A DNA stretch of 43,340 nt. It comes from a virus. Where the stretch lies: the IMG/VR virus record IMGVR_UViG_3300045988_176239. One strand, 5' to 3'. A program made the translations under genes and the position numbers. The notes under the pieces are model-generated. The model was not told the origin of the DNA, searched no databases, and saw only the letters and a list, made by a program, of their open reading frames with translations. Shown one piece after another: positions 1-43,340 of this stretch (positions are counted from its first letter, which is position 1; each line of letters starts with the position of its first letter).

Positions 1-55
1 CCCCCACCCACTACCATTGCAAGGGGGGAGTTACCGGAGGATACCCCACCACACA
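1..55. repeat. 55-bp exact terminal direct repeat (identical to 43286-43340); most likely the overlap of a circularly closed assembly
   Basis: cccccacccactaccattgcaaggggggagttaccggaggataccccaccacaca was read at both ends of the window and matched base for base. Confidence 0.9.
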
Positions 56-282
56 AACACCACAGACACACACACTGCACCACACACCACACACCCGGCA
101 AGACACAGCACACGACACGACAGCAGCACCGATGAGTACCACACCGGGGCGAGTGAGACACGGACCACACGCACCGGGCCGGGCGGGACAACAGCACACG
201 CCACCGCCATTCAACAGCAGCACACAGCAGAGGATGGACACCATCCACTCTCACACTGTTCACGTTCACACAACCAACAAAC

Positions 283-407
283 GATCATGATCAACGTGAT
301 CAACAATCATCGTTCAATGATTGATCAATGAACAATGAACAATGAACGAACATGATGATGATCAATGATCATCATGATGATGAACATGATGAACATGATG
401 ATGATCA
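283..407. repeat. Cluster of 7 GATC sites (6 as the TGATCA palindrome) in an AT-rich ATG/ATC low-complexity island
   Basis: GATC at 283, 289, 298, 323, 360, 367 and 403. It is followed (420-470) by several ATGCAT/GCATGC palindromes. Confidence 0.8.
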
Positions 408-791
408 TGTGATGATGACGTGATGCATGACATGCATACCAATACCATGCACCATGCATGGTGCCAACGCATGCCACAAGGCAACACGCAACGTACAACG
501 CACAAACGCACAAAAATGCACAAAAACAAAAGAAATGTTACAAAAACATGCAAAAACATTCAAAAGCGTGAAACAACAATGGTGTTCAAAAAAACCATGG
601 CAACAAAACAAGACGAACGGAAAGGGGGCCCCAACACACTAAGGGATCCCTTAAAGTGGGACCCGCGTCACAAAACAAGACAGGGAACACAACAAAACGA
701 GACGCACACCACACAATTTATGTGATGGGGGCCACTCCCCCTCCCCCATCCGGCCGCGAACACCCCGAAGGTCTGCCCATCCCTCCCTGCT

Positions 792-888
792 TGTGGAAAA
801 CCCTGTGGATAACTCCAGTAACCCAGATCACAATGTGACCGTCGTCATGTGGAAAACTCCCAAACCTGTGGAAAACCCTGTGGAAAAC
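792..888 (+). promoter_or_regulatory. Five direct copies of TGTGGA(A/T)AAC, two pairs at 12-bp spacing, just upstream of the first packaging gene
   Basis: Copies at 792-801, 804-813 (variant tgtggataac), 848-857, 867-876 and 879-888. All are in the same orientation and most are preceded by cc or c. Confidence 0.7.
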
Positions 889-892
889 TTCC

Positions 893-923
893 TTCAGACG
901 TGAGAGGTATCACAGCATATAAT
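893..923 (+). promoter_or_regulatory. Candidate promoter (TTCAGA-N19-TATAAT) that could give a leaderless or near-leaderless transcript for the gene starting at 931
   Basis: A perfect TATAAT at 918-923 lies 7 nt before ATG 931. The -35-like hexamer at 893-898 is weak. Confidence 0.3.
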
Positions 924-930
924 AGAGGGT

Positions 931-1212
931 ATGACAACCCACACAAACACCACAATCACCATATACGAACCCAACAGCCCCACACCCATCACAGACGCCA
1001 CAAACACAAACAACCCCACCCTCATCCGCCAAGCACTCGCACACAAAATCGCCACCGTCATAGACGACCCAAGAACAGGCGACACAGCACTCACAAAACT
1101 CACCGCACAACTCATACAAATCACAGACCAACTCGCCACCACACAAAACGAAAACACACAAACACACCCCACCGACATTCCAAACGAAACACAAACCTGG
1201 GACGGCATCTAA
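931..1212 (+). CDS. Small protein immediately upstream of terL; putative small terminase subunit
   Basis: 93 aa. Its stop at 1210-1212 is 2 nt before the terL ATG. The central part (LIRQALAHKIATVIDDPRTGDTALTKLTAQLIQITDQLA) looks helical, while the termini are T/N/P/H-rich because of the A/C-rich DNA. The call rests on position only. Confidence 0.4.
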   Translation: MTTHTNTTITIYEPNSPTPITDATNTNNPTLIRQALAHKIATVIDDPRTGDTALTKLTAQLIQITDQLATTQNENTQTHPTDIPNETQTWDGI

Positions 1213-1214
1213 AA

Positions 1215-2708
1215 ATGAGCGAAAAACACCTATCCGAAATCGCCGCCCACCTCACCCTCCCAGAAAACATCACACACACAGCCTGGCCGCCCGTCAAACG
1301 CCGCCTCCAAGAAATGCAATACCCCCTCGACATCTGGCAACAAGACTGGCTCAAAGCAATCCTCGCCAAACGCGACGACGGCCACTACGCCGCCAGCATC
1401 GACGGAATCCAAGCATCCATCCCACGACAAGTCGGCAAAACATACACAATCGGCGGCCTCACATTCGCACTCGCCACCCTCCACCCCAACTACTTCGTAC
1501 TCTGGACCGCACACCGCACGCGCACCGCAGACGAAACATTCAACGACATGAAAGGAATGGCACAAATCCCCGACATCGCCCCGTACGTGAACAAAATACG
1601 GCAAGCAAACGGGCAACAAGCCATCCTCTTCAACAACGGATCACGCATTCTCTTCGGAGCCCGCGAAGGAGGATTCGGACGAGGATTCCACGGCGTAGAC
1701 ATGATCCTCTTCGACGAAGCCCAAATCCTCGGCGCAGCCGCACTAGACGACATGATCCCCGCCACAAACACCGCGCCCGACCCGCTCATCATCAAAATCG
1801 GAACACCACCAAAACCAAAAGACCCATCCGAAGCATTCAGCGAATTCCGCAACCTCGCCCTACAAGGCGAAATAAAAGACGGCCTCTATTTAGAGTTGGC
1901 CGCCGACTACGACGCTAACAGCGACGACAGGAAACAATGGGAAAAAGCCAACCCATCATACCCTCGCCGCACACCCGAATCCGCCATTCTAAGAATGCGA
2001 CGGCAGCTCGGAGAAGAATCATTCCGACGTGAAGGCCTCGGAATATGGGATCGTGCCAACGACAGGCTCGCAATCGACCCAGTCGCCTGGAACACCGCCA
2101 CAATACGGCCAGAAAACACTCCACAAGGCATGCGATGGTGCGCCGCAATCAGATTCGCACCCGACGGATCAACCTGCGCCCTAGCCAGAGCAGGACACAA
2201 AGCCAACACGCCCACACACGTCGAACTCTGCACACACCAAGGCGTCCGCCGCATGAACGAAGGAACACAATGGATAATCGACTACATCGCGGACACAAAA
2301 GACAGATGGGCGCAAATCATCGTAGACGGAAAATACGGTGCCGGAGACACAATCGAAAGACTCCGTTCGATCGGAGTACGTCCCCAGGTCATTATTACTC
2401 CTACAATCACGCAAATCATAGACGCCTACAGCATGCTAGACGCGTCACTACGCGAAAACACAATCACGCACCTAGACGACATGCAACTGAGGACCGAGGC
2501 CGCATCCGCGACGCCACGCCCAATCGGAACATCCGGAGGCTGGGCCCTACAAGCGCCTCCTGGGGCGACAGTAGCCGGCCTGGAAGCTTGCACTCTCGCA
2601 ATGTGGGGCGCCCGCACAACAAAAAGAAGACCACGCTATAAGCCTTATGATAAAATCAAAAACGCCAATAGTAATAATGATCGTGGCGGCGGAGTGTTAT
2701 TCCTATGA
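1215..2708 (+). CDS. terL: Terminase large subunit
   Basis: 497 aa from ATG 1215. It has a Walker-A-like PRQVGKTY, a Walker-B-like VDMILFDEAQ and a nuclease-sized C-terminal half, and sits directly upstream of the portal gene. The ORF-track start at 849 is an artefact of the stop-poor A/C tract. Confidence 0.9.
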   Translation: MSEKHLSEIAAHLTLPENITHTAWPPVKRRLQEMQYPLDIWQQDWLKAILAKRDDGHYAASIDGIQASIPRQVGKTYTIGGLTFALATLHPNYFVLWTAHRTRTADETFNDMKGMAQIPDIAPYVNKIRQANGQQAILFNNGSRILFGAREGGFGRGFHGVDMILFDEAQILGAAALDDMIPATNTAPDPLIIKIGTPPKPKDPSEAFSEFRNLALQGEIKDGLYLELAADYDANSDDRKQWEKANPSYPRRTPESAILRMRRQLGEESFRREGLGIWDRANDRLAIDPVAWNTATIRPENTPQGMRWCAAIRFAPDGSTCALARAGHKANTPTHVELCTHQGVRRMNEGTQWIIDYIADTKDRWAQIIVDGKYGAGDTIERLRSIGVRPQVIITPTITQIIDAYSMLDASLRENTITHLDDMQLRTEAASATPRPIGTSGGWALQAPPGATVAGLEACTLAMWGARTTKRRPRYKPYDKIKNANSNNDRGGGVLFL

Positions 2709-4330
2709 CTGAAATTTATCCTGACGATGGGCGGCTCGTTAATGCTACGCCGGCACCCACCCGCATTTCCGGACTCCCCGACGAGGATAAGGTAACATTC
2801 CTGCAGCTGTGGCAGAAATGGCAGCAGCACTCAAACAAGAACAAGCTGCTCTCCGTCTACTATGACGGCCACCGCGCTTTCCAGGATTTGGGTATCAGTA
2901 TTCCGCCGCAAATGACGCGCACCAAAGCCGCGCTCGGTTGGCCTCAGAAAGTCGTCACCATGCTCGCTCGCCGGCACGTGTTCGAAGGCTACTCCCTGAA
3001 CGGCGCCCCCGACGCCTTCGAAGCAAACGAAATACTGTCCGCGAACAATTACGATCTTGATCTCGCCCAGGCGATCACGTCTGCTTACAAGCATTCTTTT
3101 TCGCTGCTCACAGTGACGCGGGGGGACGAAACCATTGGCGAGCCGCCTGTCGTGGTGCAGGCCCGTGACGCAGAATGGTCCGCCGCGCTCTGGGACACGC
3201 GCCGCCGCATAATCGAAGCCGCCCTCACAATCGATCAGACCGACAAATACGGGCAGCCGACAGGCGCCATCATGCACACCCCCACCGCCATTTGGCGAAT
3301 CGACGCCCGCGAAAACGGCGGTGGGTGGAAGGCCGAAAAACTCGGGGACACCCCCAACCGCATTTTCGTTGAAGCACTCTGCTACGACCCGCAACTGAAT
3401 CGGCCTTTGGGGCACTCACGAATCACCCGTGAAGTAAGATACCTCACGGATGCGGCGGTGAGGACAATGGTCCGCGCAGAAACGTCCGCCGAATTCTTCT
3501 CCTCACCCCAGCGCTACGTGCTCGGCGCAGAAAGAGCAGATTTCGCCGGCCAAGACAGGTGGTCCGCAATCATGGCCCGCGTCCAAGTCTTGGAACCGAA
3601 CGAGAACGGCGACATTCCTAGCGTTGGGCAATTCTCACAAATGACCATGAGCCCGCACTTGGAAATGTACCGTCAGCTGGCACAGAATTTGTGCGCAGCC
3701 ACAAACCTTCCTCAATCCGCTATCGGAATTTTCGCGGATAACCCATCCTCAGCTGAGGCGATGCAGGCGTCCGAGGCGGCGCTCGCGGACGAGGCCGAGT
3801 ATCAGTGGCGCATTTTCACCGCCCCATTGCGGCGCACGCTGCAGAACATTATTATGGTCAGGGACAAGCTCGACGAGCCTCCCGCCGAGTCGTGGAAGAC
3901 CTCCGTGAAGTGGACCCCCGCCCGCTATTCCTCGCCGTCGTCTGCCGCCGATTTCGCGGTCAAAATGGTGTCCGCGTTCCCGTCGTTGCAGGAGTCGCAG
4001 ACTCTCATGCGGCGTGCCGGGCTCACCGAGGACGATCTCGCAGACATTAACGCTGAGAATCGTAAAAAGAATGCGGTTTCGTTGCTCGACCGCGCTCTCG
4101 CCGCCACGAATAACGGGAACGTTGTGGGCGAGAATGGCGAGAATGCTGAGAATGGTGGTGTAGCCAACAATAATGGTGACGATAACGCCGACGGTGCCCC
4201 CAACAATAACGGCAGCAACGGCAGCAACGGTAGCAACAATAACCTGAACGCTAATAACGCGCCCAATACAAGAAACCAGGTTAAGCGCAATATCAAACTG
4301 CCTGGCGGCACCAAAACACCAATAAACTAA
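2705..4330 (+). CDS. Portal protein
   Basis: 541 aa with an ATGA start/stop overlap with terL. Size and position are typical for a portal. The C-terminal tail is N/G-rich low complexity (GSNGSNGSN). Confidence 0.85.
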   Translation: MTEIYPDDGRLVNATPAPTRISGLPDEDKVTFLQLWQKWQQHSNKNKLLSVYYDGHRAFQDLGISIPPQMTRTKAALGWPQKVVTMLARRHVFEGYSLNGAPDAFEANEILSANNYDLDLAQAITSAYKHSFSLLTVTRGDETIGEPPVVVQARDAEWSAALWDTRRRIIEAALTIDQTDKYGQPTGAIMHTPTAIWRIDARENGGGWKAEKLGDTPNRIFVEALCYDPQLNRPLGHSRITREVRYLTDAAVRTMVRAETSAEFFSSPQRYVLGAERADFAGQDRWSAIMARVQVLEPNENGDIPSVGQFSQMTMSPHLEMYRQLAQNLCAATNLPQSAIGIFADNPSSAEAMQASEAALADEAEYQWRIFTAPLRRTLQNIIMVRDKLDEPPAESWKTSVKWTPARYSSPSSAADFAVKMVSAFPSLQESQTLMRRAGLTEDDLADINAENRKKNAVSLLDRALAATNNGNVVGENGENAENGGVANNNGDDNADGAPNNNGSNGSNGSNNNLNANNAPNTRNQVKRNIKLPGGTKTPIN

Positions 4331-4337
4331 CACCATC

Positions 4338-5063
4338 ATGCTGTCAACCGCAGAAATCGGGGCATACGGGCGAGCAATAGACTCACTCACCACACTCGCC
4401 CAAAACGATCTACACACGCTCTGGGCGCACGCCGCTAAACAACGCCCCGAGCAAGCGCGCGACCTTCTACTCGAAATCATGCCCGCCCTCGTCGATCAAT
4501 ACGGCAGCGCGGCCGCCGCAATCGCCGACGAATGGTACCGCGACATGCGCCTAGACCAAGACATCCCCGGCGACGCACCCACAGTACAAACAACGCTCAC
4601 ACCACAAGGCGAAATAGACAACAGTGTCAGATTCAGCGCGGGAGCACTATACGCCGGAAACCCCGACATCGCCCTATCCTATTTGACCGGGTCGCTCATC
4701 CGATACGTCAGCGACGGTGCCCGCTCGCAAATCGCAGACATGACATGGGCCGACCCGGAAGCCATGGGCTGGGAAAGGCGAACACGCAACCCGCAAGCAT
4801 GCAACTTCTGCGTCATGCTCACAATGAACGAATGCTACTACCGATCACAGGGGACAGCGTCATTCGGGGCGCACGACAATTGCAAATGCGTTGCTGTCCC
4901 CGCCTGGGACCCGACCTCACGGGAAGTCCCAGCAAAAGCATACGCACTCGCAGCCAGACACAAAACTGAAAAAGGCCGCAAACGCCACCGTGAACTCGTC
5001 TCCTCGTGGATAGACACACACCAAGAGGAGCTCGCACAATGGCGCACCCGGCCAATCGAATGA
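4338..5063 (+). CDS. MuF/SPP1 gp7-like minor head (head morphogenesis) protein
   Basis: 241 aa immediately after the portal. The C-terminal Cys motif CNFC...HDNCKC is typical of this family. Confidence 0.7.
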   Translation: MLSTAEIGAYGRAIDSLTTLAQNDLHTLWAHAAKQRPEQARDLLLEIMPALVDQYGSAAAAIADEWYRDMRLDQDIPGDAPTVQTTLTPQGEIDNSVRFSAGALYAGNPDIALSYLTGSLIRYVSDGARSQIADMTWADPEAMGWERRTRNPQACNFCVMLTMNECYYRSQGTASFGAHDNCKCVAVPAWDPTSREVPAKAYALAARHKTEKGRKRHRELVSSWIDTHQEELAQWRTRPIE

Positions 5064-5172
5064 TTGTGCTACAATGCATAAACAAGGGCCACTGAAGGAC
5101 GGCTGCAAAGCCCAAAATATAGTTGCCTGAAACATTACAATAACCGCACGGTCAAAATATAGGAAACGCCCA

Positions 5173-5655
5173 ATGAGCGATAACGCCGCAAGCGACACGC
5201 CAGCCGACAGCAGCGCCACTAACGACGGCAACACCCCCACGAACGGGGACAATGCCGCTAGTAAGCCTGAAATCGACTGGAAGAGCGAGTCCCGAAAGTG
5301 GGAGAATCGCGCCAAAGAGAATAGGCGCGCCGCCAACGAACGAGACGAACTCGCCAAGGCCATCGGCGACAAAGACGCCACAATCGAAGCCCTAAAGGCC
5401 AAAGTGGCAGACTTTGAAACCGCCGCCAAAGTCCGCGAATGGTCCGCCACCGCGGCCGCAGAACACGGTATCAGCGCCGATTTGATCCGAGGAACTACCG
5501 AGGACGAAATCAACGCGCATGCTGCCGCAATCGCCAAAGCACTGCACGACGCTAAACCGTCCGTTGCCCCCGTGGTACCACAGGCCGGAGCCACGCCTGA
5601 CAATGACGGCGGCAATCTTGCAGAATTCGCTCGGAACGTTTTCACCAGCGACTAA
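5173..5655 (+). CDS. Scaffolding protein
   Basis: 160 aa, acidic, Ala/Glu/Lys-rich and helical (ANERDELAKAIGDKDATIEALKAKVADFETAAK). It lies directly upstream of the major capsid gene. Confidence 0.65.
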   Translation: MSDNAASDTPADSSATNDGNTPTNGDNAASKPEIDWKSESRKWENRAKENRRAANERDELAKAIGDKDATIEALKAKVADFETAAKVREWSATAAAEHGISADLIRGTTEDEINAHAAAIAKALHDAKPSVAPVVPQAGATPDNDGGNLAEFARNVFTSD

Positions 5656-5714
5656 AACACGCTAGCCGCTATTCTAAAAAGTAAAACACTAGAAAGAAAC
5701 GGAAACCAGCTAAA

Positions 5715-6647
5715 ATGGCCGTGTTTGATTCAGGCAAGGCGAAGGTCCTCATGCCTCGGCAGATCGCCGACGGGATCATCACTCGCACCCAGACTCTCTC
5801 CACCGTCGCTAAGCTCAACGGCGGAATCCCCATGACTTTCGGCGACGTGGACATTATCACTTTCGATAATTTCCCTCGCGCCGAGTTCGTTGACGAGGGC
5901 GCCGAAAAGGCTCCCACCTACGGCGAATTCGGCTATGTGACCGCTAAGCCGCACAAGGCTCAGGTCACGATGCGTTTCAACGAGGAGGTCCAGTGGGCCG
6001 ACGAGGACTATCAGCTTGACGTCCTCAACCAGCTCGCACAGAAGGGCAGCGAGGCACTTTCCCGCGCCCTCGACCTCGGCCTTTACCACCGTGTTAACCC
6101 GCTGACCGGTGCTGTTATTGACGCGTGGACCAACTACCTTACCTCCACCACCAAGAATGTCGAGATCGGCACTACGGAGATGGACCAGGCGATTCGTCAG
6201 GCCGCTGGGCTGCTCATTAACGACAATGCCGCGCCGATTACGCCGACTGGTCTTGCGCTTGCCCCGTCCGCGGTTTGGGCGCTCGGTAGTCTCCAGACCA
6301 AGAATGCTGACGGGTCGCCGTCGGGCACGCCGCGTTACCCGCAGATCGGCCTCGGCGTCGACATTGATAACTTCATGGGTCTCCCGGCTGCGGCTGGAAA
6401 CACGGTCGCCGGCAAGCCCGAGGCGACCGCCGCCACCAATGTCGAGGGCATTGTCGGCGATTTCGTCGACGGCATTCGGTGGGGAATTCAGCGGTCTCTG
6501 CCGCTTGAGATCATTCGTTTCGGCGACCCGGACGGTCAGGGTGATCTGAAGCGTAGGAACCAGATTGCTCTGCGTCTTGAGATTCTGTACGCCTGGTATG
6601 TTTTCCCGGACAAGTTCGCGACGATTAAGACCAAGGCTGGCGCCTGA
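5715..6647 (+). CDS. Major capsid protein (HK97 fold, no delta domain)
   Basis: 310 aa following the scaffold gene. Composition and length are typical of actinophage major capsid proteins, and no protease gene is present. Confidence 0.85.
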   Translation: MAVFDSGKAKVLMPRQIADGIITRTQTLSTVAKLNGGIPMTFGDVDIITFDNFPRAEFVDEGAEKAPTYGEFGYVTAKPHKAQVTMRFNEEVQWADEDYQLDVLNQLAQKGSEALSRALDLGLYHRVNPLTGAVIDAWTNYLTSTTKNVEIGTTEMDQAIRQAAGLLINDNAAPITPTGLALAPSAVWALGSLQTKNADGSPSGTPRYPQIGLGVDIDNFMGLPAAAGNTVAGKPEATAATNVEGIVGDFVDGIRWGIQRSLPLEIIRFGDPDGQGDLKRRNQIALRLEILYAWYVFPDKFATIKTKAGA

Positions 6648-6717
6648 TAAAATCGCCGTAAAGAAAAAATAACACAACTCATCCAAAACAAAATTTTTCC
6701 CAGGGGCGATTTCGGAA

Positions 6718-6930
6718 ATGCGATCCTACAGGCACCGAGACCACGACATTGTGGTCCATCTCGCAGATGACCACAATGTGGCGCTCGGAGACGAATACAC
6801 CGAAATTACCCCCGGGAATGATGACGCCGGCGAGGCAGGCGAGCCCGCCTCCTTTTCCTCCTCTCGTGCTGCCTCGCCGGCACCTGCCCCTCGTCGGGGA
6901 CGGGGCCGCCCCAGAAAGACGGTCAAATGA
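6718..6930 (+). CDS. Hypothetical small protein with an AT-hook-like C-terminus (RRGRGRPRKT)
   Basis: 70 aa with an ATGA overlap with the next gene (6927), which suggests translational coupling. Confidence 0.5.
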   Translation: MRSYRHRDHDIVVHLADDHNVALGDEYTEITPGNDDAGEAGEPASFSSSRAASPAPAPRRGRGRPRKTVK

Positions 6931-7412
6931 TTCCTGAGGATATTATCCCGTTCGCCACGGTCGAAGATTTGGAAGCTCGGTGGCGGGCACTCTCGGACAA
7001 TGAACGCATTCGAGCCGACGTACTCCTCGCCGACGCGACCGACCTCATCGTGTCGAAATGCCCCCGCTGGGAATCCGCCACGCCTCGCACGCGAAAGCGT
7101 GTAGCATGCGCTGTGGTGCGTCGCGCAATGCAGGGCGGGGACGCTATCGGAGGCGTCACAGACAGTGGCGGCGGAATCTACTCCGAACCCCACGGGATTA
7201 TCGCGTCAGAATCACACACAACAGGGCCGTTCAGCGATCAGTTCACGTATCAGAATCCCGAGGGCGGCCTCTACCTGAAACGCGAGGAAAAGGACGCCCT
7301 AGGAGGCTCCGGCGGAGCATTCGAGGTAGACCTCCTGCAGGATTATGATGTACGATCCGTCACGGATCAGCTGATCGAGGACATTAACGCGATCAGCGGG
7401 CAGGAATCGTAA
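6927..7412 (+). CDS. Head-tail connector (gp6-like adaptor)
   Basis: 161 aa. The N-terminal ATVEDLEARWRALSDNERIRADVLLADATDLIV pattern is typical of gp6-like connectors, and the position after the capsid gene fits. Confidence 0.7.
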   Translation: MIPEDIIPFATVEDLEARWRALSDNERIRADVLLADATDLIVSKCPRWESATPRTRKRVACAVVRRAMQGGDAIGGVTDSGGGIYSEPHGIIASESHTTGPFSDQFTYQNPEGGLYLKREEKDALGGSGGAFEVDLLQDYDVRSVTDQLIEDINAISGQES

Positions 7413-7741
7413 TGCTGTCCGGGTATGTGCCTGTTGTGCGGCGTAGGCGAGGGCCCGCGTCGAAAGACCAGTACGGTAATCCCGTGCCGGGGGAATGGGA
7501 GAACGTTTCTTTGCCGCCGGCGGTGTTTGCGCCGGCCACGTCCACTGAGCCGATCAGTGCTGGGGCAATGCCCGTCACCGTCCCCGCCGCACTTTACTGG
7601 CGGAATACCACAATCGACGTGACCGCCGAAGATCATCTTATTGTAGACGGCATAGAATACCGCGTTGAGGGCCGCCCTTCCCCCTACCCTAAAGGGATGG
7701 TTGTGCAGATTCGCGCCAACGAAGACAAGGTGAGCGAATAA
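7412..7741 (+). CDS. Head closure / head-tail joining protein
   Basis: 109 aa with a TAATG overlap. The C-terminal DHLIVDGIEYRVEGRP motif is typical of Hc1-type proteins. Confidence 0.6.
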   Translation: MLSGYVPVVRRRRGPASKDQYGNPVPGEWENVSLPPAVFAPATSTEPISAGAMPVTVPAALYWRNTTIDVTAEDHLIVDGIEYRVEGRPSPYPKGMVVQIRANEDKVSE

Positions 7742-7995
7742 TGCCGAAAGTAAAATTCCAGCTCAACCGTGACGGCGTCGCCGATCTTCTGCGCGGCCCC
7801 GACGTAGCCCGGACCGTAGCATTAGAGACCGGGCGTGTAGCCAACGCTGCCGGGCGAGGATTCGATGGTGAGACGACGCGTGGAAATCGAACCCGCGGAT
7901 ACGTCAGGGCACGCACCATTGCCGCAATGCGCAGACAGATGAGGGAACACACGTTGGAGCGTGCAATCGGCCTCACAATGGGTGGCGGGAAATGA
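7741..7995 (+). CDS. Small neck / head-tail complex protein (hypothetical)
   Basis: 84 aa, overlapping start and stop codons on both sides, located in the neck module. Confidence 0.5.
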   Translation: MPKVKFQLNRDGVADLLRGPDVARTVALETGRVANAAGRGFDGETTRGNRTRGYVRARTIAAMRRQMREHTLERAIGLTMGGGK

Positions 7996-8381
7996 GCCCA
8001 ACATACGATCGCGCCCCCGTGGTGCCGGACATAAAGAAGCGGCTCATGGATTTTCTGTCCGCGCACATGAGTGTGCCGGTCGTGGCCCGTCGTCCCGAAA
8101 GTCCGGATCGTCCCGTCTCATTCATTCGAGTCCTCTCCACTGGCGGCACGGGGGTTACGCAGAAAGCGCTTTGCACCGCTCTGGAGACGATCGACGCCTA
8201 TGCACAGTCGTCGGGTGAGGCGATGAAGATTGCGTGCGAGGCCGTGAATGTGGCGCACACTATGTCGAACTATCGGGATGGTATAGTGATGGTACAATCA
8301 TCCTATCCGATAGAAATGCCCGATCCGGACACGTCTCAGGCGAGGGCGACTGCAACATTAACAATTACAGCACACAGGTGA
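7992..8381 (+). CDS. Tail terminator / tail completion protein
   Basis: 129 aa with an ATGA overlap, directly upstream of the major tail protein gene. Confidence 0.55.
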   Translation: MSPTYDRAPVVPDIKKRLMDFLSAHMSVPVVARRPESPDRPVSFIRVLSTGGTGVTQKALCTALETIDAYAQSSGEAMKIACEAVNVAHTMSNYRDGIVMVQSSYPIEMPDPDTSQARATATLTITAHR

Positions 8382-8388
8382 ACAAATA

Positions 8389-8973
8389 ATGGCTGTTAAC
8401 GCTGACAATGCACTCATTTTCTCGTCCGACAATGACGCGCTCTGGCTGGGCGACTACGTCGAAAAGTTTGGCGAGAAGGTCACGTCACTCACCCAGGACC
8501 TCTCCGGTGTGACCGGTCTCACCAACGTTGGGTGGATTAGCGAGGACGGATTCAAGCTCACCTCCGACGACTCCGTCACCAAGATTAAGGGGCACCAGGG
8601 TCACGGTGTCGTCAAGACGTTCCTCGACTCGTCGGAGACGACTTTCAGTGCCACCCTCCTGGAGACCATGCTCGCTCCGCTCTCCTGGTATCTTGACGCC
8701 ACCAGTGAGAAGGTCGAGGACGGTGGTGCTACCAAGGGTGTGAAGATCACCGCCAAGTCGTCTCGCAAGGTCAAGCTCCTCTGCGGTGTCGCCGATTTCT
8801 TCGACGTTTCCGGCGTGGGTGCGCAGATTCGTATTGTTTTCCCGCGTCTGGAGCTCGGTGAGCGCGGTGAGATTACTTTCCAGCAGGCCGAGATCACCGG
8901 GTACGAGTACAACCTTTCTGTGCTTGGTGACTACATTATCTACTCGGACCACAAGGCGCTCTTCCCGGCCTGA
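8389..8973 (+). CDS. Major tail protein
   Basis: 194 aa. It sits between the neck genes and the G/GT chaperones and is followed by a strong hairpin. Confidence 0.7.
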   Translation: MAVNADNALIFSSDNDALWLGDYVEKFGEKVTSLTQDLSGVTGLTNVGWISEDGFKLTSDDSVTKIKGHQGHGVVKTFLDSSETTFSATLLETMLAPLSWYLDATSEKVEDGGATKGVKITAKSSRKVKLLCGVADFFDVSGVGAQIRIVFPRLELGERGEITFQQAEITGYEYNLSVLGDYIIYSDHKALFPA

Positions 8974-8980
8974 CAATGAT

Positions 8981-9033
8981 TCTTCCCCGCTATTTCGTGT
9001 TTCGGATGGGTTGTCGCGGAATAGCGGGGAAGA
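8981..9033 (+). terminator. Stem-loop after the major tail gene
   Basis: cttccccgctatt (8982-8994) pairs with aatagcggggaag (9020-9032). Confidence 0.55.
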
Positions 9034-9088
9034 TCCAAAACAAACACAACCCACCCACTTTATGAAACAATTTTGAGGACAACCCATT

Positions 9089-9415
9089 ATGTCTGACAAG
9101 ACCACGAAGAGCAAGGCTAAGGCCGCTGGAGCTAAGGCGCCGGCTGACAGGTTGGCTAAGGCTGAGGCTACGCGCGACCCGATTCACGTGGACTACGAGG
9201 GAATCGAGTTTGATATTCCTCCGGAGGCGTTGGAGGACTTCCGCGCATTCGAGGCTCTCGACGCCGGCAATCCATTCCCGCTTTTCCGCCTTATCGTAGG
9301 CGGCCACAAGGATGAGGTCTACGCCGCGTTGGAGGACGAGAACGGTCGCGTCCCGATCGACGCGGTGACCGACTTTATGCAGTCAATCGTGTCCGAGGTG
9401 GGCGCGGGAAACTAA
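9089..9415 (+). CDS. Tail assembly chaperone (gpG-like)
   Basis: 108 aa, acidic, between the major tail and tape measure genes. It ends GAGN* directly on a slippery heptamer. Confidence 0.75.
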   Translation: MSDKTTKSKAKAAGAKAPADRLAKAEATRDPIHVDYEGIEFDIPPEALEDFRAFEALDAGNPFPLFRLIVGGHKDEVYAALEDENGRVPIDAVTDFMQSIVSEVGAGN

Positions 9416-9810
9416 CGATTCTCCCACCACTACTCCACGAGTATGGGTGGGAGATAGAAGCCGACCTGCAACGATACTACAACATAGATCTGCTCGATCT
9501 ATATCGAGGCAGAATAACCCCCAGGCGGGTAATGGCACTCATCGGCGGCCTCCCGCCAGGATCAACATTCGATAGGGCGCGAGGCGGAGACAGATACTGG
9601 TCCGACGAAGTAACTGCCACAATAATGTCAGCACACAATATCCAGACCACATTGCTCGCCGTCAACGGCGTCAAGAAAGACAAATGGCCTGAAACGCCAA
9701 AGCCACCGGCCGAAGGATACCGGGAAACTGGTAACCCCAGAGTGTCAAGCAAGCACGCTAAGGCGCAAAAAGCTAAGGGTGAGAAATGGCTTGCCCGATA
9801 CGGCCGTTGA
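9089..9810 (+). CDS. Tail assembly chaperone, -1 frameshift fusion product (gpGT-like)
   Basis: The -1 frame is open from before 9361 to 9810. It encodes GWEIEADLQRYYNIDLLDLYRGRITPRRVMALIGGLPPGS, a typical gpT-type segment. The shift is predicted at 9406-9412. Confidence 0.7.
9406..9412 (+). promoter_or_regulatory. Programmed -1 ribosomal frameshift slippery heptamer G_GGA_AAC
   Basis: Zero-frame codons are gcg gga aac taa. The X_XXY_YYZ pattern ends one codon (3 nt) before the stop codon taa at 9413-9415. Confidence 0.75.
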
Positions 9811-9835
9811 CCCCGCGTTTTTAATCGGATAGTGT

Positions 9836-9891
9836 AAAATGGTTCACGCCAAGACAAACACGAAAAACGGTTGCTTGGCGTGAACCATTTT
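9836..9891 (+). terminator. Perfect 18-bp stem / 20-nt loop hairpin between the chaperone and tape measure genes (attenuator or processing site?)
   Basis: aaaatggttcacgccaag (9836-9853) pairs with cttggcgtgaaccatttt (9874-9891), followed by tcgc. Confidence 0.6.
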
Positions 9892-9919
9892 CGCTACACA
9901 TGATTTCGGAGAGGTATCA

Positions 9920-12900
9920 ATGGCCGGATATGATCTCGGGACCGCATGGATTCAGATCAGCCCGTCCGTGCGAGGCCTCGCCCGAAGTATCAATAGCGAA
10001 ATCGGTAACGTCGACACCGGGCCGGCCGAGAGAAAGATCACATCCGGACTGGGTGGTGCGTTCAAATCGGTGGCGAAAGTTGCCGGCGCTGCACTTGGAG
10101 GACTCGCAATCGGCGGCATCGCCGTCGCGTTCGGCGGCGTCGCAAAAGAGGCGTTCAACGCTGCCGACGCCACAATCAAATTCAAACAAACGCTCGCATT
10201 CGCCGGTAAAAGTGCGGACGAAATCAACGCGCTCACAAAAAGCACACGCTCCTACGCGGACCGCACAATTTACGAGCTCGACGACATTCAATCAATCACC
10301 GCGCAGCTCGCATCCAACGGCGTAAAAGGCTACGATAAGCTCGCCGAGGCAGCCGGTAACCTGAACGCCGTTGCGGGCGGAAACGCGCAAACATTCAAAA
10401 CTGTCGGCCTCGTCATGACGCAGACCGCGGGCGCCGGAAAACTCACTACCGAGAACTGGAACCAGCTTTCCGACGCAATTCCAGGCGCGTCCGGTAAATT
10501 GCAGGAAGCCATGAAAAAGAATGGCGCCTACACCGGCAATTTCCGGGAAGCCATGGAGAAAGGAGAAATCACCGCCGAGGAATTCAACCAAGCAATCCTC
10601 GACCTCGGTATGGAGGACGTGGCCATTGAGGCCGCTACATCCACCAAAACCCTGGAAGGCGCCTGGGGGAATTTCAAAGCGACCCTTGTGACCGGGGCGC
10701 AGGAAATCGCCGAAAAAGCACTCCCATGGATTACCGCGTCCCTTGACGCCATGAGCAAAGGGTTCGAAAAAGTATTCAACTGGGTCAGCAATTCCTTTAT
10801 CCCCAGCATTACGAATGCTTTCAACGTTATCCGCAAGGGTGACTTCACGGGCCCGATCTTCTCCTTCGAGGAAGACTCGAGCTTCGTCGATTTCCTTTTC
10901 CGCATGCGCGACGCCGCCGCCGCCGCGGGGGAATGGATCAACAAGACACTCGTCCCGTCGTTGAAGAATCTTAAAGATTTGCTCATGTCCGGCGATTTCA
11001 CGGGCACGATTTTCGGATTCGACAAAGACTCCGGAATCATCTCCTACATCACCAACGTGCGCAACAGTTTCGTCGAGCTCGGCAAATTCATTGTCGGGAC
11101 GCTTGTCCCCGGCATCGCTACCGCTCTAAGCACCATCGCGAACAGCAGCCTCGTCCAATTCATGGAGAATCTTACCGTCGCTATTCTCAACAGCAAGGTG
11201 GCGGTTTACAGTATTGCGGCCGCGTTTACGGCATGGAAAGCCGTCATGGTCATGTCCTCAATGCAGCAATGGCTGAACGACATGGAAGGAGTAGCCGGCG
11301 TTGCAGGGCGTGTAACCACGGCCATTAACGCAATGACCGTGGCGAAAGTCAGGGACGTTGTTGAGACCGCGCAGCTCAACCTCATGTACGCCGGCGAATT
11401 CTTGTCAAATATTGCGCGCGCAACGACACAGATCACAATGCAGGCGGTCGCTTGGGGCAGGGCCACGGCAATGATGGTCCTCCACAAAACCGCAACAATC
11501 GCCTCGACCGCAGCCCAGTGGGCATTCAACGCCGCAATGGACGCCAACCCAATCGGCCTTGTTGTGATCGCTATCGCAGCATTGGTCGCGGCAATCATTG
11601 TGGCATGGCAGAACTCTGAAACATTCCGCAACGTCGTCATTTCATGTTGGGAAGCAATCAAAACGGCCGCCGGCGCCGTGGCCGATTGGTTCGCCGCTAA
11701 CGTATGGCCACTAATGCAGGTTGCATGGGACGGAATTGTGGCAGGCGCCCAGTGGATGTGGGGCGTCATGGTATCCGTCTGGCAAGGAATGCAGCCCGTC
11801 ATCCAAGCGGTAATTGATTGGATTGTCGGCACAGCATGGCCCGCACTCCAGGCAGCATGGGACGGAATCGTTGCTGGTGCCCAATGGGTATGGAACGGCA
11901 TCGTCGGCGCATGGCAAGGAATACAGCCCGTTATTCAAGCTGTCGTTGATTGGATCGTAAATACCGCATGGCCCAACCTTCAGGCCGCCTGGGACGGCAT
12001 TTCCGCGGGAGCAATGATCGTCTGGAACGGAATGGTCGCAGCCTGGCAAGGTATCAGCGACATAATCCGGCCCGTCGTCGACTGGATTGTCAACGTTGCC
12101 GCCCTGTATCTCACCACGGCATGGGATGCTATCAGTTGGGGCGTGAGCGCGCTCTGGTCTACGATTCAGTGGGCGTGGGACGCTATTTGGGCGGCAATCA
12201 TGCCCGTCGCCACACAAATCTACAACGACATCTGGCCCATGGTAGTCGGCGCCTTTAACGCCATTAAAGACACAGCCTCCATGATGTGGGCCGATATCCA
12301 GATCGCTTGGACCGCCATTCAGACCGCTATTCAGCCCGTTGCGGATTGGATTTACAACACGGTTTGGCCGTGGGTTGTAGGCGCGTTCAATGCGATCAAG
12401 GATACGGCCGCTAACATGTGGTCTAATATTCAGGTCGCATGGGCTGCAATCCAGGCGGCAATGCAGCCGGTAGTCGAATGGATTTACTACACGGCATGGC
12501 CTTGGGTGGTCGACGCGTTTAATACGATCAAGGATGCCGCCTCTAATCTTTGGGGCACGGTTCAGGCCGCATGGACCTCAATTCAAGCGGCAATGCAGCC
12601 CGTGGTCGAATGGATCTACTACACTGCCTGGCCCTGGGTCGTAGACACATTCAACACAATCAAAGACACCGCCTCCAGTCTTTGGGGCACCATATCAGCG
12701 GCGTGGAACGGTATTTGGGCCACCATTCAGCCCGTCGTCGATTGGATCTACAATATTGCATGGCCGTGGGTCGTCGGAGCATTCAATGCCATTAAAGACA
12801 CGGCGTCTATTATGTGGGGTTCCCTGTCGGCGACATGGAACGGTATTTGGGCTGTTATGCAGCCCGTGGTGAATTGGATTCAAACCTATGCTGCACCTGT

Positions 12901-14482
12901 TATTAGTGTGGCCTGGGAGATAATCTCTACGGGTGCGAAAATTCTGGGCGGAATCATTGCTTTTGTATTCGCGTCCATCATCGCCGCGGTCACTATGGGA
13001 GTCGCCGTAATTCAAGGCGCAGCCACCACGATCAGCGCCGCCTGGAACACTGTTGTTTCGTGGACCAGCTGGCTGAAAAACATGGTCGTCTCCGCGTGGA
13101 ACATTCTGAAAGGCGAAATCCAAATCGTTAAAGATTGGATTGCCAACACGCTCGTCCCCGCAATTACAAGCGCCTGGGACAGGGTCGTGGCCGCCGCCAA
13201 CACTATGAAAGATGGTGTTAGGACGGCGTGGGACAAGATCAAGGAAGCTGCTGCCAAGCCCGTTAACTTCGTTATCGGCACCGTCTACAACAATGGACTG
13301 AGGAAACTTGTTAATGGGATGATGGAGAAACTCTCCCTCGACCTTCGTCTTCCTGAGGCCCCAACGATTGGCGGGTATGCGTCAGGTGGTGTTCTGCCCG
13401 GATACTCTCCGGGCCGTGACATTTACCATTTCGTATCACCCGACGGCGGCGGCAGGCTCGCGCTTTCCGGTGGAGAAGCCATCATGCGGCCAGAATGGGT
13501 GAAAGCGGTAGGCGGGCCTGCAATGGTGAATGCAATGAACAGGGCTGCGGCGCACGGAGACAGGATTCCTGGTGGCGACGCCGGCTATGCCGCATTCGCC
13601 CCGGGCGGTATTTGGGATCCTGTTAAATCAACGGTAGAAAAGGGCGCGTCCGCCGCGCTTAATTGGATCACCGGCGCCGCCGACGCAGTATCCTCGATCT
13701 TCTCCGACCCGATCGGAGCCGTCGAAACCGTTATCAAGGCTCCGGTTCACAAGCTTTTGGATTCATGGGGTGGCGACGGGGCAAAACCATTCTTCGACGC
13801 CGGAAAAGCGGGCGTGGACAAAACCATTGACGCGCTCGGTGACTGGATTAAAGATCACATGCCGGTGGTCAGCGGATTCGGTGGCGGAATCGGTGCTATT
13901 GGTGCCGCCGCCGGCGACCTCGTAAACACCGCGCGACGGGCTATCGGTACACCGTATGTTTGGGGCGGTGTTTCCCCGGGAGGCGGGCTCGACTGTTCTG
14001 GTCTTGTCTATTGGGCGCTCAACGCGATGGGCATTCACGTGCCTCGCCTCACGGCGGCAGGATATCAAGCAATGTCATCCCCCGGTAACCCGATGGTTCC
14101 TGGAACGCTTCTGTTCTGGGGTTATCCGGCCCATCACGTTGCTATTGCCTCCGGTAACGGCATGATGGTTGAGGCGCCGACCTTCGGTATCCCGGTACGT
14201 GAGGTCCCGATCTACGGTGGCCCGTCCGCAGGGAATCTTCGCTACGATGATGGTGGATTCCTGCAGCCCGGTCTCTCAACGATCGAGAATAAGACTGGCC
14301 GTCCGGAGCCCGTTTTCACGTCAGCCCAGTGGGAGAAAATGGACAAACTGATCAGCCTCCTGGAGAATCGTGCGCTCGGCCCGGACGTGCTCGAAATTCG
14401 GGACGTGGACAACGATCTCGTCGGCCGCATGCAAGTAGAGGCAACATCGGCCATAGTAGACTATGACCGAATGAACCGATAA
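9920..14482 (+). CDS. Tape measure protein with a C-terminal NlpC/P60-type peptidoglycan hydrolase domain
   Basis: 1,520 aa following the G/GT chaperones, with a GGAGAGG RBS. It is Ala/Gly/Trp-rich with helical repeats. The NlpC/P60 signature is GTPYVWGGVSPGGGLDCSGLVYW...HHVAIASGNGMMVEAP. Confidence 0.9.
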   Translation: MAGYDLGTAWIQISPSVRGLARSINSEIGNVDTGPAERKITSGLGGAFKSVAKVAGAALGGLAIGGIAVAFGGVAKEAFNAADATIKFKQTLAFAGKSADEINALTKSTRSYADRTIYELDDIQSITAQLASNGVKGYDKLAEAAGNLNAVAGGNAQTFKTVGLVMTQTAGAGKLTTENWNQLSDAIPGASGKLQEAMKKNGAYTGNFREAMEKGEITAEEFNQAILDLGMEDVAIEAATSTKTLEGAWGNFKATLVTGAQEIAEKALPWITASLDAMSKGFEKVFNWVSNSFIPSITNAFNVIRKGDFTGPIFSFEEDSSFVDFLFRMRDAAAAAGEWINKTLVPSLKNLKDLLMSGDFTGTIFGFDKDSGIISYITNVRNSFVELGKFIVGTLVPGIATALSTIANSSLVQFMENLTVAILNSKVAVYSIAAAFTAWKAVMVMSSMQQWLNDMEGVAGVAGRVTTAINAMTVAKVRDVVETAQLNLMYAGEFLSNIARATTQITMQAVAWGRATAMMVLHKTATIASTAAQWAFNAAMDANPIGLVVIAIAALVAAIIVAWQNSETFRNVVISCWEAIKTAAGAVADWFAANVWPLMQVAWDGIVAGAQWMWGVMVSVWQGMQPVIQAVIDWIVGTAWPALQAAWDGIVAGAQWVWNGIVGAWQGIQPVIQAVVDWIVNTAWPNLQAAWDGISAGAMIVWNGMVAAWQGISDIIRPVVDWIVNVAALYLTTAWDAISWGVSALWSTIQWAWDAIWAAIMPVATQIYNDIWPMVVGAFNAIKDTASMMWADIQIAWTAIQTAIQPVADWIYNTVWPWVVGAFNAIKDTAANMWSNIQVAWAAIQAAMQPVVEWIYYTAWPWVVDAFNTIKDAASNLWGTVQAAWTSIQAAMQPVVEWIYYTAWPWVVDTFNTIKDTASSLWGTISAAWNGIWATIQPVVDWIYNIAWPWVVGAFNAIKDTASIMWGSLSATWNGIWAVMQPVVNWIQTYAAPVISVAWEIISTGAKILGGIIAFVFASIIAAVTMGVAVIQGAATTISAAWNTVVSWTSWLKNMVVSAWNILKGEIQIVKDWIANTLVPAITSAWDRVVAAANTMKDGVRTAWDKIKEAAAKPVNFVIGTVYNNGLRKLVNGMMEKLSLDLRLPEAPTIGGYASGGVLPGYSPGRDIYHFVSPDGGGRLALSGGEAIMRPEWVKAVGGPAMVNAMNRAAAHGDRIPGGDAGYAAFAPGGIWDPVKSTVEKGASAALNWITGAADAVSSIFSDPIGAVETVIKAPVHKLLDSWGGDGAKPFFDAGKAGVDKTIDALGDWIKDHMPVVSGFGGGIGAIGAAAGDLVNTARRAIGTPYVWGGVSPGGGLDCSGLVYWALNAMGIHVPRLTAAGYQAMSSPGNPMVPGTLLFWGYPAHHVAIASGNGMMVEAPTFGIPVREVPIYGGPSAGNLRYDDGGFLQPGLSTIENKTGRPEPVFTSAQWEKMDKLISLLENRALGPDVLEIRDVDNDLVGRMQVEATSAIVDYDRMNR
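11723..12900 (+). repeat. About nine tandem 132-nt (44-aa) Trp-rich repeats inside the tape measure gene
   Basis: The QPV/MPV/RPV codon recurs at 11795, 11927, 12071, 12203, 12335, 12467, 12599, 12731 and 12863, spaced 132 nt with one 144-nt step. The unit is like QPVxDWIYNTAWPWVVGAFNAIKDTAxxMWxxIQxAWxAIQAAM. Confidence 0.85.
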
Positions 14483-14510
14483 AAACCATTATGACGGAAA
14501 GCATATAATA

Positions 14511-15290
14511 ATGCCGATTACGGGATGGATTGCTACACACACTGGGCTGCCGTCAATAATGGCCACCGGCAAGGAACCCGTCTACGCGGGGGACCGTCTT
14601 TTCGCCGTGCCTGGGATGGCCCGCGACAAAAGACCGCTCACCGGCAGGGCGAAAATGATTCGCGAGCTCGAGGGACCCAAGCTGACCGAGCCTGTGACAA
14701 TGATCCTCTCAGACGCATACGCTGTGCCGGGCACCACAATAAAATACACTCAGGGCGATTCTTCGGTCACGTTGACTCGCCCTGAGGTGGAGTGGTGGCG
14801 CGGCATGGTGAGCGGCCTCAATGGGCGCACTGTGCCGGGCCTCATCTGGGAGGAGGCCCAGGATAAAAGAGAATGGTCTTCCCCCATTTCGAGATATAAC
14901 TCACTTATCGCCAGGTGGCCGATGCTAGAAGTGGCCCGCACCGGGGGCGGACAATTCGTCCTAGACGACCCATCCCACGTTAACAATGTTTGGGAAATCC
15001 TGCAGAAGCGTGAGCCGCTTATTCTCACACCTGGCGCCCCCGCCGACGTTCTCCCATCGCGATTCATCACCGTGGACAAGGTTGACAGTGCCAGGATCAC
15101 AGGTGACGGTATCATTCGGTGGAATGTGAAATGGCACGAGCTCCCCGAAGACTCGCCCATGCTTGTCGGCCCTCATGCGGGCTGGGGAGCTGCACCATGT
15201 GTCACGTGGGGTGAATGGCGTGAAGTCGACAAGGTTTGGAAGTCGCGCACATACATTGAGATTTGCAAAATGATTGCGGGAATGCCATGA
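14511..15290 (+). CDS. Distal tail protein (Dit-like) / minor tail protein
   Basis: 259 aa and the first gene after the tape measure. The call is positional. Confidence 0.6.
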   Translation: MPITGWIATHTGLPSIMATGKEPVYAGDRLFAVPGMARDKRPLTGRAKMIRELEGPKLTEPVTMILSDAYAVPGTTIKYTQGDSSVTLTRPEVEWWRGMVSGLNGRTVPGLIWEEAQDKREWSSPISRYNSLIARWPMLEVARTGGGQFVLDDPSHVNNVWEILQKREPLILTPGAPADVLPSRFITVDKVDSARITGDGIIRWNVKWHELPEDSPMLVGPHAGWGAAPCVTWGEWREVDKVWKSRTYIEICKMIAGMP

Positions 15291-16360
15291 GAAACGGCCC
15301 CACGCTGGCCGCCCTTTCAGACGGCCTCAGCATCGGCGCAAGAATTGATATCATTCGCGGCGGCGAAGTGCTCAAAACGGGGATACCCGCCTCCGAGGTG
15401 AAAGTAGAATGGTCCTCAACAAACCGCCAGGTTCCGGGCGCTTTGTCTTATTCTTGTCCAATGTCCTGGGTCCCGGAGTGGCCGTTGGATGCGCTCAATA
15501 ATTTCGGGCAGCGTTCCATGGTGACCGCGCTTTATGAGAATCGGCGCGGCGATTACTGGGAAATTCCGCTCGGCGAATTCGTCAACATGGAATGGTCCGT
15601 GTCGAAGGAAAAAGTGAACGTTTCCTGTAAGGATTTGACGCAGATTCTTGCCGATAATCCGAGGCCGTGGCCCTCCTCTCCCGGCGCTGGCGCCACTCTG
15701 CTCTCTGAGGCCAACGAGCTTGCAGAATATGTGCGAGTGAAATTGGAGGACGACGTGTGGGATGCGCCTATCCCCCGCACCACACAGTGGGGAAATTCGC
15801 GGATCGAATCAATCTATAAGCTCGTCGAATCTCGTGGCTGTGGTATTCGTAGCGGAGCAGATGGAATGTTGCATATTTTCAGGCTCCGTGACAAGACGGC
15901 GCCTGACGAGATTTACACGTATGAGTCTGGTTTTCTTTTGGAGGCTCCGCGTGCTCCGAGGTCAGGCGGCCGTCGCCCGAATCGTTGGTATGTTACCGGC
16001 AGTAAGCAGCAGAAGGCTCAGGGTGAGCAGGAGGAGCGTTGGACGGCGGAACGTGAAATCACTGACCCGCCATATGATCCGTCCGGCTATGGTTGGGTTA
16101 CTTCGCACAAGGAATTCAGCGCTGCTAGCTCGGCGAGAGAGGTATCCGAGGCTGCGGATACGTACATGATTCAGGACATTTCCTCCCGCTCTTCAAGGTC
16201 TTTGACGATTATTCCGGACGCTCGTATCGAGGTCGGGGATATTATCGGTGCGATTACCGAGCAGGGTGAGCATATCGCCGGCCGTGTCTCAGCTTATAGT
16301 CTTCCGTTGTCTGATCCGTCCGCTACAATGAGGGTAGACATAGAGGTACTGGGAGAATAA
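15287..16360 (+). CDS. Minor tail protein (Tal-like baseplate hub)
   Basis: 357 aa from ATG 15287, which forms an ATGA overlap with the preceding stop. It is the second gene after the tape measure. Confidence 0.6.
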   Translation: MRNGPTLAALSDGLSIGARIDIIRGGEVLKTGIPASEVKVEWSSTNRQVPGALSYSCPMSWVPEWPLDALNNFGQRSMVTALYENRRGDYWEIPLGEFVNMEWSVSKEKVNVSCKDLTQILADNPRPWPSSPGAGATLLSEANELAEYVRVKLEDDVWDAPIPRTTQWGNSRIESIYKLVESRGCGIRSGADGMLHIFRLRDKTAPDEIYTYESGFLLEAPRAPRSGGRRPNRWYVTGSKQQKAQGEQEERWTAEREITDPPYDPSGYGWVTSHKEFSAASSAREVSEAADTYMIQDISSRSSRSLTIIPDARIEVGDIIGAITEQGEHIAGRVSAYSLPLSDPSATMRVDIEVLGE

Positions 16361-16370
16361 ACGGGGCATC

Positions 16371-18287
16371 ATGGTCAGACCGTCACTATTGCTTGACACG
16401 GCGCCGCGAAATGGTGGCGGCCGCAACAATAACAATGTTATTGTTCAGCAATCCTCAGTATCATGGACGTACGGGAAAATCACCGGCACGTCCGCCACCG
16501 ACAGTACGCTTCCGTCCGGCTGGGTAGAGGTAGGAATCCCTTACAGTAACCCGACCTCCCATGCGGTTGGTGAATCTGATGGTATTGCCACATGGATAGG
16601 CGCACGCGTACTCGTCATCATTGATTCATCCGGCCGTGTAGTCAAGATCAGTGACCCTATTGCTGAGCCGCCTTCCGGCGCGAAGGTAGAGAATCTCGGG
16701 CATACCGGTAAAATTCTCAGCCAGGCCGCGAAAGACGCTGAACGCGCTTTCAAGGAAGCCGACGCGATTCGAGACCGAGCCAACAAGGCTGAGGGTGCTG
16801 CGAACAAGGCGGCGAAAGATGCTGAAAAAGCTGTCCAGATTGCGGAAGCTAACCGCCCGCCCGTAGTGGCCCAGACCGCACCCGAGAATCCCGTCACAGG
16901 GCTGATTTGGTATGTCACCGACAATGCCGGGCACATTACCGATGTGCGTATTTGGGACGGTACACAGTGGGTGACCAGGACAATGGTCGCCGGCAGCATT
17001 CTCGTCCCCTCGTCCGTAGGGAACGTCTCGCTCGCTGACGGTTCTGTGTCCGCACGCAACATTTACGCGTCCGGGGAGCTCTGGGCCAAGATCGCCGCGT
17101 TCGCGTCCGTCACTACGGAAATGCTGACCGCCGGAAATGCAACATTCAACGCCGCAAAAGTCACCGGCGACCTCATCGGTAATAGACTTATCGGCGGTGA
17201 GCTTTCGCTCGTTGATACTGAGCCTACGTCGGGCGAGAAAAACATTCGTTTCGGCCTCGGCAGTGAGTATGGGTTCTGGGAGTCTATTTGGTCTCCCAAA
17301 ATTGCGACCGTGGAGGAGCTCGAGGGTGGCACAAGGTTCGTTCTGACGGACAGGGATCGCCCTAATCGCAACGATGGCGCGCAGATGGCAATCTACGACA
17401 TTGCTGTTGCAAAACCCAAAACATACGGTATCGCAGGAGAGGGTGTCGGCAAGGTCGAGGGGTATATTCTTTTCACCCCGTCATGGAACGGCCGCGCGAT
17501 TCTCACAATCAACATCGGCAAGAACAGAATCATCAGTGTTGACGAGCAGGCGACGGCCGGGCAGAAAATAAGATTCGATTTCACGCTCCCCGATGGTGCG
17601 TGGATCCAAGACACCGACACGCCTTTCTACATTAGTGCCCGCACGAACGATGTTTTCACGCCGGGAATGCAGCTCGGAATCATTTATTCCATGTACGTGT
17701 CATGGAAAATGAGTCGCTCCTCCGGTTTGCATATTTTCCGCGACGACGAGGGCGTGGCGAAAATACAGATCACTGACCGTCAGGGCGGCGAGCTTATCAT
17801 GGACACGAATGGCGTGTCCTATGACCCGCCCGGGTCAGCTTCGCCTCACGCGTCGTCTTGGCGTACTTTCACAGAGCCGCCTTTCGCCCACATGGCAACA
17901 AACAACGCTCACCTGTGGACTAAAAAAGACGGTTGGACCAAGGTTCCGGTCGGGTCGCAGGAGAAGATCGTTCGCGGCGGAATGCAGGTAGACGGTATCG
18001 AGATCATTATTCCGCAGAGCGGGCTCTACCGTCTAGACGGTACAACATGGTACAGGTCATCATGGGCAGGGTACGTTGGCGGCACTAGGGTTGCTCGCTC
18101 CAATGATGTTGAGTACGGCGTTTACATGTATGCTGCGTTGAACCATGGCCTGTGGACCGCGTTGCAGGTGACAGGTGTTAGGCGTCTGAACGTCGGGGAT
18201 CGGATTGCGCTTTATACGTATCAGAATATTGACGAGGGTACAATTATGGATTGGGGCGAGATGACGGTTAGCTGGCTCACCTACTGA
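16371..18287 (+). CDS. Minor tail / fibre protein (receptor-binding candidate)
   Basis: 638 aa with a coiled-coil segment (AAKDAERAFKEADAIRDRANKAEGAANKAAKDAEKAVQIAEA). The C-terminal half is beta-rich. Confidence 0.6.
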   Translation: MVRPSLLLDTAPRNGGGRNNNNVIVQQSSVSWTYGKITGTSATDSTLPSGWVEVGIPYSNPTSHAVGESDGIATWIGARVLVIIDSSGRVVKISDPIAEPPSGAKVENLGHTGKILSQAAKDAERAFKEADAIRDRANKAEGAANKAAKDAEKAVQIAEANRPPVVAQTAPENPVTGLIWYVTDNAGHITDVRIWDGTQWVTRTMVAGSILVPSSVGNVSLADGSVSARNIYASGELWAKIAAFASVTTEMLTAGNATFNAAKVTGDLIGNRLIGGELSLVDTEPTSGEKNIRFGLGSEYGFWESIWSPKIATVEELEGGTRFVLTDRDRPNRNDGAQMAIYDIAVAKPKTYGIAGEGVGKVEGYILFTPSWNGRAILTINIGKNRIISVDEQATAGQKIRFDFTLPDGAWIQDTDTPFYISARTNDVFTPGMQLGIIYSMYVSWKMSRSSGLHIFRDDEGVAKIQITDRQGGELIMDTNGVSYDPPGSASPHASSWRTFTEPPFAHMATNNAHLWTKKDGWTKVPVGSQEKIVRGGMQVDGIEIIIPQSGLYRLDGTTWYRSSWAGYVGGTRVARSNDVEYGVYMYAALNHGLWTALQVTGVRRLNVGDRIALYTYQNIDEGTIMDWGEMTVSWLTY

Positions 18288-18321
18288 AGATTGTGCAACA
18301 ATATTTTTAGGAGAAAACAAT

Positions 18322-19023
18322 ATGCCTAACACTAGGTGGACCGGCGGTATCGTCCCCACGGTAGACGATAATCTCATTGAGGCCTGGGACGCATATGATG
18401 ATTCCGCTGGCCGGGTTATGCCGGCGGCGTCCGTAGCGGCAGCACGGGTCATGCTTGCGGCCGCACCGTCCGGCGCGGTATCGAAAGCACGCCCCGCCGT
18501 TTTCATTATCGACGACATTCTGTACACTGCCGACGGCTCCAAGGCTGGCGACGGGTCATTCAACATTAACCCTGCGAACTCGTTCAGTGGCGTGCTTTAC
18601 AGGCATCGTGATAATACGAACGGCCGCGGGCGCCCGACCTCGGATCACACCACCTACACGTGGGGCGACGGCATCGTCACCCTGCCGATCAAGAGTCTCA
18701 TGGAATTCTCGCTTGACGTGTGCGTGAGCATCGCGCACGAGGACTATCATTCCGAGGAGGAGAAAGACAAGGCGGTCGGCTCGTACTTCTTCGGGTTCAA
18801 GCTCGACAATCGTGGCATTTGGCAGACCGAGATTCAGTACAATCGCACGTTTATGACGCATCATATGCAGTGGCGCCTTTCCGTAGAGGCCGGGTCGCAT
18901 AGGGTTGCTTATACTACGGCGGGCAGCTATGGTGCCGACCCGTACTGGCATTACGATGGCGGCGTTTTCCCGGGCACTGTGTTTACTGTGGCTACTCTTG
19001 GTGCAACTCGCGTTGACCTGTAA
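18322..19023 (+). CDS. Hypothetical tail-module protein
   Basis: 233 aa with a TAGGAGAAAA RBS, located in the tail fibre region. Confidence 0.55.
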   Translation: MPNTRWTGGIVPTVDDNLIEAWDAYDDSAGRVMPAASVAAARVMLAAAPSGAVSKARPAVFIIDDILYTADGSKAGDGSFNINPANSFSGVLYRHRDNTNGRGRPTSDHTTYTWGDGIVTLPIKSLMEFSLDVCVSIAHEDYHSEEEKDKAVGSYFFGFKLDNRGIWQTEIQYNRTFMTHHMQWRLSVEAGSHRVAYTTAGSYGADPYWHYDGGVFPGTVFTVATLGATRVDL

Positions 19024-19064
19024 TCGACAAATATAGTTCACTATTAGAAATAGGTGATAATAAT

Positions 19065-19460
19065 ATGACCAAGGTCATAGCAACGGTCGTGAACGCGGCC
19101 GGCAAGACAGTCAACGCCACAATGAGTGTCCGCCCGGAAACCGTTTACACGTCCGACAATATTACGACAGTCCCCGCACCTGTGCGCGGTGATGCTGACG
19201 ACAAGGGCAGGATCGAGGTTGAGGTAGACGCCAGCCACGGCGGCCGATGGGCAATCGTCTTGAATGTAGCCGGCGTATGGGCACGTGAAGTGCGCGGTGC
19301 GGAATTGCCGGCCTCCGGTGACGTGCAGGTGACCTCCTTGTCGGCGTGGAATGGCGGCACTACTCCTGATCCTGGCAATCCTGGCGGCGGTGGCGGTCAG
19401 GGCAATGGCGGCAAGATCACCGTCAGTGACGATGGTCTTACCTGGACCTACGGAGAGTGA
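19065..19460 (+). CDS. Hypothetical tail-module protein with a Gly-rich segment
   Basis: 131 aa, including PGNPGGGGGQGNGGK near the C-terminus. Confidence 0.5.
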   Translation: MTKVIATVVNAAGKTVNATMSVRPETVYTSDNITTVPAPVRGDADDKGRIEVEVDASHGGRWAIVLNVAGVWAREVRGAELPASGDVQVTSLSAWNGGTTPDPGNPGGGGGQGNGGKITVSDDGLTWTYGE

Positions 19461-19469
19461 GAAAACACA

Positions 19470-20465
19470 ATGGCAAACGTTACTGGGTACACTAAGGCCG
19501 GCGTTGATAAGCTGGTCGCCCCGCTGTTCTCCTCGATATCGCCTTTCACGGTCGGCGAACACTATTATTCCCCGGTCACGTATTTCTGGCCCGATTTCTA
19601 CAATGAGGGCCAGGCTGGAAAGGTTTCAAAGTGGGCCAAGACTCTGTCCTACGGGAATGCTCTCGGCTACGTGATCATGAATCGCTCTACTGGTGATTGG
19701 TCTGCCAAGGATAATGATTTTTTCACGCAGGCGCAGCGCGCCCAGGCGGCCGGGGCGAAGAGAATTCTTTGGTACATTCCTACCCGCTACGGTGTCGCGT
19801 CGCTTGCCAAGGATGATGCTGCTAGGAACGGCGTGCCGGACCCGGACAAGTTTACGCGCGAATACATTATGCAACTGTGCGCCAACCTGCGCTCCCAGTA
19901 CGGCGACCTTTTCCAGGGCGTATTCTTGGACGAGGTAATCAACGGCTGGGGAGCGCAGTCCGGACGGGTCGGCTGGTACGGTGACCTCATCGGCGAAATT
20001 CGACGCACCTACGGCAAGAATTTCACAATCGCTATCAACCCTGGCAGTAATATTGCTGAGGCCGTGTGCTCCCTTGATTTCGATGTGTGTATGAGTTTTG
20101 AGAATACTGCCACCAAGTATTTGACGGACGACCCCAATAATCCGATTGCGAACGATGTGATGCGTGCGCAGCCTTCCACCAAGTGGTGGCACGTTATCCA
20201 TGGGGTTACGAAAGAGAATTTCCGGCAGGTAATCGATCGCGCCGCATCGTTCGGCGTGTCGCATTTGTATGTGACCGATGGTGAGTTGGTGCAGGGTGAG
20301 GGCGGCCAGTGGGTGCCCGAGAAGAATCCTTATCAGAATCCTCCGTCGGATTGGATTATGGAGCGCGTGGTCGCTTGGCATGGCGGCTACCTCGGTTTGG
20401 TTGAGCGTGTTGCCGCGTTGGAGGCAAAGGCAGCTCCGGCTCCGCCTCCTCAGCCTGGCGCCTGA
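19470..20465 (+). CDS. Putative TIM-barrel glycoside hydrolase (spherulation-specific family 4 / GH135-like); tail-associated depolymerase candidate
   Basis: 331 aa and the last gene of the tail operon. The pattern YFWPDFY...GYVIMNRSTGDW...AGAKRILWYIPTRYG...FQGVFLDEV recalls the Sph3/spherulin-4 family. This is from memory and was not searched. Confidence 0.45.
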   Translation: MANVTGYTKAGVDKLVAPLFSSISPFTVGEHYYSPVTYFWPDFYNEGQAGKVSKWAKTLSYGNALGYVIMNRSTGDWSAKDNDFFTQAQRAQAAGAKRILWYIPTRYGVASLAKDDAARNGVPDPDKFTREYIMQLCANLRSQYGDLFQGVFLDEVINGWGAQSGRVGWYGDLIGEIRRTYGKNFTIAINPGSNIAEAVCSLDFDVCMSFENTATKYLTDDPNNPIANDVMRAQPSTKWWHVIHGVTKENFRQVIDRAASFGVSHLYVTDGELVQGEGGQWVPEKNPYQNPPSDWIMERVVAWHGGYLGLVERVAALEAKAAPAPPPQPGA

Positions 20466-20485
20466 GTGTTTCACGTGAAACATTC
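20465..20485. repeat. 21-bp element agtgtttcacgtgaaacattc containing the perfect 16-bp palindrome TGTTTCACGTGAAACA (copy 1 of 2)
   Basis: Identical to 27527-27547. It lies at a convergent gene junction, overlapping the stop codon at 20463-20465 and the left arm of the adjacent hairpin. Confidence 0.9.
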
Positions 20486-20522
20486 CCCCTCACCACGACT
20501 TTCGTGGTGAGGGGGAATGTTT
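20478..20522. terminator. Bidirectional terminator hairpin (21-bp stem, 3-nt loop)
   Basis: aaacattccccctcaccacga (20478-20498) pairs with tcgtggtgagggggaatgttt (20502-20522), between convergent genes. Confidence 0.75.
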
Positions 20523-20541
20523 TCGCATCCGGTGCAAGAGA

Positions 20542-21009
20542 CTATAGTCCCAAGCGCTGGTAGTCTCCTCCGTGTTCGCGAGCAATATCGTCCAATACGC
20601 CCATGAGATCGGAACGCGCATCATCCTGAACGTCGATAGACGGTGAGTTCAGGATCGAATGAATCGTGCTGTTGATCTCCATGATTTGACGGACGGCGAT
20701 TGCGTCACACTCTACGGTAATCCATTGTCGTGCTAAACGGCGTGCAAGATTGGACGTGTTCTCACCGCTTGTCTCATGGGTGAGACCTACAACGCTCAAT
20801 GGCCAGCCCCACACAATCCATTTACTGATAGCGCCGTCGTTGCCGTTTTCTATGGTGACGCTAATCCTACCACCCTTATAGCGGTTGCGCCACTTCAGAC
20901 GAGCGACCATGTGTGCTTCGTCAATGTCACACATGTCGGGCTTCGGAAGCCACAACTGTGTGAGGCTAATTTCGCGCTCGATCTCCAGCATTGGATTATT
21001 CGCTGTCAT
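20542..21009 (-). CDS. Hypothetical protein
   Basis: 155 aa from ATG 21009, which forms an ATGA overlap with the upstream stop. No recognisable motif. Confidence 0.55.
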   Translation of the reverse strand: MTANNPMLEIEREISLTQLWLPKPDMCDIDEAHMVARLKWRNRYKGGRISVTIENGNDGAISKWIVWGWPLSVVGLTHETSGENTSNLARRLARQWITVECDAIAVRQIMEINSTIHSILNSPSIDVQDDARSDLMGVLDDIAREHGGDYQRLGL

Positions 21010-21260
21010 GAGACGCTCCGCAAAAGCAGGTTGCAACGCATCGCAGAATGCTCCGGGCTACAGGATTCCTCGTGAGTCCACCCCGCCGAGACGCCGCGCT
21101 TCGATGTCACCACAACGCCGTCATCGGTGACCTCGATCTTCCCCGACGAAGACTCAACGACAGTGACTCCCGTGTGGTCTGAAATGCGAGGCGATGGGAG
21201 CATGTCCCGCAATTCCCTAGCAATAGCCAGCGCGATTTCCCGACGATCAATCTTGCTCAT
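21006..21260 (-). CDS. Hypothetical protein
   Basis: 84 aa with a TAATG overlap with the dCTP-deaminase gene stop. Confidence 0.5.
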   Translation of the reverse strand: MSKIDRREIALAIARELRDMLPSPRISDHTGVTVVESSSGKIEVTDDGVVVTSKRGVSAGWTHEESCSPEHSAMRCNLLLRSVS

Positions 21261-21778
21261 TATTCTACCTCCATGGCCGATGGCGTGACACCGATCTGCC
21301 CTTGATAATGCGAACCCAATCCATTGGTGCCGTACGGTGCACTGGCGGGCCTGTCCAAATCTTCGAAAGCAATCTGTGCAATCCTATCCCCCGGGTGAAG
21401 AATGGCAGATTTAACAGAATGCAAGTTAGCGATTTCCAAAGTCACGTTTCCCTGGAATCCCGGATCAATGTATCCTGCTGACACGTGGACGAGAATTCCG
21501 CGGCGCGCCCACGACGACTTGCCTTCCACCCTGGCCACTAGGTCGGCTGGCACGCTGACTTTCTCCTGGGTGGACGCGAGAATGAACTCACCCGGCAACA
21601 GCTCGTAACCGCTATCGTCGAGAGTAATGTTTTCGTCACCATGACGGTAGGCGATAATGTTCTCGTCTAGCCGCACTTCTACTGACGCCGGCTGAATAGA
21701 CAGCGGTTTCTGCCAGTCGGTGATGAGTTCGCCCCAATCGATTCTGCGTCGAAGAGTGAAATCACTCAGCGTAGCCAT
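21260..21778 (-). CDS. dcd: dCTP deaminase / dUTPase-superfamily protein
   Basis: 172 aa. The motifs VEGKSSWARRGILVH and GYIDPGFQGNVTLEIANL match the Dcd-type trimeric dUTPase-fold signature. Confidence 0.8.
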   Translation of the reverse strand: MATLSDFTLRRRIDWGELITDWQKPLSIQPASVEVRLDENIIAYRHGDENITLDDSGYELLPGEFILASTQEKVSVPADLVARVEGKSSWARRGILVHVSAGYIDPGFQGNVTLEIANLHSVKSAILHPGDRIAQIAFEDLDRPASAPYGTNGLGSHYQGQIGVTPSAMEVE

Positions 21779-22232
21779 TGCGGTATTTCCCGTCTTCGTT
21801 TTCCTTGATCATGTGGACCGTGTAACCTTTATCACGTAGAATTGCTTCGGCTTCGAGGGCAAGGGCAGGATTCTCTCCCGGGGCGATTCCTACCATGTCT
21901 TTACCACGCTCCGACAGTACGATCGCGCAGACGTACGCATTATCGTCCGACGAGTCACTGTAAGTGAGTACATACCCACCCATCTCATCCGAATATGTGC
22001 ACCTAGTAAAAGTGATCCTTCCTTCCCGCCATGAACGCAAGGCAAGTGTTACTCCCTGAACAAATTGAACAGTGTACATAAGCCCACGGATCGCGGCAGG
22101 CGGATCGATAGCATAACTCCTGATAGTGAAGTTACAGTCGGTGGCCTGCATAAACGCAGCCGCACCCCACAGTTCACCACATTTCGCCAAATCAACGAAA
22201 GCAATATCAACAATATTCTCCACAATACTCAC
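21762..22232 (-). CDS. Hypothetical protein
   Basis: 156 aa with a GTG start in a GTGA overlap with the upstream stop. Confidence 0.55.
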   Translation of the reverse strand: MSIVENIVDIAFVDLAKCGELWGAAAFMQATDCNFTIRSYAIDPPAAIRGLMYTVQFVQGVTLALRSWREGRITFTRCTYSDEMGGYVLTYSDSSDDNAYVCAIVLSERGKDMVGIAPGENPALALEAEAILRDKGYTVHMIKENEDGKYRNGYAE

Positions 22233-23227
22233 GCTTTCGGAATATAGTTGCTGAGACTATCGTGTGAAATGGCGGACACGAACTCCGTGAGCCGATCTCG
22301 AACCTCCCTGGCGCGCACCTCCGGGGCGAGCTGTCTATCAATAGTGTCCCAGTAGACGTTTCGCAGAATTGCGATCACCGTCTGACCTCCTTGCTTGGCG
22401 ACGAGTTCGCGCAGATACCATGCCGCTTTTCCCATATCAATATGTTCGTCGGCACCATTCTTGTGGCCTGCCCTGAAAATGTACTTCAGGGCACTGCCGG
22501 TCAGATAGTCTTTGTCGCGAATGAAAGTGATGGGCTCGGGGTCGAGGGCCGCATAGTGTGATGGGTGAGTTACCTCATTCTCATGCGCATTATCTTCGAT
22601 AATCCCATCATCCTTCTCTGTGACATAGAGAGTATCATCGCAGAGAGTCAACTCATAGCGCTGCTCATCGAACGTGAGAAACGCTTCCCCGCCATTCTCG
22701 TCTTTGTACCAAATGCACCATTCGCCAGTGAAATACCGGCAAACCTTCCTGACGGGCGCATAATAGCTGTTAGAAACGCAAAAGCAAATCGGATCATTGA
22801 CGAACTTCAACTCACAGCCAGGATCAATTTGATAGCCTACGATTCGCCGCCGATACCAACCGTCGCGCTTGTGCTCCAAAGAAACACAACGACGACTCCA
22901 ACATTCTACCCGCCATTCACTACTAGGATAGCGGCGGACGTGCACCTCCCAGAAACCACCATGCGGCACTACCTTCGAAACATACTCATACACGCCATTC
23001 GGGTAGTAAATCTTCTCACACCCATCATCTACAGGTGACACAACATAATCTCCTTTCTCTGTCCGGGTAATCGAATACTCGTCGTATTTGAAATAGTGTC
23101 TCCGCTCTACACCGGCCTGAATAGAATCGAAACCAATCCCCTTGTCTCCGCCGGTTTGCGCTATGATTCTCTCTCTGCTGCTGTCCGGCAAGTACAGCCA
23201 AACCGGCTTCAAAAACACCGTGTCCAT
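22229..23227 (-). CDS. Fusion protein: novel W/C/Y-rich N-terminal region (about 210 aa) plus a C-terminal DUF3310 (SaV-like) domain
   Basis: 332 aa. The C-terminal HPSHYAALDPEPITFIRDKDYLTGSALKYIFRAGHKNGADEHIDMGKAAWYLRELV matches the remembered DUF3310 pattern HPSHY...GNAIKY..R...K...DL.KA.WYL. Confidence 0.6.
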   Translation of the reverse strand: MDTVFLKPVWLYLPDSSRERIIAQTGGDKGIGFDSIQAGVERRHYFKYDEYSITRTEKGDYVVSPVDDGCEKIYYPNGVYEYVSKVVPHGGFWEVHVRRYPSSEWRVECWSRRCVSLEHKRDGWYRRRIVGYQIDPGCELKFVNDPICFCVSNSYYAPVRKVCRYFTGEWCIWYKDENGGEAFLTFDEQRYELTLCDDTLYVTEKDDGIIEDNAHENEVTHPSHYAALDPEPITFIRDKDYLTGSALKYIFRAGHKNGADEHIDMGKAAWYLRELVAKQGGQTVIAILRNVYWDTIDRQLAPEVRAREVRDRLTEFVSAISHDSLSNYIPKA

Positions 23228-23244
23228 AACTGCTTCCAGCTATT

Positions 23245-23610
23245 TCAGTTACCGAGAGTGCCGACCGTGGCAAAGTAGGCGAAAAACACCTGAAGCCACC
23301 AAAAAGCGCGCCACGCCAAAGACAGTCCAATAACTCCAACGATGAGGGCGACTGCACCCATTGCCATACCCTCGACCGTGGGCCGCGGCCTACGAAGCCA
23401 TGCCACGAAACGATTAGTGGGGCGCGGCGGCGCCATCACACTGAGCGGCACAGACCACACGGGAGGCGCCGGGGCAGGCCGAGGCGGGAGTGGCGGAGGC
23501 GGTGGGGCGGGTGCACCAGTCGCCGATGGCGGTGGAGGTGCGGGAGTCGGCGCCGATGGCGGTGGAGGTGCGGGAGTCGGCGCCGACGGGGCACTCGAAA
23601 AAGCAGACAT
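23245..23610 (-). CDS. Membrane protein with a Pro-rich repeat N-terminus
   Basis: 121 aa. The N-terminus is SAPTPAPPPP x2 followed by PPPPPLPPRPAPAPP, and two hydrophobic segments lie near the C-terminus (MGAVALIVGVIGLSLAW, WWLQVFFAYFATVG). Confidence 0.6.
   Translation of the reverse strand: MSAFSSAPSAPTPAPPPPSAPTPAPPPPSATGAPAPPPPPLPPRPAPAPPVWSVPLSVMAPPRPTNRFVAWLRRPRPTVEGMAMGAVALIVGVIGLSLAWRAFWWLQVFFAYFATVGTLGN
23521..23587. repeat. Perfect 30-bp tandem repeat (2 full copies plus 7 nt)
   Basis: cgccgatggcggtggaggtgcgggagtcgg at 23521-23550 equals 23551-23580. It encodes the SAPTPAPPPP repeat on the minus strand. Confidence 0.9.
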
Positions 23611-23622
23611 AATAGTTGTTTC

Positions 23623-23811
23623 TCACTTTCCGTTCAGTTCTGCCATGAGACGGTTGGTCCAACCGTCACTGTAGTTGAAATTCGTGCGCTTAGTGTGGCG
23701 TGTGCTCTTGATTCTCTTCGCTCGATTCTTCTTATGCTCCTGAAATTCGATCGTCTTGCGACGGACCTCGTCATCGCGTCCGTCCATACGCTGAATTGCC
23801 GGGTATTTCAT
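23623..23811 (-). CDS. Small basic hypothetical protein
   Basis: 62 aa from ATG 23811 (ATGA overlap with the upstream stop). It is Lys/Arg-rich (EFQEHKKNRAKRIKSTRHTKR). Confidence 0.5.
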   Translation of the reverse strand: MKYPAIQRMDGRDDEVRRKTIEFQEHKKNRAKRIKSTRHTKRTNFNYSDGWTNRLMAELNGK

Positions 23812-24203
23812 GATTTGACCCACTCGATCTGGTCGCCGAGAATCCCGCGCAGATCATTGATCAGATTGTGAGCGTTCCCGAGCTCTTCCTCGGTGATATC
23901 GAAAACCCGGTAGACGTTTCCTTGGGTGCAGACCACAAGGAAGGAATCGTTGGCGCATTCGTGGAGGAAAACATTGCGGACGTTTCCGATGAGGGCGGGT
24001 CGCTGAACGGGGATGGCCTGCACGAGGTCGGCCCCAGTGAGAATTGCGACGGCGACCACTTGCTCAACGGGGATGCCCCGGAATTCGTTCTCGCCTTTCT
24101 CGTACCCCTTTGCGGGGAAGTGAATCTTGGTGCCTTTCAGGTTGGTGAATACGGCGCCCCCTGTGGTTTTGCATGATCCGTATCCCGTGCGACGGCGTGC
24201 CAT
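23808..24203 (-). CDS. Hypothetical protein
   Basis: 131 aa from ATG 24203 with a GAGAAGAGGA RBS. The longer ORF-track version (to 24383) runs into a CA-rich leader. Confidence 0.55.
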   Translation of the reverse strand: MARRRTGYGSCKTTGGAVFTNLKGTKIHFPAKGYEKGENEFRGIPVEQVVAVAILTGADLVQAIPVQRPALIGNVRNVFLHECANDSFLVVCTQGNVYRVFDITEEELGNAHNLINDLRGILGDQIEWVKS

Positions 24204-24304
24204 GATAATCCTCTTCTCAAATATGTGTGTGTGATGGTGGTGGATGGTGGTGGTGGTCTGTCGTGGGTGGCGGGCCACCACTGTTGTGTGTGTGCGTGTG
24301 TGTG

Positions 24305-24454
24305 TCAGAGCGCCATCCACTGGTCGGCCAGGTAGGCGATGGTCTCGCCGGTCTCGTTCACCCAGTAGTCTGTGTCGCCCCACGCGTTGGCGGCGGTGCC
24401 GACGGCGTAGGCGATGTCGGTGTCGGTGGTGATGTTCTCAACGGTGGTGGTCAT
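24305..24454 (-). CDS. Small acidic hypothetical protein (49 aa), absent from the ORF track
   Basis: My translation is MTTTVENITTDTDIAYAVGTAANAWGDTDYWVNETGETIAYLADQWMAL*. Third codon positions are strongly GC-rich, and it is the first gene of the leftward block. Confidence 0.45.
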   Translation of the reverse strand: MTTTVENITTDTDIAYAVGTAANAWGDTDYWVNETGETIAYLADQWMAL

Positions 24455-24585
24455 TGTCTTGTCTTCTCTATCTTGGCTGGGTGGCTTGTCCTCCCTGCTG
24501 ATGACTCAATCATGCTTTCTCGCGTGCCATGGGTCAACCCACATGGATGGTGCCCTATCTCACAAAACCAATGTTGTGCTAGGTA

Positions 24586-24615
24586 TTGACAGACACTGGA
24601 CGCATGTGGTATACG
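24586..24615 (+). promoter_or_regulatory. Candidate promoter for the lysis cassette (TTGACA-N18-TATACG with an upstream TG)
   Basis: TTGACA at 24586-24591 and tgg-TATACG at 24610-24615, in the divergent intergenic region. Confidence 0.4.
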
Positions 24616-24663
24616 CGCGCGCACACACCTATATGCACTAAAGATGCCCCCCCCCAGGTGCTC

Positions 24664-26172
24664 ATGATAAAATTAAAGTCACCGAAAACCTTTACGAAAG
24701 GCGGTGCAAAATTGGCAGATTCCGTCACAGAATATGCTGCGTCGGAAATGAAATATTGGTGCACCACAGGCGACTACGGGGGCACAGGATATGCCCAGGA
24801 TAACCGGTGGACCTGCTACTGGAACAGCAATGATGCCGGCTGGAAAACGGGCCCCGGCGACATGGATTGCAGTAGCGGCGTAGCGGGCGCCTACAATATT
24901 GCATTCCACAATGTCTGGGGAACCGGCTGGGATGACCCGATCATGTTCCCGCGAACCGGCGAAACATGGACCGAAACCCTGAATTCCCTGGCCGCGAATC
25001 GCGGTTTCATGGATATCGGGGACACATGGTACGGGTCCACGCCGTCAGGCGGATTCCATGTCGGCGACATGGTCCTGAAAACCACCGGAGACGGCGGACA
25101 TGTCGCAATGTGCGTACGCGAAGACGATGGTTCATTCAACTCAGGCGACCCGCTCCTCGCCGAGGCGTGGATTAACGAGAATGGCGAAATCTCGGAGGGT
25201 CAGATGGGTGATCAGACCGGCTACGAAACTCATGTAGTCCGGTACAGTAGTCACCCGATGACTGTCGCAGCCTCGTGGTCCACGTGCATCCGTTTCGGAA
25301 AGAGGACCGATTCCGATAACGGGCACGAGTCCGCCGGATCGTACCGCCTTTCTTCAATCCAGGAGGCCGTTCTCAGAGCTGCTGATGCGGAGAATTGCCC
25401 GTGGTGGGCTGCCCTGGCATGCCTGTGGATGGAGACCGGCGAACGCGGCGCGAACATTTACGGGCACGACGCAGGTGGTGCCGGCCCGCACGGTGAGGAG
25501 GTAACCGAGGAGAATTTCCGTGAGTTTCTTGCGGCGATTCGAGACGGTGAAAACTCGAACGGCGTTGGTCCGTTGCAGATCACGTATCCGGGGTATTTCT
25601 TTGATGACCCGGATCGTGAATGGTGGATGCCGGAGAAGTCGGCTGAGGTCGGCTGCCGTATTCTTCGCGATCTTATTAACGCGGAAGGTGACAGCTACGA
25701 AGCGTTGAAGCGTGTCGGGTCGCGGTATAATTCAGGGAATCCGTATGACGCGTATGAGTCTTATGGGATTCTTTTCAGTAATCGTTGCAAGTCTTGGTAT
25801 GATTATGGTCGCCCGTCCGGGGGCGCCGGAGAGGAATTTTGGGATATGAGCGAGGGCGTTGATCTGCTCAGGGAGATTCGCGATCTTTTCCGTAGTGGAA
25901 AGGCGGGCGATCATTTCGCGGGCGACATGAATTGGTACGCCAAGGCCACCTATGAGGAGGTTAAGTCTATTCACGCGTCCGTGGATCAGATTCTGCATTC
26001 TGTGACTCCGGGTCAGGAGAATGTGCGTGAGGCGGGTGCGATTTATGGTGCTGTGAACGAGATTCGCAAGGCCGTGTCGACGCCGTCGTCTTTGCAGGCG
26101 CATGATGGTGTTGCAGAGTCTCCGACTCCGGAGTCTCCTGCCCCGGCTCCGGCTCCGGAGCAGAATTCCTGA
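24664..26172 (+). CDS. Endolysin with two catalytic domains: N-terminal Cys-His peptidase/amidase (Amidase_5 / NlpC-P60-like) and a central lytic transglycosylase-like (SLT/GH23) domain
   Basis: DCSSGVAGAY...GDGGHVAMCV...GDQTGYE in the N-terminal part; WMETGE...GVGPLQIT...YNSGNPY in the centre. Start ATG 24664 was chosen because it lies downstream of the promoter candidate. In-frame alternatives are 24586 and 24604. Confidence 0.8.
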   Translation: MIKLKSPKTFTKGGAKLADSVTEYAASEMKYWCTTGDYGGTGYAQDNRWTCYWNSNDAGWKTGPGDMDCSSGVAGAYNIAFHNVWGTGWDDPIMFPRTGETWTETLNSLAANRGFMDIGDTWYGSTPSGGFHVGDMVLKTTGDGGHVAMCVREDDGSFNSGDPLLAEAWINENGEISEGQMGDQTGYETHVVRYSSHPMTVAASWSTCIRFGKRTDSDNGHESAGSYRLSSIQEAVLRAADAENCPWWAALACLWMETGERGANIYGHDAGGAGPHGEEVTEENFREFLAAIRDGENSNGVGPLQITYPGYFFDDPDREWWMPEKSAEVGCRILRDLINAEGDSYEALKRVGSRYNSGNPYDAYESYGILFSNRCKSWYDYGRPSGGAGEEFWDMSEGVDLLREIRDLFRSGKAGDHFAGDMNWYAKATYEEVKSIHASVDQILHSVTPGQENVREAGAIYGAVNEIRKAVSTPSSLQAHDGVAESPTPESPAPAPAPEQNS

Positions 26173-26300
26173 CACAACATGTCGGTGTTCTATCGTGGCA
26201 TATTCACCCAGCATTATGCTAGGTGTTACGTCATGATGGGTACGACATGCGGGGAGCTTCACTCTCTTCCCTCTCCGTGATTTCCTGTGACAGTGGTAGA

Positions 26301-26350
26301 GCAAGTCTCCGGACGGTCAATGAAAGATCGTCCGGAGACTTGCTTTTGTT
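26301..26350 (+). terminator. Rho-independent terminator after the endolysin gene
   Basis: gcaagtctccggacg (26301-26315) pairs with cgtccggagacttgc (26329-26343), followed by ttttgtt. Confidence 0.75.
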
Positions 26351-26514
26351 GTGTGCTATACTTCCCTACGTACCGCTTATTGGTTAATACACAAATATTT
26401 TCCTACGCGTTCCGACGGTGCAACAAGAGAATACCGTCGCCCTCACGTTCTCCTGCATTCTTCCCTTAGCAGCTCTAGGGATCGACGTGGGGGCGACGGT
26501 ATACAATCCATCTA

Positions 26515-26745
26515 ATGAAAGTAAAAATTAGGGTGACTAAGTCTCTTTATATTGCCACCATTTTTGCTGCCGTCATGGTGACAGCAAACACCGCGCTCAT
26601 GGTGTATGAAGATTTCACCAACGGCACCATGAATGTGACCCGCGATTCTTTGTGGTGTGTTGGCGCAATTATTCTTTGGGTTAGCGTGCGCACCGTCCGA
26701 TTCATGCGGACTATCGGCTACCATCCCGGCTTCCACAGAAAGTAA
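26515..26745 (+). CDS. Small two-TM membrane protein in an AT-rich, terminator-flanked unit (moron-like; holin or exclusion protein?)
   Basis: 76 aa with hydrophobic segments LYIATIFAAVMVTANTALMV and LWCVGAIILWVSV. Local GC is visibly lower than in the neighbouring DNA. Confidence 0.5.
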   Translation: MKVKIRVTKSLYIATIFAAVMVTANTALMVYEDFTNGTMNVTRDSLWCVGAIILWVSVRTVRFMRTIGYHPGFHRK

Positions 26746-26752
26746 CTAAAAC

Positions 26753-26800
26753 ATAACATTCCCCGCCTAGTAACGATGATTGTTGGGCGGGGAATGTTAT
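26753..26800. terminator. 15-bp stem hairpin downstream of the membrane-protein gene
   Basis: ataacattccccgcc (26753-26767) pairs with ggcggggaatgttat (26786-26800). A TATAAT follows at 26799-26804. Confidence 0.6.
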
Positions 26801-26858
26801 ATAATACGTATTGCAGCCTCGCTAAGCAATCATAACAAAGAGGATATTTAGATATACG

Positions 26859-27227
26859 ATGTTCAATTTCTTGAATGATATCCTCTCCGACGCCACCCTG
26901 GTGGCTTTGGCTGCCCTCACTGGTACAATTTTCTCGAACGTGACGCAACGCAAAAACGCGCGCGACCAGGAGCAGATCTCAATCCTGGACATTACCGTCC
27001 GATCTCTTTCCGAGAGGGTGACTGCCCTGGAGACCAGTCTTGCGGCCGCCGAAAGAGCGGCGCACCTGGCGGAAGATGGGCGCCGGCGGGCGGAAGTGAA
27101 ATGGTGGGAGGCCGTCTCTTTCGCGCACACTGTTCTCGATTGGGGTAGGTCACTGAAAATTCTGATACCATCTGATAGAGAGGACTCAATCCCTACCGAG
27201 CCTCAAATTCCGGAATCTATGAGGTGA
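26859..27227 (+). CDS. Membrane-anchored coiled-coil protein (lysis accessory, holin- or spanin-like)
   Basis: 122 aa with an N-terminal TM segment (ATLVALAALTGTIFSNV) followed by a helical region (LSERVTALETSLAAAERAAHLAEDGRRRAE). Confidence 0.55.
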   Translation: MFNFLNDILSDATLVALAALTGTIFSNVTQRKNARDQEQISILDITVRSLSERVTALETSLAAAERAAHLAEDGRRRAEVKWWEAVSFAHTVLDWGRSLKILIPSDREDSIPTEPQIPESMR

Positions 27228-27236
27228 TTCATAAAC

Positions 27237-27470
27237 ATGTTTACTCCTGAGGTTCGCAAGGCGCTTTACGCTCTGCTCACCGCCGTTCTTGGCGTTTTTG
27301 CCGCGTTCAATGTTATTTCTGCGGATCAGGCGTCTCAGTATGCTGACGCTGCTACCCAGATTGTCGGTGCCCTGACTCTGGCTCTGGCTACGTATCACAC
27401 TCGCCCTGGCGTGGCCGCTGGCCGTCACGCCGCCGGTGAGGGTGAGGCTACTGAGGACAAGGTCGCCTGA
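27237..27470 (+). CDS. Putative holin (small two-TM protein with a charged C-terminus)
   Basis: 77 aa with ALYALLTAVLGVFAAFNVI and IVGALTLALATY, then a charged tail. It has a GAGGTG RBS and is the last gene of the lysis cassette. Confidence 0.55.
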   Translation: MFTPEVRKALYALLTAVLGVFAAFNVISADQASQYADAATQIVGALTLALATYHTRPGVAAGRHAAGEGEATEDKVA

Positions 27471-27488
27471 CCTCCGCCTTTCATAGAA

Positions 27489-27530
27489 CACTACTGCCCC
27501 CCACCGGACAAGCGGTAGGGGGCAGTAGTG
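27489..27530. terminator. Bidirectional terminator hairpin
   Basis: cactactgccccc (27489-27501) pairs with gggggcagtagtg (27518-27530), with an inner accg/cggt pairing, followed by ttt. Confidence 0.7.
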
Positions 27531-27547
27531 TTTCACGTGAAACATTC
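27527..27547. repeat. 21-bp element agtgtttcacgtgaaacattc with the 16-bp palindrome (copy 2 of 2)
   Basis: Identical to 20465-20485. It also lies at a convergent junction and overlaps the stop codon of the resolvase gene. Confidence 0.9.
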
Positions 27548-28031
27548 ACCGTCGCTCCACGTCATCACCAATGATGCGGGCGATCACACCCTCGTCGTGG
27601 CGTTTGGTGACTGCCCACAGGAAAAGATGACGCCCCGCATCGCGCGCGTCGTCCGCATCGGGCTGGCTCACACTGGCCCCAGTGGGCCAAAAACCAAGAA
27701 TTTTCAGAGCGTTATCGGGCATAGTGGTTTTTGCCATTGCAGGAGTCTGCCATACGATATCCCCGATCTCCCATTCCAGTACAGAGTTGATTTTTACTGG
27801 GGTGAGGTCTGCGAGAAAATTGTTGCCCGGTCGAAGATCGAACTGTTCACACACGATAACATCTGGGGCGAATTCGTTTCGTGTGGCTAGAATGTCGTAG
27901 GCGCTGGCCGTCCAATGCTCATACTTGAATTGTTGAACATGAATGATTGAGAATTCATGGTCGTCGTAGAATTCTCCGATGACGATTCCCGTTGACTTGC
28001 CAGGGTCAACCGCCATCACCCGTTGCATCAC
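27546..28031 (-). CDS. RuvC-like Holliday junction resolvase
   Basis: 161 aa with an N-terminal MAVDPGKSTGIV (catalytic Asp motif), an internal VCEQF and a C-terminal DADDARDAGRH. It has an AAGGAGGA RBS. The start may be GTG 28031 or ATG 28028. Confidence 0.75.
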   Translation of the reverse strand: MMQRVMAVDPGKSTGIVIGEFYDDHEFSIIHVQQFKYEHWTASAYDILATRNEFAPDVIVCEQFDLRPGNNFLADLTPVKINSVLEWEIGDIVWQTPAMAKTTMPDNALKILGFWPTGASVSQPDADDARDAGRHLFLWAVTKRHDEGVIARIIGDDVERR

Positions 28032-29077
28032 GCCTTTCCTCCTTTCTTCCGCAGACTACGTCGCGACTTGTTCACGGTAGCAATATTTTTCACCATGTCC
28101 GAACGCACTCCGTCTACCTTGAGCCATAGCGTGTCCGGCGCCATTGGCTTGCCGCGCCCCTTTTTCAAAGTCCACGGCGTATCCGGGTCGTCCGGGAAAG
28201 GCAGATTCTTGTAGCACCATATTGCACAATCCTGCGGGGAATCGAAATGGAAGTCTTCCTTCGGAATGTATCTTTTCAGGTCGTAAATGCGTCGCATGAG
28301 TGAAGGGGTGAGCCATTTCGGTAGTTCCTTGTACATGCGAAGCGATGAGCTAGTGCACGGGCAATTCACGGGTTCGCCGCCGCTGAAGCGCGAGACGCGA
28401 ATCCATTTCGTTTCCCCGCAATTCACGCAACGCATGTGAAAATACTTATGGTGATCGCTCATGAACCTGTACTCAGGGGAAGTGATTTCCCACTGCTGGA
28501 AGCGGCGTCCCATCATTTCCGGCTCCTCCCCGGTCAAGTTTTTGTTTACTGGCTTGACCGGATGGAGAATGCGGCGGTTGCGACCTTTCTTTCTTGTCTT
28601 GGTGCGCATGATAGAGATTTCACTGGGGCGAAATACTCCGTTCTCGGTCGCGAACTTCCATTCGAATACAACCGATGGTTTGAATTCGTTGTAGCACCAT
28701 TCGATAGCTGACATCATGCCGTCGAACTCAAAATTATCTACGCCATTCTTCTCTCGCCACGCCCAAATATTGAGGCGAATGTCGTTGTAAGAACGGCTCG
28801 GCATGAGCGTCTCGTTTGCTTTGCGATGGTAGCGCAAATATGGCATATCCGGCGTATGATCTAGCGCAACGTCAAGGTTGCATGGGGCGATTGGCTTGGT
28901 AATGTCGGGGCGCACGAAACGCCATTTCTTGTCCTCAGGGACCTCCAGATAGGTGAAGCACCATTCTAGGGCGGCGTCCACGGAAGGGAAAAGGAACTCC
29001 CCGCTGGGGACGCTTGTTTGAAGCCTTTCCAACCTGTTAGCGGCTAGCCTGTACAGCTTGTATGATGGTTGCATCAT
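28028..29077 (-). CDS. Hypothetical protein with three internal W/C-rich repeats and a Zn-ribbon (CVNCGETKW...VNCPC)
   Basis: 349 aa from ATG 29077 (GGGAGAA RBS, downstream of a hairpin). The repeats centre on ALEWCFTYL, AIEWCYNEF and CAIWCYKNL. Confidence 0.6.
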   Translation of the reverse strand: MMQPSYKLYRLAANRLERLQTSVPSGEFLFPSVDAALEWCFTYLEVPEDKKWRFVRPDITKPIAPCNLDVALDHTPDMPYLRYHRKANETLMPSRSYNDIRLNIWAWREKNGVDNFEFDGMMSAIEWCYNEFKPSVVFEWKFATENGVFRPSEISIMRTKTRKKGRNRRILHPVKPVNKNLTGEEPEMMGRRFQQWEITSPEYRFMSDHHKYFHMRCVNCGETKWIRVSRFSGGEPVNCPCTSSSLRMYKELPKWLTPSLMRRIYDLKRYIPKEDFHFDSPQDCAIWCYKNLPFPDDPDTPWTLKKGRGKPMAPDTLWLKVDGVRSDMVKNIATVNKSRRSLRKKGGKA

Positions 29078-29104
29078 TCGTGTTTTCTCCCTTCTCTTAT
29101 TTGG

Positions 29105-29146
29105 TTGAATAGCGGGGGCAACAATACTGTGGCCCCCGCTATTCAA
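29105..29146 (-). terminator. 15-bp stem hairpin
   Basis: ttgaatagcgggggc (29105-29119) pairs with gcccccgctattcaa (29132-29146). Confidence 0.6.
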
Positions 29147-29164
29147 ATCATGCAACCGTGTGTG

Positions 29165-29755
29165 TCAGAAAACTACCGACCATGCGGTCGAAGTATCCTT
29201 TTTGGCCTCGAACTCAATGGAAGAAATCTCTGCCCTCGGAGGCCAGAAAGCGGGCTTCGGGGCGCCGTCCTCGCCGAGGATCGTGATCCCGTTCTCGTCC
29301 TGCTCGTATGCGGGGCGACCATAATCGTCCAAACGAGGGCGCGGCTTGCTCATCCGGGTCACCAATGTTGCGTGAGCGCCCTCCAGATTCTCGCACACGC
29401 GCTTCACGGTCGCGTCGATCTTCTGCGGTGAAAGAAGATCGGCGCGCTCCCTAGCGTCGGCCGGCCAGAGGCCAGCGGCGCTGAAATACTTCGGAATGTT
29501 GAAGTGGATGAAGGTCTTTCCATTCTTGTTGATAGTGAAAACTGTGCGGTCGGTGAGCGCCTTTCCGGCGTCCTCGTCGTCGCCGTCGATCATCCAATCG
29601 GTGACAAGCATCGGCCTGCCGCTCTTGGAGGTGGTCATTTCGGCCTTAGTGATGAATGCGGAGTGCTTGCCGGGCTTGGGCGGCTCAAAATTGCCTCCAC
29701 CGGTGGCGACTTCCAGGGATGAGAGGTCGGTTCCGAAATTGAAGCCAGTTGCCAT
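29165..29755 (-). CDS. DUF669-type ssDNA-binding-like protein
   Basis: 196 aa from ATG 29755. The N-terminus (FNFGTDLSSLEV...FEPPKPGKHSAFITKAEMTTSKSGRPMLVTDW) fits the remembered DUF669 pattern, and the gene lies next to a RecA-like AAA ATPase gene. Confidence 0.55.
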   Translation of the reverse strand: MATGFNFGTDLSSLEVATGGGNFEPPKPGKHSAFITKAEMTTSKSGRPMLVTDWMIDGDDEDAGKALTDRTVFTINKNGKTFIHFNIPKYFSAAGLWPADARERADLLSPQKIDATVKRVCENLEGAHATLVTRMSKPRPRLDDYGRPAYEQDENGITILGEDGAPKPAFWPPRAEISSIEFEAKKDTSTAWSVVF

Positions 29756-29798
29756 AATTATTGTGCTCCTATAAGTCGGTGGTAAAGAATTGCGGTGG

Positions 29799-29912
29799 TC
29801 AGTTCTCGCCCTTGGTGGGCTTGTCGCGGAGTGCTTCCCTGACAGCGTCAGCGGCGATAGCGAGAGTCTCAGCGGAGACGCCACGGTCAGCGGTAACAGT
29901 GATCTTAGCCAT
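29799..29912 (-). CDS. Small hypothetical protein (37 aa), absent from the ORF track
   Basis: My translation is MAKITVTADRGVSAETLAIAADAVREALRDKPTKGEN*. It has a strong RBS (AGGAAGAGAGAAAA) and fills the gap between two genes. Confidence 0.45.
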   Translation of the reverse strand: MAKITVTADRGVSAETLAIAADAVREALRDKPTKGEN

Positions 29913-29940
29913 AATAGTTTTCTCTCTTCCTGTGTTTTGG

Positions 29941-30681
29941 TTAGTGGCTAGTGATGTAATTGTGAATCTTGGTCATGCTCGGGTTCCCCATTGCCGGCGG
30001 GAACCCGAGCGTCTGTTGCTTTGTCACAACGTTCGGTTTGCGAGTGTACAGTACTGGCACGGTGATTTCTTCCCCGTCCCCGTTGTCCACGTTCTCCCAT
30101 TCCATGTAGCCGACGAAATTGAACAAGGCGGGAATGCGCTGCCCAGACTTCTGCCCCTCAAAAGACGGGGCAATGAAAACCTCCCCAGTGACCTCACTGC
30201 TCTCGCGCGCGGAATGCGTGATAGCAATGAATGAAATGTCGGGGGCGTCCAGGAATACGCTGATCGCCTTCAATAGGGAATCGTATACTGCCCGCCACTT
30301 CGTCCACGTATCATTCGACACCGCCTCATAATGGGCCAGAATGAGTTCCTGACACTTATCCAACGTGTCGAACACGACAGTCCTGTAGGGGAATCCTGCA
30401 AGATTACGCGCAATATTGTCACAAAGATTGGCGCAATCAACCCACTTGTCACAATGCACGACAGTAATGTTCTGTAGATTCCCCCAATCCCGTACGGGGA
30501 GCGTACCGGATTCGAAATCAACGTACAGGACGGGCGACATGTCGTCCACCTGCGATGCTGTGGCTGCGAGCGATGTTTTGCCGACGCCACTCACACCATG
30601 AATAAGCATGTTGAAATGGTTATTCTGCTCCGGGTTTACGACCGTCATTCCGAGACGGGCGAGAGTGTCCTCGAAAGTCAT
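29941..30681 (-). CDS. RecA-like AAA ATPase (AAA_24 / Sak4-like recombination protein)
   Basis: Walker A LIHGVSGVGKTSLAA and Walker-B-like TVVFDTLD. ATG 30681 lies 9 nt after AGGAGGTG, which fits better than the GTG at 30693 in the ORF track. Confidence 0.75.
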   Translation of the reverse strand: MTFEDTLARLGMTVVNPEQNNHFNMLIHGVSGVGKTSLAATASQVDDMSPVLYVDFESGTLPVRDWGNLQNITVVHCDKWVDCANLCDNIARNLAGFPYRTVVFDTLDKCQELILAHYEAVSNDTWTKWRAVYDSLLKAISVFLDAPDISFIAITHSARESSEVTGEVFIAPSFEGQKSGQRIPALFNFVGYMEWENVDNGDGEEITVPVLYTRKPNVVTKQQTLGFPPAMGNPSMTKIHNYITSH

Positions 30682-30696
30682 GCTATGTTTCACCTC

Positions 30697-31446
30697 CTAA
30701 CCGTTGATAGTGTAGTTTTTGAATGCTTCTGTGTGGCGCTCGTGCGAGCAGTACCAACATAGGGGGGACGATTGGAGACTGTCAACACCACCGCCATGTG
30801 ACCTTGCTCTCTCCCAAATGTTCCGGAGTCTCTCTATGGCCGCGAGCGCAACGTCCTGCCGCCACGGGAAAGAGAATTCACAAATACTGTCAGGCACTAC
30901 CTCTACGCTGCAATCCCTTGGAAGGGCGACGATGGAACAGCGGGCTACGCCATAGCCGAGTTGTGTGAGGCCATATCCGTAGAGCATGATTTGAATATAG
31001 TATTTACGAAACTGACTTCCTGCAGCCGTGTTGGCGAATCGTGGTAGATCATTGTCCCATTTGACGCTTTTCCGGAATGCGGAAATCTTTTTCCGTGAGA
31101 GCAGCTTCCAGTCTAGGACCGTTTCCGCCGCAATATCGAAACGATCCACACTCCCAGAAATACGCCCATAGTCTTCAAGATCACATACCTCCACTCTCTT
31201 CTCCACTAGAACATTCGGCTCGTTTCTTGTGCGCGATTCGGCGAAAGCGTGAAATGCGGTGCCGAGGAACGGCGCCAGCGGGATGCCCGTATTTTCCGTG
31301 TCGTGTGAGATTCCAAGGAGTTTGTCGGCAATGCACCGTTCGCAATCGTCCCCGATTTCGCTCACGCCGATGCGTGTTTGTTTGTCGCGTTCGGTTGGGG
31401 CGAAAACATTACTGATCGCTGTTGCTACGGCCGGGCTCAAATTCAA
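30697..31446 (-). CDS. PD-(D/E)XK nuclease (Cas4/RecB-like exonuclease)
   Basis: Motifs are DRFD...VLDWKL (D...D/ExK), QIMLYGYG (QxxxY), and Cys residues at CERC and CWYC. The start is uncertain. I chose TTG 31446 after AGGAAGGAG, because there is no in-frame ATG after the upstream gene ends. Confidence 0.6.
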   Translation of the reverse strand: MNLSPAVATAISNVFAPTERDKQTRIGVSEIGDDCERCIADKLLGISHDTENTGIPLAPFLGTAFHAFAESRTRNEPNVLVEKRVEVCDLEDYGRISGSVDRFDIAAETVLDWKLLSRKKISAFRKSVKWDNDLPRFANTAAGSQFRKYYIQIMLYGYGLTQLGYGVARCSIVALPRDCSVEVVPDSICEFSFPWRQDVALAAIERLRNIWERARSHGGGVDSLQSSPLCWYCSHERHTEAFKNYTING

Positions 31447-31675
31447 ATTTCTCTCCTTCCTGAATTGCGGCGATAGCGGCGAGCCTGACGTCACGGTAAA
31501 CTTCAATGTCTCCGCTCGCAATATCTTCAATGAAGAATAGTCTTGCGTCACCGGCCGGCATGATCTCGTAGACCGTGCCGTCAAGTTCCTCTGCCCGCAT
31601 TGCGGCCTGCTCGAGATTCGAGTAGACCCGGTAGTCGCCTTTCTGCGGTGATTCCCATACTAGGTAGACACCCAT
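31409..31675 (-). CDS. Hypothetical protein
   Basis: 88 aa with balanced composition and an ATG start. Confidence 0.5.
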   Translation of the reverse strand: MGVYLVWESPQKGDYRVYSNLEQAAMRAEELDGTVYEIMPAGDARLFFIEDIASGDIEVYRDVRLAAIAAIQEGEKFEFEPGRSNSDQ

Positions 31676-31719
31676 TAGTGTTTTTACTCTCTCTTCCTAA
31701 TGTTGGTTATGGTTGCGTG

Positions 31720-31926
31720 TTATTCGATGATGGTTGCTGTGAGTCCGGCCCGCTCCTCGATCGCTGTGGAAATGACGGCCGCATAGCATTGAATCCGCCA
31801 AATGTTCTCTGATCGAATGTTGGGTACGTGCAGTTGCATTGTCTTGACGCCGAATTTCGTGGGCCATTTCAGGATGATTGTGCGGCCGGCGATCTCGTCA
31901 ATCGTAGTGGCCTGTGTGATGCGCAT
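31720..31926 (-). CDS. Hypothetical protein
   Basis: 68 aa from ATG 31926, 9 nt after GAGAGGTG. The ORF-track GTG at 31938 abuts the RBS. Confidence 0.45.
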   Translation of the reverse strand: MRITQATTIDEIAGRTIILKWPTKFGVKTMQLHVPNIRSENIWRIQCYAAVISTAIEERAGLTATIIE

Positions 31927-31934
31927 AATATTTT

Positions 31935-32186
31935 TCACCTCTCCTCTGTGGTGAGTTCGTAAATGTCGAGACTGTTATTGGTGGCCATGCTCCGCATGAT
32001 GTTAATGTTGTCCGCCGTGACATGGATGACATTAATGTCTGAGTGTCCGTCGTCCACTGGGGCGACGATCAGGAAATTCCTGCCGACCAGTTCGCTGTCG
32101 TCGGACGCGAGAATGTCCCTGATAGTGCCTGTCATGCGGCGTCGCACTAGACGAATGGTCGAGCCGCCATGTGTTTCTGTCTTCAT
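31935..32186 (-). CDS. Hypothetical protein
   Basis: 83 aa from ATG 32184-32186. Confidence 0.5.
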   Translation of the reverse strand: MKTETHGGSTIRLVRRRMTGTIRDILASDDSELVGRNFLIVAPVDDGHSDINVIHVTADNINIMRSMATNNSLDIYELTTEER

Positions 32187-32251
32187 GGCACTTACTGTAT
32201 TCGTGTGATGGTGGTGTACGCAACCCACGTGAGCGTGGCGTCTATCACATC

Positions 32252-33646
32252 TCATATGAGGCCGCTCTCACGCAAACGCTCATACCCCGCCGCCAACCTA
32301 GGCTCCACAGCCGTCACGTCAACAGTACCCTCACACTGCAAAAGAAAACGATTCACCCGCTTTGTTTGCCCCTTACGATTCAAACGAGCAGACGCCTGCA
32401 AATTCAAAATCACACTATTATCCTCACTCAACCAAACCTCAGTATTGCAAACATTCTGCAGACCGTCGATCCCTTCAGCGGCGGCCGCAATAACAGCACA
32501 AAGAACCCTCGGCCCATCGGACTCCAGAAATCGTTGCCACTCATTATGATAGTCACTGGACAACTCAACGCTTCGGTATCCGGCGTCAGCCAGTCGTTTC
32601 CGCAACGGCGCCATGAATTTACGCGAGTGACACCACAGAATAACCTTCTCGTCCAACGGCAGATCAGACAAAATATCAAGAGTGACATCTATCTTCGAGG
32701 ATCCTCGCTCCTCGAACTCAACACTATCGTCCACGATTCTCAGCGGCCCGAGAGTGATCTGTCTGAGACGCCCATCTAGAACGGCGGCAGACGAAGCAAC
32801 ACTGGCCCCACCATCCATAACCGCCAAACGATGATCCACAAACTCCCGATACATTCTCCACTGTTCACGCCGCATCCCACAAGCAACGCGTTGAACATTC
32901 ACGGGCGGAAGATCACCGAAAACCTCACTCCCCCGCATCGCAGACCAAACATCACCCACGGAATCGCGAAGAGCACCGGAAGTCTTTTCGCCACCATAAA
33001 TCCTGGCGTACGGGGAAGCCGCAAAAGGATTGAACTGGGAGACAAAAAACTCATCCGCAAACCGATAGAAACTACGGTCGACACTATCTGGGTTCAAGAA
33101 TTTGAGGACACCGTAAATGTTGACGGGTTTATTGCCGGCAGGCGTACCCGACAAGCCAAGACGATACCTTGACTTCAATGCTTTCACGGCCCGGAAAGAC
33201 CGAGTGCGGTGATTCGCAATACGGTGCACCTCGTCCACGATCACCATATCGAACAATTTTCTTGAGAAAGAAACGAACGGCCACTTCCCCGCATCTACCG
33301 CCTTTCCCAGGGAAACCAACATCTCGAAATTAATGACCCACCAACCATTCTCGCCGTTCAGCATGTCCTCAATGTTGGTGCGCCCGGCCTTGGTAGTGCG
33401 AGACAGCACTCTCGCCTCCCGACCGGTAATGATCTTGATACTGGCCTGCCATGATGGAATGACGCGCTTCGGACACACAACAATGACTCGCCTGGTCGCG
33501 TCGAGTTTCTGTGTGGCCCAGATTGCGCCGTATGTTTTGCCGCAGCCCGGTTCCCAAGCAAGCAAAGCGCCACCGCCGCCTCGAATCGCGGCGACGGTGC
33601 GATTGATTTCTCTTTCCTGCGCCCCTGTGGGCCGAATGTTAATCAT
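32252..33646 (-). CDS. SNF2/SF2-family DNA helicase
   Basis: 464 aa with motif I WEPGCGKTYGA, motif II VDEVHRIAN, and C-terminal helicase motifs including QASARLNRKGQTK. Confidence 0.8.
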   Translation of the reverse strand: MINIRPTGAQEREINRTVAAIRGGGGALLAWEPGCGKTYGAIWATQKLDATRRVIVVCPKRVIPSWQASIKIITGREARVLSRTTKAGRTNIEDMLNGENGWWVINFEMLVSLGKAVDAGKWPFVSFSRKLFDMVIVDEVHRIANHRTRSFRAVKALKSRYRLGLSGTPAGNKPVNIYGVLKFLNPDSVDRSFYRFADEFFVSQFNPFAASPYARIYGGEKTSGALRDSVGDVWSAMRGSEVFGDLPPVNVQRVACGMRREQWRMYREFVDHRLAVMDGGASVASSAAVLDGRLRQITLGPLRIVDDSVEFEERGSSKIDVTLDILSDLPLDEKVILWCHSRKFMAPLRKRLADAGYRSVELSSDYHNEWQRFLESDGPRVLCAVIAAAAEGIDGLQNVCNTEVWLSEDNSVILNLQASARLNRKGQTKRVNRFLLQCEGTVDVTAVEPRLAAGYERLRESGLI

Positions 33647-33731
33647 TGAAATTAGTCCAAACGATCACTAGTAGGCAAGCGGCGAGCATGAACACGAAGC
33701 ATGTCACCTGCTCTCTCCTTTCCGATATGAG

Positions 33732-33767
33732 GAACCCCGCCCCGCTGACAATGACGGGGCGGGGTTC
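33732..33767 (-). terminator. 13-bp GC-rich hairpin downstream of gene 33779-33991
   Basis: gaaccccgccccg (33732-33744) pairs with cggggcggggttc (33755-33767). There is no U-tract. Confidence 0.5.
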
Positions 33768-33778
33768 GTCGCATGTGG

Positions 33779-33991
33779 TCAGTGGGCGATGGTGTGACGC
33801 TCCACCGCATCCCAGTAAGCGTCCTCGTCCACGTCCACCACATAGTAAGGGGTGCCAGTGGCGGAGAAATACTGTCCGATCACGTCATCGGCGATCGCGG
33901 CAACATCATAGTCGTCCATCTGGTCGAGCGTGGGGATAATGTCGAACATGATGACGTCATTCCGAGTGCTGCGACGAGCGACAGTGTCCAT
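33779..33991 (-). CDS. Small acidic hypothetical protein
   Basis: 70 aa, Asp-rich (DQMDDYDVAAIADDVIGQYF...VVDVDEDAYWD). It is preceded by a (GAGAGAA)n purine leader. Confidence 0.5.
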   Translation of the reverse strand: MDTVARRSTRNDVIMFDIIPTLDQMDDYDVAAIADDVIGQYFSATGTPYYVVDVDEDAYWDAVERHTIAH

Positions 33992-34051
33992 AATTTCTCT
34001 TCTCTCTTCTCTCTTCTCTCTGTACTATCACCGTTCCTCGGTGACGACCCT

Positions 34052-34082
34052 AGTGTAGGCAGGCTGTGCATCCCGCAGTCAA
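34052..34082 (-). promoter_or_regulatory. Candidate internal leftward promoter TTGACT-N19-TACACT
   Basis: Minus-strand TTGACT at 34082-34077 and TACACT at 34057-34052. The geometry matches the candidate promoter at 40427-40457. Confidence 0.3.
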
Positions 34083-34103
34083 CCCACAAGGGCGTGACCG
34101 TGC

Positions 34104-35006
34104 TCACATCTCTAGTTGGAGGAGAGACAACGCCTCACCCACAGCCGCACTCACATCACCGCCACACTCCAATACCCTCATACAATCAAAAGCCGTATGC
34201 GCCCGCCCGTCCGCGAGCGGATCGTCCGCATGATGCGAGAAAACCAGACCACTGTCCAACATCGTCACACCCGGAGCCGTGCCACCGCCACGCGTATACC
34301 GCCATCGCCGCCCCACCGACTCGTAAGGCCAACCAAACAAACCAACGAGATCATTAAACCCGTATTTTGAATTGAACTCGCCGATAACCCCACCATAAGC
34401 GCCATCAGGCACAGAAGACAAAGAAACACTACCATCGCCCTTCTCCTCGTACCCGATGTTCTCCAACCATTTATCAACGCTCAAACAAGCACCATCAATA
34501 AGCCAATGACGCACCCTCAAACCAAGATGATGTGATGGCAGGAAAAAAGCTCGGGACGCCTCAGCACACGACCCGTCCCACTGAAACACCGGCCCTAACA
34601 CACTAAAGCACGTCCGGCCGATCGCCTCACTTTCTCCCACAGTCATACTGCGAGTACACGGCAGAACAACACGGAAACGCGGGGACACGAAGGAGGATGA
34701 CGCCGTCTCCCACACAATGCCAGCAAGATTCGCCGCCCTCATACGATCCCCAACAAAATCCTCCCGCGACCCATGATCCGCATCCAAAACAATCGCCGAC
34801 CTGGACACGAAATTCCTCTTCTGCCGCCTACCCCCCGCAAGAATGCCAGCGAAAAACGCAGGGGCATCATATTTCTCGCATTTCGAGGGCGCCTCACACA
34901 GAGCAGCAAAATCGTTAAGGTTTACGTTAGTGGCACGCCACCCTGTGATGGAACGAACATTGCCCGCTACCATCACAGGGAAACGCACCCCGAAAACATC
35001 ACTCAC
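34104..35006 (-). CDS. Putative primase (AEP / VirE-N-like with a PriCT-like C-terminus)
   Basis: 300 aa with a DxD-like IVLDADHG and SPRFRVVLP. It overlaps the upstream helicase-like gene by 8 nt. The assignment is from memory only. Confidence 0.4.
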   Translation of the reverse strand: MSDVFGVRFPVMVAGNVRSITGWRATNVNLNDFAALCEAPSKCEKYDAPAFFAGILAGGRRQKRNFVSRSAIVLDADHGSREDFVGDRMRAANLAGIVWETASSSFVSPRFRVVLPCTRSMTVGESEAIGRTCFSVLGPVFQWDGSCAEASRAFFLPSHHLGLRVRHWLIDGACLSVDKWLENIGYEEKGDGSVSLSSVPDGAYGGVIGEFNSKYGFNDLVGLFGWPYESVGRRWRYTRGGGTAPGVTMLDSGLVFSHHADDPLADGRAHTAFDCMRVLECGGDVSAAVGEALSLLQLEM

Positions 35007-36570
35007 CGTACGACGGCTCCGCTATCTGATCCCGCAAAATCGCCTCCACGAGACCATTATCCACAATCTCACCCTCCGTACGGAATTTCACGCCCCGACG
35101 AAGAATGTACTGCCGATACTCCTCCACGCTTCGCGGTGACAGGTTTTTCGCTTCCAGCACCTGATAAAGACGCGTCTCGGTCGGAGGATTACTACTAAAA
35201 TCGTCCACCATACGTGTCAGGTCCGGAACAAAAACATAGTCGATCATTTTCAGCGCGTCGGGCAGCCAGAAATCAGCGGCCAGGCCGAAAGCTTTCCTCA
35301 CCGCGGACGATGACACGCTCATCTGCTGTTCGAAAAGAGACAGAATAGCGGCCACACGCATAACATGATTCCCCATGCGATCAATGACCGCCTGCACTGC
35401 ACGCTGGAAAGGCGACTCGCGGGCCGCCTCCCGGCCCCAGCCCCGCATTGTCTCCACCCAAACATTCCTCGCAGACTCGGTCACGGTCATAGTCATTGGC
35501 GTATTGACAGGCCAAAACTCAGTGGCACAAGTGACAGTACCACGGAATTCGTGCTGCATCATCCCCAGCATTGCTGAAATGCGTTCGGAAGCATGCTCAA
35601 CAAAACCATCACCACCATGCGCACTCAGGTCATTGTTGGTGACCCATCCGAAAGACGAAGGATCGGACTGGCGGTCCTCTTCATCCAAGGCGAAAAGAAT
35701 ACGCGGGCCCCACCCCGTCTCAAACAGAGACTGCGGCATATTATCGACTACGTCGCCGAGAATCCCAGTGCCGCAGAAAGCAAGAGAATGAGGAACCCTC
35801 TCACTATCCGCACGCCTCACACCATCATCGCCGACACGCACAGACTCGACAGTCCTACCCGAGTAGACGTCAGTCAAGAACCCGATGAGCCCGCTACGAT
35901 AACCCTCACCCTGCGACGCGGAGTACATGTTCTGCAGTTCGTCTACAAACATGATAGACGCCCCGCCCGGCCGCTGCGCCATCCGAAGATTCAAACCCTC
36001 AGCCGTCACATTAGACCCGAACAAAACATTCGCCATAAGAGACCGCTCGCACGGACTATTACCGATAGTATTCAACAAATCCTTACGATCAGCCTCAAAC
36101 TCGGCAATACGGTTATTAATATCGTCCCGCTCTGTCCGATACTCGTCAATATCAATACGCCCGCCCCTCCTTTCCAAAGATTCCAAACGACGAAACAGCA
36201 TGCGGAGCGCCAAGTCAACCTCCCGTACGGCCGCCAAACACTGAGACGAATCCCACCTGAACGCGCCCACGCAATCATCAAAAAAACTACGCACCAAAGA
36301 CTGCGCCGTCGTCTTCCTCGACAAAGTAGACGCCCCCAGACAATGAGAGTACAAAGTCAACGGCACCATACTCTGCGCGTTCGCAGACAAATGAGTCCTC
36401 GCAGACAACGGGGCAGACACCATCGTCAGAAAAGTCGTCCACAGGAAACGAGGCGGCGTCTCCGGCGACCTGGACTGCAAATAGTCAACAACCCTGTCAG
36501 CGAACCAATCATAATGCACGCCCCCATCCGAGGACGCGAACTCGTAATCCGCAATCCTCTCAACACTCAA
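34999..36570 (-). CDS. DUF3987-like replicative helicase/primase-associated protein
   Basis: 523 aa with a TTG start in a TTGA overlap after GGAGGAG. GASIMFVDELQNMY is Walker-B-like and GASTLSRKTT is a degenerate P-loop. Confidence 0.45.
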   Translation of the reverse strand: MSVERIADYEFASSDGGVHYDWFADRVVDYLQSRSPETPPRFLWTTFLTMVSAPLSARTHLSANAQSMVPLTLYSHCLGASTLSRKTTAQSLVRSFFDDCVGAFRWDSSQCLAAVREVDLALRMLFRRLESLERRGGRIDIDEYRTERDDINNRIAEFEADRKDLLNTIGNSPCERSLMANVLFGSNVTAEGLNLRMAQRPGGASIMFVDELQNMYSASQGEGYRSGLIGFLTDVYSGRTVESVRVGDDGVRRADSERVPHSLAFCGTGILGDVVDNMPQSLFETGWGPRILFALDEEDRQSDPSSFGWVTNNDLSAHGGDGFVEHASERISAMLGMMQHEFRGTVTCATEFWPVNTPMTMTVTESARNVWVETMRGWGREAARESPFQRAVQAVIDRMGNHVMRVAAILSLFEQQMSVSSSAVRKAFGLAADFWLPDALKMIDYVFVPDLTRMVDDFSSNPPTETRLYQVLEAKNLSPRSVEEYRQYILRRGVKFRTEGEIVDNGLVEAILRDQIAEPSYGE

Positions 36571-36881
36571 TTGCTCTCCTCCCCCACGTCAACAAGAAAA
36601 CTATTGAAAGCATCAAGAATCTCATCGCCATCGAAAGTATAGCCAACGTCAAACATAGGCCCCCAATAACGGTCCGTGTGCTCGAAAATCGTCGCCTTAT
36701 AGCCGCGAACAGTATCCGCCTCAAAAATAAACCGGTGCCCAAGCGATGCCACAACAATGTGAATGCTGTTATTCCAGGCGCTCACTTCCAGGCCGAGCGA
36801 ATCATTCCCGCCCTTACTGGCGTAATTCTTACACGCCTCCGTGACATGCTTCAGAAACTCCCAGTCGAATAGCTTGATCAT
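36567..36881 (-). CDS. Hypothetical protein
   Basis: 104 aa from ATG 36881 (ATGA overlap). Confidence 0.5.
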   Translation of the reverse strand: MIKLFDWEFLKHVTEACKNYASKGGNDSLGLEVSAWNNSIHIVVASLGHRFIFEADTVRGYKATIFEHTDRYWGPMFDVGYTFDGDEILDAFNSFLVDVGEESN

Positions 36882-37198
36882 TTGCCCTCCCACAGTCTTA
36901 TCTTGATTTCGTTGAAAAGCTCCTGAAGCACCCATGTCCCTTTCCCTCTCTCTACCGTTGTGATTATTTCGTTCGTGCCACAGTTTCGAATGCTCGCCGA
37001 ATACTCCTCCCCTACAATGCTGAGAGTGCATCCGTATTGTTTCCCGGTGACGTCCAAGTAGAGGACGGGCAGACCACTGCCCACAATGGCATCCTCCCCA
37101 GTGTCCAATAGGATGGATTCGCAACGCGGATCATTGAGCATCTCCGCCACGAATTCGATCACGACCGGCCGCAGCTCGCCGTCAATCACGACTCTCAC
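36878..37198 (-). CDS. Hypothetical protein
   Basis: 106 aa with a GTG start following GAGGGAAG. Confidence 0.5.
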   Translation of the reverse strand: MRVVIDGELRPVVIEFVAEMLNDPRCESILLDTGEDAIVGSGLPVLYLDVTGKQYGCTLSIVGEEYSASIRNCGTNEIITTVERGKGTWVLQELFNEIKIRLWEGK

Positions 37199-37520
37199 CT
37201 TCCCTCATGCCAGCCAGCTCTGCAAAACGATTCACAGCATTGACGATAGTGCCCCTATCAGCACCACTCTCGTCCAAGAGGACATGATTCGACAGCTGAA
37301 TAACACGCACCCGCCATATCTCATCTTTCGTGATAACAATCCTGAAGACGGTCCTATCGTCAGGGTTCCTGGCCGTCGCTTTGAAGAGAACATCGAAAAG
37401 ACGGGCGCCTTCATTGTTGCCACGCAAAGCAACAATTGAACACTGAGGCCACTGGGCGAAATCGCCAACACAACTAGCAAGGAAAGCGAACACCGCCTTA
37501 TCAATAGCAGAGTCACTCAT
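37182..37520 (-). CDS. Hypothetical protein
   Basis: 112 aa from ATG 37520, with an 8-nt overlap with the upstream gene. Confidence 0.5.
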   Translation of the reverse strand: MSDSAIDKAVFAFLASCVGDFAQWPQCSIVALRGNNEGARLFDVLFKATARNPDDRTVFRIVITKDEIWRVRVIQLSNHVLLDESGADRGTIVNAVNRFAELAGMREGESRD

Positions 37521-37794
37521 TGTCGGCCGCCTTACTACGATCCGCCGCGACAATCAAAGCACGACGCACAAACTCACCGACACTCTCCGGAGGAATCGCG
37601 GCGCTCTTCCGCTTAACGTGCCTTGCCCTCACTGTGTCGCCGGCGACCACGATACGGCAAGTGCTGCCAATAGTGACGATGCCGCCATCGTAAATTCTGC
37701 GGGCAGGCACATGCACGTTGAACTCGTGACGGCGCCCGTCATCATTCCACTCACGAACCGCCTGAGCGACAACCGTCTCAAAAACTGTACCCAT
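37513..37794 (-). CDS. Hypothetical protein
   Basis: 93 aa with an ATG start. Confidence 0.5.
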   Translation of the reverse strand: MGTVFETVVAQAVREWNDDGRRHEFNVHVPARRIYDGGIVTIGSTCRIVVAGDTVRARHVKRKSAAIPPESVGEFVRRALIVAADRSKAADNE

Positions 37795-37860
37795 AGTAAT
37801 GCTTCTCTCTTCCCAAATATTGTGACGGATACTACTATTTACCGTTGGATGGGCGTGGGG

Positions 37861-38352
37861 TTAAATGTCGAAGCCGACCACCTCCTCCACGGGCACGCCC
37901 ACCAAATCACACAAATCAGCCAACCCGTCCCTGGCGTCAGACCGAGCACACTTCCACGTCGACGAACCCTTATCGCTGCCCCGCATTTCTTCCAGGCAAA
38001 GAATGAAAACGTCCGCCAAGCGACTACTTTCCTCTTTCCTCTCGTGACGCTTGACGCGTTTATGAATCCACCTGGCCGCAACGGCCGTATTCTCACTGAC
38101 AGTAAGAGTTTTCTGCCACCAAGCATCTCCCGTCATCTCTTTCGCACTGAAATACCACGCTGTCGGCCTACCGTCATCAAACACGTACGTTTCAATAACA
38201 CCGGCCTTAGTGTCCCAGATCATGACGGTAAAGCCGGCATCATCGTAATGACATGAAGTGACGGGCGGCATATTTTCTCGAATAAACCCCATTTCGACAT
38301 CCGGATCGGTCACCCCCTCAATGATGGGGCCATCATATTCAAACCATCGCAT
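37861..38352 (-). CDS. Hypothetical protein, possibly with a C-terminal HTH (GLADLCDLVGVPVEEV)
   Basis: 163 aa with a strong RBS (AAGGAGGAGGAAATT). Confidence 0.55.
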   Translation of the reverse strand: MRWFEYDGPIIEGVTDPDVEMGFIRENMPPVTSCHYDDAGFTVMIWDTKAGVIETYVFDDGRPTAWYFSAKEMTGDAWWQKTLTVSENTAVAARWIHKRVKRHERKEESSRLADVFILCLEEMRGSDKGSSTWKCARSDARDGLADLCDLVGVPVEEVVGFDI

Positions 38353-38388
38353 AATTTCCTCCTCCTTTCCCCTGGAACTACGGTAGTG

Positions 38389-39303
38389 TCAGACGATCAC
38401 ACTGTCAAGAATCTCCCGAACTCGACCACAAAACTCACCCCACGCCTCATCCGCGGCGTACGACCGGTCAGGAGAATCAAGCCTGCCAAGAGCAAACTCG
38501 ACACCACTCTTACCCGCGCCCACAGAAATCTGCCCAATAATCTCACCACTGAAATAGGCGACAGTCAAAGAATCCCCCACCATTGCAAGAGTAATACCAC
38601 AAGCGCCCGCCACCGAAACGAGACCATCCATGGCCGAGGCGCCTACAACAAGACGGTCAAACATTTCCTGCGTCTTACCCACAAGATTCTCAGTACAGGT
38701 CACACCAATATTGGCCTCCCACCTAAGAGTCTCAATATTGTCCACGGTCAGCGCGGCCTCACCGGAAATGAACGTCATCTCACCCATCGGCTTCGTGTAA
38801 ATGTGAAACCGCGTTGAATGTGTGAGCGGCCTCGCCGGCCTCCACTGAACAGCAGCCTCAACGGGGGTGCGGGAATCCATAACAACAGGATCGTGAGTGA
38901 TGTCGTCCACAAAGTGGTCCCAGATGGGGCGCTTCGACGCATCCTCCCCAGTGAACGGGTCAATGTCCAGCTCGGCGCCGCTTCGCCTCATAGCGACCAT
39001 CATGGTGCCAATCGGCGCCCCGCCAGACGACACTGTCAGGGTCGAAAACTCATCCTCGTCAACATAGAGACCGTGCTCGTCAGCCAGGATGAGAATGCGG
39101 TCATAAATCTTCGCCATGCCCACCATGGAAGCCAGCCCCTCACTAGCGGAACGACGGTCATCCGGAAATTCGGGAAGATAGGCGGGCGCAAGGCGATCGG
39201 ACAGAAGAATGTCCTCCCTGTCCATTATCTGCGTTGTGCCGTCCAACCAAATACCCCGCGACCAATTCGTGACGTCAATGGTGAAAAGCGCGTCGTAAAA
39301 CAT
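38389..39303 (-). CDS. Hypothetical protein
   Basis: 304 aa from ATG 39303 with an AGAGGAAGAGGA RBS. Confidence 0.55.
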   Translation of the reverse strand: MFYDALFTIDVTNWSRGIWLDGTTQIMDREDILLSDRLAPAYLPEFPDDRRSASEGLASMVGMAKIYDRILILADEHGLYVDEDEFSTLTVSSGGAPIGTMMVAMRRSGAELDIDPFTGEDASKRPIWDHFVDDITHDPVVMDSRTPVEAAVQWRPARPLTHSTRFHIYTKPMGEMTFISGEAALTVDNIETLRWEANIGVTCTENLVGKTQEMFDRLVVGASAMDGLVSVAGACGITLAMVGDSLTVAYFSGEIIGQISVGAGKSGVEFALGRLDSPDRSYAADEAWGEFCGRVREILDSVIV

Positions 39304-39352
39304 GACATCCTCTTCCTCTAGTGCTTGTGTCGTCAGAATTGCGGGAGGGGGG

Positions 39353-39535
39353 TTACCGTACTCCCAGCGTCCCCCACAGGGCCCAAATAGCCGCCACGAA
39401 ACCGAGCGTCCCCACAACGGCGAGACATGATGCGGTCAGGTAGATGACGGCGGCCAGGATGATTTCGCTGCCCCTTTTCAAAGGGCGGCGGGTAGCGGCG
39501 TTCGTGTTGCGGGGCGCTGAGTGCCTCATGGTCAT
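39353..39535 (-). CDS. Small membrane protein
   Basis: 60 aa with a basic N-terminus followed by the hydrophobic IILAAVIYLTASCLAVVGTLGFVAAIWALW. The RBS is GGAGAAAGAG. Confidence 0.5.
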   Translation of the reverse strand: MTMRHSAPRNTNAATRRPLKRGSEIILAAVIYLTASCLAVVGTLGFVAAIWALWGTLGVR

Positions 39536-39934
39536 GATGTCTTCTCTTTCTCCGTGGTGGTCTTGGTTGTGCTGTGGACCATCTGCCCTGTCGGACTGCT
39601 GTCCTGCCTCCCGATGGCTTTAACTCTAGGGGCCCGTCGCCCCGCCGTCCACCCCACCCGGGTGAGACGTCCATCACACTCTGAGGTGTTGGTTCCCGAC
39701 ACATCAGCCCACCACACCAGAACACCACGAAAGGCGGACGGCAGTGGACTACACATGGTCGCGTCCTCCGCCCGTGCGAGCACGAAACAGAGGACGCAAT
39801 ACCAGTCCGGCAGAAAAGACGCTCCGAGCCTCAAAGAGCGAACACCCCAACTCACACATACTGACCCACCCCAACCGACCTTTCGCGCCGAGTGGATGGG
39901 TTGGTATGTCGCCGCCGTCCTCTACCACACCGTC

Positions 39935-40372
39935 TCATATGAGGTCAATGTCGTTCTCCTCCAACACGCCCCCAACCTCCTCAACATTATCCACATTCAC
40001 GCCAGCAACACTAATGTCGCACTCGAGCTCACCGTCACCGTTCTCAATGATTTCGAGCTCAAGCGAGACACGGTTCAACCCAAAAACGATTTCCCTCCCC
40101 AATAGTGCAACGGGGTGCACATCCACATATCCGACAGTACGAAGAACGTCGAGGGCACGGAACATCAGGTCGGCGCCGCGCCCGACAGCGGCGAGCAGTG
40201 CCGTCAAATGCTCGGGCGTTCCCCTTTTATCGGCGACGCTTATCGTGTAGTTCGTGCCGTCCATGTGCTCGATCATAATTGCGAACCGGGCCGGGGAATC
40301 GGCCGACGAATCCGTGGCCCGGCGCACGTCCATGTGTCGGACGAGCCTTGCCTCGTCCAGCGTGTTGCCCAT
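39935..40372 (-). CDS. Hypothetical protein; first gene of the long leftward operon
   Basis: 145 aa from ATG 40372 with a GAAGAGAGAGAGGA leader, downstream of a promoter candidate. Confidence 0.55.
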   Translation of the reverse strand: MGNTLDEARLVRHMDVRRATDSSADSPARFAIMIEHMDGTNYTISVADKRGTPEHLTALLAAVGRGADLMFRALDVLRTVGYVDVHPVALLGREIVFGLNRVSLELEIIENGDGELECDISVAGVNVDNVEEVGGVLEENDIDLI

Positions 40373-40416
40373 TTGTGCCCGTCCTCTCTCTCTTCGCGTG
40401 CCAGCCCTCACTGGCA

Positions 40417-40441
40417 TGGTGTGTCCACTGTAGAAGGGCGG
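40417..40441. repeat. 25-bp direct repeat tggtgtgtccactgtagaagggcgg (copy A)
   Basis: Identical to 41391-41415. It is preceded by the small hairpin tgccag/ctggca (40399-40416). Confidence 0.9.
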
Positions 40442-40457
40442 GGGAGGGTGCTGTCAA
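40427..40457 (-). promoter_or_regulatory. Candidate promoter of the leftward operon: TTGACA-N19-TACAGT
   Basis: Minus-strand TTGACA at 40457-40452 and TACAGT at 40432-40427. The -10 lies inside 25-bp repeat copy A. Confidence 0.45.
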
Positions 40458-40539
40458 CCCCCAGCGTACGTGACTCGTATCTCAGTGGACTCCGGGAACG
40501 CCCGCAGTGCTTACGCCACTGCCCCGCCCGTGTCATCCC

Positions 40540-40866
40540 ATGAGCATGGATATATCAACCCTTCTGTACGTCTCACCCGCCTCCGTGCCTGAAACCATGA
40601 CGGCCCTCACGCTCCGCTACGTCGAAGATCGCGAGGAAGTCGCCGACCGATACTTGCGCGCAACGCTGCGATCCTTCATGTTCGACCTCTACCCCCACGA
40701 AGCGTTCGAGCTGATCCGCACCTTCGCCACCGAGACCACGGACGACATCCAAGACCTCGAGGGTGAGGAGGTGGCGAGCCGGATCAACGTCGCGCTGCGG
40801 CGGCTGATCGACCGCGCCGAGGCCGATGAAGCCTTCATGGCCGAGCTGACCGAGTTGGCCTACTGA
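40540..40866 (+). CDS. Small acidic hypothetical protein
   Basis: 108 aa from ATG 40540 (alternatives are GTG 40507 and ATG 40546). It is helical and Asp/Glu-rich. Confidence 0.5.
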   Translation: MSMDISTLLYVSPASVPETMTALTLRYVEDREEVADRYLRATLRSFMFDLYPHEAFELIRTFATETTDDIQDLEGEEVASRINVALRRLIDRAEADEAFMAELTELAY

Positions 40867-40989
40867 GCCGTCCGTCCCACCCGCACAATGCGACAGAGGC
40901 CCCCCCCGGGGGGGTCTTGCGTTAGCCAAGCCCCAAGGAGCATTCTTATATCAACAGAACAACCCAACCGACCGGGAAGGAAAGAGAGA

Positions 40990-41331
40990 ATGAGCACCGC
41001 CATCTACCGCACTGAGGACCCCGCCCTCGAGACCATCGAGTTCGGTACCGTCTACCATGTTCACGACTCGCGCACCGGCGCCTCGTGGGTCCTCTACGAG
41101 AGCGACGATTGCGGTGTCAGCTCCATTGAGCCGCTGGACGTCCCTGATGGATGGGACGACGCCTACGAGTATGCGACGGTTGACACGCGCATTTGGTCTC
41201 GCATCGCCGATCTCGCCAGCGACGCCTTCCTGGCCAGCGCCGACCTCGAGGTCACTATCGTTCCCGTCCTCGAAGAGGGGGCGGACCCCAGGTCGCGCGC
41301 TCTGCTGTACCGCTTCGTTTGGCTCTTCTGA
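40990..41331 (+). CDS. Small acidic hypothetical protein
   Basis: 113 aa from ATG 40990 with a GGAAGGAAAGAGAGA RBS. It is very Asp/Glu-rich. Confidence 0.55.
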   Translation: MSTAIYRTEDPALETIEFGTVYHVHDSRTGASWVLYESDDCGVSSIEPLDVPDGWDDAYEYATVDTRIWSRIADLASDAFLASADLEVTIVPVLEEGADPRSRALLYRFVWLF

Positions 41332-41346
41332 CACAACTGGTCTGAG

Positions 41347-41389
41347 GACGACGGGGCCCTACCTTCGACGAGGGTGGGGCCCCGTCGTC
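41347..41389 (+). terminator. 13-bp GC-rich hairpin after the rightward two-gene cassette
   Basis: gacgacggggccc (41347-41359) pairs with gggccccgtcgtc (41377-41389). Confidence 0.6.
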
Positions 41390-41390
41390 G

Positions 41391-41415
41391 TGGTGTGTCC
41401 ACTGTAGAAGGGCGG
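41391..41415. repeat. 25-bp direct repeat (copy B)
   Basis: Identical to 40417-40441. It immediately follows the hairpin at 41347-41389. Confidence 0.9.
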
Positions 41416-41468
41416 TGTGTGATGGGGGCGAGCGGTGCCGGTCCTGCACACCAATCTCTCACAGTTTC

Positions 41469-41503
41469 CGTTAACCTTCCGTTCATCTCGTTAACCTTTC
41501 GTT
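41469..41503. promoter_or_regulatory. Helically phased CGTT / CGTTAACCTT repeats (iteron-like)
   Basis: cgttaacctt at 41469-41478 and 41489-41498 (20-bp period). CGTT recurs at 41469, 41480, 41489 and 41500. Confidence 0.5.
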
Positions 41504-41746
41504 TACTTTCTACGCATGTGGGTTGTTTGCTAGCAACCTGGGTTCTAGGGTAAAAACACCCGTTTGTGTTACTACAATGTTGGTGCGTGTCGTCACACTT
41601 TCTGTCCTTGTAGCAAGAGATTGTGTCAGTGGCTTCCGCGTGATTGCAACGTTTAGTCCTTGTTTGCTGTTGCTTGTTGGCAGTGTTTGTTGTGGTGACT
41701 TTGGTCCCGTATGCTACACTCGAGTAGACGAATCGTCGAAGACGAT

Positions 41747-41808
41747 CTGCGGCGCAGCCGCTGAGGAGCCCTAGCGACGCAAGCGAGCGTCGGCGCCGCA
41801 GGGTGTTT
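41747..41808 (+). terminator. Compound GC-rich stem-loop followed by a T-run
   Basis: ctgcggcgc (41747-41755) pairs with gcgccgcag (41793-41801), with an inner cgacgc/gcgtcg pairing, followed by ggtgtttt. Confidence 0.5.
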
Positions 41809-41864
41809 TCGAAGAGCTCGCCACTGTGTTGGGCCCAACCTATACTCTTAAAAGAGTACTAGAA

Positions 41865-41898
41865 TTAGACACTGTCTACCTGTGTTAGACACTGTCTA
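41865..41898. promoter_or_regulatory. Two copies of the 14-bp near-palindrome TTAGACACTGTCTA spaced 20 bp (operator-like), downstream of a TATACT -10-like hexamer (41841-41846)
   Basis: Copies at 41865-41878 and 41885-41898. With the flanking aa/tt they form a larger near-palindrome. Confidence 0.6.
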
Positions 41899-42093
41899 AT
41901 TAGGAAACATGTGTTATGACGTAATTGAGAGTGCACAGTGTTCAAAGAAGAATACTGTGATCGTTAACAACGAACAGTGTGTGGCGTGAACAACAATACC
42001 ATCATGGTGGTATGCAATAAACATTGCGCATGCAAAAACACGCACACACCCACCAAATAAACAAACCCAAAACACAAAGGCGCGTGTTGTGCT

Positions 42094-42126
42094 ACGTGCG
42101 TGCTCGCAAAGCTGCGCGCGCACTAC
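42094..42126. repeat. 33-bp direct repeat acgtgcgtgctcgcaaagctgcgcgcgcactac (copy 1), itself an imperfect GC-rich hairpin
   Basis: Identical to 42759-42791. gtgcgtgc can pair with gcgcgcac around the caaag loop region. Confidence 0.9.
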
Positions 42127-42303
42127 ACAACACACGCCAACCCACAAACAAAGAAAAACGAGAAGAGAAAAGACAAAGACAGGAACAAGAGAGTAGCGTT
42201 AGACGGTGGAGGCGCTCGTCTCGCTGACGCTGCGACGCGCCACCACCTAACACAAACAAAAAAAACAAAGACAAAAAGAAAAGAACAAAAAGAAGAAAAC
42301 ACG

Positions 42304-42648
42304 ATGAGCAGAACAAGCACACGCGAACACAAACAATTCAGAAAACAAGTACTCGCCCGAGCACAACAAATGGGCATCACACACTGCCCAGCATGCGGAA
42401 CCAAACTCCAATACAACAACAACGGACAACGCAAACCCAACTCAGCTGAAGCAGACCACATAATCCCAGCCTCACTAGGCGGAACCAACCACCCAGACAA
42501 CGGCAGAGTCCTCTGCGCCAAATGCAACAGCAGACGAGGCAACGGACGAGGAGGCAAAGGAAGAGCACGCCACTACCAGAAAAACGAGAACGAAAGAGAC
42601 AGACTCCCTATCGCTGTCATGCCAACACAACACAGTGACACATGGTAA
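42304..42648 (+). CDS. HNH endonuclease (packaging-associated type)
   Basis: 114 aa from ATG 42304 with CPACG...ADHIIPASLGGTNHPDNGRVLCAKCNSRRGN (HNH with two CxxC pairs). It lies one gene before terS/terL across the circular junction. Confidence 0.85.
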   Translation: MSRTSTREHKQFRKQVLARAQQMGITHCPACGTKLQYNNNGQRKPNSAEADHIIPASLGGTNHPDNGRVLCAKCNSRRGNGRGGKGRARHYQKNENERDRLPIAVMPTQHSDTW

Positions 42649-42758
42649 CCCCCCCGCCATTCCACACCAACAAGAAAAGCGGACAGTAAAGAAAAACAGT
42701 GGAGGAGAAGAGAAGAGAGAACAAGACAACAAGAAAGACGCAATGGTGTTCGGGGATA

Positions 42759-42791
42759 ACGTGCGTGCTCGCAAAGCTGCGCGCGCACTAC
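42759..42791. repeat. 33-bp direct repeat (copy 2)
   Basis: Identical to 42094-42126. Both copies are followed by about 20 nt of A/C-rich sequence and then a purine (aaagaaaag-type) tract. Confidence 0.9.
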
Positions 42792-43285
42792 CCCGAACAC
42801 CAACACAAAAGGAAAAAAAGAAAGAAGAAAAGAAAGAGAAGAATGGACTGCAACAAACACACCACCACCCACCGCCCTTCTGCCCGAACACAAACCACCA
42901 CCGACATTCCACAATGACACAACCCTGACATTAAAACACAACCCTAAACCAACAATGCTGTGACAGCAAACACAGTGAAGGACGGGGGCGACGCAAGGAG
43001 AACAGAGCGGGACACGGTTCCACCACCACACCTCCCCACCGCACTTCTCCACCCACAACAAACAACACAAAGGGGAAGCAAGACAACGCAAGGGGAACAG
43101 GACAACACAAAGGCGCCCAGCCCAAAGACGGGGGACGCCACAGCACACACCACCCCCGCCATTCAACACGGCCACCACACAAACAGAAGAGGGACGCCAA
43201 CATACAGACGGGGAGGACAACAACACTGCCGCCCTTCATTCACCATGCCACCCCACCCCGCAACACCACCCCACCATCCACAATG

Positions 43286-43340
43286 CCCCCACCCACTACC
43301 ATTGCAAGGGGGGAGTTACCGGAGGATACCCCACCACACA
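43286..43340. repeat. 55-bp terminal direct repeat (second copy)
   Basis: Identical to 1-55. Confidence 0.9.

What the first reader, a model, noticed from the sequence alone, without database searches (positions are those of the whole stretch)
40417..41415. 25-bp exact direct repeats bracket an opposite-strand two-gene cassette and carry the -10 of the leftward operon promoter
Seen: tggtgtgtccactgtagaagggcgg at 40417-40441 and 41391-41415, 974 bp apart. Each copy is immediately preceded by a hairpin. Between them lie the only two rightward genes of this region plus their terminator. On the minus strand copy A provides TACAGT, 19 nt downstream of a perfect TTGACA (40457-40452) that lies inside the cassette. 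Copy B has the same -10 but no -35.

Inference: the arrangement resembles a cassette inserted into the leader of the leftward operon with duplication of the target, creating a hybrid promoter at A. Transcription from B would be antisense to the cassette, a possible switch.
Basis: partly seen in the sequence, partly recalled or inferred. Interest (0 to 1): 0.65.

Follow-up and report, generated by a model that had tools for sequence, protein, structure and literature searches.

The report
Early phage promoter and its converted twin
The 25-bp repeat is real, but it is not an insertion scar: one copy is the core of this oral actinobacterial phage's early leftward promoter, and the other is an old related sequence box made identical to it by a short local copying event, with a swappable two-gene accessory island between them.

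Summary
The 25-mer occurs exactly twice (40417-40441, 41391-41415), and this also holds in 12 independent assemblies of this phage clade.

- **Copy A is a promoter.** It is the -10/spacer of a sigma-70-type promoter, TTGACA-N19-TACAGT on the minus strand, conserved in 38 related genomes.
- **The -35 is not cassette DNA.** A cassette-free relative (L058) keeps the -35 and both boxes, A-like and B-like, 59 bp apart. The repeat is therefore not a target-site duplication and the promoter is not a hybrid.
- **The island sits upstream of the promoter, not in its leader.** It begins after 40485. Its content varies across the family: C1+C2, C1 only, C2 only, or none.
- **A and B are old paralogues.** They share the box GAAGRGCGGTG in nearly every relative, but usually match at only 10-22 of 25 positions. 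B keeps a TANNNT -10 only in this clade and one other genome.
- **Short-patch exchange explains the identity.** In this clade copy A has two alleles differing at two perfectly linked sites (40426, 40430), and one allele equals B.
- **The box belongs to a wider motif family.** It is a member of a conserved, oriented 9-mer family (CCGCCMTTC) of unknown function.

Modest interest.

The parts
40417..40441 (-). Copy A of the 25-mer. It spans the start region, the -10 (TACAGT, 40432-40427) and the -10-proximal 9 nt of the spacer (box CCGCCCTTC, 40441-40433) of the early leftward promoter P_L.
   Evidence: The family alignment shows the -10 as TANNNT in 36/38 genomes and the box conserved inside an otherwise variable spacer.
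40452..40457 (-). -35 hexamer TTGACA of P_L. The spacer is 19 nt here and 17-19 nt in relatives.
   Evidence: TTGAC(A/G) or a close variant in all 38 genomes (two have TTGATG). Present in the cassette-free relatives L058 and L056.
40399..40416 (-). Stem-loop at the 5' end of the predicted P_L transcript (TGCCAG...CTGGCA).
   Evidence: A hairpin occupies the same place in nearly all relatives, with different stem sequences such as CACCGA/TCGGTG and GCCGAC/GTCGGC.
39935..40375 (-). L1, the first gene of the leftward early/replication operon (146 aa, no known family).
   Evidence: Downstream genes include a DUF3987 primase/helicase, a helicase, an exonuclease and Sak4.
40462..40485 (+). Element U (cagcgtacgtgactcgtatctcag), conserved upstream flank of P_L. 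The accessory island starts right after it.
   Evidence: In L058 this element is followed directly by the B box. In many relatives an imperfect second copy (U') follows the island.
40540..40866 (+). C1, an accessory gene (108 aa, acidic, no known family). A G/C hairpin follows at about 40896-40917.
   Evidence: Absent in 11 of 39 loci. In L056 a C1-like match (57% identity) lies on the leftward strand beyond L1.
40990..41331 (+). C2, an accessory gene (113 aa, acidic, no known family).
   Evidence: Absent in 11 of 39 loci. Homologues sit at the ends of unrelated ~19-kb contigs, in L040 as the first gene behind a TATGAT -10.
41347..41389 (.). Long G+C-rich hairpin, the terminator of the island. 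It folds on both strands.
   Evidence: (I11) and 37: -44.6 kcal/mol on + and -35.1 on -, z = -7.2 and -6.1.
41391..41415 (-). Copy B of the 25-mer. Its right part belongs to the family-wide B box GAAGGGCGGTGTGTGATGG (41407-41425). Its left part (41391-41406) is the A-like patch.
   Evidence: The B box is an island of conservation while the left part is variable across the family.

Best explanation
The window is a complete ~43.3-kb genome of an apparently lytic siphovirus from the human mouth, most likely infecting an actinobacterium.

**Copy A** is the core of the early leftward promoter P_L, a housekeeping sigma-type promoter. Its transcript starts with a small stem-loop and runs into L1 and the replication genes.

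**Copy B** is not produced by insertion. A and B are two old, related boxes, both present in the ancestral-type regulatory region (GTCTAC..TA-GAAGRGCGGTG at A, ..GAAGGGCGGTGTGTGATGG at B). In a cassette-free relative they lie 59 bp apart.

**The island.** The segment between element U and the B box is a hot spot where accessory early genes with their own terminator (C1, C2) have been gained, swapped and lost by recombination. In many relatives this left imperfect duplications of U, or of the B box, on both sides.

**The exact identity.** In this clade a short-patch gene conversion between A and B made 25 bp identical. The direction is probably B to A for the last event, after an earlier A-to-B transfer.

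**Inferred function.** The shared box is probably a protein-binding site that controls P_L. B probably has little or no promoter activity of its own.

Shown: the anatomy, the conservation, the empty site, and the two-allele state at A. Inferred: promoter activity, conversion as the mechanism, and the binding-site role.
For: - **Promoter.** The -35, the -10 and the 17-19 nt spacing are conserved in 38 genomes whose spacer is otherwise variable. A 5' hairpin is kept with different stem sequences.
- **Empty site.** L058 reads ...ctactgtaGAAGAGCGGtgggggctgcTGTCAAcccccagtgcgtgtgagctgtgtctcag|atggttGAAGGGCGGtgggcgatgggg..., with no C1 or C2.
- **L056** is a deletion derivative. It keeps the start of the C1 leader and the 3' arm of the terminator.
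- **Island content varies** in 39 loci: both genes 17, C2 only 10, C1 only 10, none 2. C2 also occurs in unrelated 19-kb contigs.
- **Flanking imperfect repeats** of U, or of the box, reach up to about 40 nt in L006, L021, L033, L054 and L078.
- **A/B identity** is 10-22 of 25 in other genomes and 25/25 only here. There is no family-wide concerted evolution: own 14.9 versus other 15.0, p = 0.79.
- **Within the clade** (12 contigs, 98.3-99.9% identical), A is either CCACTGTA (7, equal to B) or CTACTATA (5). Sites 40426 and 40430 are perfectly linked, while sites 20-50 nt away are not. L105 differs from W by only these two sites within about 200 nt on the left and 110 nt on the right.
- **The B box and the A box** are islands of conservation.
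- **Host clue.** The portal is closest to Actinomyces phage LC001 (55.6%), and all other listed named hits are actinobacterial phages. The samples are human oral metagenomes.
Against: - No transcription data exist, so promoter use at A and silence at B are inferred.
- The 19-nt spacer at A is longer than optimal.
- The direction of conversion is uncertain. The clade contigs were retrieved through an identical C2 protein, which biases B towards invariance. The CTACTATA allele could instead have been imported from another phage lineage by a short recombination patch.
- L058 could be a precise deletion between the U repeats rather than the ancestral state. That would still leave both boxes in the empty site.
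- No DNA-binding protein was found that could read the box.
- No sigma-70-type promoter was found for the island itself.
Confidence: 0.65

Rival explanations
1. Target-site duplication: a mobile two-gene cassette inserted into the operon leader, duplicated 25 bp of target and brought in the -35, creating a hybrid promoter.
For: Exact direct repeats flank an opposite-strand module that has its own terminator. The module is variable among relatives.
Against: - The cassette-free L058 has both boxes and the -35.
- The -35 is conserved in all relatives regardless of island content.
- The other 26 distinct cassette-bearing relatives compared lack an exact repeat.
- The left junctions vary, after U in most genomes and after an extra box in L011, L021, L033 and L051.
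- There is no transposase or recombinase, and no terminal inverted repeats.
Confidence: 0.03
2. Both copies are working promoters in this clade. B, a -10-only promoter, makes a leftward RNA antisense to C2/C1 that tunes or switches the island's expression.
For: B has the same TACAGT and start region as A. Many actinobacterial promoters need only a -10 (own knowledge of Mycobacterium transcription start-site maps). The host is probably an actinobacterium.
Against: - The B position has TANNNT only in this clade and in L030, among 37 relatives.
- There is no -35 and no TGN extension.
- The family keeps a near-perfect -35 at A, which suggests the host polymerase uses one.
- A transcript from B would enter a 20-bp G+C hairpin about 7 nt after its start.
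Confidence: 0.12
3. The identity is kept by selection, not conversion. A and B are operators of one regulator that reads the box CACCGCCMTTCNACA. The regulator acts on P_L directly at A, and through cooperative binding or looping at B and the array beyond HNH.
For: - CCGCCMTTC occurs 13 times in the window against 1.1 expected.
- 2-8 same-strand copies (4 or more in 25 of 27 genomes) lie in the 1 kb after HNH in the family genomes that extend that far (124 copies in 27 genomes), as islands of conservation.
- The A and B boxes are conserved inside variable surroundings.
Against: - Only the 9-11 nt core is shared family-wide. The other 14-16 nt of the 25-mer are not conserved at B.
- L056 lacks the B box altogether.
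- No regulator gene was identified.
- This reading explains the box but not the exact 25-nt identity, so it complements the best explanation rather than replacing it.
Confidence: 0.3
4. Assembly artefact: the repeat comes from a chimeric or collapsed metagenome assembly.
For: The window is a metagenome assembly with a 55-bp terminal overlap.
Against: The same structure appears in 12 contigs from different samples and assemblers (IMG/VR, ENA, Logan), each with its own polymorphisms around it.
Confidence: 0.01

Closest known systems
Morons / accessory gene islands of tailed phages (Juhala et al. 2000; Hendrix et al. 2000; cited from own knowledge)
   Same: A small module with its own terminator sits between conserved modules in the opposite orientation. 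It is present, absent or swapped among close relatives, and one gene (C2) is shared with unrelated phages.
   Different: No recognisable promoter of its own was found. It sits in the upstream region of the early promoter. In many relatives it is flanked by imperfect duplications of the neighbouring regulatory DNA.
Conserved boundary (linker) sequences at module junctions of lambdoid phages (Susskind and Botstein 1978; Clark et al. 2001; own knowledge)
   Same: Short conserved sequences on both sides of an exchangeable module could guide homologous exchange.
   Different: Here the flanking sequences are paralogues of each other within one genome and overlap a promoter. Their role in exchange is inferred, not shown.
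Short-patch gene conversion between dispersed repeats (concerted evolution, as for duplicated bacterial genes such as tufA/tufB; own knowledge)
   Same: Two linked substitutions at one copy make it identical to its paralogue, in an otherwise unchanged background.
   Different: The tract is very short (25 bp or less of homology). Family-wide there is no concerted evolution. The phage encodes its own Sak4-type annealing protein and an exonuclease, which might allow such short homologies.
Stoperators of cluster A mycobacteriophages (Brown et al. 1997; own knowledge)
   Same: A short asymmetric motif is repeated many times, its orientation follows the local direction of transcription, and one copy overlaps the early leftward promoter.
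   Different: No repressor or integrase gene was seen. The copies cluster in about 3 kb of non-coding DNA instead of being spread over the genome. Binding is untested and the sequence is unrelated.
Target-site duplications of insertion sequences and mycobacteriophage mobile elements (MPME)
   Same: Direct repeats flank an inserted segment.
   Different: There is no transposase and there are no inverted ends. The empty site holds both copies. A 25-bp duplication would be unusually long.

Membership tests
Sigma-70/SigA-type promoter (copy A) | -35 and -10 hexamers close to consensus with 16-19 nt spacing, upstream of the first gene of an operon. | tested here: met
   TTGACA-19-TACAGT lies 52 nt upstream of the L1 start codon. 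Both hexamers are conserved in 36-38 of 38 relatives, with a 17-19 nt spacer.
Sigma-70/SigA-type promoter (copy A) | A mapped transcription start. | not testable with these tools
   No transcript data are available.
Sigma-70/SigA-type promoter (copy B) | -35 hexamer, and conservation of the -10 among relatives. | tested here: not met
   GCCCCC lies at the -35 position. Outside this clade, the -10 equivalent is TANNNT in only one relative (L030).
Target-site duplication of a mobile element | The empty site in relatives carries a single copy of the repeat. | tested here: not met
   L058 has both an A and a B box 59 bp apart. L056, with one box, still holds island remnants.
Target-site duplication of a mobile element | A transposase or recombinase and defined element ends (inverted repeats). 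| tested here: not met
   C1 and C2 match no Pfam or PHROG family. No inverted repeats lie at the island ends. The left junction differs among relatives.
Moron / accessory gene island | Presence or absence polymorphism among otherwise syntenic relatives. | tested here: met
   Of 39 loci, 17 have both genes, 10 have C2 only, 10 have C1 only and 2 have none.
Moron / accessory gene island | Own terminator. | tested here: met
   Hairpin 41347-41389, z = -7.2, conserved after C2 in relatives.
Moron / accessory gene island | Own promoter. | tested here: inconclusive
   No sigma-70-like site lies upstream of C1 or C2, and no TANNNT was seen by eye in 40442-40539. C2 in the 19-kb contig L040 does follow a TATGAT -10.
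Gene conversion between paralogous repeats | Linked multi-site change at one copy that matches the other copy, with flanks unchanged. | tested here: met
   Sites 40426 and 40430 co-vary perfectly in 12 contigs. The C/G allele equals B. L105 differs from W only at these two sites between 40217 and 40538.
Operator / stoperator-like repeated binding site | Over-represented short motif with conserved copies in regulatory DNA. | tested here: met
   13 copies against 1.1 expected. 124 copies in 27 genomes, as conserved islands.
Operator / stoperator-like repeated binding site | A cognate DNA-binding protein, and demonstrated binding. | tested here: inconclusive
   No DNA-binding domain was found in 30 window proteins scanned. 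Binding is not testable here.

The most novel reading that the evidence does not exclude
The boxes CACCGCCMTTCNACA are operators of an unidentified phage or host factor, comparable to stoperators. There are two inverted copies at and upstream of P_L and an oriented array beyond the HNH gene. Together they would couple early leftward transcription to the ultra-conserved packaging/late control region. In this clade, conversion has turned the upstream operator into a second, regulated -10-only promoter that makes RNA antisense to the accessory island.
Probability: 0.12. Interest if true: 0.55.

Novelty: new member of a known kind. Interest (0 to 1): 0.3.

Why it matters
- **A cautionary case.** An exact direct repeat around an opposite-strand cassette looks like an insertion scar. 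Comparison with relatives shows it is a promoter plus a paralogous box, homogenised by a very short conversion tract.
- **An annotated control region.** It gives an early promoter, a recombination hot spot for accessory early genes (candidate host-takeover or anti-defence genes), and a conserved motif family. These belong to a very abundant, uncultured family of human oral actinobacterial phages.
- **A tractable test system.** The two natural alleles of the -10 (TACAGT and TATAGT) and the empty-site relative can be used to test promoter and box function.

Tried and rejected
- **Nucleotide searches of cultured phages.** Near and distant searches against INPHARED found nothing. L2 protein found nothing either.
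- **Family searches.** Pfam and PHROGs gave no family for L1, L2, L3, C1 or C2. No integrase, repressor or DNA-binding domain appeared in 20 further proteins.
- **PDB sequence search.** C1 and C2 gave no hits, and L1 only chance-level hits.
- **C2 structure.** The AlphaFold2 model (pLDDT 72.8) has no significant PDB fold match. The best hits were weak GyrI-like domains at E >= 0.05. The function of C2 remains unknown.
- **RNA searches.** Rfam found only sub-threshold chance hits to the terminator hairpin, and there are no tRNAs.
- **Consensus promoter scan.** No site was found for the island and none at B. It also missed P_L because of the 19-nt spacer.
- **Family-wide concerted evolution of A and B.** Tested and rejected.
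- **DnaA-box resemblance of GTGTCCACT in the 25-mer.** Rejected, because the family consensus is GTGTCTACT.
- **Chi-like end-protection role for the 9-mer.** Considered and set aside, because A and B have the wrong orientation for the nearer genome end.
- **Site-specific (att-like) cassette.** Rejected, because there is no recombinase and the junctions vary.

Full report
**Observation.** The 25-mer TGGTGTGTCCACTGTAGAAGGGCGG is present exactly twice, at 40417-40441 and 41391-41415. No third copy exists even with three mismatches, and no shuffle reproduces a pair. Apart from the 55-bp overlap that marks a circular assembly (1-55 = 43286-43340), it is the only long exact dispersed repeat in the window. 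Each copy follows a hairpin on the + strand: a short one at 40399-40416 and a 20-bp G+C stem at 41347-41389. Between them lie two rightward ORFs, C1 (40540-40866) and C2 (40990-41331). On the minus strand, TACAGT (40432-40427) lies 19 nt downstream of TTGACA (40457-40452). Copy B has no -35.

**Context.** The window is a whole phage genome of about 43.3 kb and 55% G+C.
- Rightward structural genes run up to about 20.5 kb.
- A long leftward operon of replication genes ends at L1, the gene next to copy A. It includes a DUF3987 primase/helicase, a helicase, an exonuclease and a Sak4-like annealing protein.
- No integrase or repressor was seen.
- There is no nucleotide match among cultured phages. 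The portal is closest to Actinomyces phage LC001 of Schaalia odontolytica (55.6%), and the other listed named matches are all to actinobacterial phages.
- Near-identical contigs come from human oral metagenomes.

**Relatives.** IMG/VR holds dozens of syntenic relatives with 60-80% protein identity in this region. In 39 distinct loci that span L1 to the HNH gene, the content between them varies: C1+C2 in 17, C2 only in 10, C1 only in 10, and neither in 2. C2 homologues also sit at the ends of unrelated ~19-kb contigs; in the one read (L040) the gene comes first, behind a canonical TATGAT -10. C1 and C2 have no known family or fold. The cassette is therefore a variable accessory island, and the gene C2 moves between phage types.

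**Copy A is a promoter.** An alignment of the minus strand of 38 genomes shows three features:
- GTTGAC(A/G) in almost all.
- A spacer of 17-19 nt whose -35-proximal part varies.
- A -10 of the form TANNNT in 36 of 38 (TACAGT, TATAGT, TATGGT and others).

About 8-12 nt after the -10, almost every genome has a short hairpin built from different stem sequences. A purine-rich ribosome-binding region and the L1 start follow. This is a conserved housekeeping-type early promoter, P_L, whose transcript begins with a stem-loop.

**The empty site refutes the insertion-scar model.**
- L058 has no C1 or C2. It reads ...ctactgtaGAAGAGCGGtgggggctgcTGTCAAcccccagtgcgtgtgagctgtgtctcag|atggttGAAGGGCGGtgggcgatgggg... 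and then continues into the conserved non-coding DNA.
- The -35 therefore belongs to the resident promoter, not to the cassette.
- The island sits upstream of P_L. In the window it begins after 40485, the end of element U. It is not in the leader.
- The site without the island already has two boxes, A and B, 59 bp apart.
- L056 is the other island-free genome. It keeps the first 20 nt of the C1 leader and the 3' arm of the terminator, and it lacks the B box and most of the iterons. It is a deletion derivative, not an empty site.

**A and B are old paralogues.**
- Nearly every relative has GAAGRGCGG at A, inside the promoter spacer. Nearly every relative also has GAAGGGCGGTGTGTGATGG just after the island terminator.
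- The B box is an island of conservation between variable flanks.
- The left 16 nt of the 25-mer are not conserved at B. Most genomes have ..gtgcgtctcagNNNNNtt there, as in the empty site. About 16 have a more A-like version.
- A-B identity over the 25 positions is 10-22 in the other genomes. A genome's B is no closer to its own A than to other genomes' A (14.9 versus 15.0, p = 0.79).
- The -10 equivalent at B is TANNNT only in this clade and in L030. B is therefore not maintained as a promoter in the family.
- In many relatives the island is flanked instead by imperfect repeats of element U, or of the B box itself, up to about 40 nt long (L006, L021, L033, L054, L078). This is the trace of how modules were exchanged or lost there.

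**Why 25 of 25 here.** Ten further contigs carrying an identical C2, from other oral samples, are 98.3-99.9% identical to the window.
- All have the same B.
- Counting the window and L001 as well (12 contigs), copy A comes in two forms: CCACTGTA in 7 (equal to B) and CTACTATA in 5 (a common family form of A).
- The two differing sites, 40426 and 40430, are in perfect linkage. Polymorphic sites 20-50 nt away are not linked to them.
- L105 differs from the window by only these two sites across 40217-40538.
- This is the signature of a short-patch transfer between the two copies.
- The C/G form fits the A-like B versions of other genomes (..ctgt.), so the last event was probably B to A. That followed an older transfer that made B A-like.
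- The direction is not settled. The contigs were chosen through C2, which lies next to B, and the other allele could have come from another lineage.
- The phage's own annealing protein and exonuclease could support exchange at such short homology. This is an inference.

**What the box may be.**
- CCGCCMTTC, the box read on the transcribed sense, occurs 13 times in the window against 1.1 expected.
- The 27 relatives that extend far enough carry 2-8 copies (4 or more in all but two), all on the + strand, in the CA-rich kilobase after the HNH gene (124 copies). The extended consensus is CACCGCCATTCNACA. The copies stand out as conserved islands.
- A and B are the inverted members, on the side that is transcribed leftwards.
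- A conserved box inside a promoter spacer, with relatives elsewhere in the control region, suggests a protein-binding site. No binding protein was found, so this remains an inference.

**Verdict.**
- The repeat is real and non-random.
- The promoter assignment for copy A is well supported.
- The ideas of target duplication, hybrid promoter and insertion into the leader are refuted by the empty site and by the family.
- An antisense promoter at B is possible only as a clade-specific by-product and is untested.
- The arrangement is an ordinary kind of phage mosaicism, an accessory island at a regulatory hot spot, with a neat case of micro-conversion.
- The more intriguing items are the box family and the ultra-conserved non-coding DNA next to it. 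Both lie outside the finding.

Noticed in passing
window 41470-41960, 42090-42130, 42200-42260 and 230-850: These non-coding blocks are about 95-100% identical across 27-38 family genomes whose neighbouring proteins are only 60-80% identical. They may be packaging (cos), origin or late-control DNA of the family. No Rfam match was found in the part scanned (40300-43340).
   Followed up: partly
window 42654, 42872, 43156, 43229, 204 (+ strand); 40433 and 41407 (- strand): The 9-mer CCGCCMTTC (extended CACCGCCMTTCNACA) occurs 13 times against 1.1 expected. It forms a same-strand array after the HNH gene in the relatives that extend that far, and the copies are conserved islands. Its function is unknown.
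   Followed up: partly
window 41818-41900: A candidate rightward promoter, TCGCCA-17-TATACT, is followed by two copies of the palindrome TTAGACACTGTCTAA 20 bp apart. All of this is nearly invariant in the family. It looks like an operator-controlled promoter for the HNH/terminase side.
   Followed up: no
window 41462-41510: Four head-to-tail units with a 10-11 nt period (CCGTTAACCTT, CCGTTCATCT, CGTTAACCTTT, CGTTTACTTTC) lie just right of the B box. They are conserved in the family but largely deleted in L056.
   Followed up: no
window 42094-42126 and 42759-42791: The 33-nt element ACGTGCGTGCTCGCAAAGCTGCGCGCGCACTAC occurs before and after the HNH gene. Both copies are invariant in the family.
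   Followed up: no
window 42650-43340 and 1-260: The + strand here is extremely C+A-rich and G+T-poor (AT skew up to 0.64) between HNH and the terminase, with no credible ORF. Many related contigs end in this stretch, which suggests genome termini or an assembly-breaking repeat.
   Followed up: no
window 260-430: A dense cluster of short ATGATCA / TGAACA / ATGATGA repeats, almost invariant in relatives.
   Followed up: no
L039-L043 (e.g. L040 1-420): C2 homologues (57-61% identity) lie at the ends of ~19-kb viral contigs of a different genome type. In L040 the gene is the first in its row, behind a TATGAT -10.
   Followed up: partly
L056 (IMGVR_UViG_3300045988_172007), about 550-750 nt beyond the L1 start on the leftward strand: A C1-like match (57% identity) lies on the leftward strand beyond L1, while the usual island position is deleted. 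The same accessory gene can therefore sit in either transcription unit.
   Followed up: no
window 40896-40917: The C-run/G-run hairpin between C1 and C2 shows length polymorphism (a 2-nt indel at 40907-40908) among 99%-identical contigs.
   Followed up: no
window 39739-39927: Within the 99% clade this stretch, just downstream of L1, falls into two or three sharply different haplotypes in mosaic combinations. This points to frequent recombination among co-circulating strains.
   Followed up: no

What the first reader, a model, noticed from the sequence alone, without database searches (positions are those of the whole stretch)
41990..43340. About 2.5 kb of T-poor, A/C-rich, nearly gene-free DNA wrapping the genome junction around the packaging genes
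Seen: from about 41,990 to the end, and again from 1 to about 1,210, the + strand consists almost only of A and C, with purine tracts and a few G islands. T is nearly absent over hundreds of bases (for example 42,120-42,300, 42,650-43,285 and 56-240). Only the HNH gene (42304-42648) and a small terS candidate look like real genes. Every other six-frame ORF is low complexity (H/T/N/P/K on +, C/V/G/W on -), which is what a stop-poor composition produces by chance. By my count about 6% of a 43-kb phage genome has no coding capacity, which is exceptional.

Established: the HNH-terS-terL neighbourhood is where cos/pac sites lie. Rho loads on long C-rich, G-poor, unstructured, untranslated RNA.

Inference: the sense transcript of this tract cannot fold and would act as a giant rut-like leader. 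Late (packaging/structural) expression might therefore be gated by Rho termination and antitermination, with the rare GC hairpins (42094-42126, 42205-42247, 42759-42791) as punctuation. Alternatively the tract is an extended terminase recognition region.
Basis: partly seen in the sequence, partly recalled or inferred. Interest (0 to 1): 0.8.

Follow-up and report, generated by a model that had tools for sequence, protein, structure and literature searches.

The report
Gene-poor, T-poor phage genome end
The last ~2 kb of this actinobacterial phage's DNA really is an almost gene-free, strand-lopsided (T-poor) stretch that holds the genome's cutting/packaging site, a regulated promoter and conserved hairpins; a similar oddity is already known in Cutibacterium acnes phages, and what the A/C-rich part does is still untested.

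Summary
The window is a circular assembly of a 43,285-bp cos phage. From 41,990 across the junction to about 930 the + strand has 4-10% T (genome 20%) and about 70% A+C. "Almost only A and C" overstates it, since G is about 20%. In 19-22 close relatives only HNH (42304-42648) and terS (931-1212) evolve like genes; every other ORF is broken.

The tract is the right end of the virion DNA. At least ten related contigs start exactly at 774, one with a sequencing adapter fused there. This places cos at about 763-774, followed by five TGTGGAWAAC repeats (cosB-like) and a leaderless terS promoter. Upstream lie a conserved promoter with operator palindromes, three hairpin-plus-polypurine modules (one with covariation), and a hypervariable 1.0-1.3 kb A/C-rich spacer carrying 4-8 oriented copies of CCACCGCCATTCMACA.

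The spacer is clade-specific: sister clades have about 100-250 bp there. G/T avoidance also rules synonymous sites of HNH, terS and terL, where it appears selected.

[quoted passage not shown] The Rho-gating idea is compatible but untested. The "terminase region" idea is right only for about 420-930. Verdict: new variant of a known kind, moderate interest.

The parts
41747..41809 (+). Terminator-like hairpin (CTGCGGCGC...GCGCCGCAG) followed by GGTGTTTT; it closes the upstream + strand genes (40507-41331).
   Evidence: Sequence. Fold -34.8 kcal/mol, z -1.7. Stem changes are compensated in relatives.
41818..41846 (+). Promoter-like site TCGCCA-17-TATACT pointing into the tract.
   Evidence: Consensus scan. 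The -10 and its surroundings are identical in nearly all 19 relatives.
41863..41901 (.). Operator-like palindromes TTAGACAnTGTCTAA: two copies here, three in some relatives.
42079..42138 (+). Hairpin 1, with a 33-nt core identical to that of hairpin 3.
   Evidence: Fold -37.8 kcal/mol, z -4.4. 97.7% of cells paired; 5 pairs changed on both sides; covariation score 0.084 against 0.045 in shuffles, 0/500.
42139..42195 (+). Polypurine tract 1.
   Evidence: Variable in length and sequence in relatives.
42196..42250 (+). Hairpin 2, 99% conserved; its 3' half plus purine tract is a paralogue of the 3' half of hairpin 3.
42251..42303 (+). Polypurine tract 2, running up to the HNH start codon.
42304..42648 (+). 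HNH endonuclease gene, with A/C-ending codons.
   Evidence: Pfam HNH 4e-10 and phrog_338 3e-17. Intact in 19/19 relatives. 4-fold sites: A .53, C .41, G 0, T .06.
42650..42668 (+). Copy 1 of the oriented motif CCACCGCCATTCMACA, directly after the HNH stop.
42744..42802 (+). Hairpin 3: same core as hairpin 1, with a different but complementary outer stem.
   Evidence: Fold -39.2 kcal/mol, z -6.7. 97% conserved. Covariance-model hit 1e-18; only two copies in the genome.
42803..42843 (+). Polypurine tract 3.
42844..43285 (+). Hypervariable A/C-rich spacer, first part. It carries motif copies at 42898-42914 and 43153-43169, plus G islands.
   Evidence: Identity to relatives 0.3-0.8 with large indels. 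T 7.4%.
1..240 (+). Hypervariable A/C-rich spacer, second part, with a motif copy at 201-217.
241..420 (.). Palindrome-rich ATGAWCA/TGATCA micro-repeat block. It is not T-poor.
   Evidence: 10 of the genome's 15 ATGAWCA sites lie in 287-408. Inverted repeats. The repeat pattern turns over between relatives.
421..475 (.). Highly conserved ATGCAT / CCATGCATGG palindromes.
   Evidence: 95% conserved..
505..600 (.). Conserved A-tracts recurring about every 10-11 bp (possible bent DNA).
   Evidence: Read from the sequence. Conserved 0.88-0.92. Phasing was not tested statistically.
624..666 (.). Three short G+C palindromes: GGGGGCCCC, AAGGGATCCCTT and GTGGGACCCRC.
724..750 (.). GATGGGGG...CCCCCATC inverted repeat just left of cos.
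763..773 (.). Probable cohesive end CCCCGAAGGTC; the virion left end starts at T774.
   Evidence: At least 10 contigs start at 774, and an Illumina adapter is fused to 774 in L044. Fold-back chimeras join at 763 in L010 and L057. Overhang length and polarity are inferred.
792..888 (+). Five TGTGGAWAAC direct repeats: cosB-like small-terminase sites.
   Evidence: 5 matches against 0.13 expected. The first copy begins 18 nt from the end, as in HK97, where the TerS site begins 15 bp downstream of the cut. Copy number varies in relatives.
918..933 (+). TATAAT, 7 nt, then the ATG of terS: a leaderless-type promoter.
   Evidence: conserved in relatives.
931..1212 (+). Small terminase gene. It contains a motif copy at 1169-1185.
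   Evidence: phrog_1459 7e-5. 93 aa and intact in all relatives. 4-fold sites: A .44, C .56, G 0, T 0.
1215..2708 (+). Large terminase gene. The A/C bias continues into it and decays along it.
43286..43340 (.). Exact copy of bases 1-55: a circular-assembly overlap, not biology.

Best explanation
What it is (high confidence). This is the non-coding right end of the virion DNA of a cos-packaging, HNH-associated actinobacterial siphovirus, plus the first 160 bp of its left end. In this clade it has been enlarged by a 1.0-1.3 kb spacer between HNH and cos.

Cos-proximal part, about 420-930 (DNA-level function; positions shown, binding inferred). This is the packaging site. It comprises conserved palindromes and A-tracts, the cut site at about 763-774, five TerS-type repeats and a leaderless terS promoter.

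Remainder (inferred). I read it as a transcribed but untranslated bridge.
- A repressor-controlled promoter near 41,841 fires rightwards.
- Its RNA runs through two hairpin-plus-purine modules, HNH, a third hairpin module, and then about 1.4 kb of A/C-rich RNA.
- Once cos ends are joined, it continues across cos into terS and terL.
- Avoiding G and U keeps this RNA free of intrinsic terminators and nearly unstructured, apart from the conserved hairpins.
- The hairpins would act as processing or antitermination signals.
- Such an RNA would be Rho-sensitive, so read-through could tie packaging-gene dosage to genome circularisation.

Which factor reads the hairpins and the repeated CCACCGCCATTCMACA motif is unknown.
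For: Physical end and cos:
- Identical contig starts at 774, an adapter fusion, and fold-back joins at 763.
- TGTGGAWAAC occurs five times against 0.13 expected, beginning 18 nt from the end. In HK97 the TerS site begins 15 bp from the cut (PMC10370121).

Non-coding status.

Promoter and operators are conserved. No + strand terminator-like site occurs from 41,812 to about 6.5 kb.

Hairpins:
- z -4.4 and -6.7.
- Covariation in hairpin 1, 0/500 shuffles.
- Hairpins 1 and 3 share an identical core with different complementary outer stems.
- An invariant U.G pair forms only in the + sense.

All motif copies and purine tracts lie on the + strand.

G/T avoidance looks selected on the sense strand:
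- At terS and terL 4-fold sites, G/T minor alleles are rarer than A<->C ones (5% against 33% with MAF >= 0.2, p = 0.003).
- Portal shows no such effect, nor does the minus-strand primase.

The + RNA folds about 40% less well than the genome average. Rut-like windows are 39% against 4%.

The spacer is kept in all 22 distinct relatives at 972-1,275 nt, with A+C .65-.71.
Against: - There are no expression data, so the orientation and extent of transcription are inferred from consensus matches.
- terS has its own promoter-like TATAAT, so read-through may be dispensable.
- Sister clades (terL 61% identical and below) have the same HNH-cos-terS order with only about 410-520 nt from the HNH stop to the terL start, and no such tract.
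- Within the non-coding spacer the polymorphism spectrum gives no clear sign of selection on composition.
- The single-step intermediates in hairpin 1 are C.A, which would be wobble pairs on the minus strand.
- Minus-strand genes at 32-39 kb share the + strand C excess. Part of the skew is therefore a DNA-strand effect rather than an RNA effect.
- No Rfam family matches.
Confidence: 0.45

Rival explanations
1. The tract is an origin of replication, as was proposed for the analogous non-coding region of C. acnes phages. On this reading the repeat blocks, palindromes, bent DNA and purine/pyrimidine tracts are where the phage primase-helicase or the host replisome starts. The strand skew would then be a replication footprint.
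For: - The precedent region is >1 kb, non-coding, the most variable part of the genome, of odd composition, and shows a GC-skew switch; an origin was suggested for it (PMC3448167).
- A dense ATGAWCA/TGATCA repeat block lies at 241-420, followed by conserved palindromes and A-tracts.
- The phage encodes a primase-helicase, a helicase, an exonuclease and a Sak4-type annealing protein, but no polymerase was found.
- Part of the skew is strand-absolute and independent of gene direction.
Against: - The extremes of the cumulative skew are not in the tract. The minimum is near 31.8 kb and the detrended maximum is near 5-6 kb, so the tract sits inside one skew arm.
- Synonymous-site G/T avoidance looks selected in terS/terL but not in primase. 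A pure replication footprint does not predict this.
- Sister clades lack the spacer.
- The candidate repeats lie next to cos and could equally be packaging accessory sites.
Confidence: 0.2
2. Most of the A/C-rich kilobase has no function of its own. It is a clade-specific expansion of short repeats by slippage and unequal recombination next to cos, with composition inherited from the seed sequence and a local mutation bias. Only the embedded islands (hairpins, cos signals) are functional.
For: - The spacer is hypervariable, with large indels and changing repeat numbers.
- It is absent from sister clades and from isolated relatives (Spartoi, MrSmee), whose HNH lies 50-160 bp from the end.
- No clear selection signal on composition appears inside the spacer.
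- Per-site rates of rare variants lean slightly towards A/C: G>A .26 against A>G .21, and T>C .25 against C>T .19.
Against: - No one of 22 distinct relatives has lost it. Length stays 972-1,275 nt, and T stays 9-12% over that whole stretch, which also includes the T-richer 241-420 block.
- The 16-nt motif is conserved at four homologous sites inside otherwise scrambled sequence and recurs in new insertions.
- The measured mutation bias predicts only about 1.2-1.3:1 for A:G and C:T, against the observed 1.9:1 and 2.8:1.
- The same composition appears selected at synonymous sites next door.
Confidence: 0.2
3. The tract is a protective leading end. The right end is packaged last and should enter the cell first. 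A strand-asymmetric, palindrome-poor stretch would offer few Type II restriction sites. Oriented motif copies on the 3'-ending strand could act like Chi sites against end-entering helicase-nucleases.
For: - The tract is the right-terminal roughly 2 kb.
- Palindromic 4-mers and 6-mers are about 3 times rarer in 42,650-240 than in a control region: 24 against 72 per kb, and 5.7 against 19 per kb.
- The motif copies all share one orientation.
- That the last-packaged end exits first is established for lambda-type phages (own knowledge).
Against: - The bias continues into terS and terL at the opposite, last-entering end.
- The 241-930 part nearest the end is palindrome-rich.
- Palindrome loss is an automatic consequence of any strand skew.
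- The host and its restriction or RecBCD/AdnAB systems are unknown.
Confidence: 0.08
4. The whole roughly 2.5 kb is one extended terminase recognition region.
For: - Cos, cosB-like repeats, palindromes and A-tracts lie within it.
- The reverse complement of the motif begins TGTGGAA, like the cosB-like repeat (read from the sequences).
Against: - Known cos sites span about 200-500 bp.
- The part beyond about 420 is hypervariable.
- Sister clades package with 100-250 bp between HNH and terS.
- The shared 7-mer lies in the low-information part of the motif.
Confidence: 0.05
5. The tract hides unusual low-complexity protein genes.
For: - Long ORFs exist on both strands, for example 42573-43226 on the minus strand at 217 aa.
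- Real genes here (terS) also have T/N/H-rich ends.
Against: - There is no codon periodicity of substitutions.
- The ORFs are broken in 8-19 of 19 relatives, with indels that are not multiples of three.
- No Pfam or PHROG hits.
- The minus strand is stop-poor simply because it lacks A.
Confidence: 0.02

Closest known systems
[quoted passage not shown] 2012, PMC3448167)
   Same: - The genome plan matches: structural genes run rightward and replication genes (primase, helicase, RecB-like exonuclease) run leftward.
- There is no integrase, and HNH sits at the extreme right end next to cos.
- A region of more than 1 kb is non-coding, is the most variable part of the genome, has unusual base composition and has conserved low-complexity runs.
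- PA6 also carries two copies of one G+C hairpin about 640 bp apart.
- PA6's HNH end is T-poor (9-12%) with A+C .64-.72.
- C. acnes phages have an 11-nt 3' extension, the same length as the interval inferred here.
   Different: - There is no sequence similarity, and the hairpin model finds nothing in PA6.
- In PA6 the region lies upstream of gp46-47-HNH. It includes a very A+T-rich half and a polypyrimidine run, and HNH abuts cos.
- Here an extra roughly 1.4 kb lies between HNH and cos. The tract is A/C-rich rather than A+T-rich, and the bias crosses cos into terS and terL.
- The function of the PA6 region (origin or regulatory) was only suggested, never tested.
cos sites of lambda and HK97 (cosQ-cosN-cosB; HK97 small-terminase site, PMC10370121)
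   Same: - The genome has defined ends.
- Repeated TerS-type sites lie between the cut and terS. The first repeat, with an A-tract, begins 18 nt from the end, against 15 bp in HK97.
- HNH lies immediately upstream.
- Bend-like A-tracts and palindromes lie on the other side of the cut.
   Different: - Binding and cleavage have not been tested.
- There are five decamer repeats rather than a single 15-bp site (HK97) or the R sites plus IHF site of lambda.
- About 1 kb of extra hypervariable DNA has no counterpart.
Late transcription across cos under processive antitermination (lambda Q/pR'; nut boxB; HK022 put RNA)
   Same: - A promoter upstream of the last right-end gene would have to cross joined cos ends to reach terS and terL.
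- Two conserved hairpins share an identical core but differ in their flanks, in the manner of nutL/nutR or putL/putR.
- They are placed early in successive segments of the unit.
   Different: - There is no homology, no boxA-like element and no Rfam hit.
- No Q- or N-like gene has been identified.
- Function is untested.
- A separate terS promoter is present.
Rho utilisation (rut) regions and Rho-dependent polarity in untranslated RNA
   Same: The stretch is long, untranslated, C>G and poorly structured: median C/G 1.69, and 39% of windows are rut-like.
   Different: - G is still about 21%.
- The purine-rich leader before HNH is not rut-like.
- The host and its Rho are unknown.
- No termination data exist.
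Intercistronic RNase III processing hairpins of T7-type phages (own knowledge)
   Same: Hairpins of about 60 nt and about 25 bp, with small internal mismatches, flank a gene inside a long transcript. The copies resemble one another.
   Different: No cleavage data exist. The polypurine tracts on the 3' side have no T7 counterpart.

Membership tests
Cohesive-end (cos) packaging site | Unique physical genome ends at one position | tested here: met
   At least 10 independent contigs start at window 774, and an adapter is fused to 774 in L044.
Cohesive-end (cos) packaging site | Short single-stranded complementary extension | tested here: inconclusive
   Fold-back chimeras join at 763, suggesting an 11-nt interval 763-773. 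Polarity and length were not measured.
Cohesive-end (cos) packaging site | Small-terminase binding sites between the cut and terS | tested here: inconclusive
   Five TGTGGAWAAC repeats at 792-888, enriched and positioned as in HK97. Binding is not testable here.
Cohesive-end (cos) packaging site | HNH-terS-terL-portal gene neighbourhood | tested here: met
Rho-dependent terminator / rut region | C-rich, G-poor, weakly structured RNA of at least 70-80 nt | tested here: met
   39% of 78-nt windows in 42,649-240 meet C/G >= 1.5, G <= 20% and C >= 30%, against 4% in 6-31 kb. Minimum free energy is -13 to -17 against -26 kcal/mol. The leader before HNH does not qualify.
Rho-dependent terminator / rut region | Not translated | tested here: met
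Rho-dependent terminator / rut region | Transcribed in this sense, with 3' ends that depend on Rho | not testable with these tools
   Needs RNA-seq or term-seq with and without bicyclomycin in the (unknown) host.
Processive antitermination RNA (nut/put type) | Conserved promoter-distal hairpin(s) with structure under selection | tested here: met
Processive antitermination RNA (nut/put type) | Similarity to a described family (boxA/boxB, put, EAR, etc.) | tested here: not met
   No Rfam match, even at E <= 1.
Processive antitermination RNA (nut/put type) | Makes RNA polymerase terminator-resistant | not testable with these tools
   Needs reporter or in vitro transcription assays.
Pahexavirus-type right-end non-coding region | >1 kb non-coding region near the right end, most variable part of the genome, unusual composition with conserved low-complexity runs | tested here: met
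Pahexavirus-type right-end non-coding region | Sequence or element homology with the C. acnes phage region | tested here: not met
   No blastn hit in the phage collection. The hairpin model does not hit PA6.
Pahexavirus-type right-end non-coding region | Strand-skew switch inside the region | tested here: not met
   A sharp onset occurs at about 41,990, but the cumulative skew extremes lie at about 31.8 kb and about 5-6 kb.
Replication origin | Repeated initiator sites next to an easily melted segment | tested here: inconclusive
   An ATGAWCA/TGATCA block at 241-420 with flanking palindromes and A-tracts. The initiator is unknown.
Replication origin | Supports initiation of DNA synthesis | not testable with these tools
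   Needs marker-frequency or plasmid-replication assays.
Protein-coding gene | Codon-periodic substitution and reading frame kept among relatives | tested here: not met
   The positive controls, HNH and terS, pass.

The most novel reading that the evidence does not exclude
The roughly 4 kb from the right-end promoter through cos to the end of terL is a zone in which G and U are kept out of the sense RNA by selection, in both non-coding DNA and codons. This would yield a nearly pairing-free 'amino-base' transcript, punctuated by three protected hairpins and an array of one 16-nt motif.

That would be a previously undescribed RNA-level device of a phage. Three possible uses are:
- a Rho-sensitive gate, or a Rho trap, that times packaging-gene expression;
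- a way to escape U-dependent host endoribonucleases or toxins;
- a scaffold for a motif-binding factor.
Probability: 0.15. Interest if true: 0.75.

Novelty: new variant of a known kind. Interest (0 to 1): 0.5.

Why it matters
Kilobase-sized gene-free regions are rare in tailed phages, which are otherwise tightly packed. The one well-documented parallel, in C. acnes phages, has gone unexplained since 2012.

This clade offers a sharper version of that case:
- the physical end is mapped;
- a sister clade lacks the spacer;
- dozens of natural variants are available;
- the hairpins show covariation;
- there is population-genetic evidence that the same odd composition is selected at synonymous sites of the packaging genes.

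Together these make three questions directly testable: what the region does, whether the composition acts through RNA or through DNA, and whether Rho is involved. If the region turns out to be only a repeat expansion, it is still useful. It shows how strongly a stop-poor, strand-skewed composition can mislead ORF callers on the opposite strand.

Tried and rejected
- **Known RNA families:** none found with Rfam, either at gathering thresholds over the whole window or at E <= 1 on the tract. No tRNAs.
- **DNA similarity to isolated phages:** none for the tract.
- **DnaA boxes:** TGTGGATAA at 804 looks like one. I dropped that reading because the five repeats sit 18-115 nt from the mapped genome end, directly before terS, which fits TerS sites.
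- **Small ORF after polypurine tract 3** (ATG at 42844, 24 aa): neither the start codon nor the frame is conserved.
- **Apparent terS frameshift** (2/19 intact): this was an alignment artefact at the stop codon. terS is 93 aa in all relatives.
- **Hairpin family elsewhere:** there are only two copies in this genome and none in 55 loci of other clades.
- **Motif scan of IMG/VR:** outside this clade it returned only single chance hits.
- **Host or prophage search in 185k genomes:** only 40%-identical terL genes in Leucobacter turned up, so the host remains unknown.
- **Simple mutational explanations for the skew:** single-strand exposure by transcription, by end resection or by rightward forks each predicts the wrong strand for at least one part of the region. 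Measured rare-variant rates are too symmetric to produce the composition.
- **P4-type iteron resemblance (TGTTCA):** I could not verify it in the held literature, so I did not use it.
Full report
**1. The observation**

The window ends with an exact copy of its first 55 bases, so it is a circular assembly of a 43,285-bp genome, and the two halves of the finding are one stretch. In 200-nt windows the + strand has 4-9.5% T across 42,101-43,285 and 1-300. The genome mean is 20.5%, and 15 of the 19 windows below 10% T in the whole genome lie here.

A+C is 71-73% and G about 20%, so "almost only A and C" is too strong. The block 281-480 is not T-poor. The + strand RNA still folds, but weakly: -13 to -17 kcal/mol per 100 nt against -26 genome-wide, with three strongly structured islands.

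**2. Coding capacity**

TerL (1215-2708) is about 50% identical to the terminases of Arthrobacter, Rothia and Propionibacterium freudenreichii phages. IMG/VR holds 60-odd close relatives with terL 93-100% identical.

I aligned 19 relatives that span 41,500 to 1,300.
- Substitutions pile up at third codon positions only in HNH (share 0.59-0.64) and terS (0.53-0.71).
- Every other window gives 0.34-0.45.
- HNH and terS are intact in all relatives. All other ORFs of the tract are interrupted or frameshifted in most of them, and indels are not multiples of three.
- HNH is confirmed by Pfam and PHROGs. terS is supported weakly, by one PHROG hit.

The long minus-strand ORFs are a by-product of a strand that lacks A and therefore lacks stop codons.

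**3. Where the tract sits**

At least ten related contigs begin at exactly window 774 (TGCCCATCCC...). In one of them an Illumina adapter is fused directly to T774. Two chimeric fold-back contigs join at 763. This places the physical left end at 774 and suggests an 11-nt cohesive end, CCCCGAAGGTC (763-773). That length matches the 11-nt extension of C. acnes phages, but polarity and length are inferred here.

The tract is therefore the right-terminal roughly 2 kb of the virion DNA plus the 160 bp between the left end and terS.

Five TGTGGAWAAC repeats (792-888; 0.13 expected by chance) start 18 nt from the end. In HK97 the small-terminase site starts 15 bp from the cut and contains an A-tract. 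A conserved TATAAT lies exactly 7 nt before the terS ATG, the geometry of a leaderless actinobacterial promoter.

To the left of the cut, positions 420-775 are 82-99% conserved. They are packed with palindromes (ATGCAT-type, GGGGGCCCC, AAGGGATCCCTT, GTGGGACCCRC) and with A-tracts every 10-11 bp. A micro-repeat block at 241-420 holds 10 of the genome's 15 ATGAWCA sites. I read 420-930 as the packaging site proper.

**4. The rest of the anatomy**

- **Entry to the tract.** Upstream + strand genes end at a terminator-like hairpin with a T-run (41747-41809). A promoter-like site (41818-41846) follows, with its -10 conserved in nearly all relatives. Next come two or three copies of the palindrome TTAGACAnTGTCTAA, depending on the relative.
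- **Three hairpin-plus-polypurine modules.** These are 42079-42195, 42196-42303 and 42744-42843, and they flank HNH. Hairpins 1 and 3 share an identical 33-nt core but have different, internally complementary outer stems.
- **Covariation in hairpin 1.** Across 23 variants, 97.7% of cells pair, five pairs change on both sides, and the covariation score exceeds all 500 shuffles and all slid controls.
- **Copy number of the hairpin family.** A covariance model finds only these two copies in the genome and none in other clades. No Rfam family matches.
- **The spacer.** The remaining roughly 1 kb (42,844-240) is hypervariable, with 30-80% identity and indels of up to hundreds of bases. It nevertheless keeps its composition and carries 4-8 same-strand copies of CCACCGCCATTCMACA. 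Four of these sit at homologous sites in every relative. A further copy lies inside the 3' end of terS, where the nucleotides are kept while neighbouring codons vary.

**5. The composition is wider than the tract, and partly selected**

At 4-fold degenerate sites:
- HNH has A .53, C .41, G 0, T .06.
- terS has A .44, C .56, G 0, T 0.
- terL has A .38, C .46, G .10, T .06, and the protease gene is similar.
- Portal, capsid and tail genes in the same operon use host-like codons, with A only .03-.12.

A+C falls gradually along terL. In 53 sequences, G/T minor alleles at 4-fold sites of terS and terL are rarer than A<->C minor alleles: 5% against 33% reach a minor-allele frequency of 0.2 or more (p = 0.003). 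Portal shows no such contrast.

Per-site rates of rare variants are nearly symmetric, so present-day mutation cannot by itself hold 88% A/C. Minus-strand replication genes at 32-39 kb share the + strand C excess but show no selection signal.

Inside the non-coding spacer the evidence is ambiguous. Singletons run 55 towards G/T against 19 towards A/C, but the allele-frequency contrast is not in the expected direction.

My reading is as follows. G/T avoidance on the sense strand of the packaging genes is selected, which points to an RNA-level cause. Part of the regional skew is a separate DNA-strand effect.

**6. Comparison with relatives and the literature**

- Isolated relatives (Rothia phage Spartoi, Arthrobacter phage MrSmee) are compact. 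Their HNH lies 50-160 bp from the right end, and Spartoi, the one profiled for composition, shows no skew.
- Among 46 metagenomic loci with terL 41-61% identical, none has a 2-kb tract with 7% T. In the sister clades the HNH stop lies only about 410-520 nt from the terL start, against 1,852 nt here.
- All 22 distinct members of this clade keep the spacer at 972-1,275 nt. It is therefore a clade-specific but stably retained expansion.
- The nearest described parallel is in C. acnes phages. Their non-coding region near the right end exceeds 1 kb and is the most variable part of the genome. It has unusual composition and conserved low-complexity runs. It was proposed, but never tested, to be an origin of replication (PMC3448167).
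- PA6 also has a twice-repeated G+C hairpin and a T-poor (9-12%) HNH end. There is no sequence homology to this tract, and the placement relative to HNH differs.

**7. Mechanism**

*Shown:*
- the non-coding status;
- the cos position;
- TerS-type repeats at the expected distance from the cut;
- a conserved promoter-like site with operators pointing into the tract;
- hairpins whose structure is under selection;
- the strand-specific arrangement of all elements;
- the absence of terminator-like sites on this strand from 41,812 to about 6.5 kb;
- rut-like composition in 39% of windows between HNH and cos, against 4% in a control region.

*Inferred:*
- A + strand transcript starts near 41,850 and, once cos ends are joined, reaches terS and terL.
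- The G/U-poor composition keeps that RNA terminator-free and unstructured.
- The hairpins act as processing or antitermination signals.
- Rho could act on the untranslated kilobase.

It is weakened by the separate terS promoter and by sister clades that do without the tract. The rival readings cannot be excluded in silico: a replication origin, a largely functionless repeat expansion, or a palindrome-poor protective leading end. Each is listed with the test that would settle it.

**8. Verdict**

It is a new variant of a known but unexplained kind of phage non-coding end region. Interest is moderate (0.5). It would rise markedly if the selected G/U avoidance proves to be an RNA-level regulatory device.

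Noticed in passing
window 21260-21778 (-) and 22229-23227 (-): A dCTP deaminase-like gene (phrog_1663, 4e-45) lies close to a 332-aa protein with a nucleotide-kinase-like C-terminus (phrog_236, 3e-18). The pair may indicate dU-containing or modified-thymidine DNA.
   Followed up: no
window 31585-32251: A 668-bp gap between the exonuclease and helicase genes coincides with the sharpest switch in + strand A+C fraction (0.41 to 0.60). It also coincides with the minimum of the cumulative amino-base skew. It could be an origin, a terminus or a module boundary.
   Followed up: partly
window 32252-39417: Minus-strand replication genes (helicase, primase-helicase and neighbours) have C>G on the + strand and only 5-9% T at 4-fold sites, so their sense strand is G/T-rich. 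The primase gene shows no selection signature.
   Followed up: partly
window 931-6647: Codon usage is mosaic within a single operon. terS, terL and the protease use A/C-ending codons, while portal, capsid and tail genes use host-like codons with almost no A-ending ones. This suggests either module exchange or gene-specific constraint.
   Followed up: partly
L044:1-30; L010:1-110; L057:1-30: Assembly artefacts that reveal the physical DNA end. In L044 an Illumina adapter (…GCTCTTCCGATCT) is fused to window position 774. L010 and L057 are inverted fold-back chimeras joined at 763.
   Followed up: yes
window 41863-41901: The operator-like palindrome TTAGACAnTGTCTAA is present in two copies here and three in L014, L016, L028 and L030. 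It lies directly downstream of a conserved -10. The regulator that binds it was not identified.
   Followed up: partly
window 1150-1190 (3' end of terS): The nucleotide motif CCACCGACATTCCAAAC is kept across relatives while the neighbouring terS codons vary, and the substitution phase departs from the terS frame. This points to a DNA- or RNA-level constraint overlapping the coding sequence.
   Followed up: partly
L210 (Propionibacterium phage PA6), whole genome: PA6 has a strongly G/T-rich + strand (A+C 0.30-0.39) across 27 kb regardless of gene direction. This flips to A/C-rich (0.64-0.72, T 9-12%) over the last roughly 600 bp, which include HNH.
   Followed up: partly
window 24001-24500: A local patch shows the opposite skew (AT skew -0.39, A+C 0.38-0.40) around the minus-strand ORF 23808-24383.
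   Followed up: no
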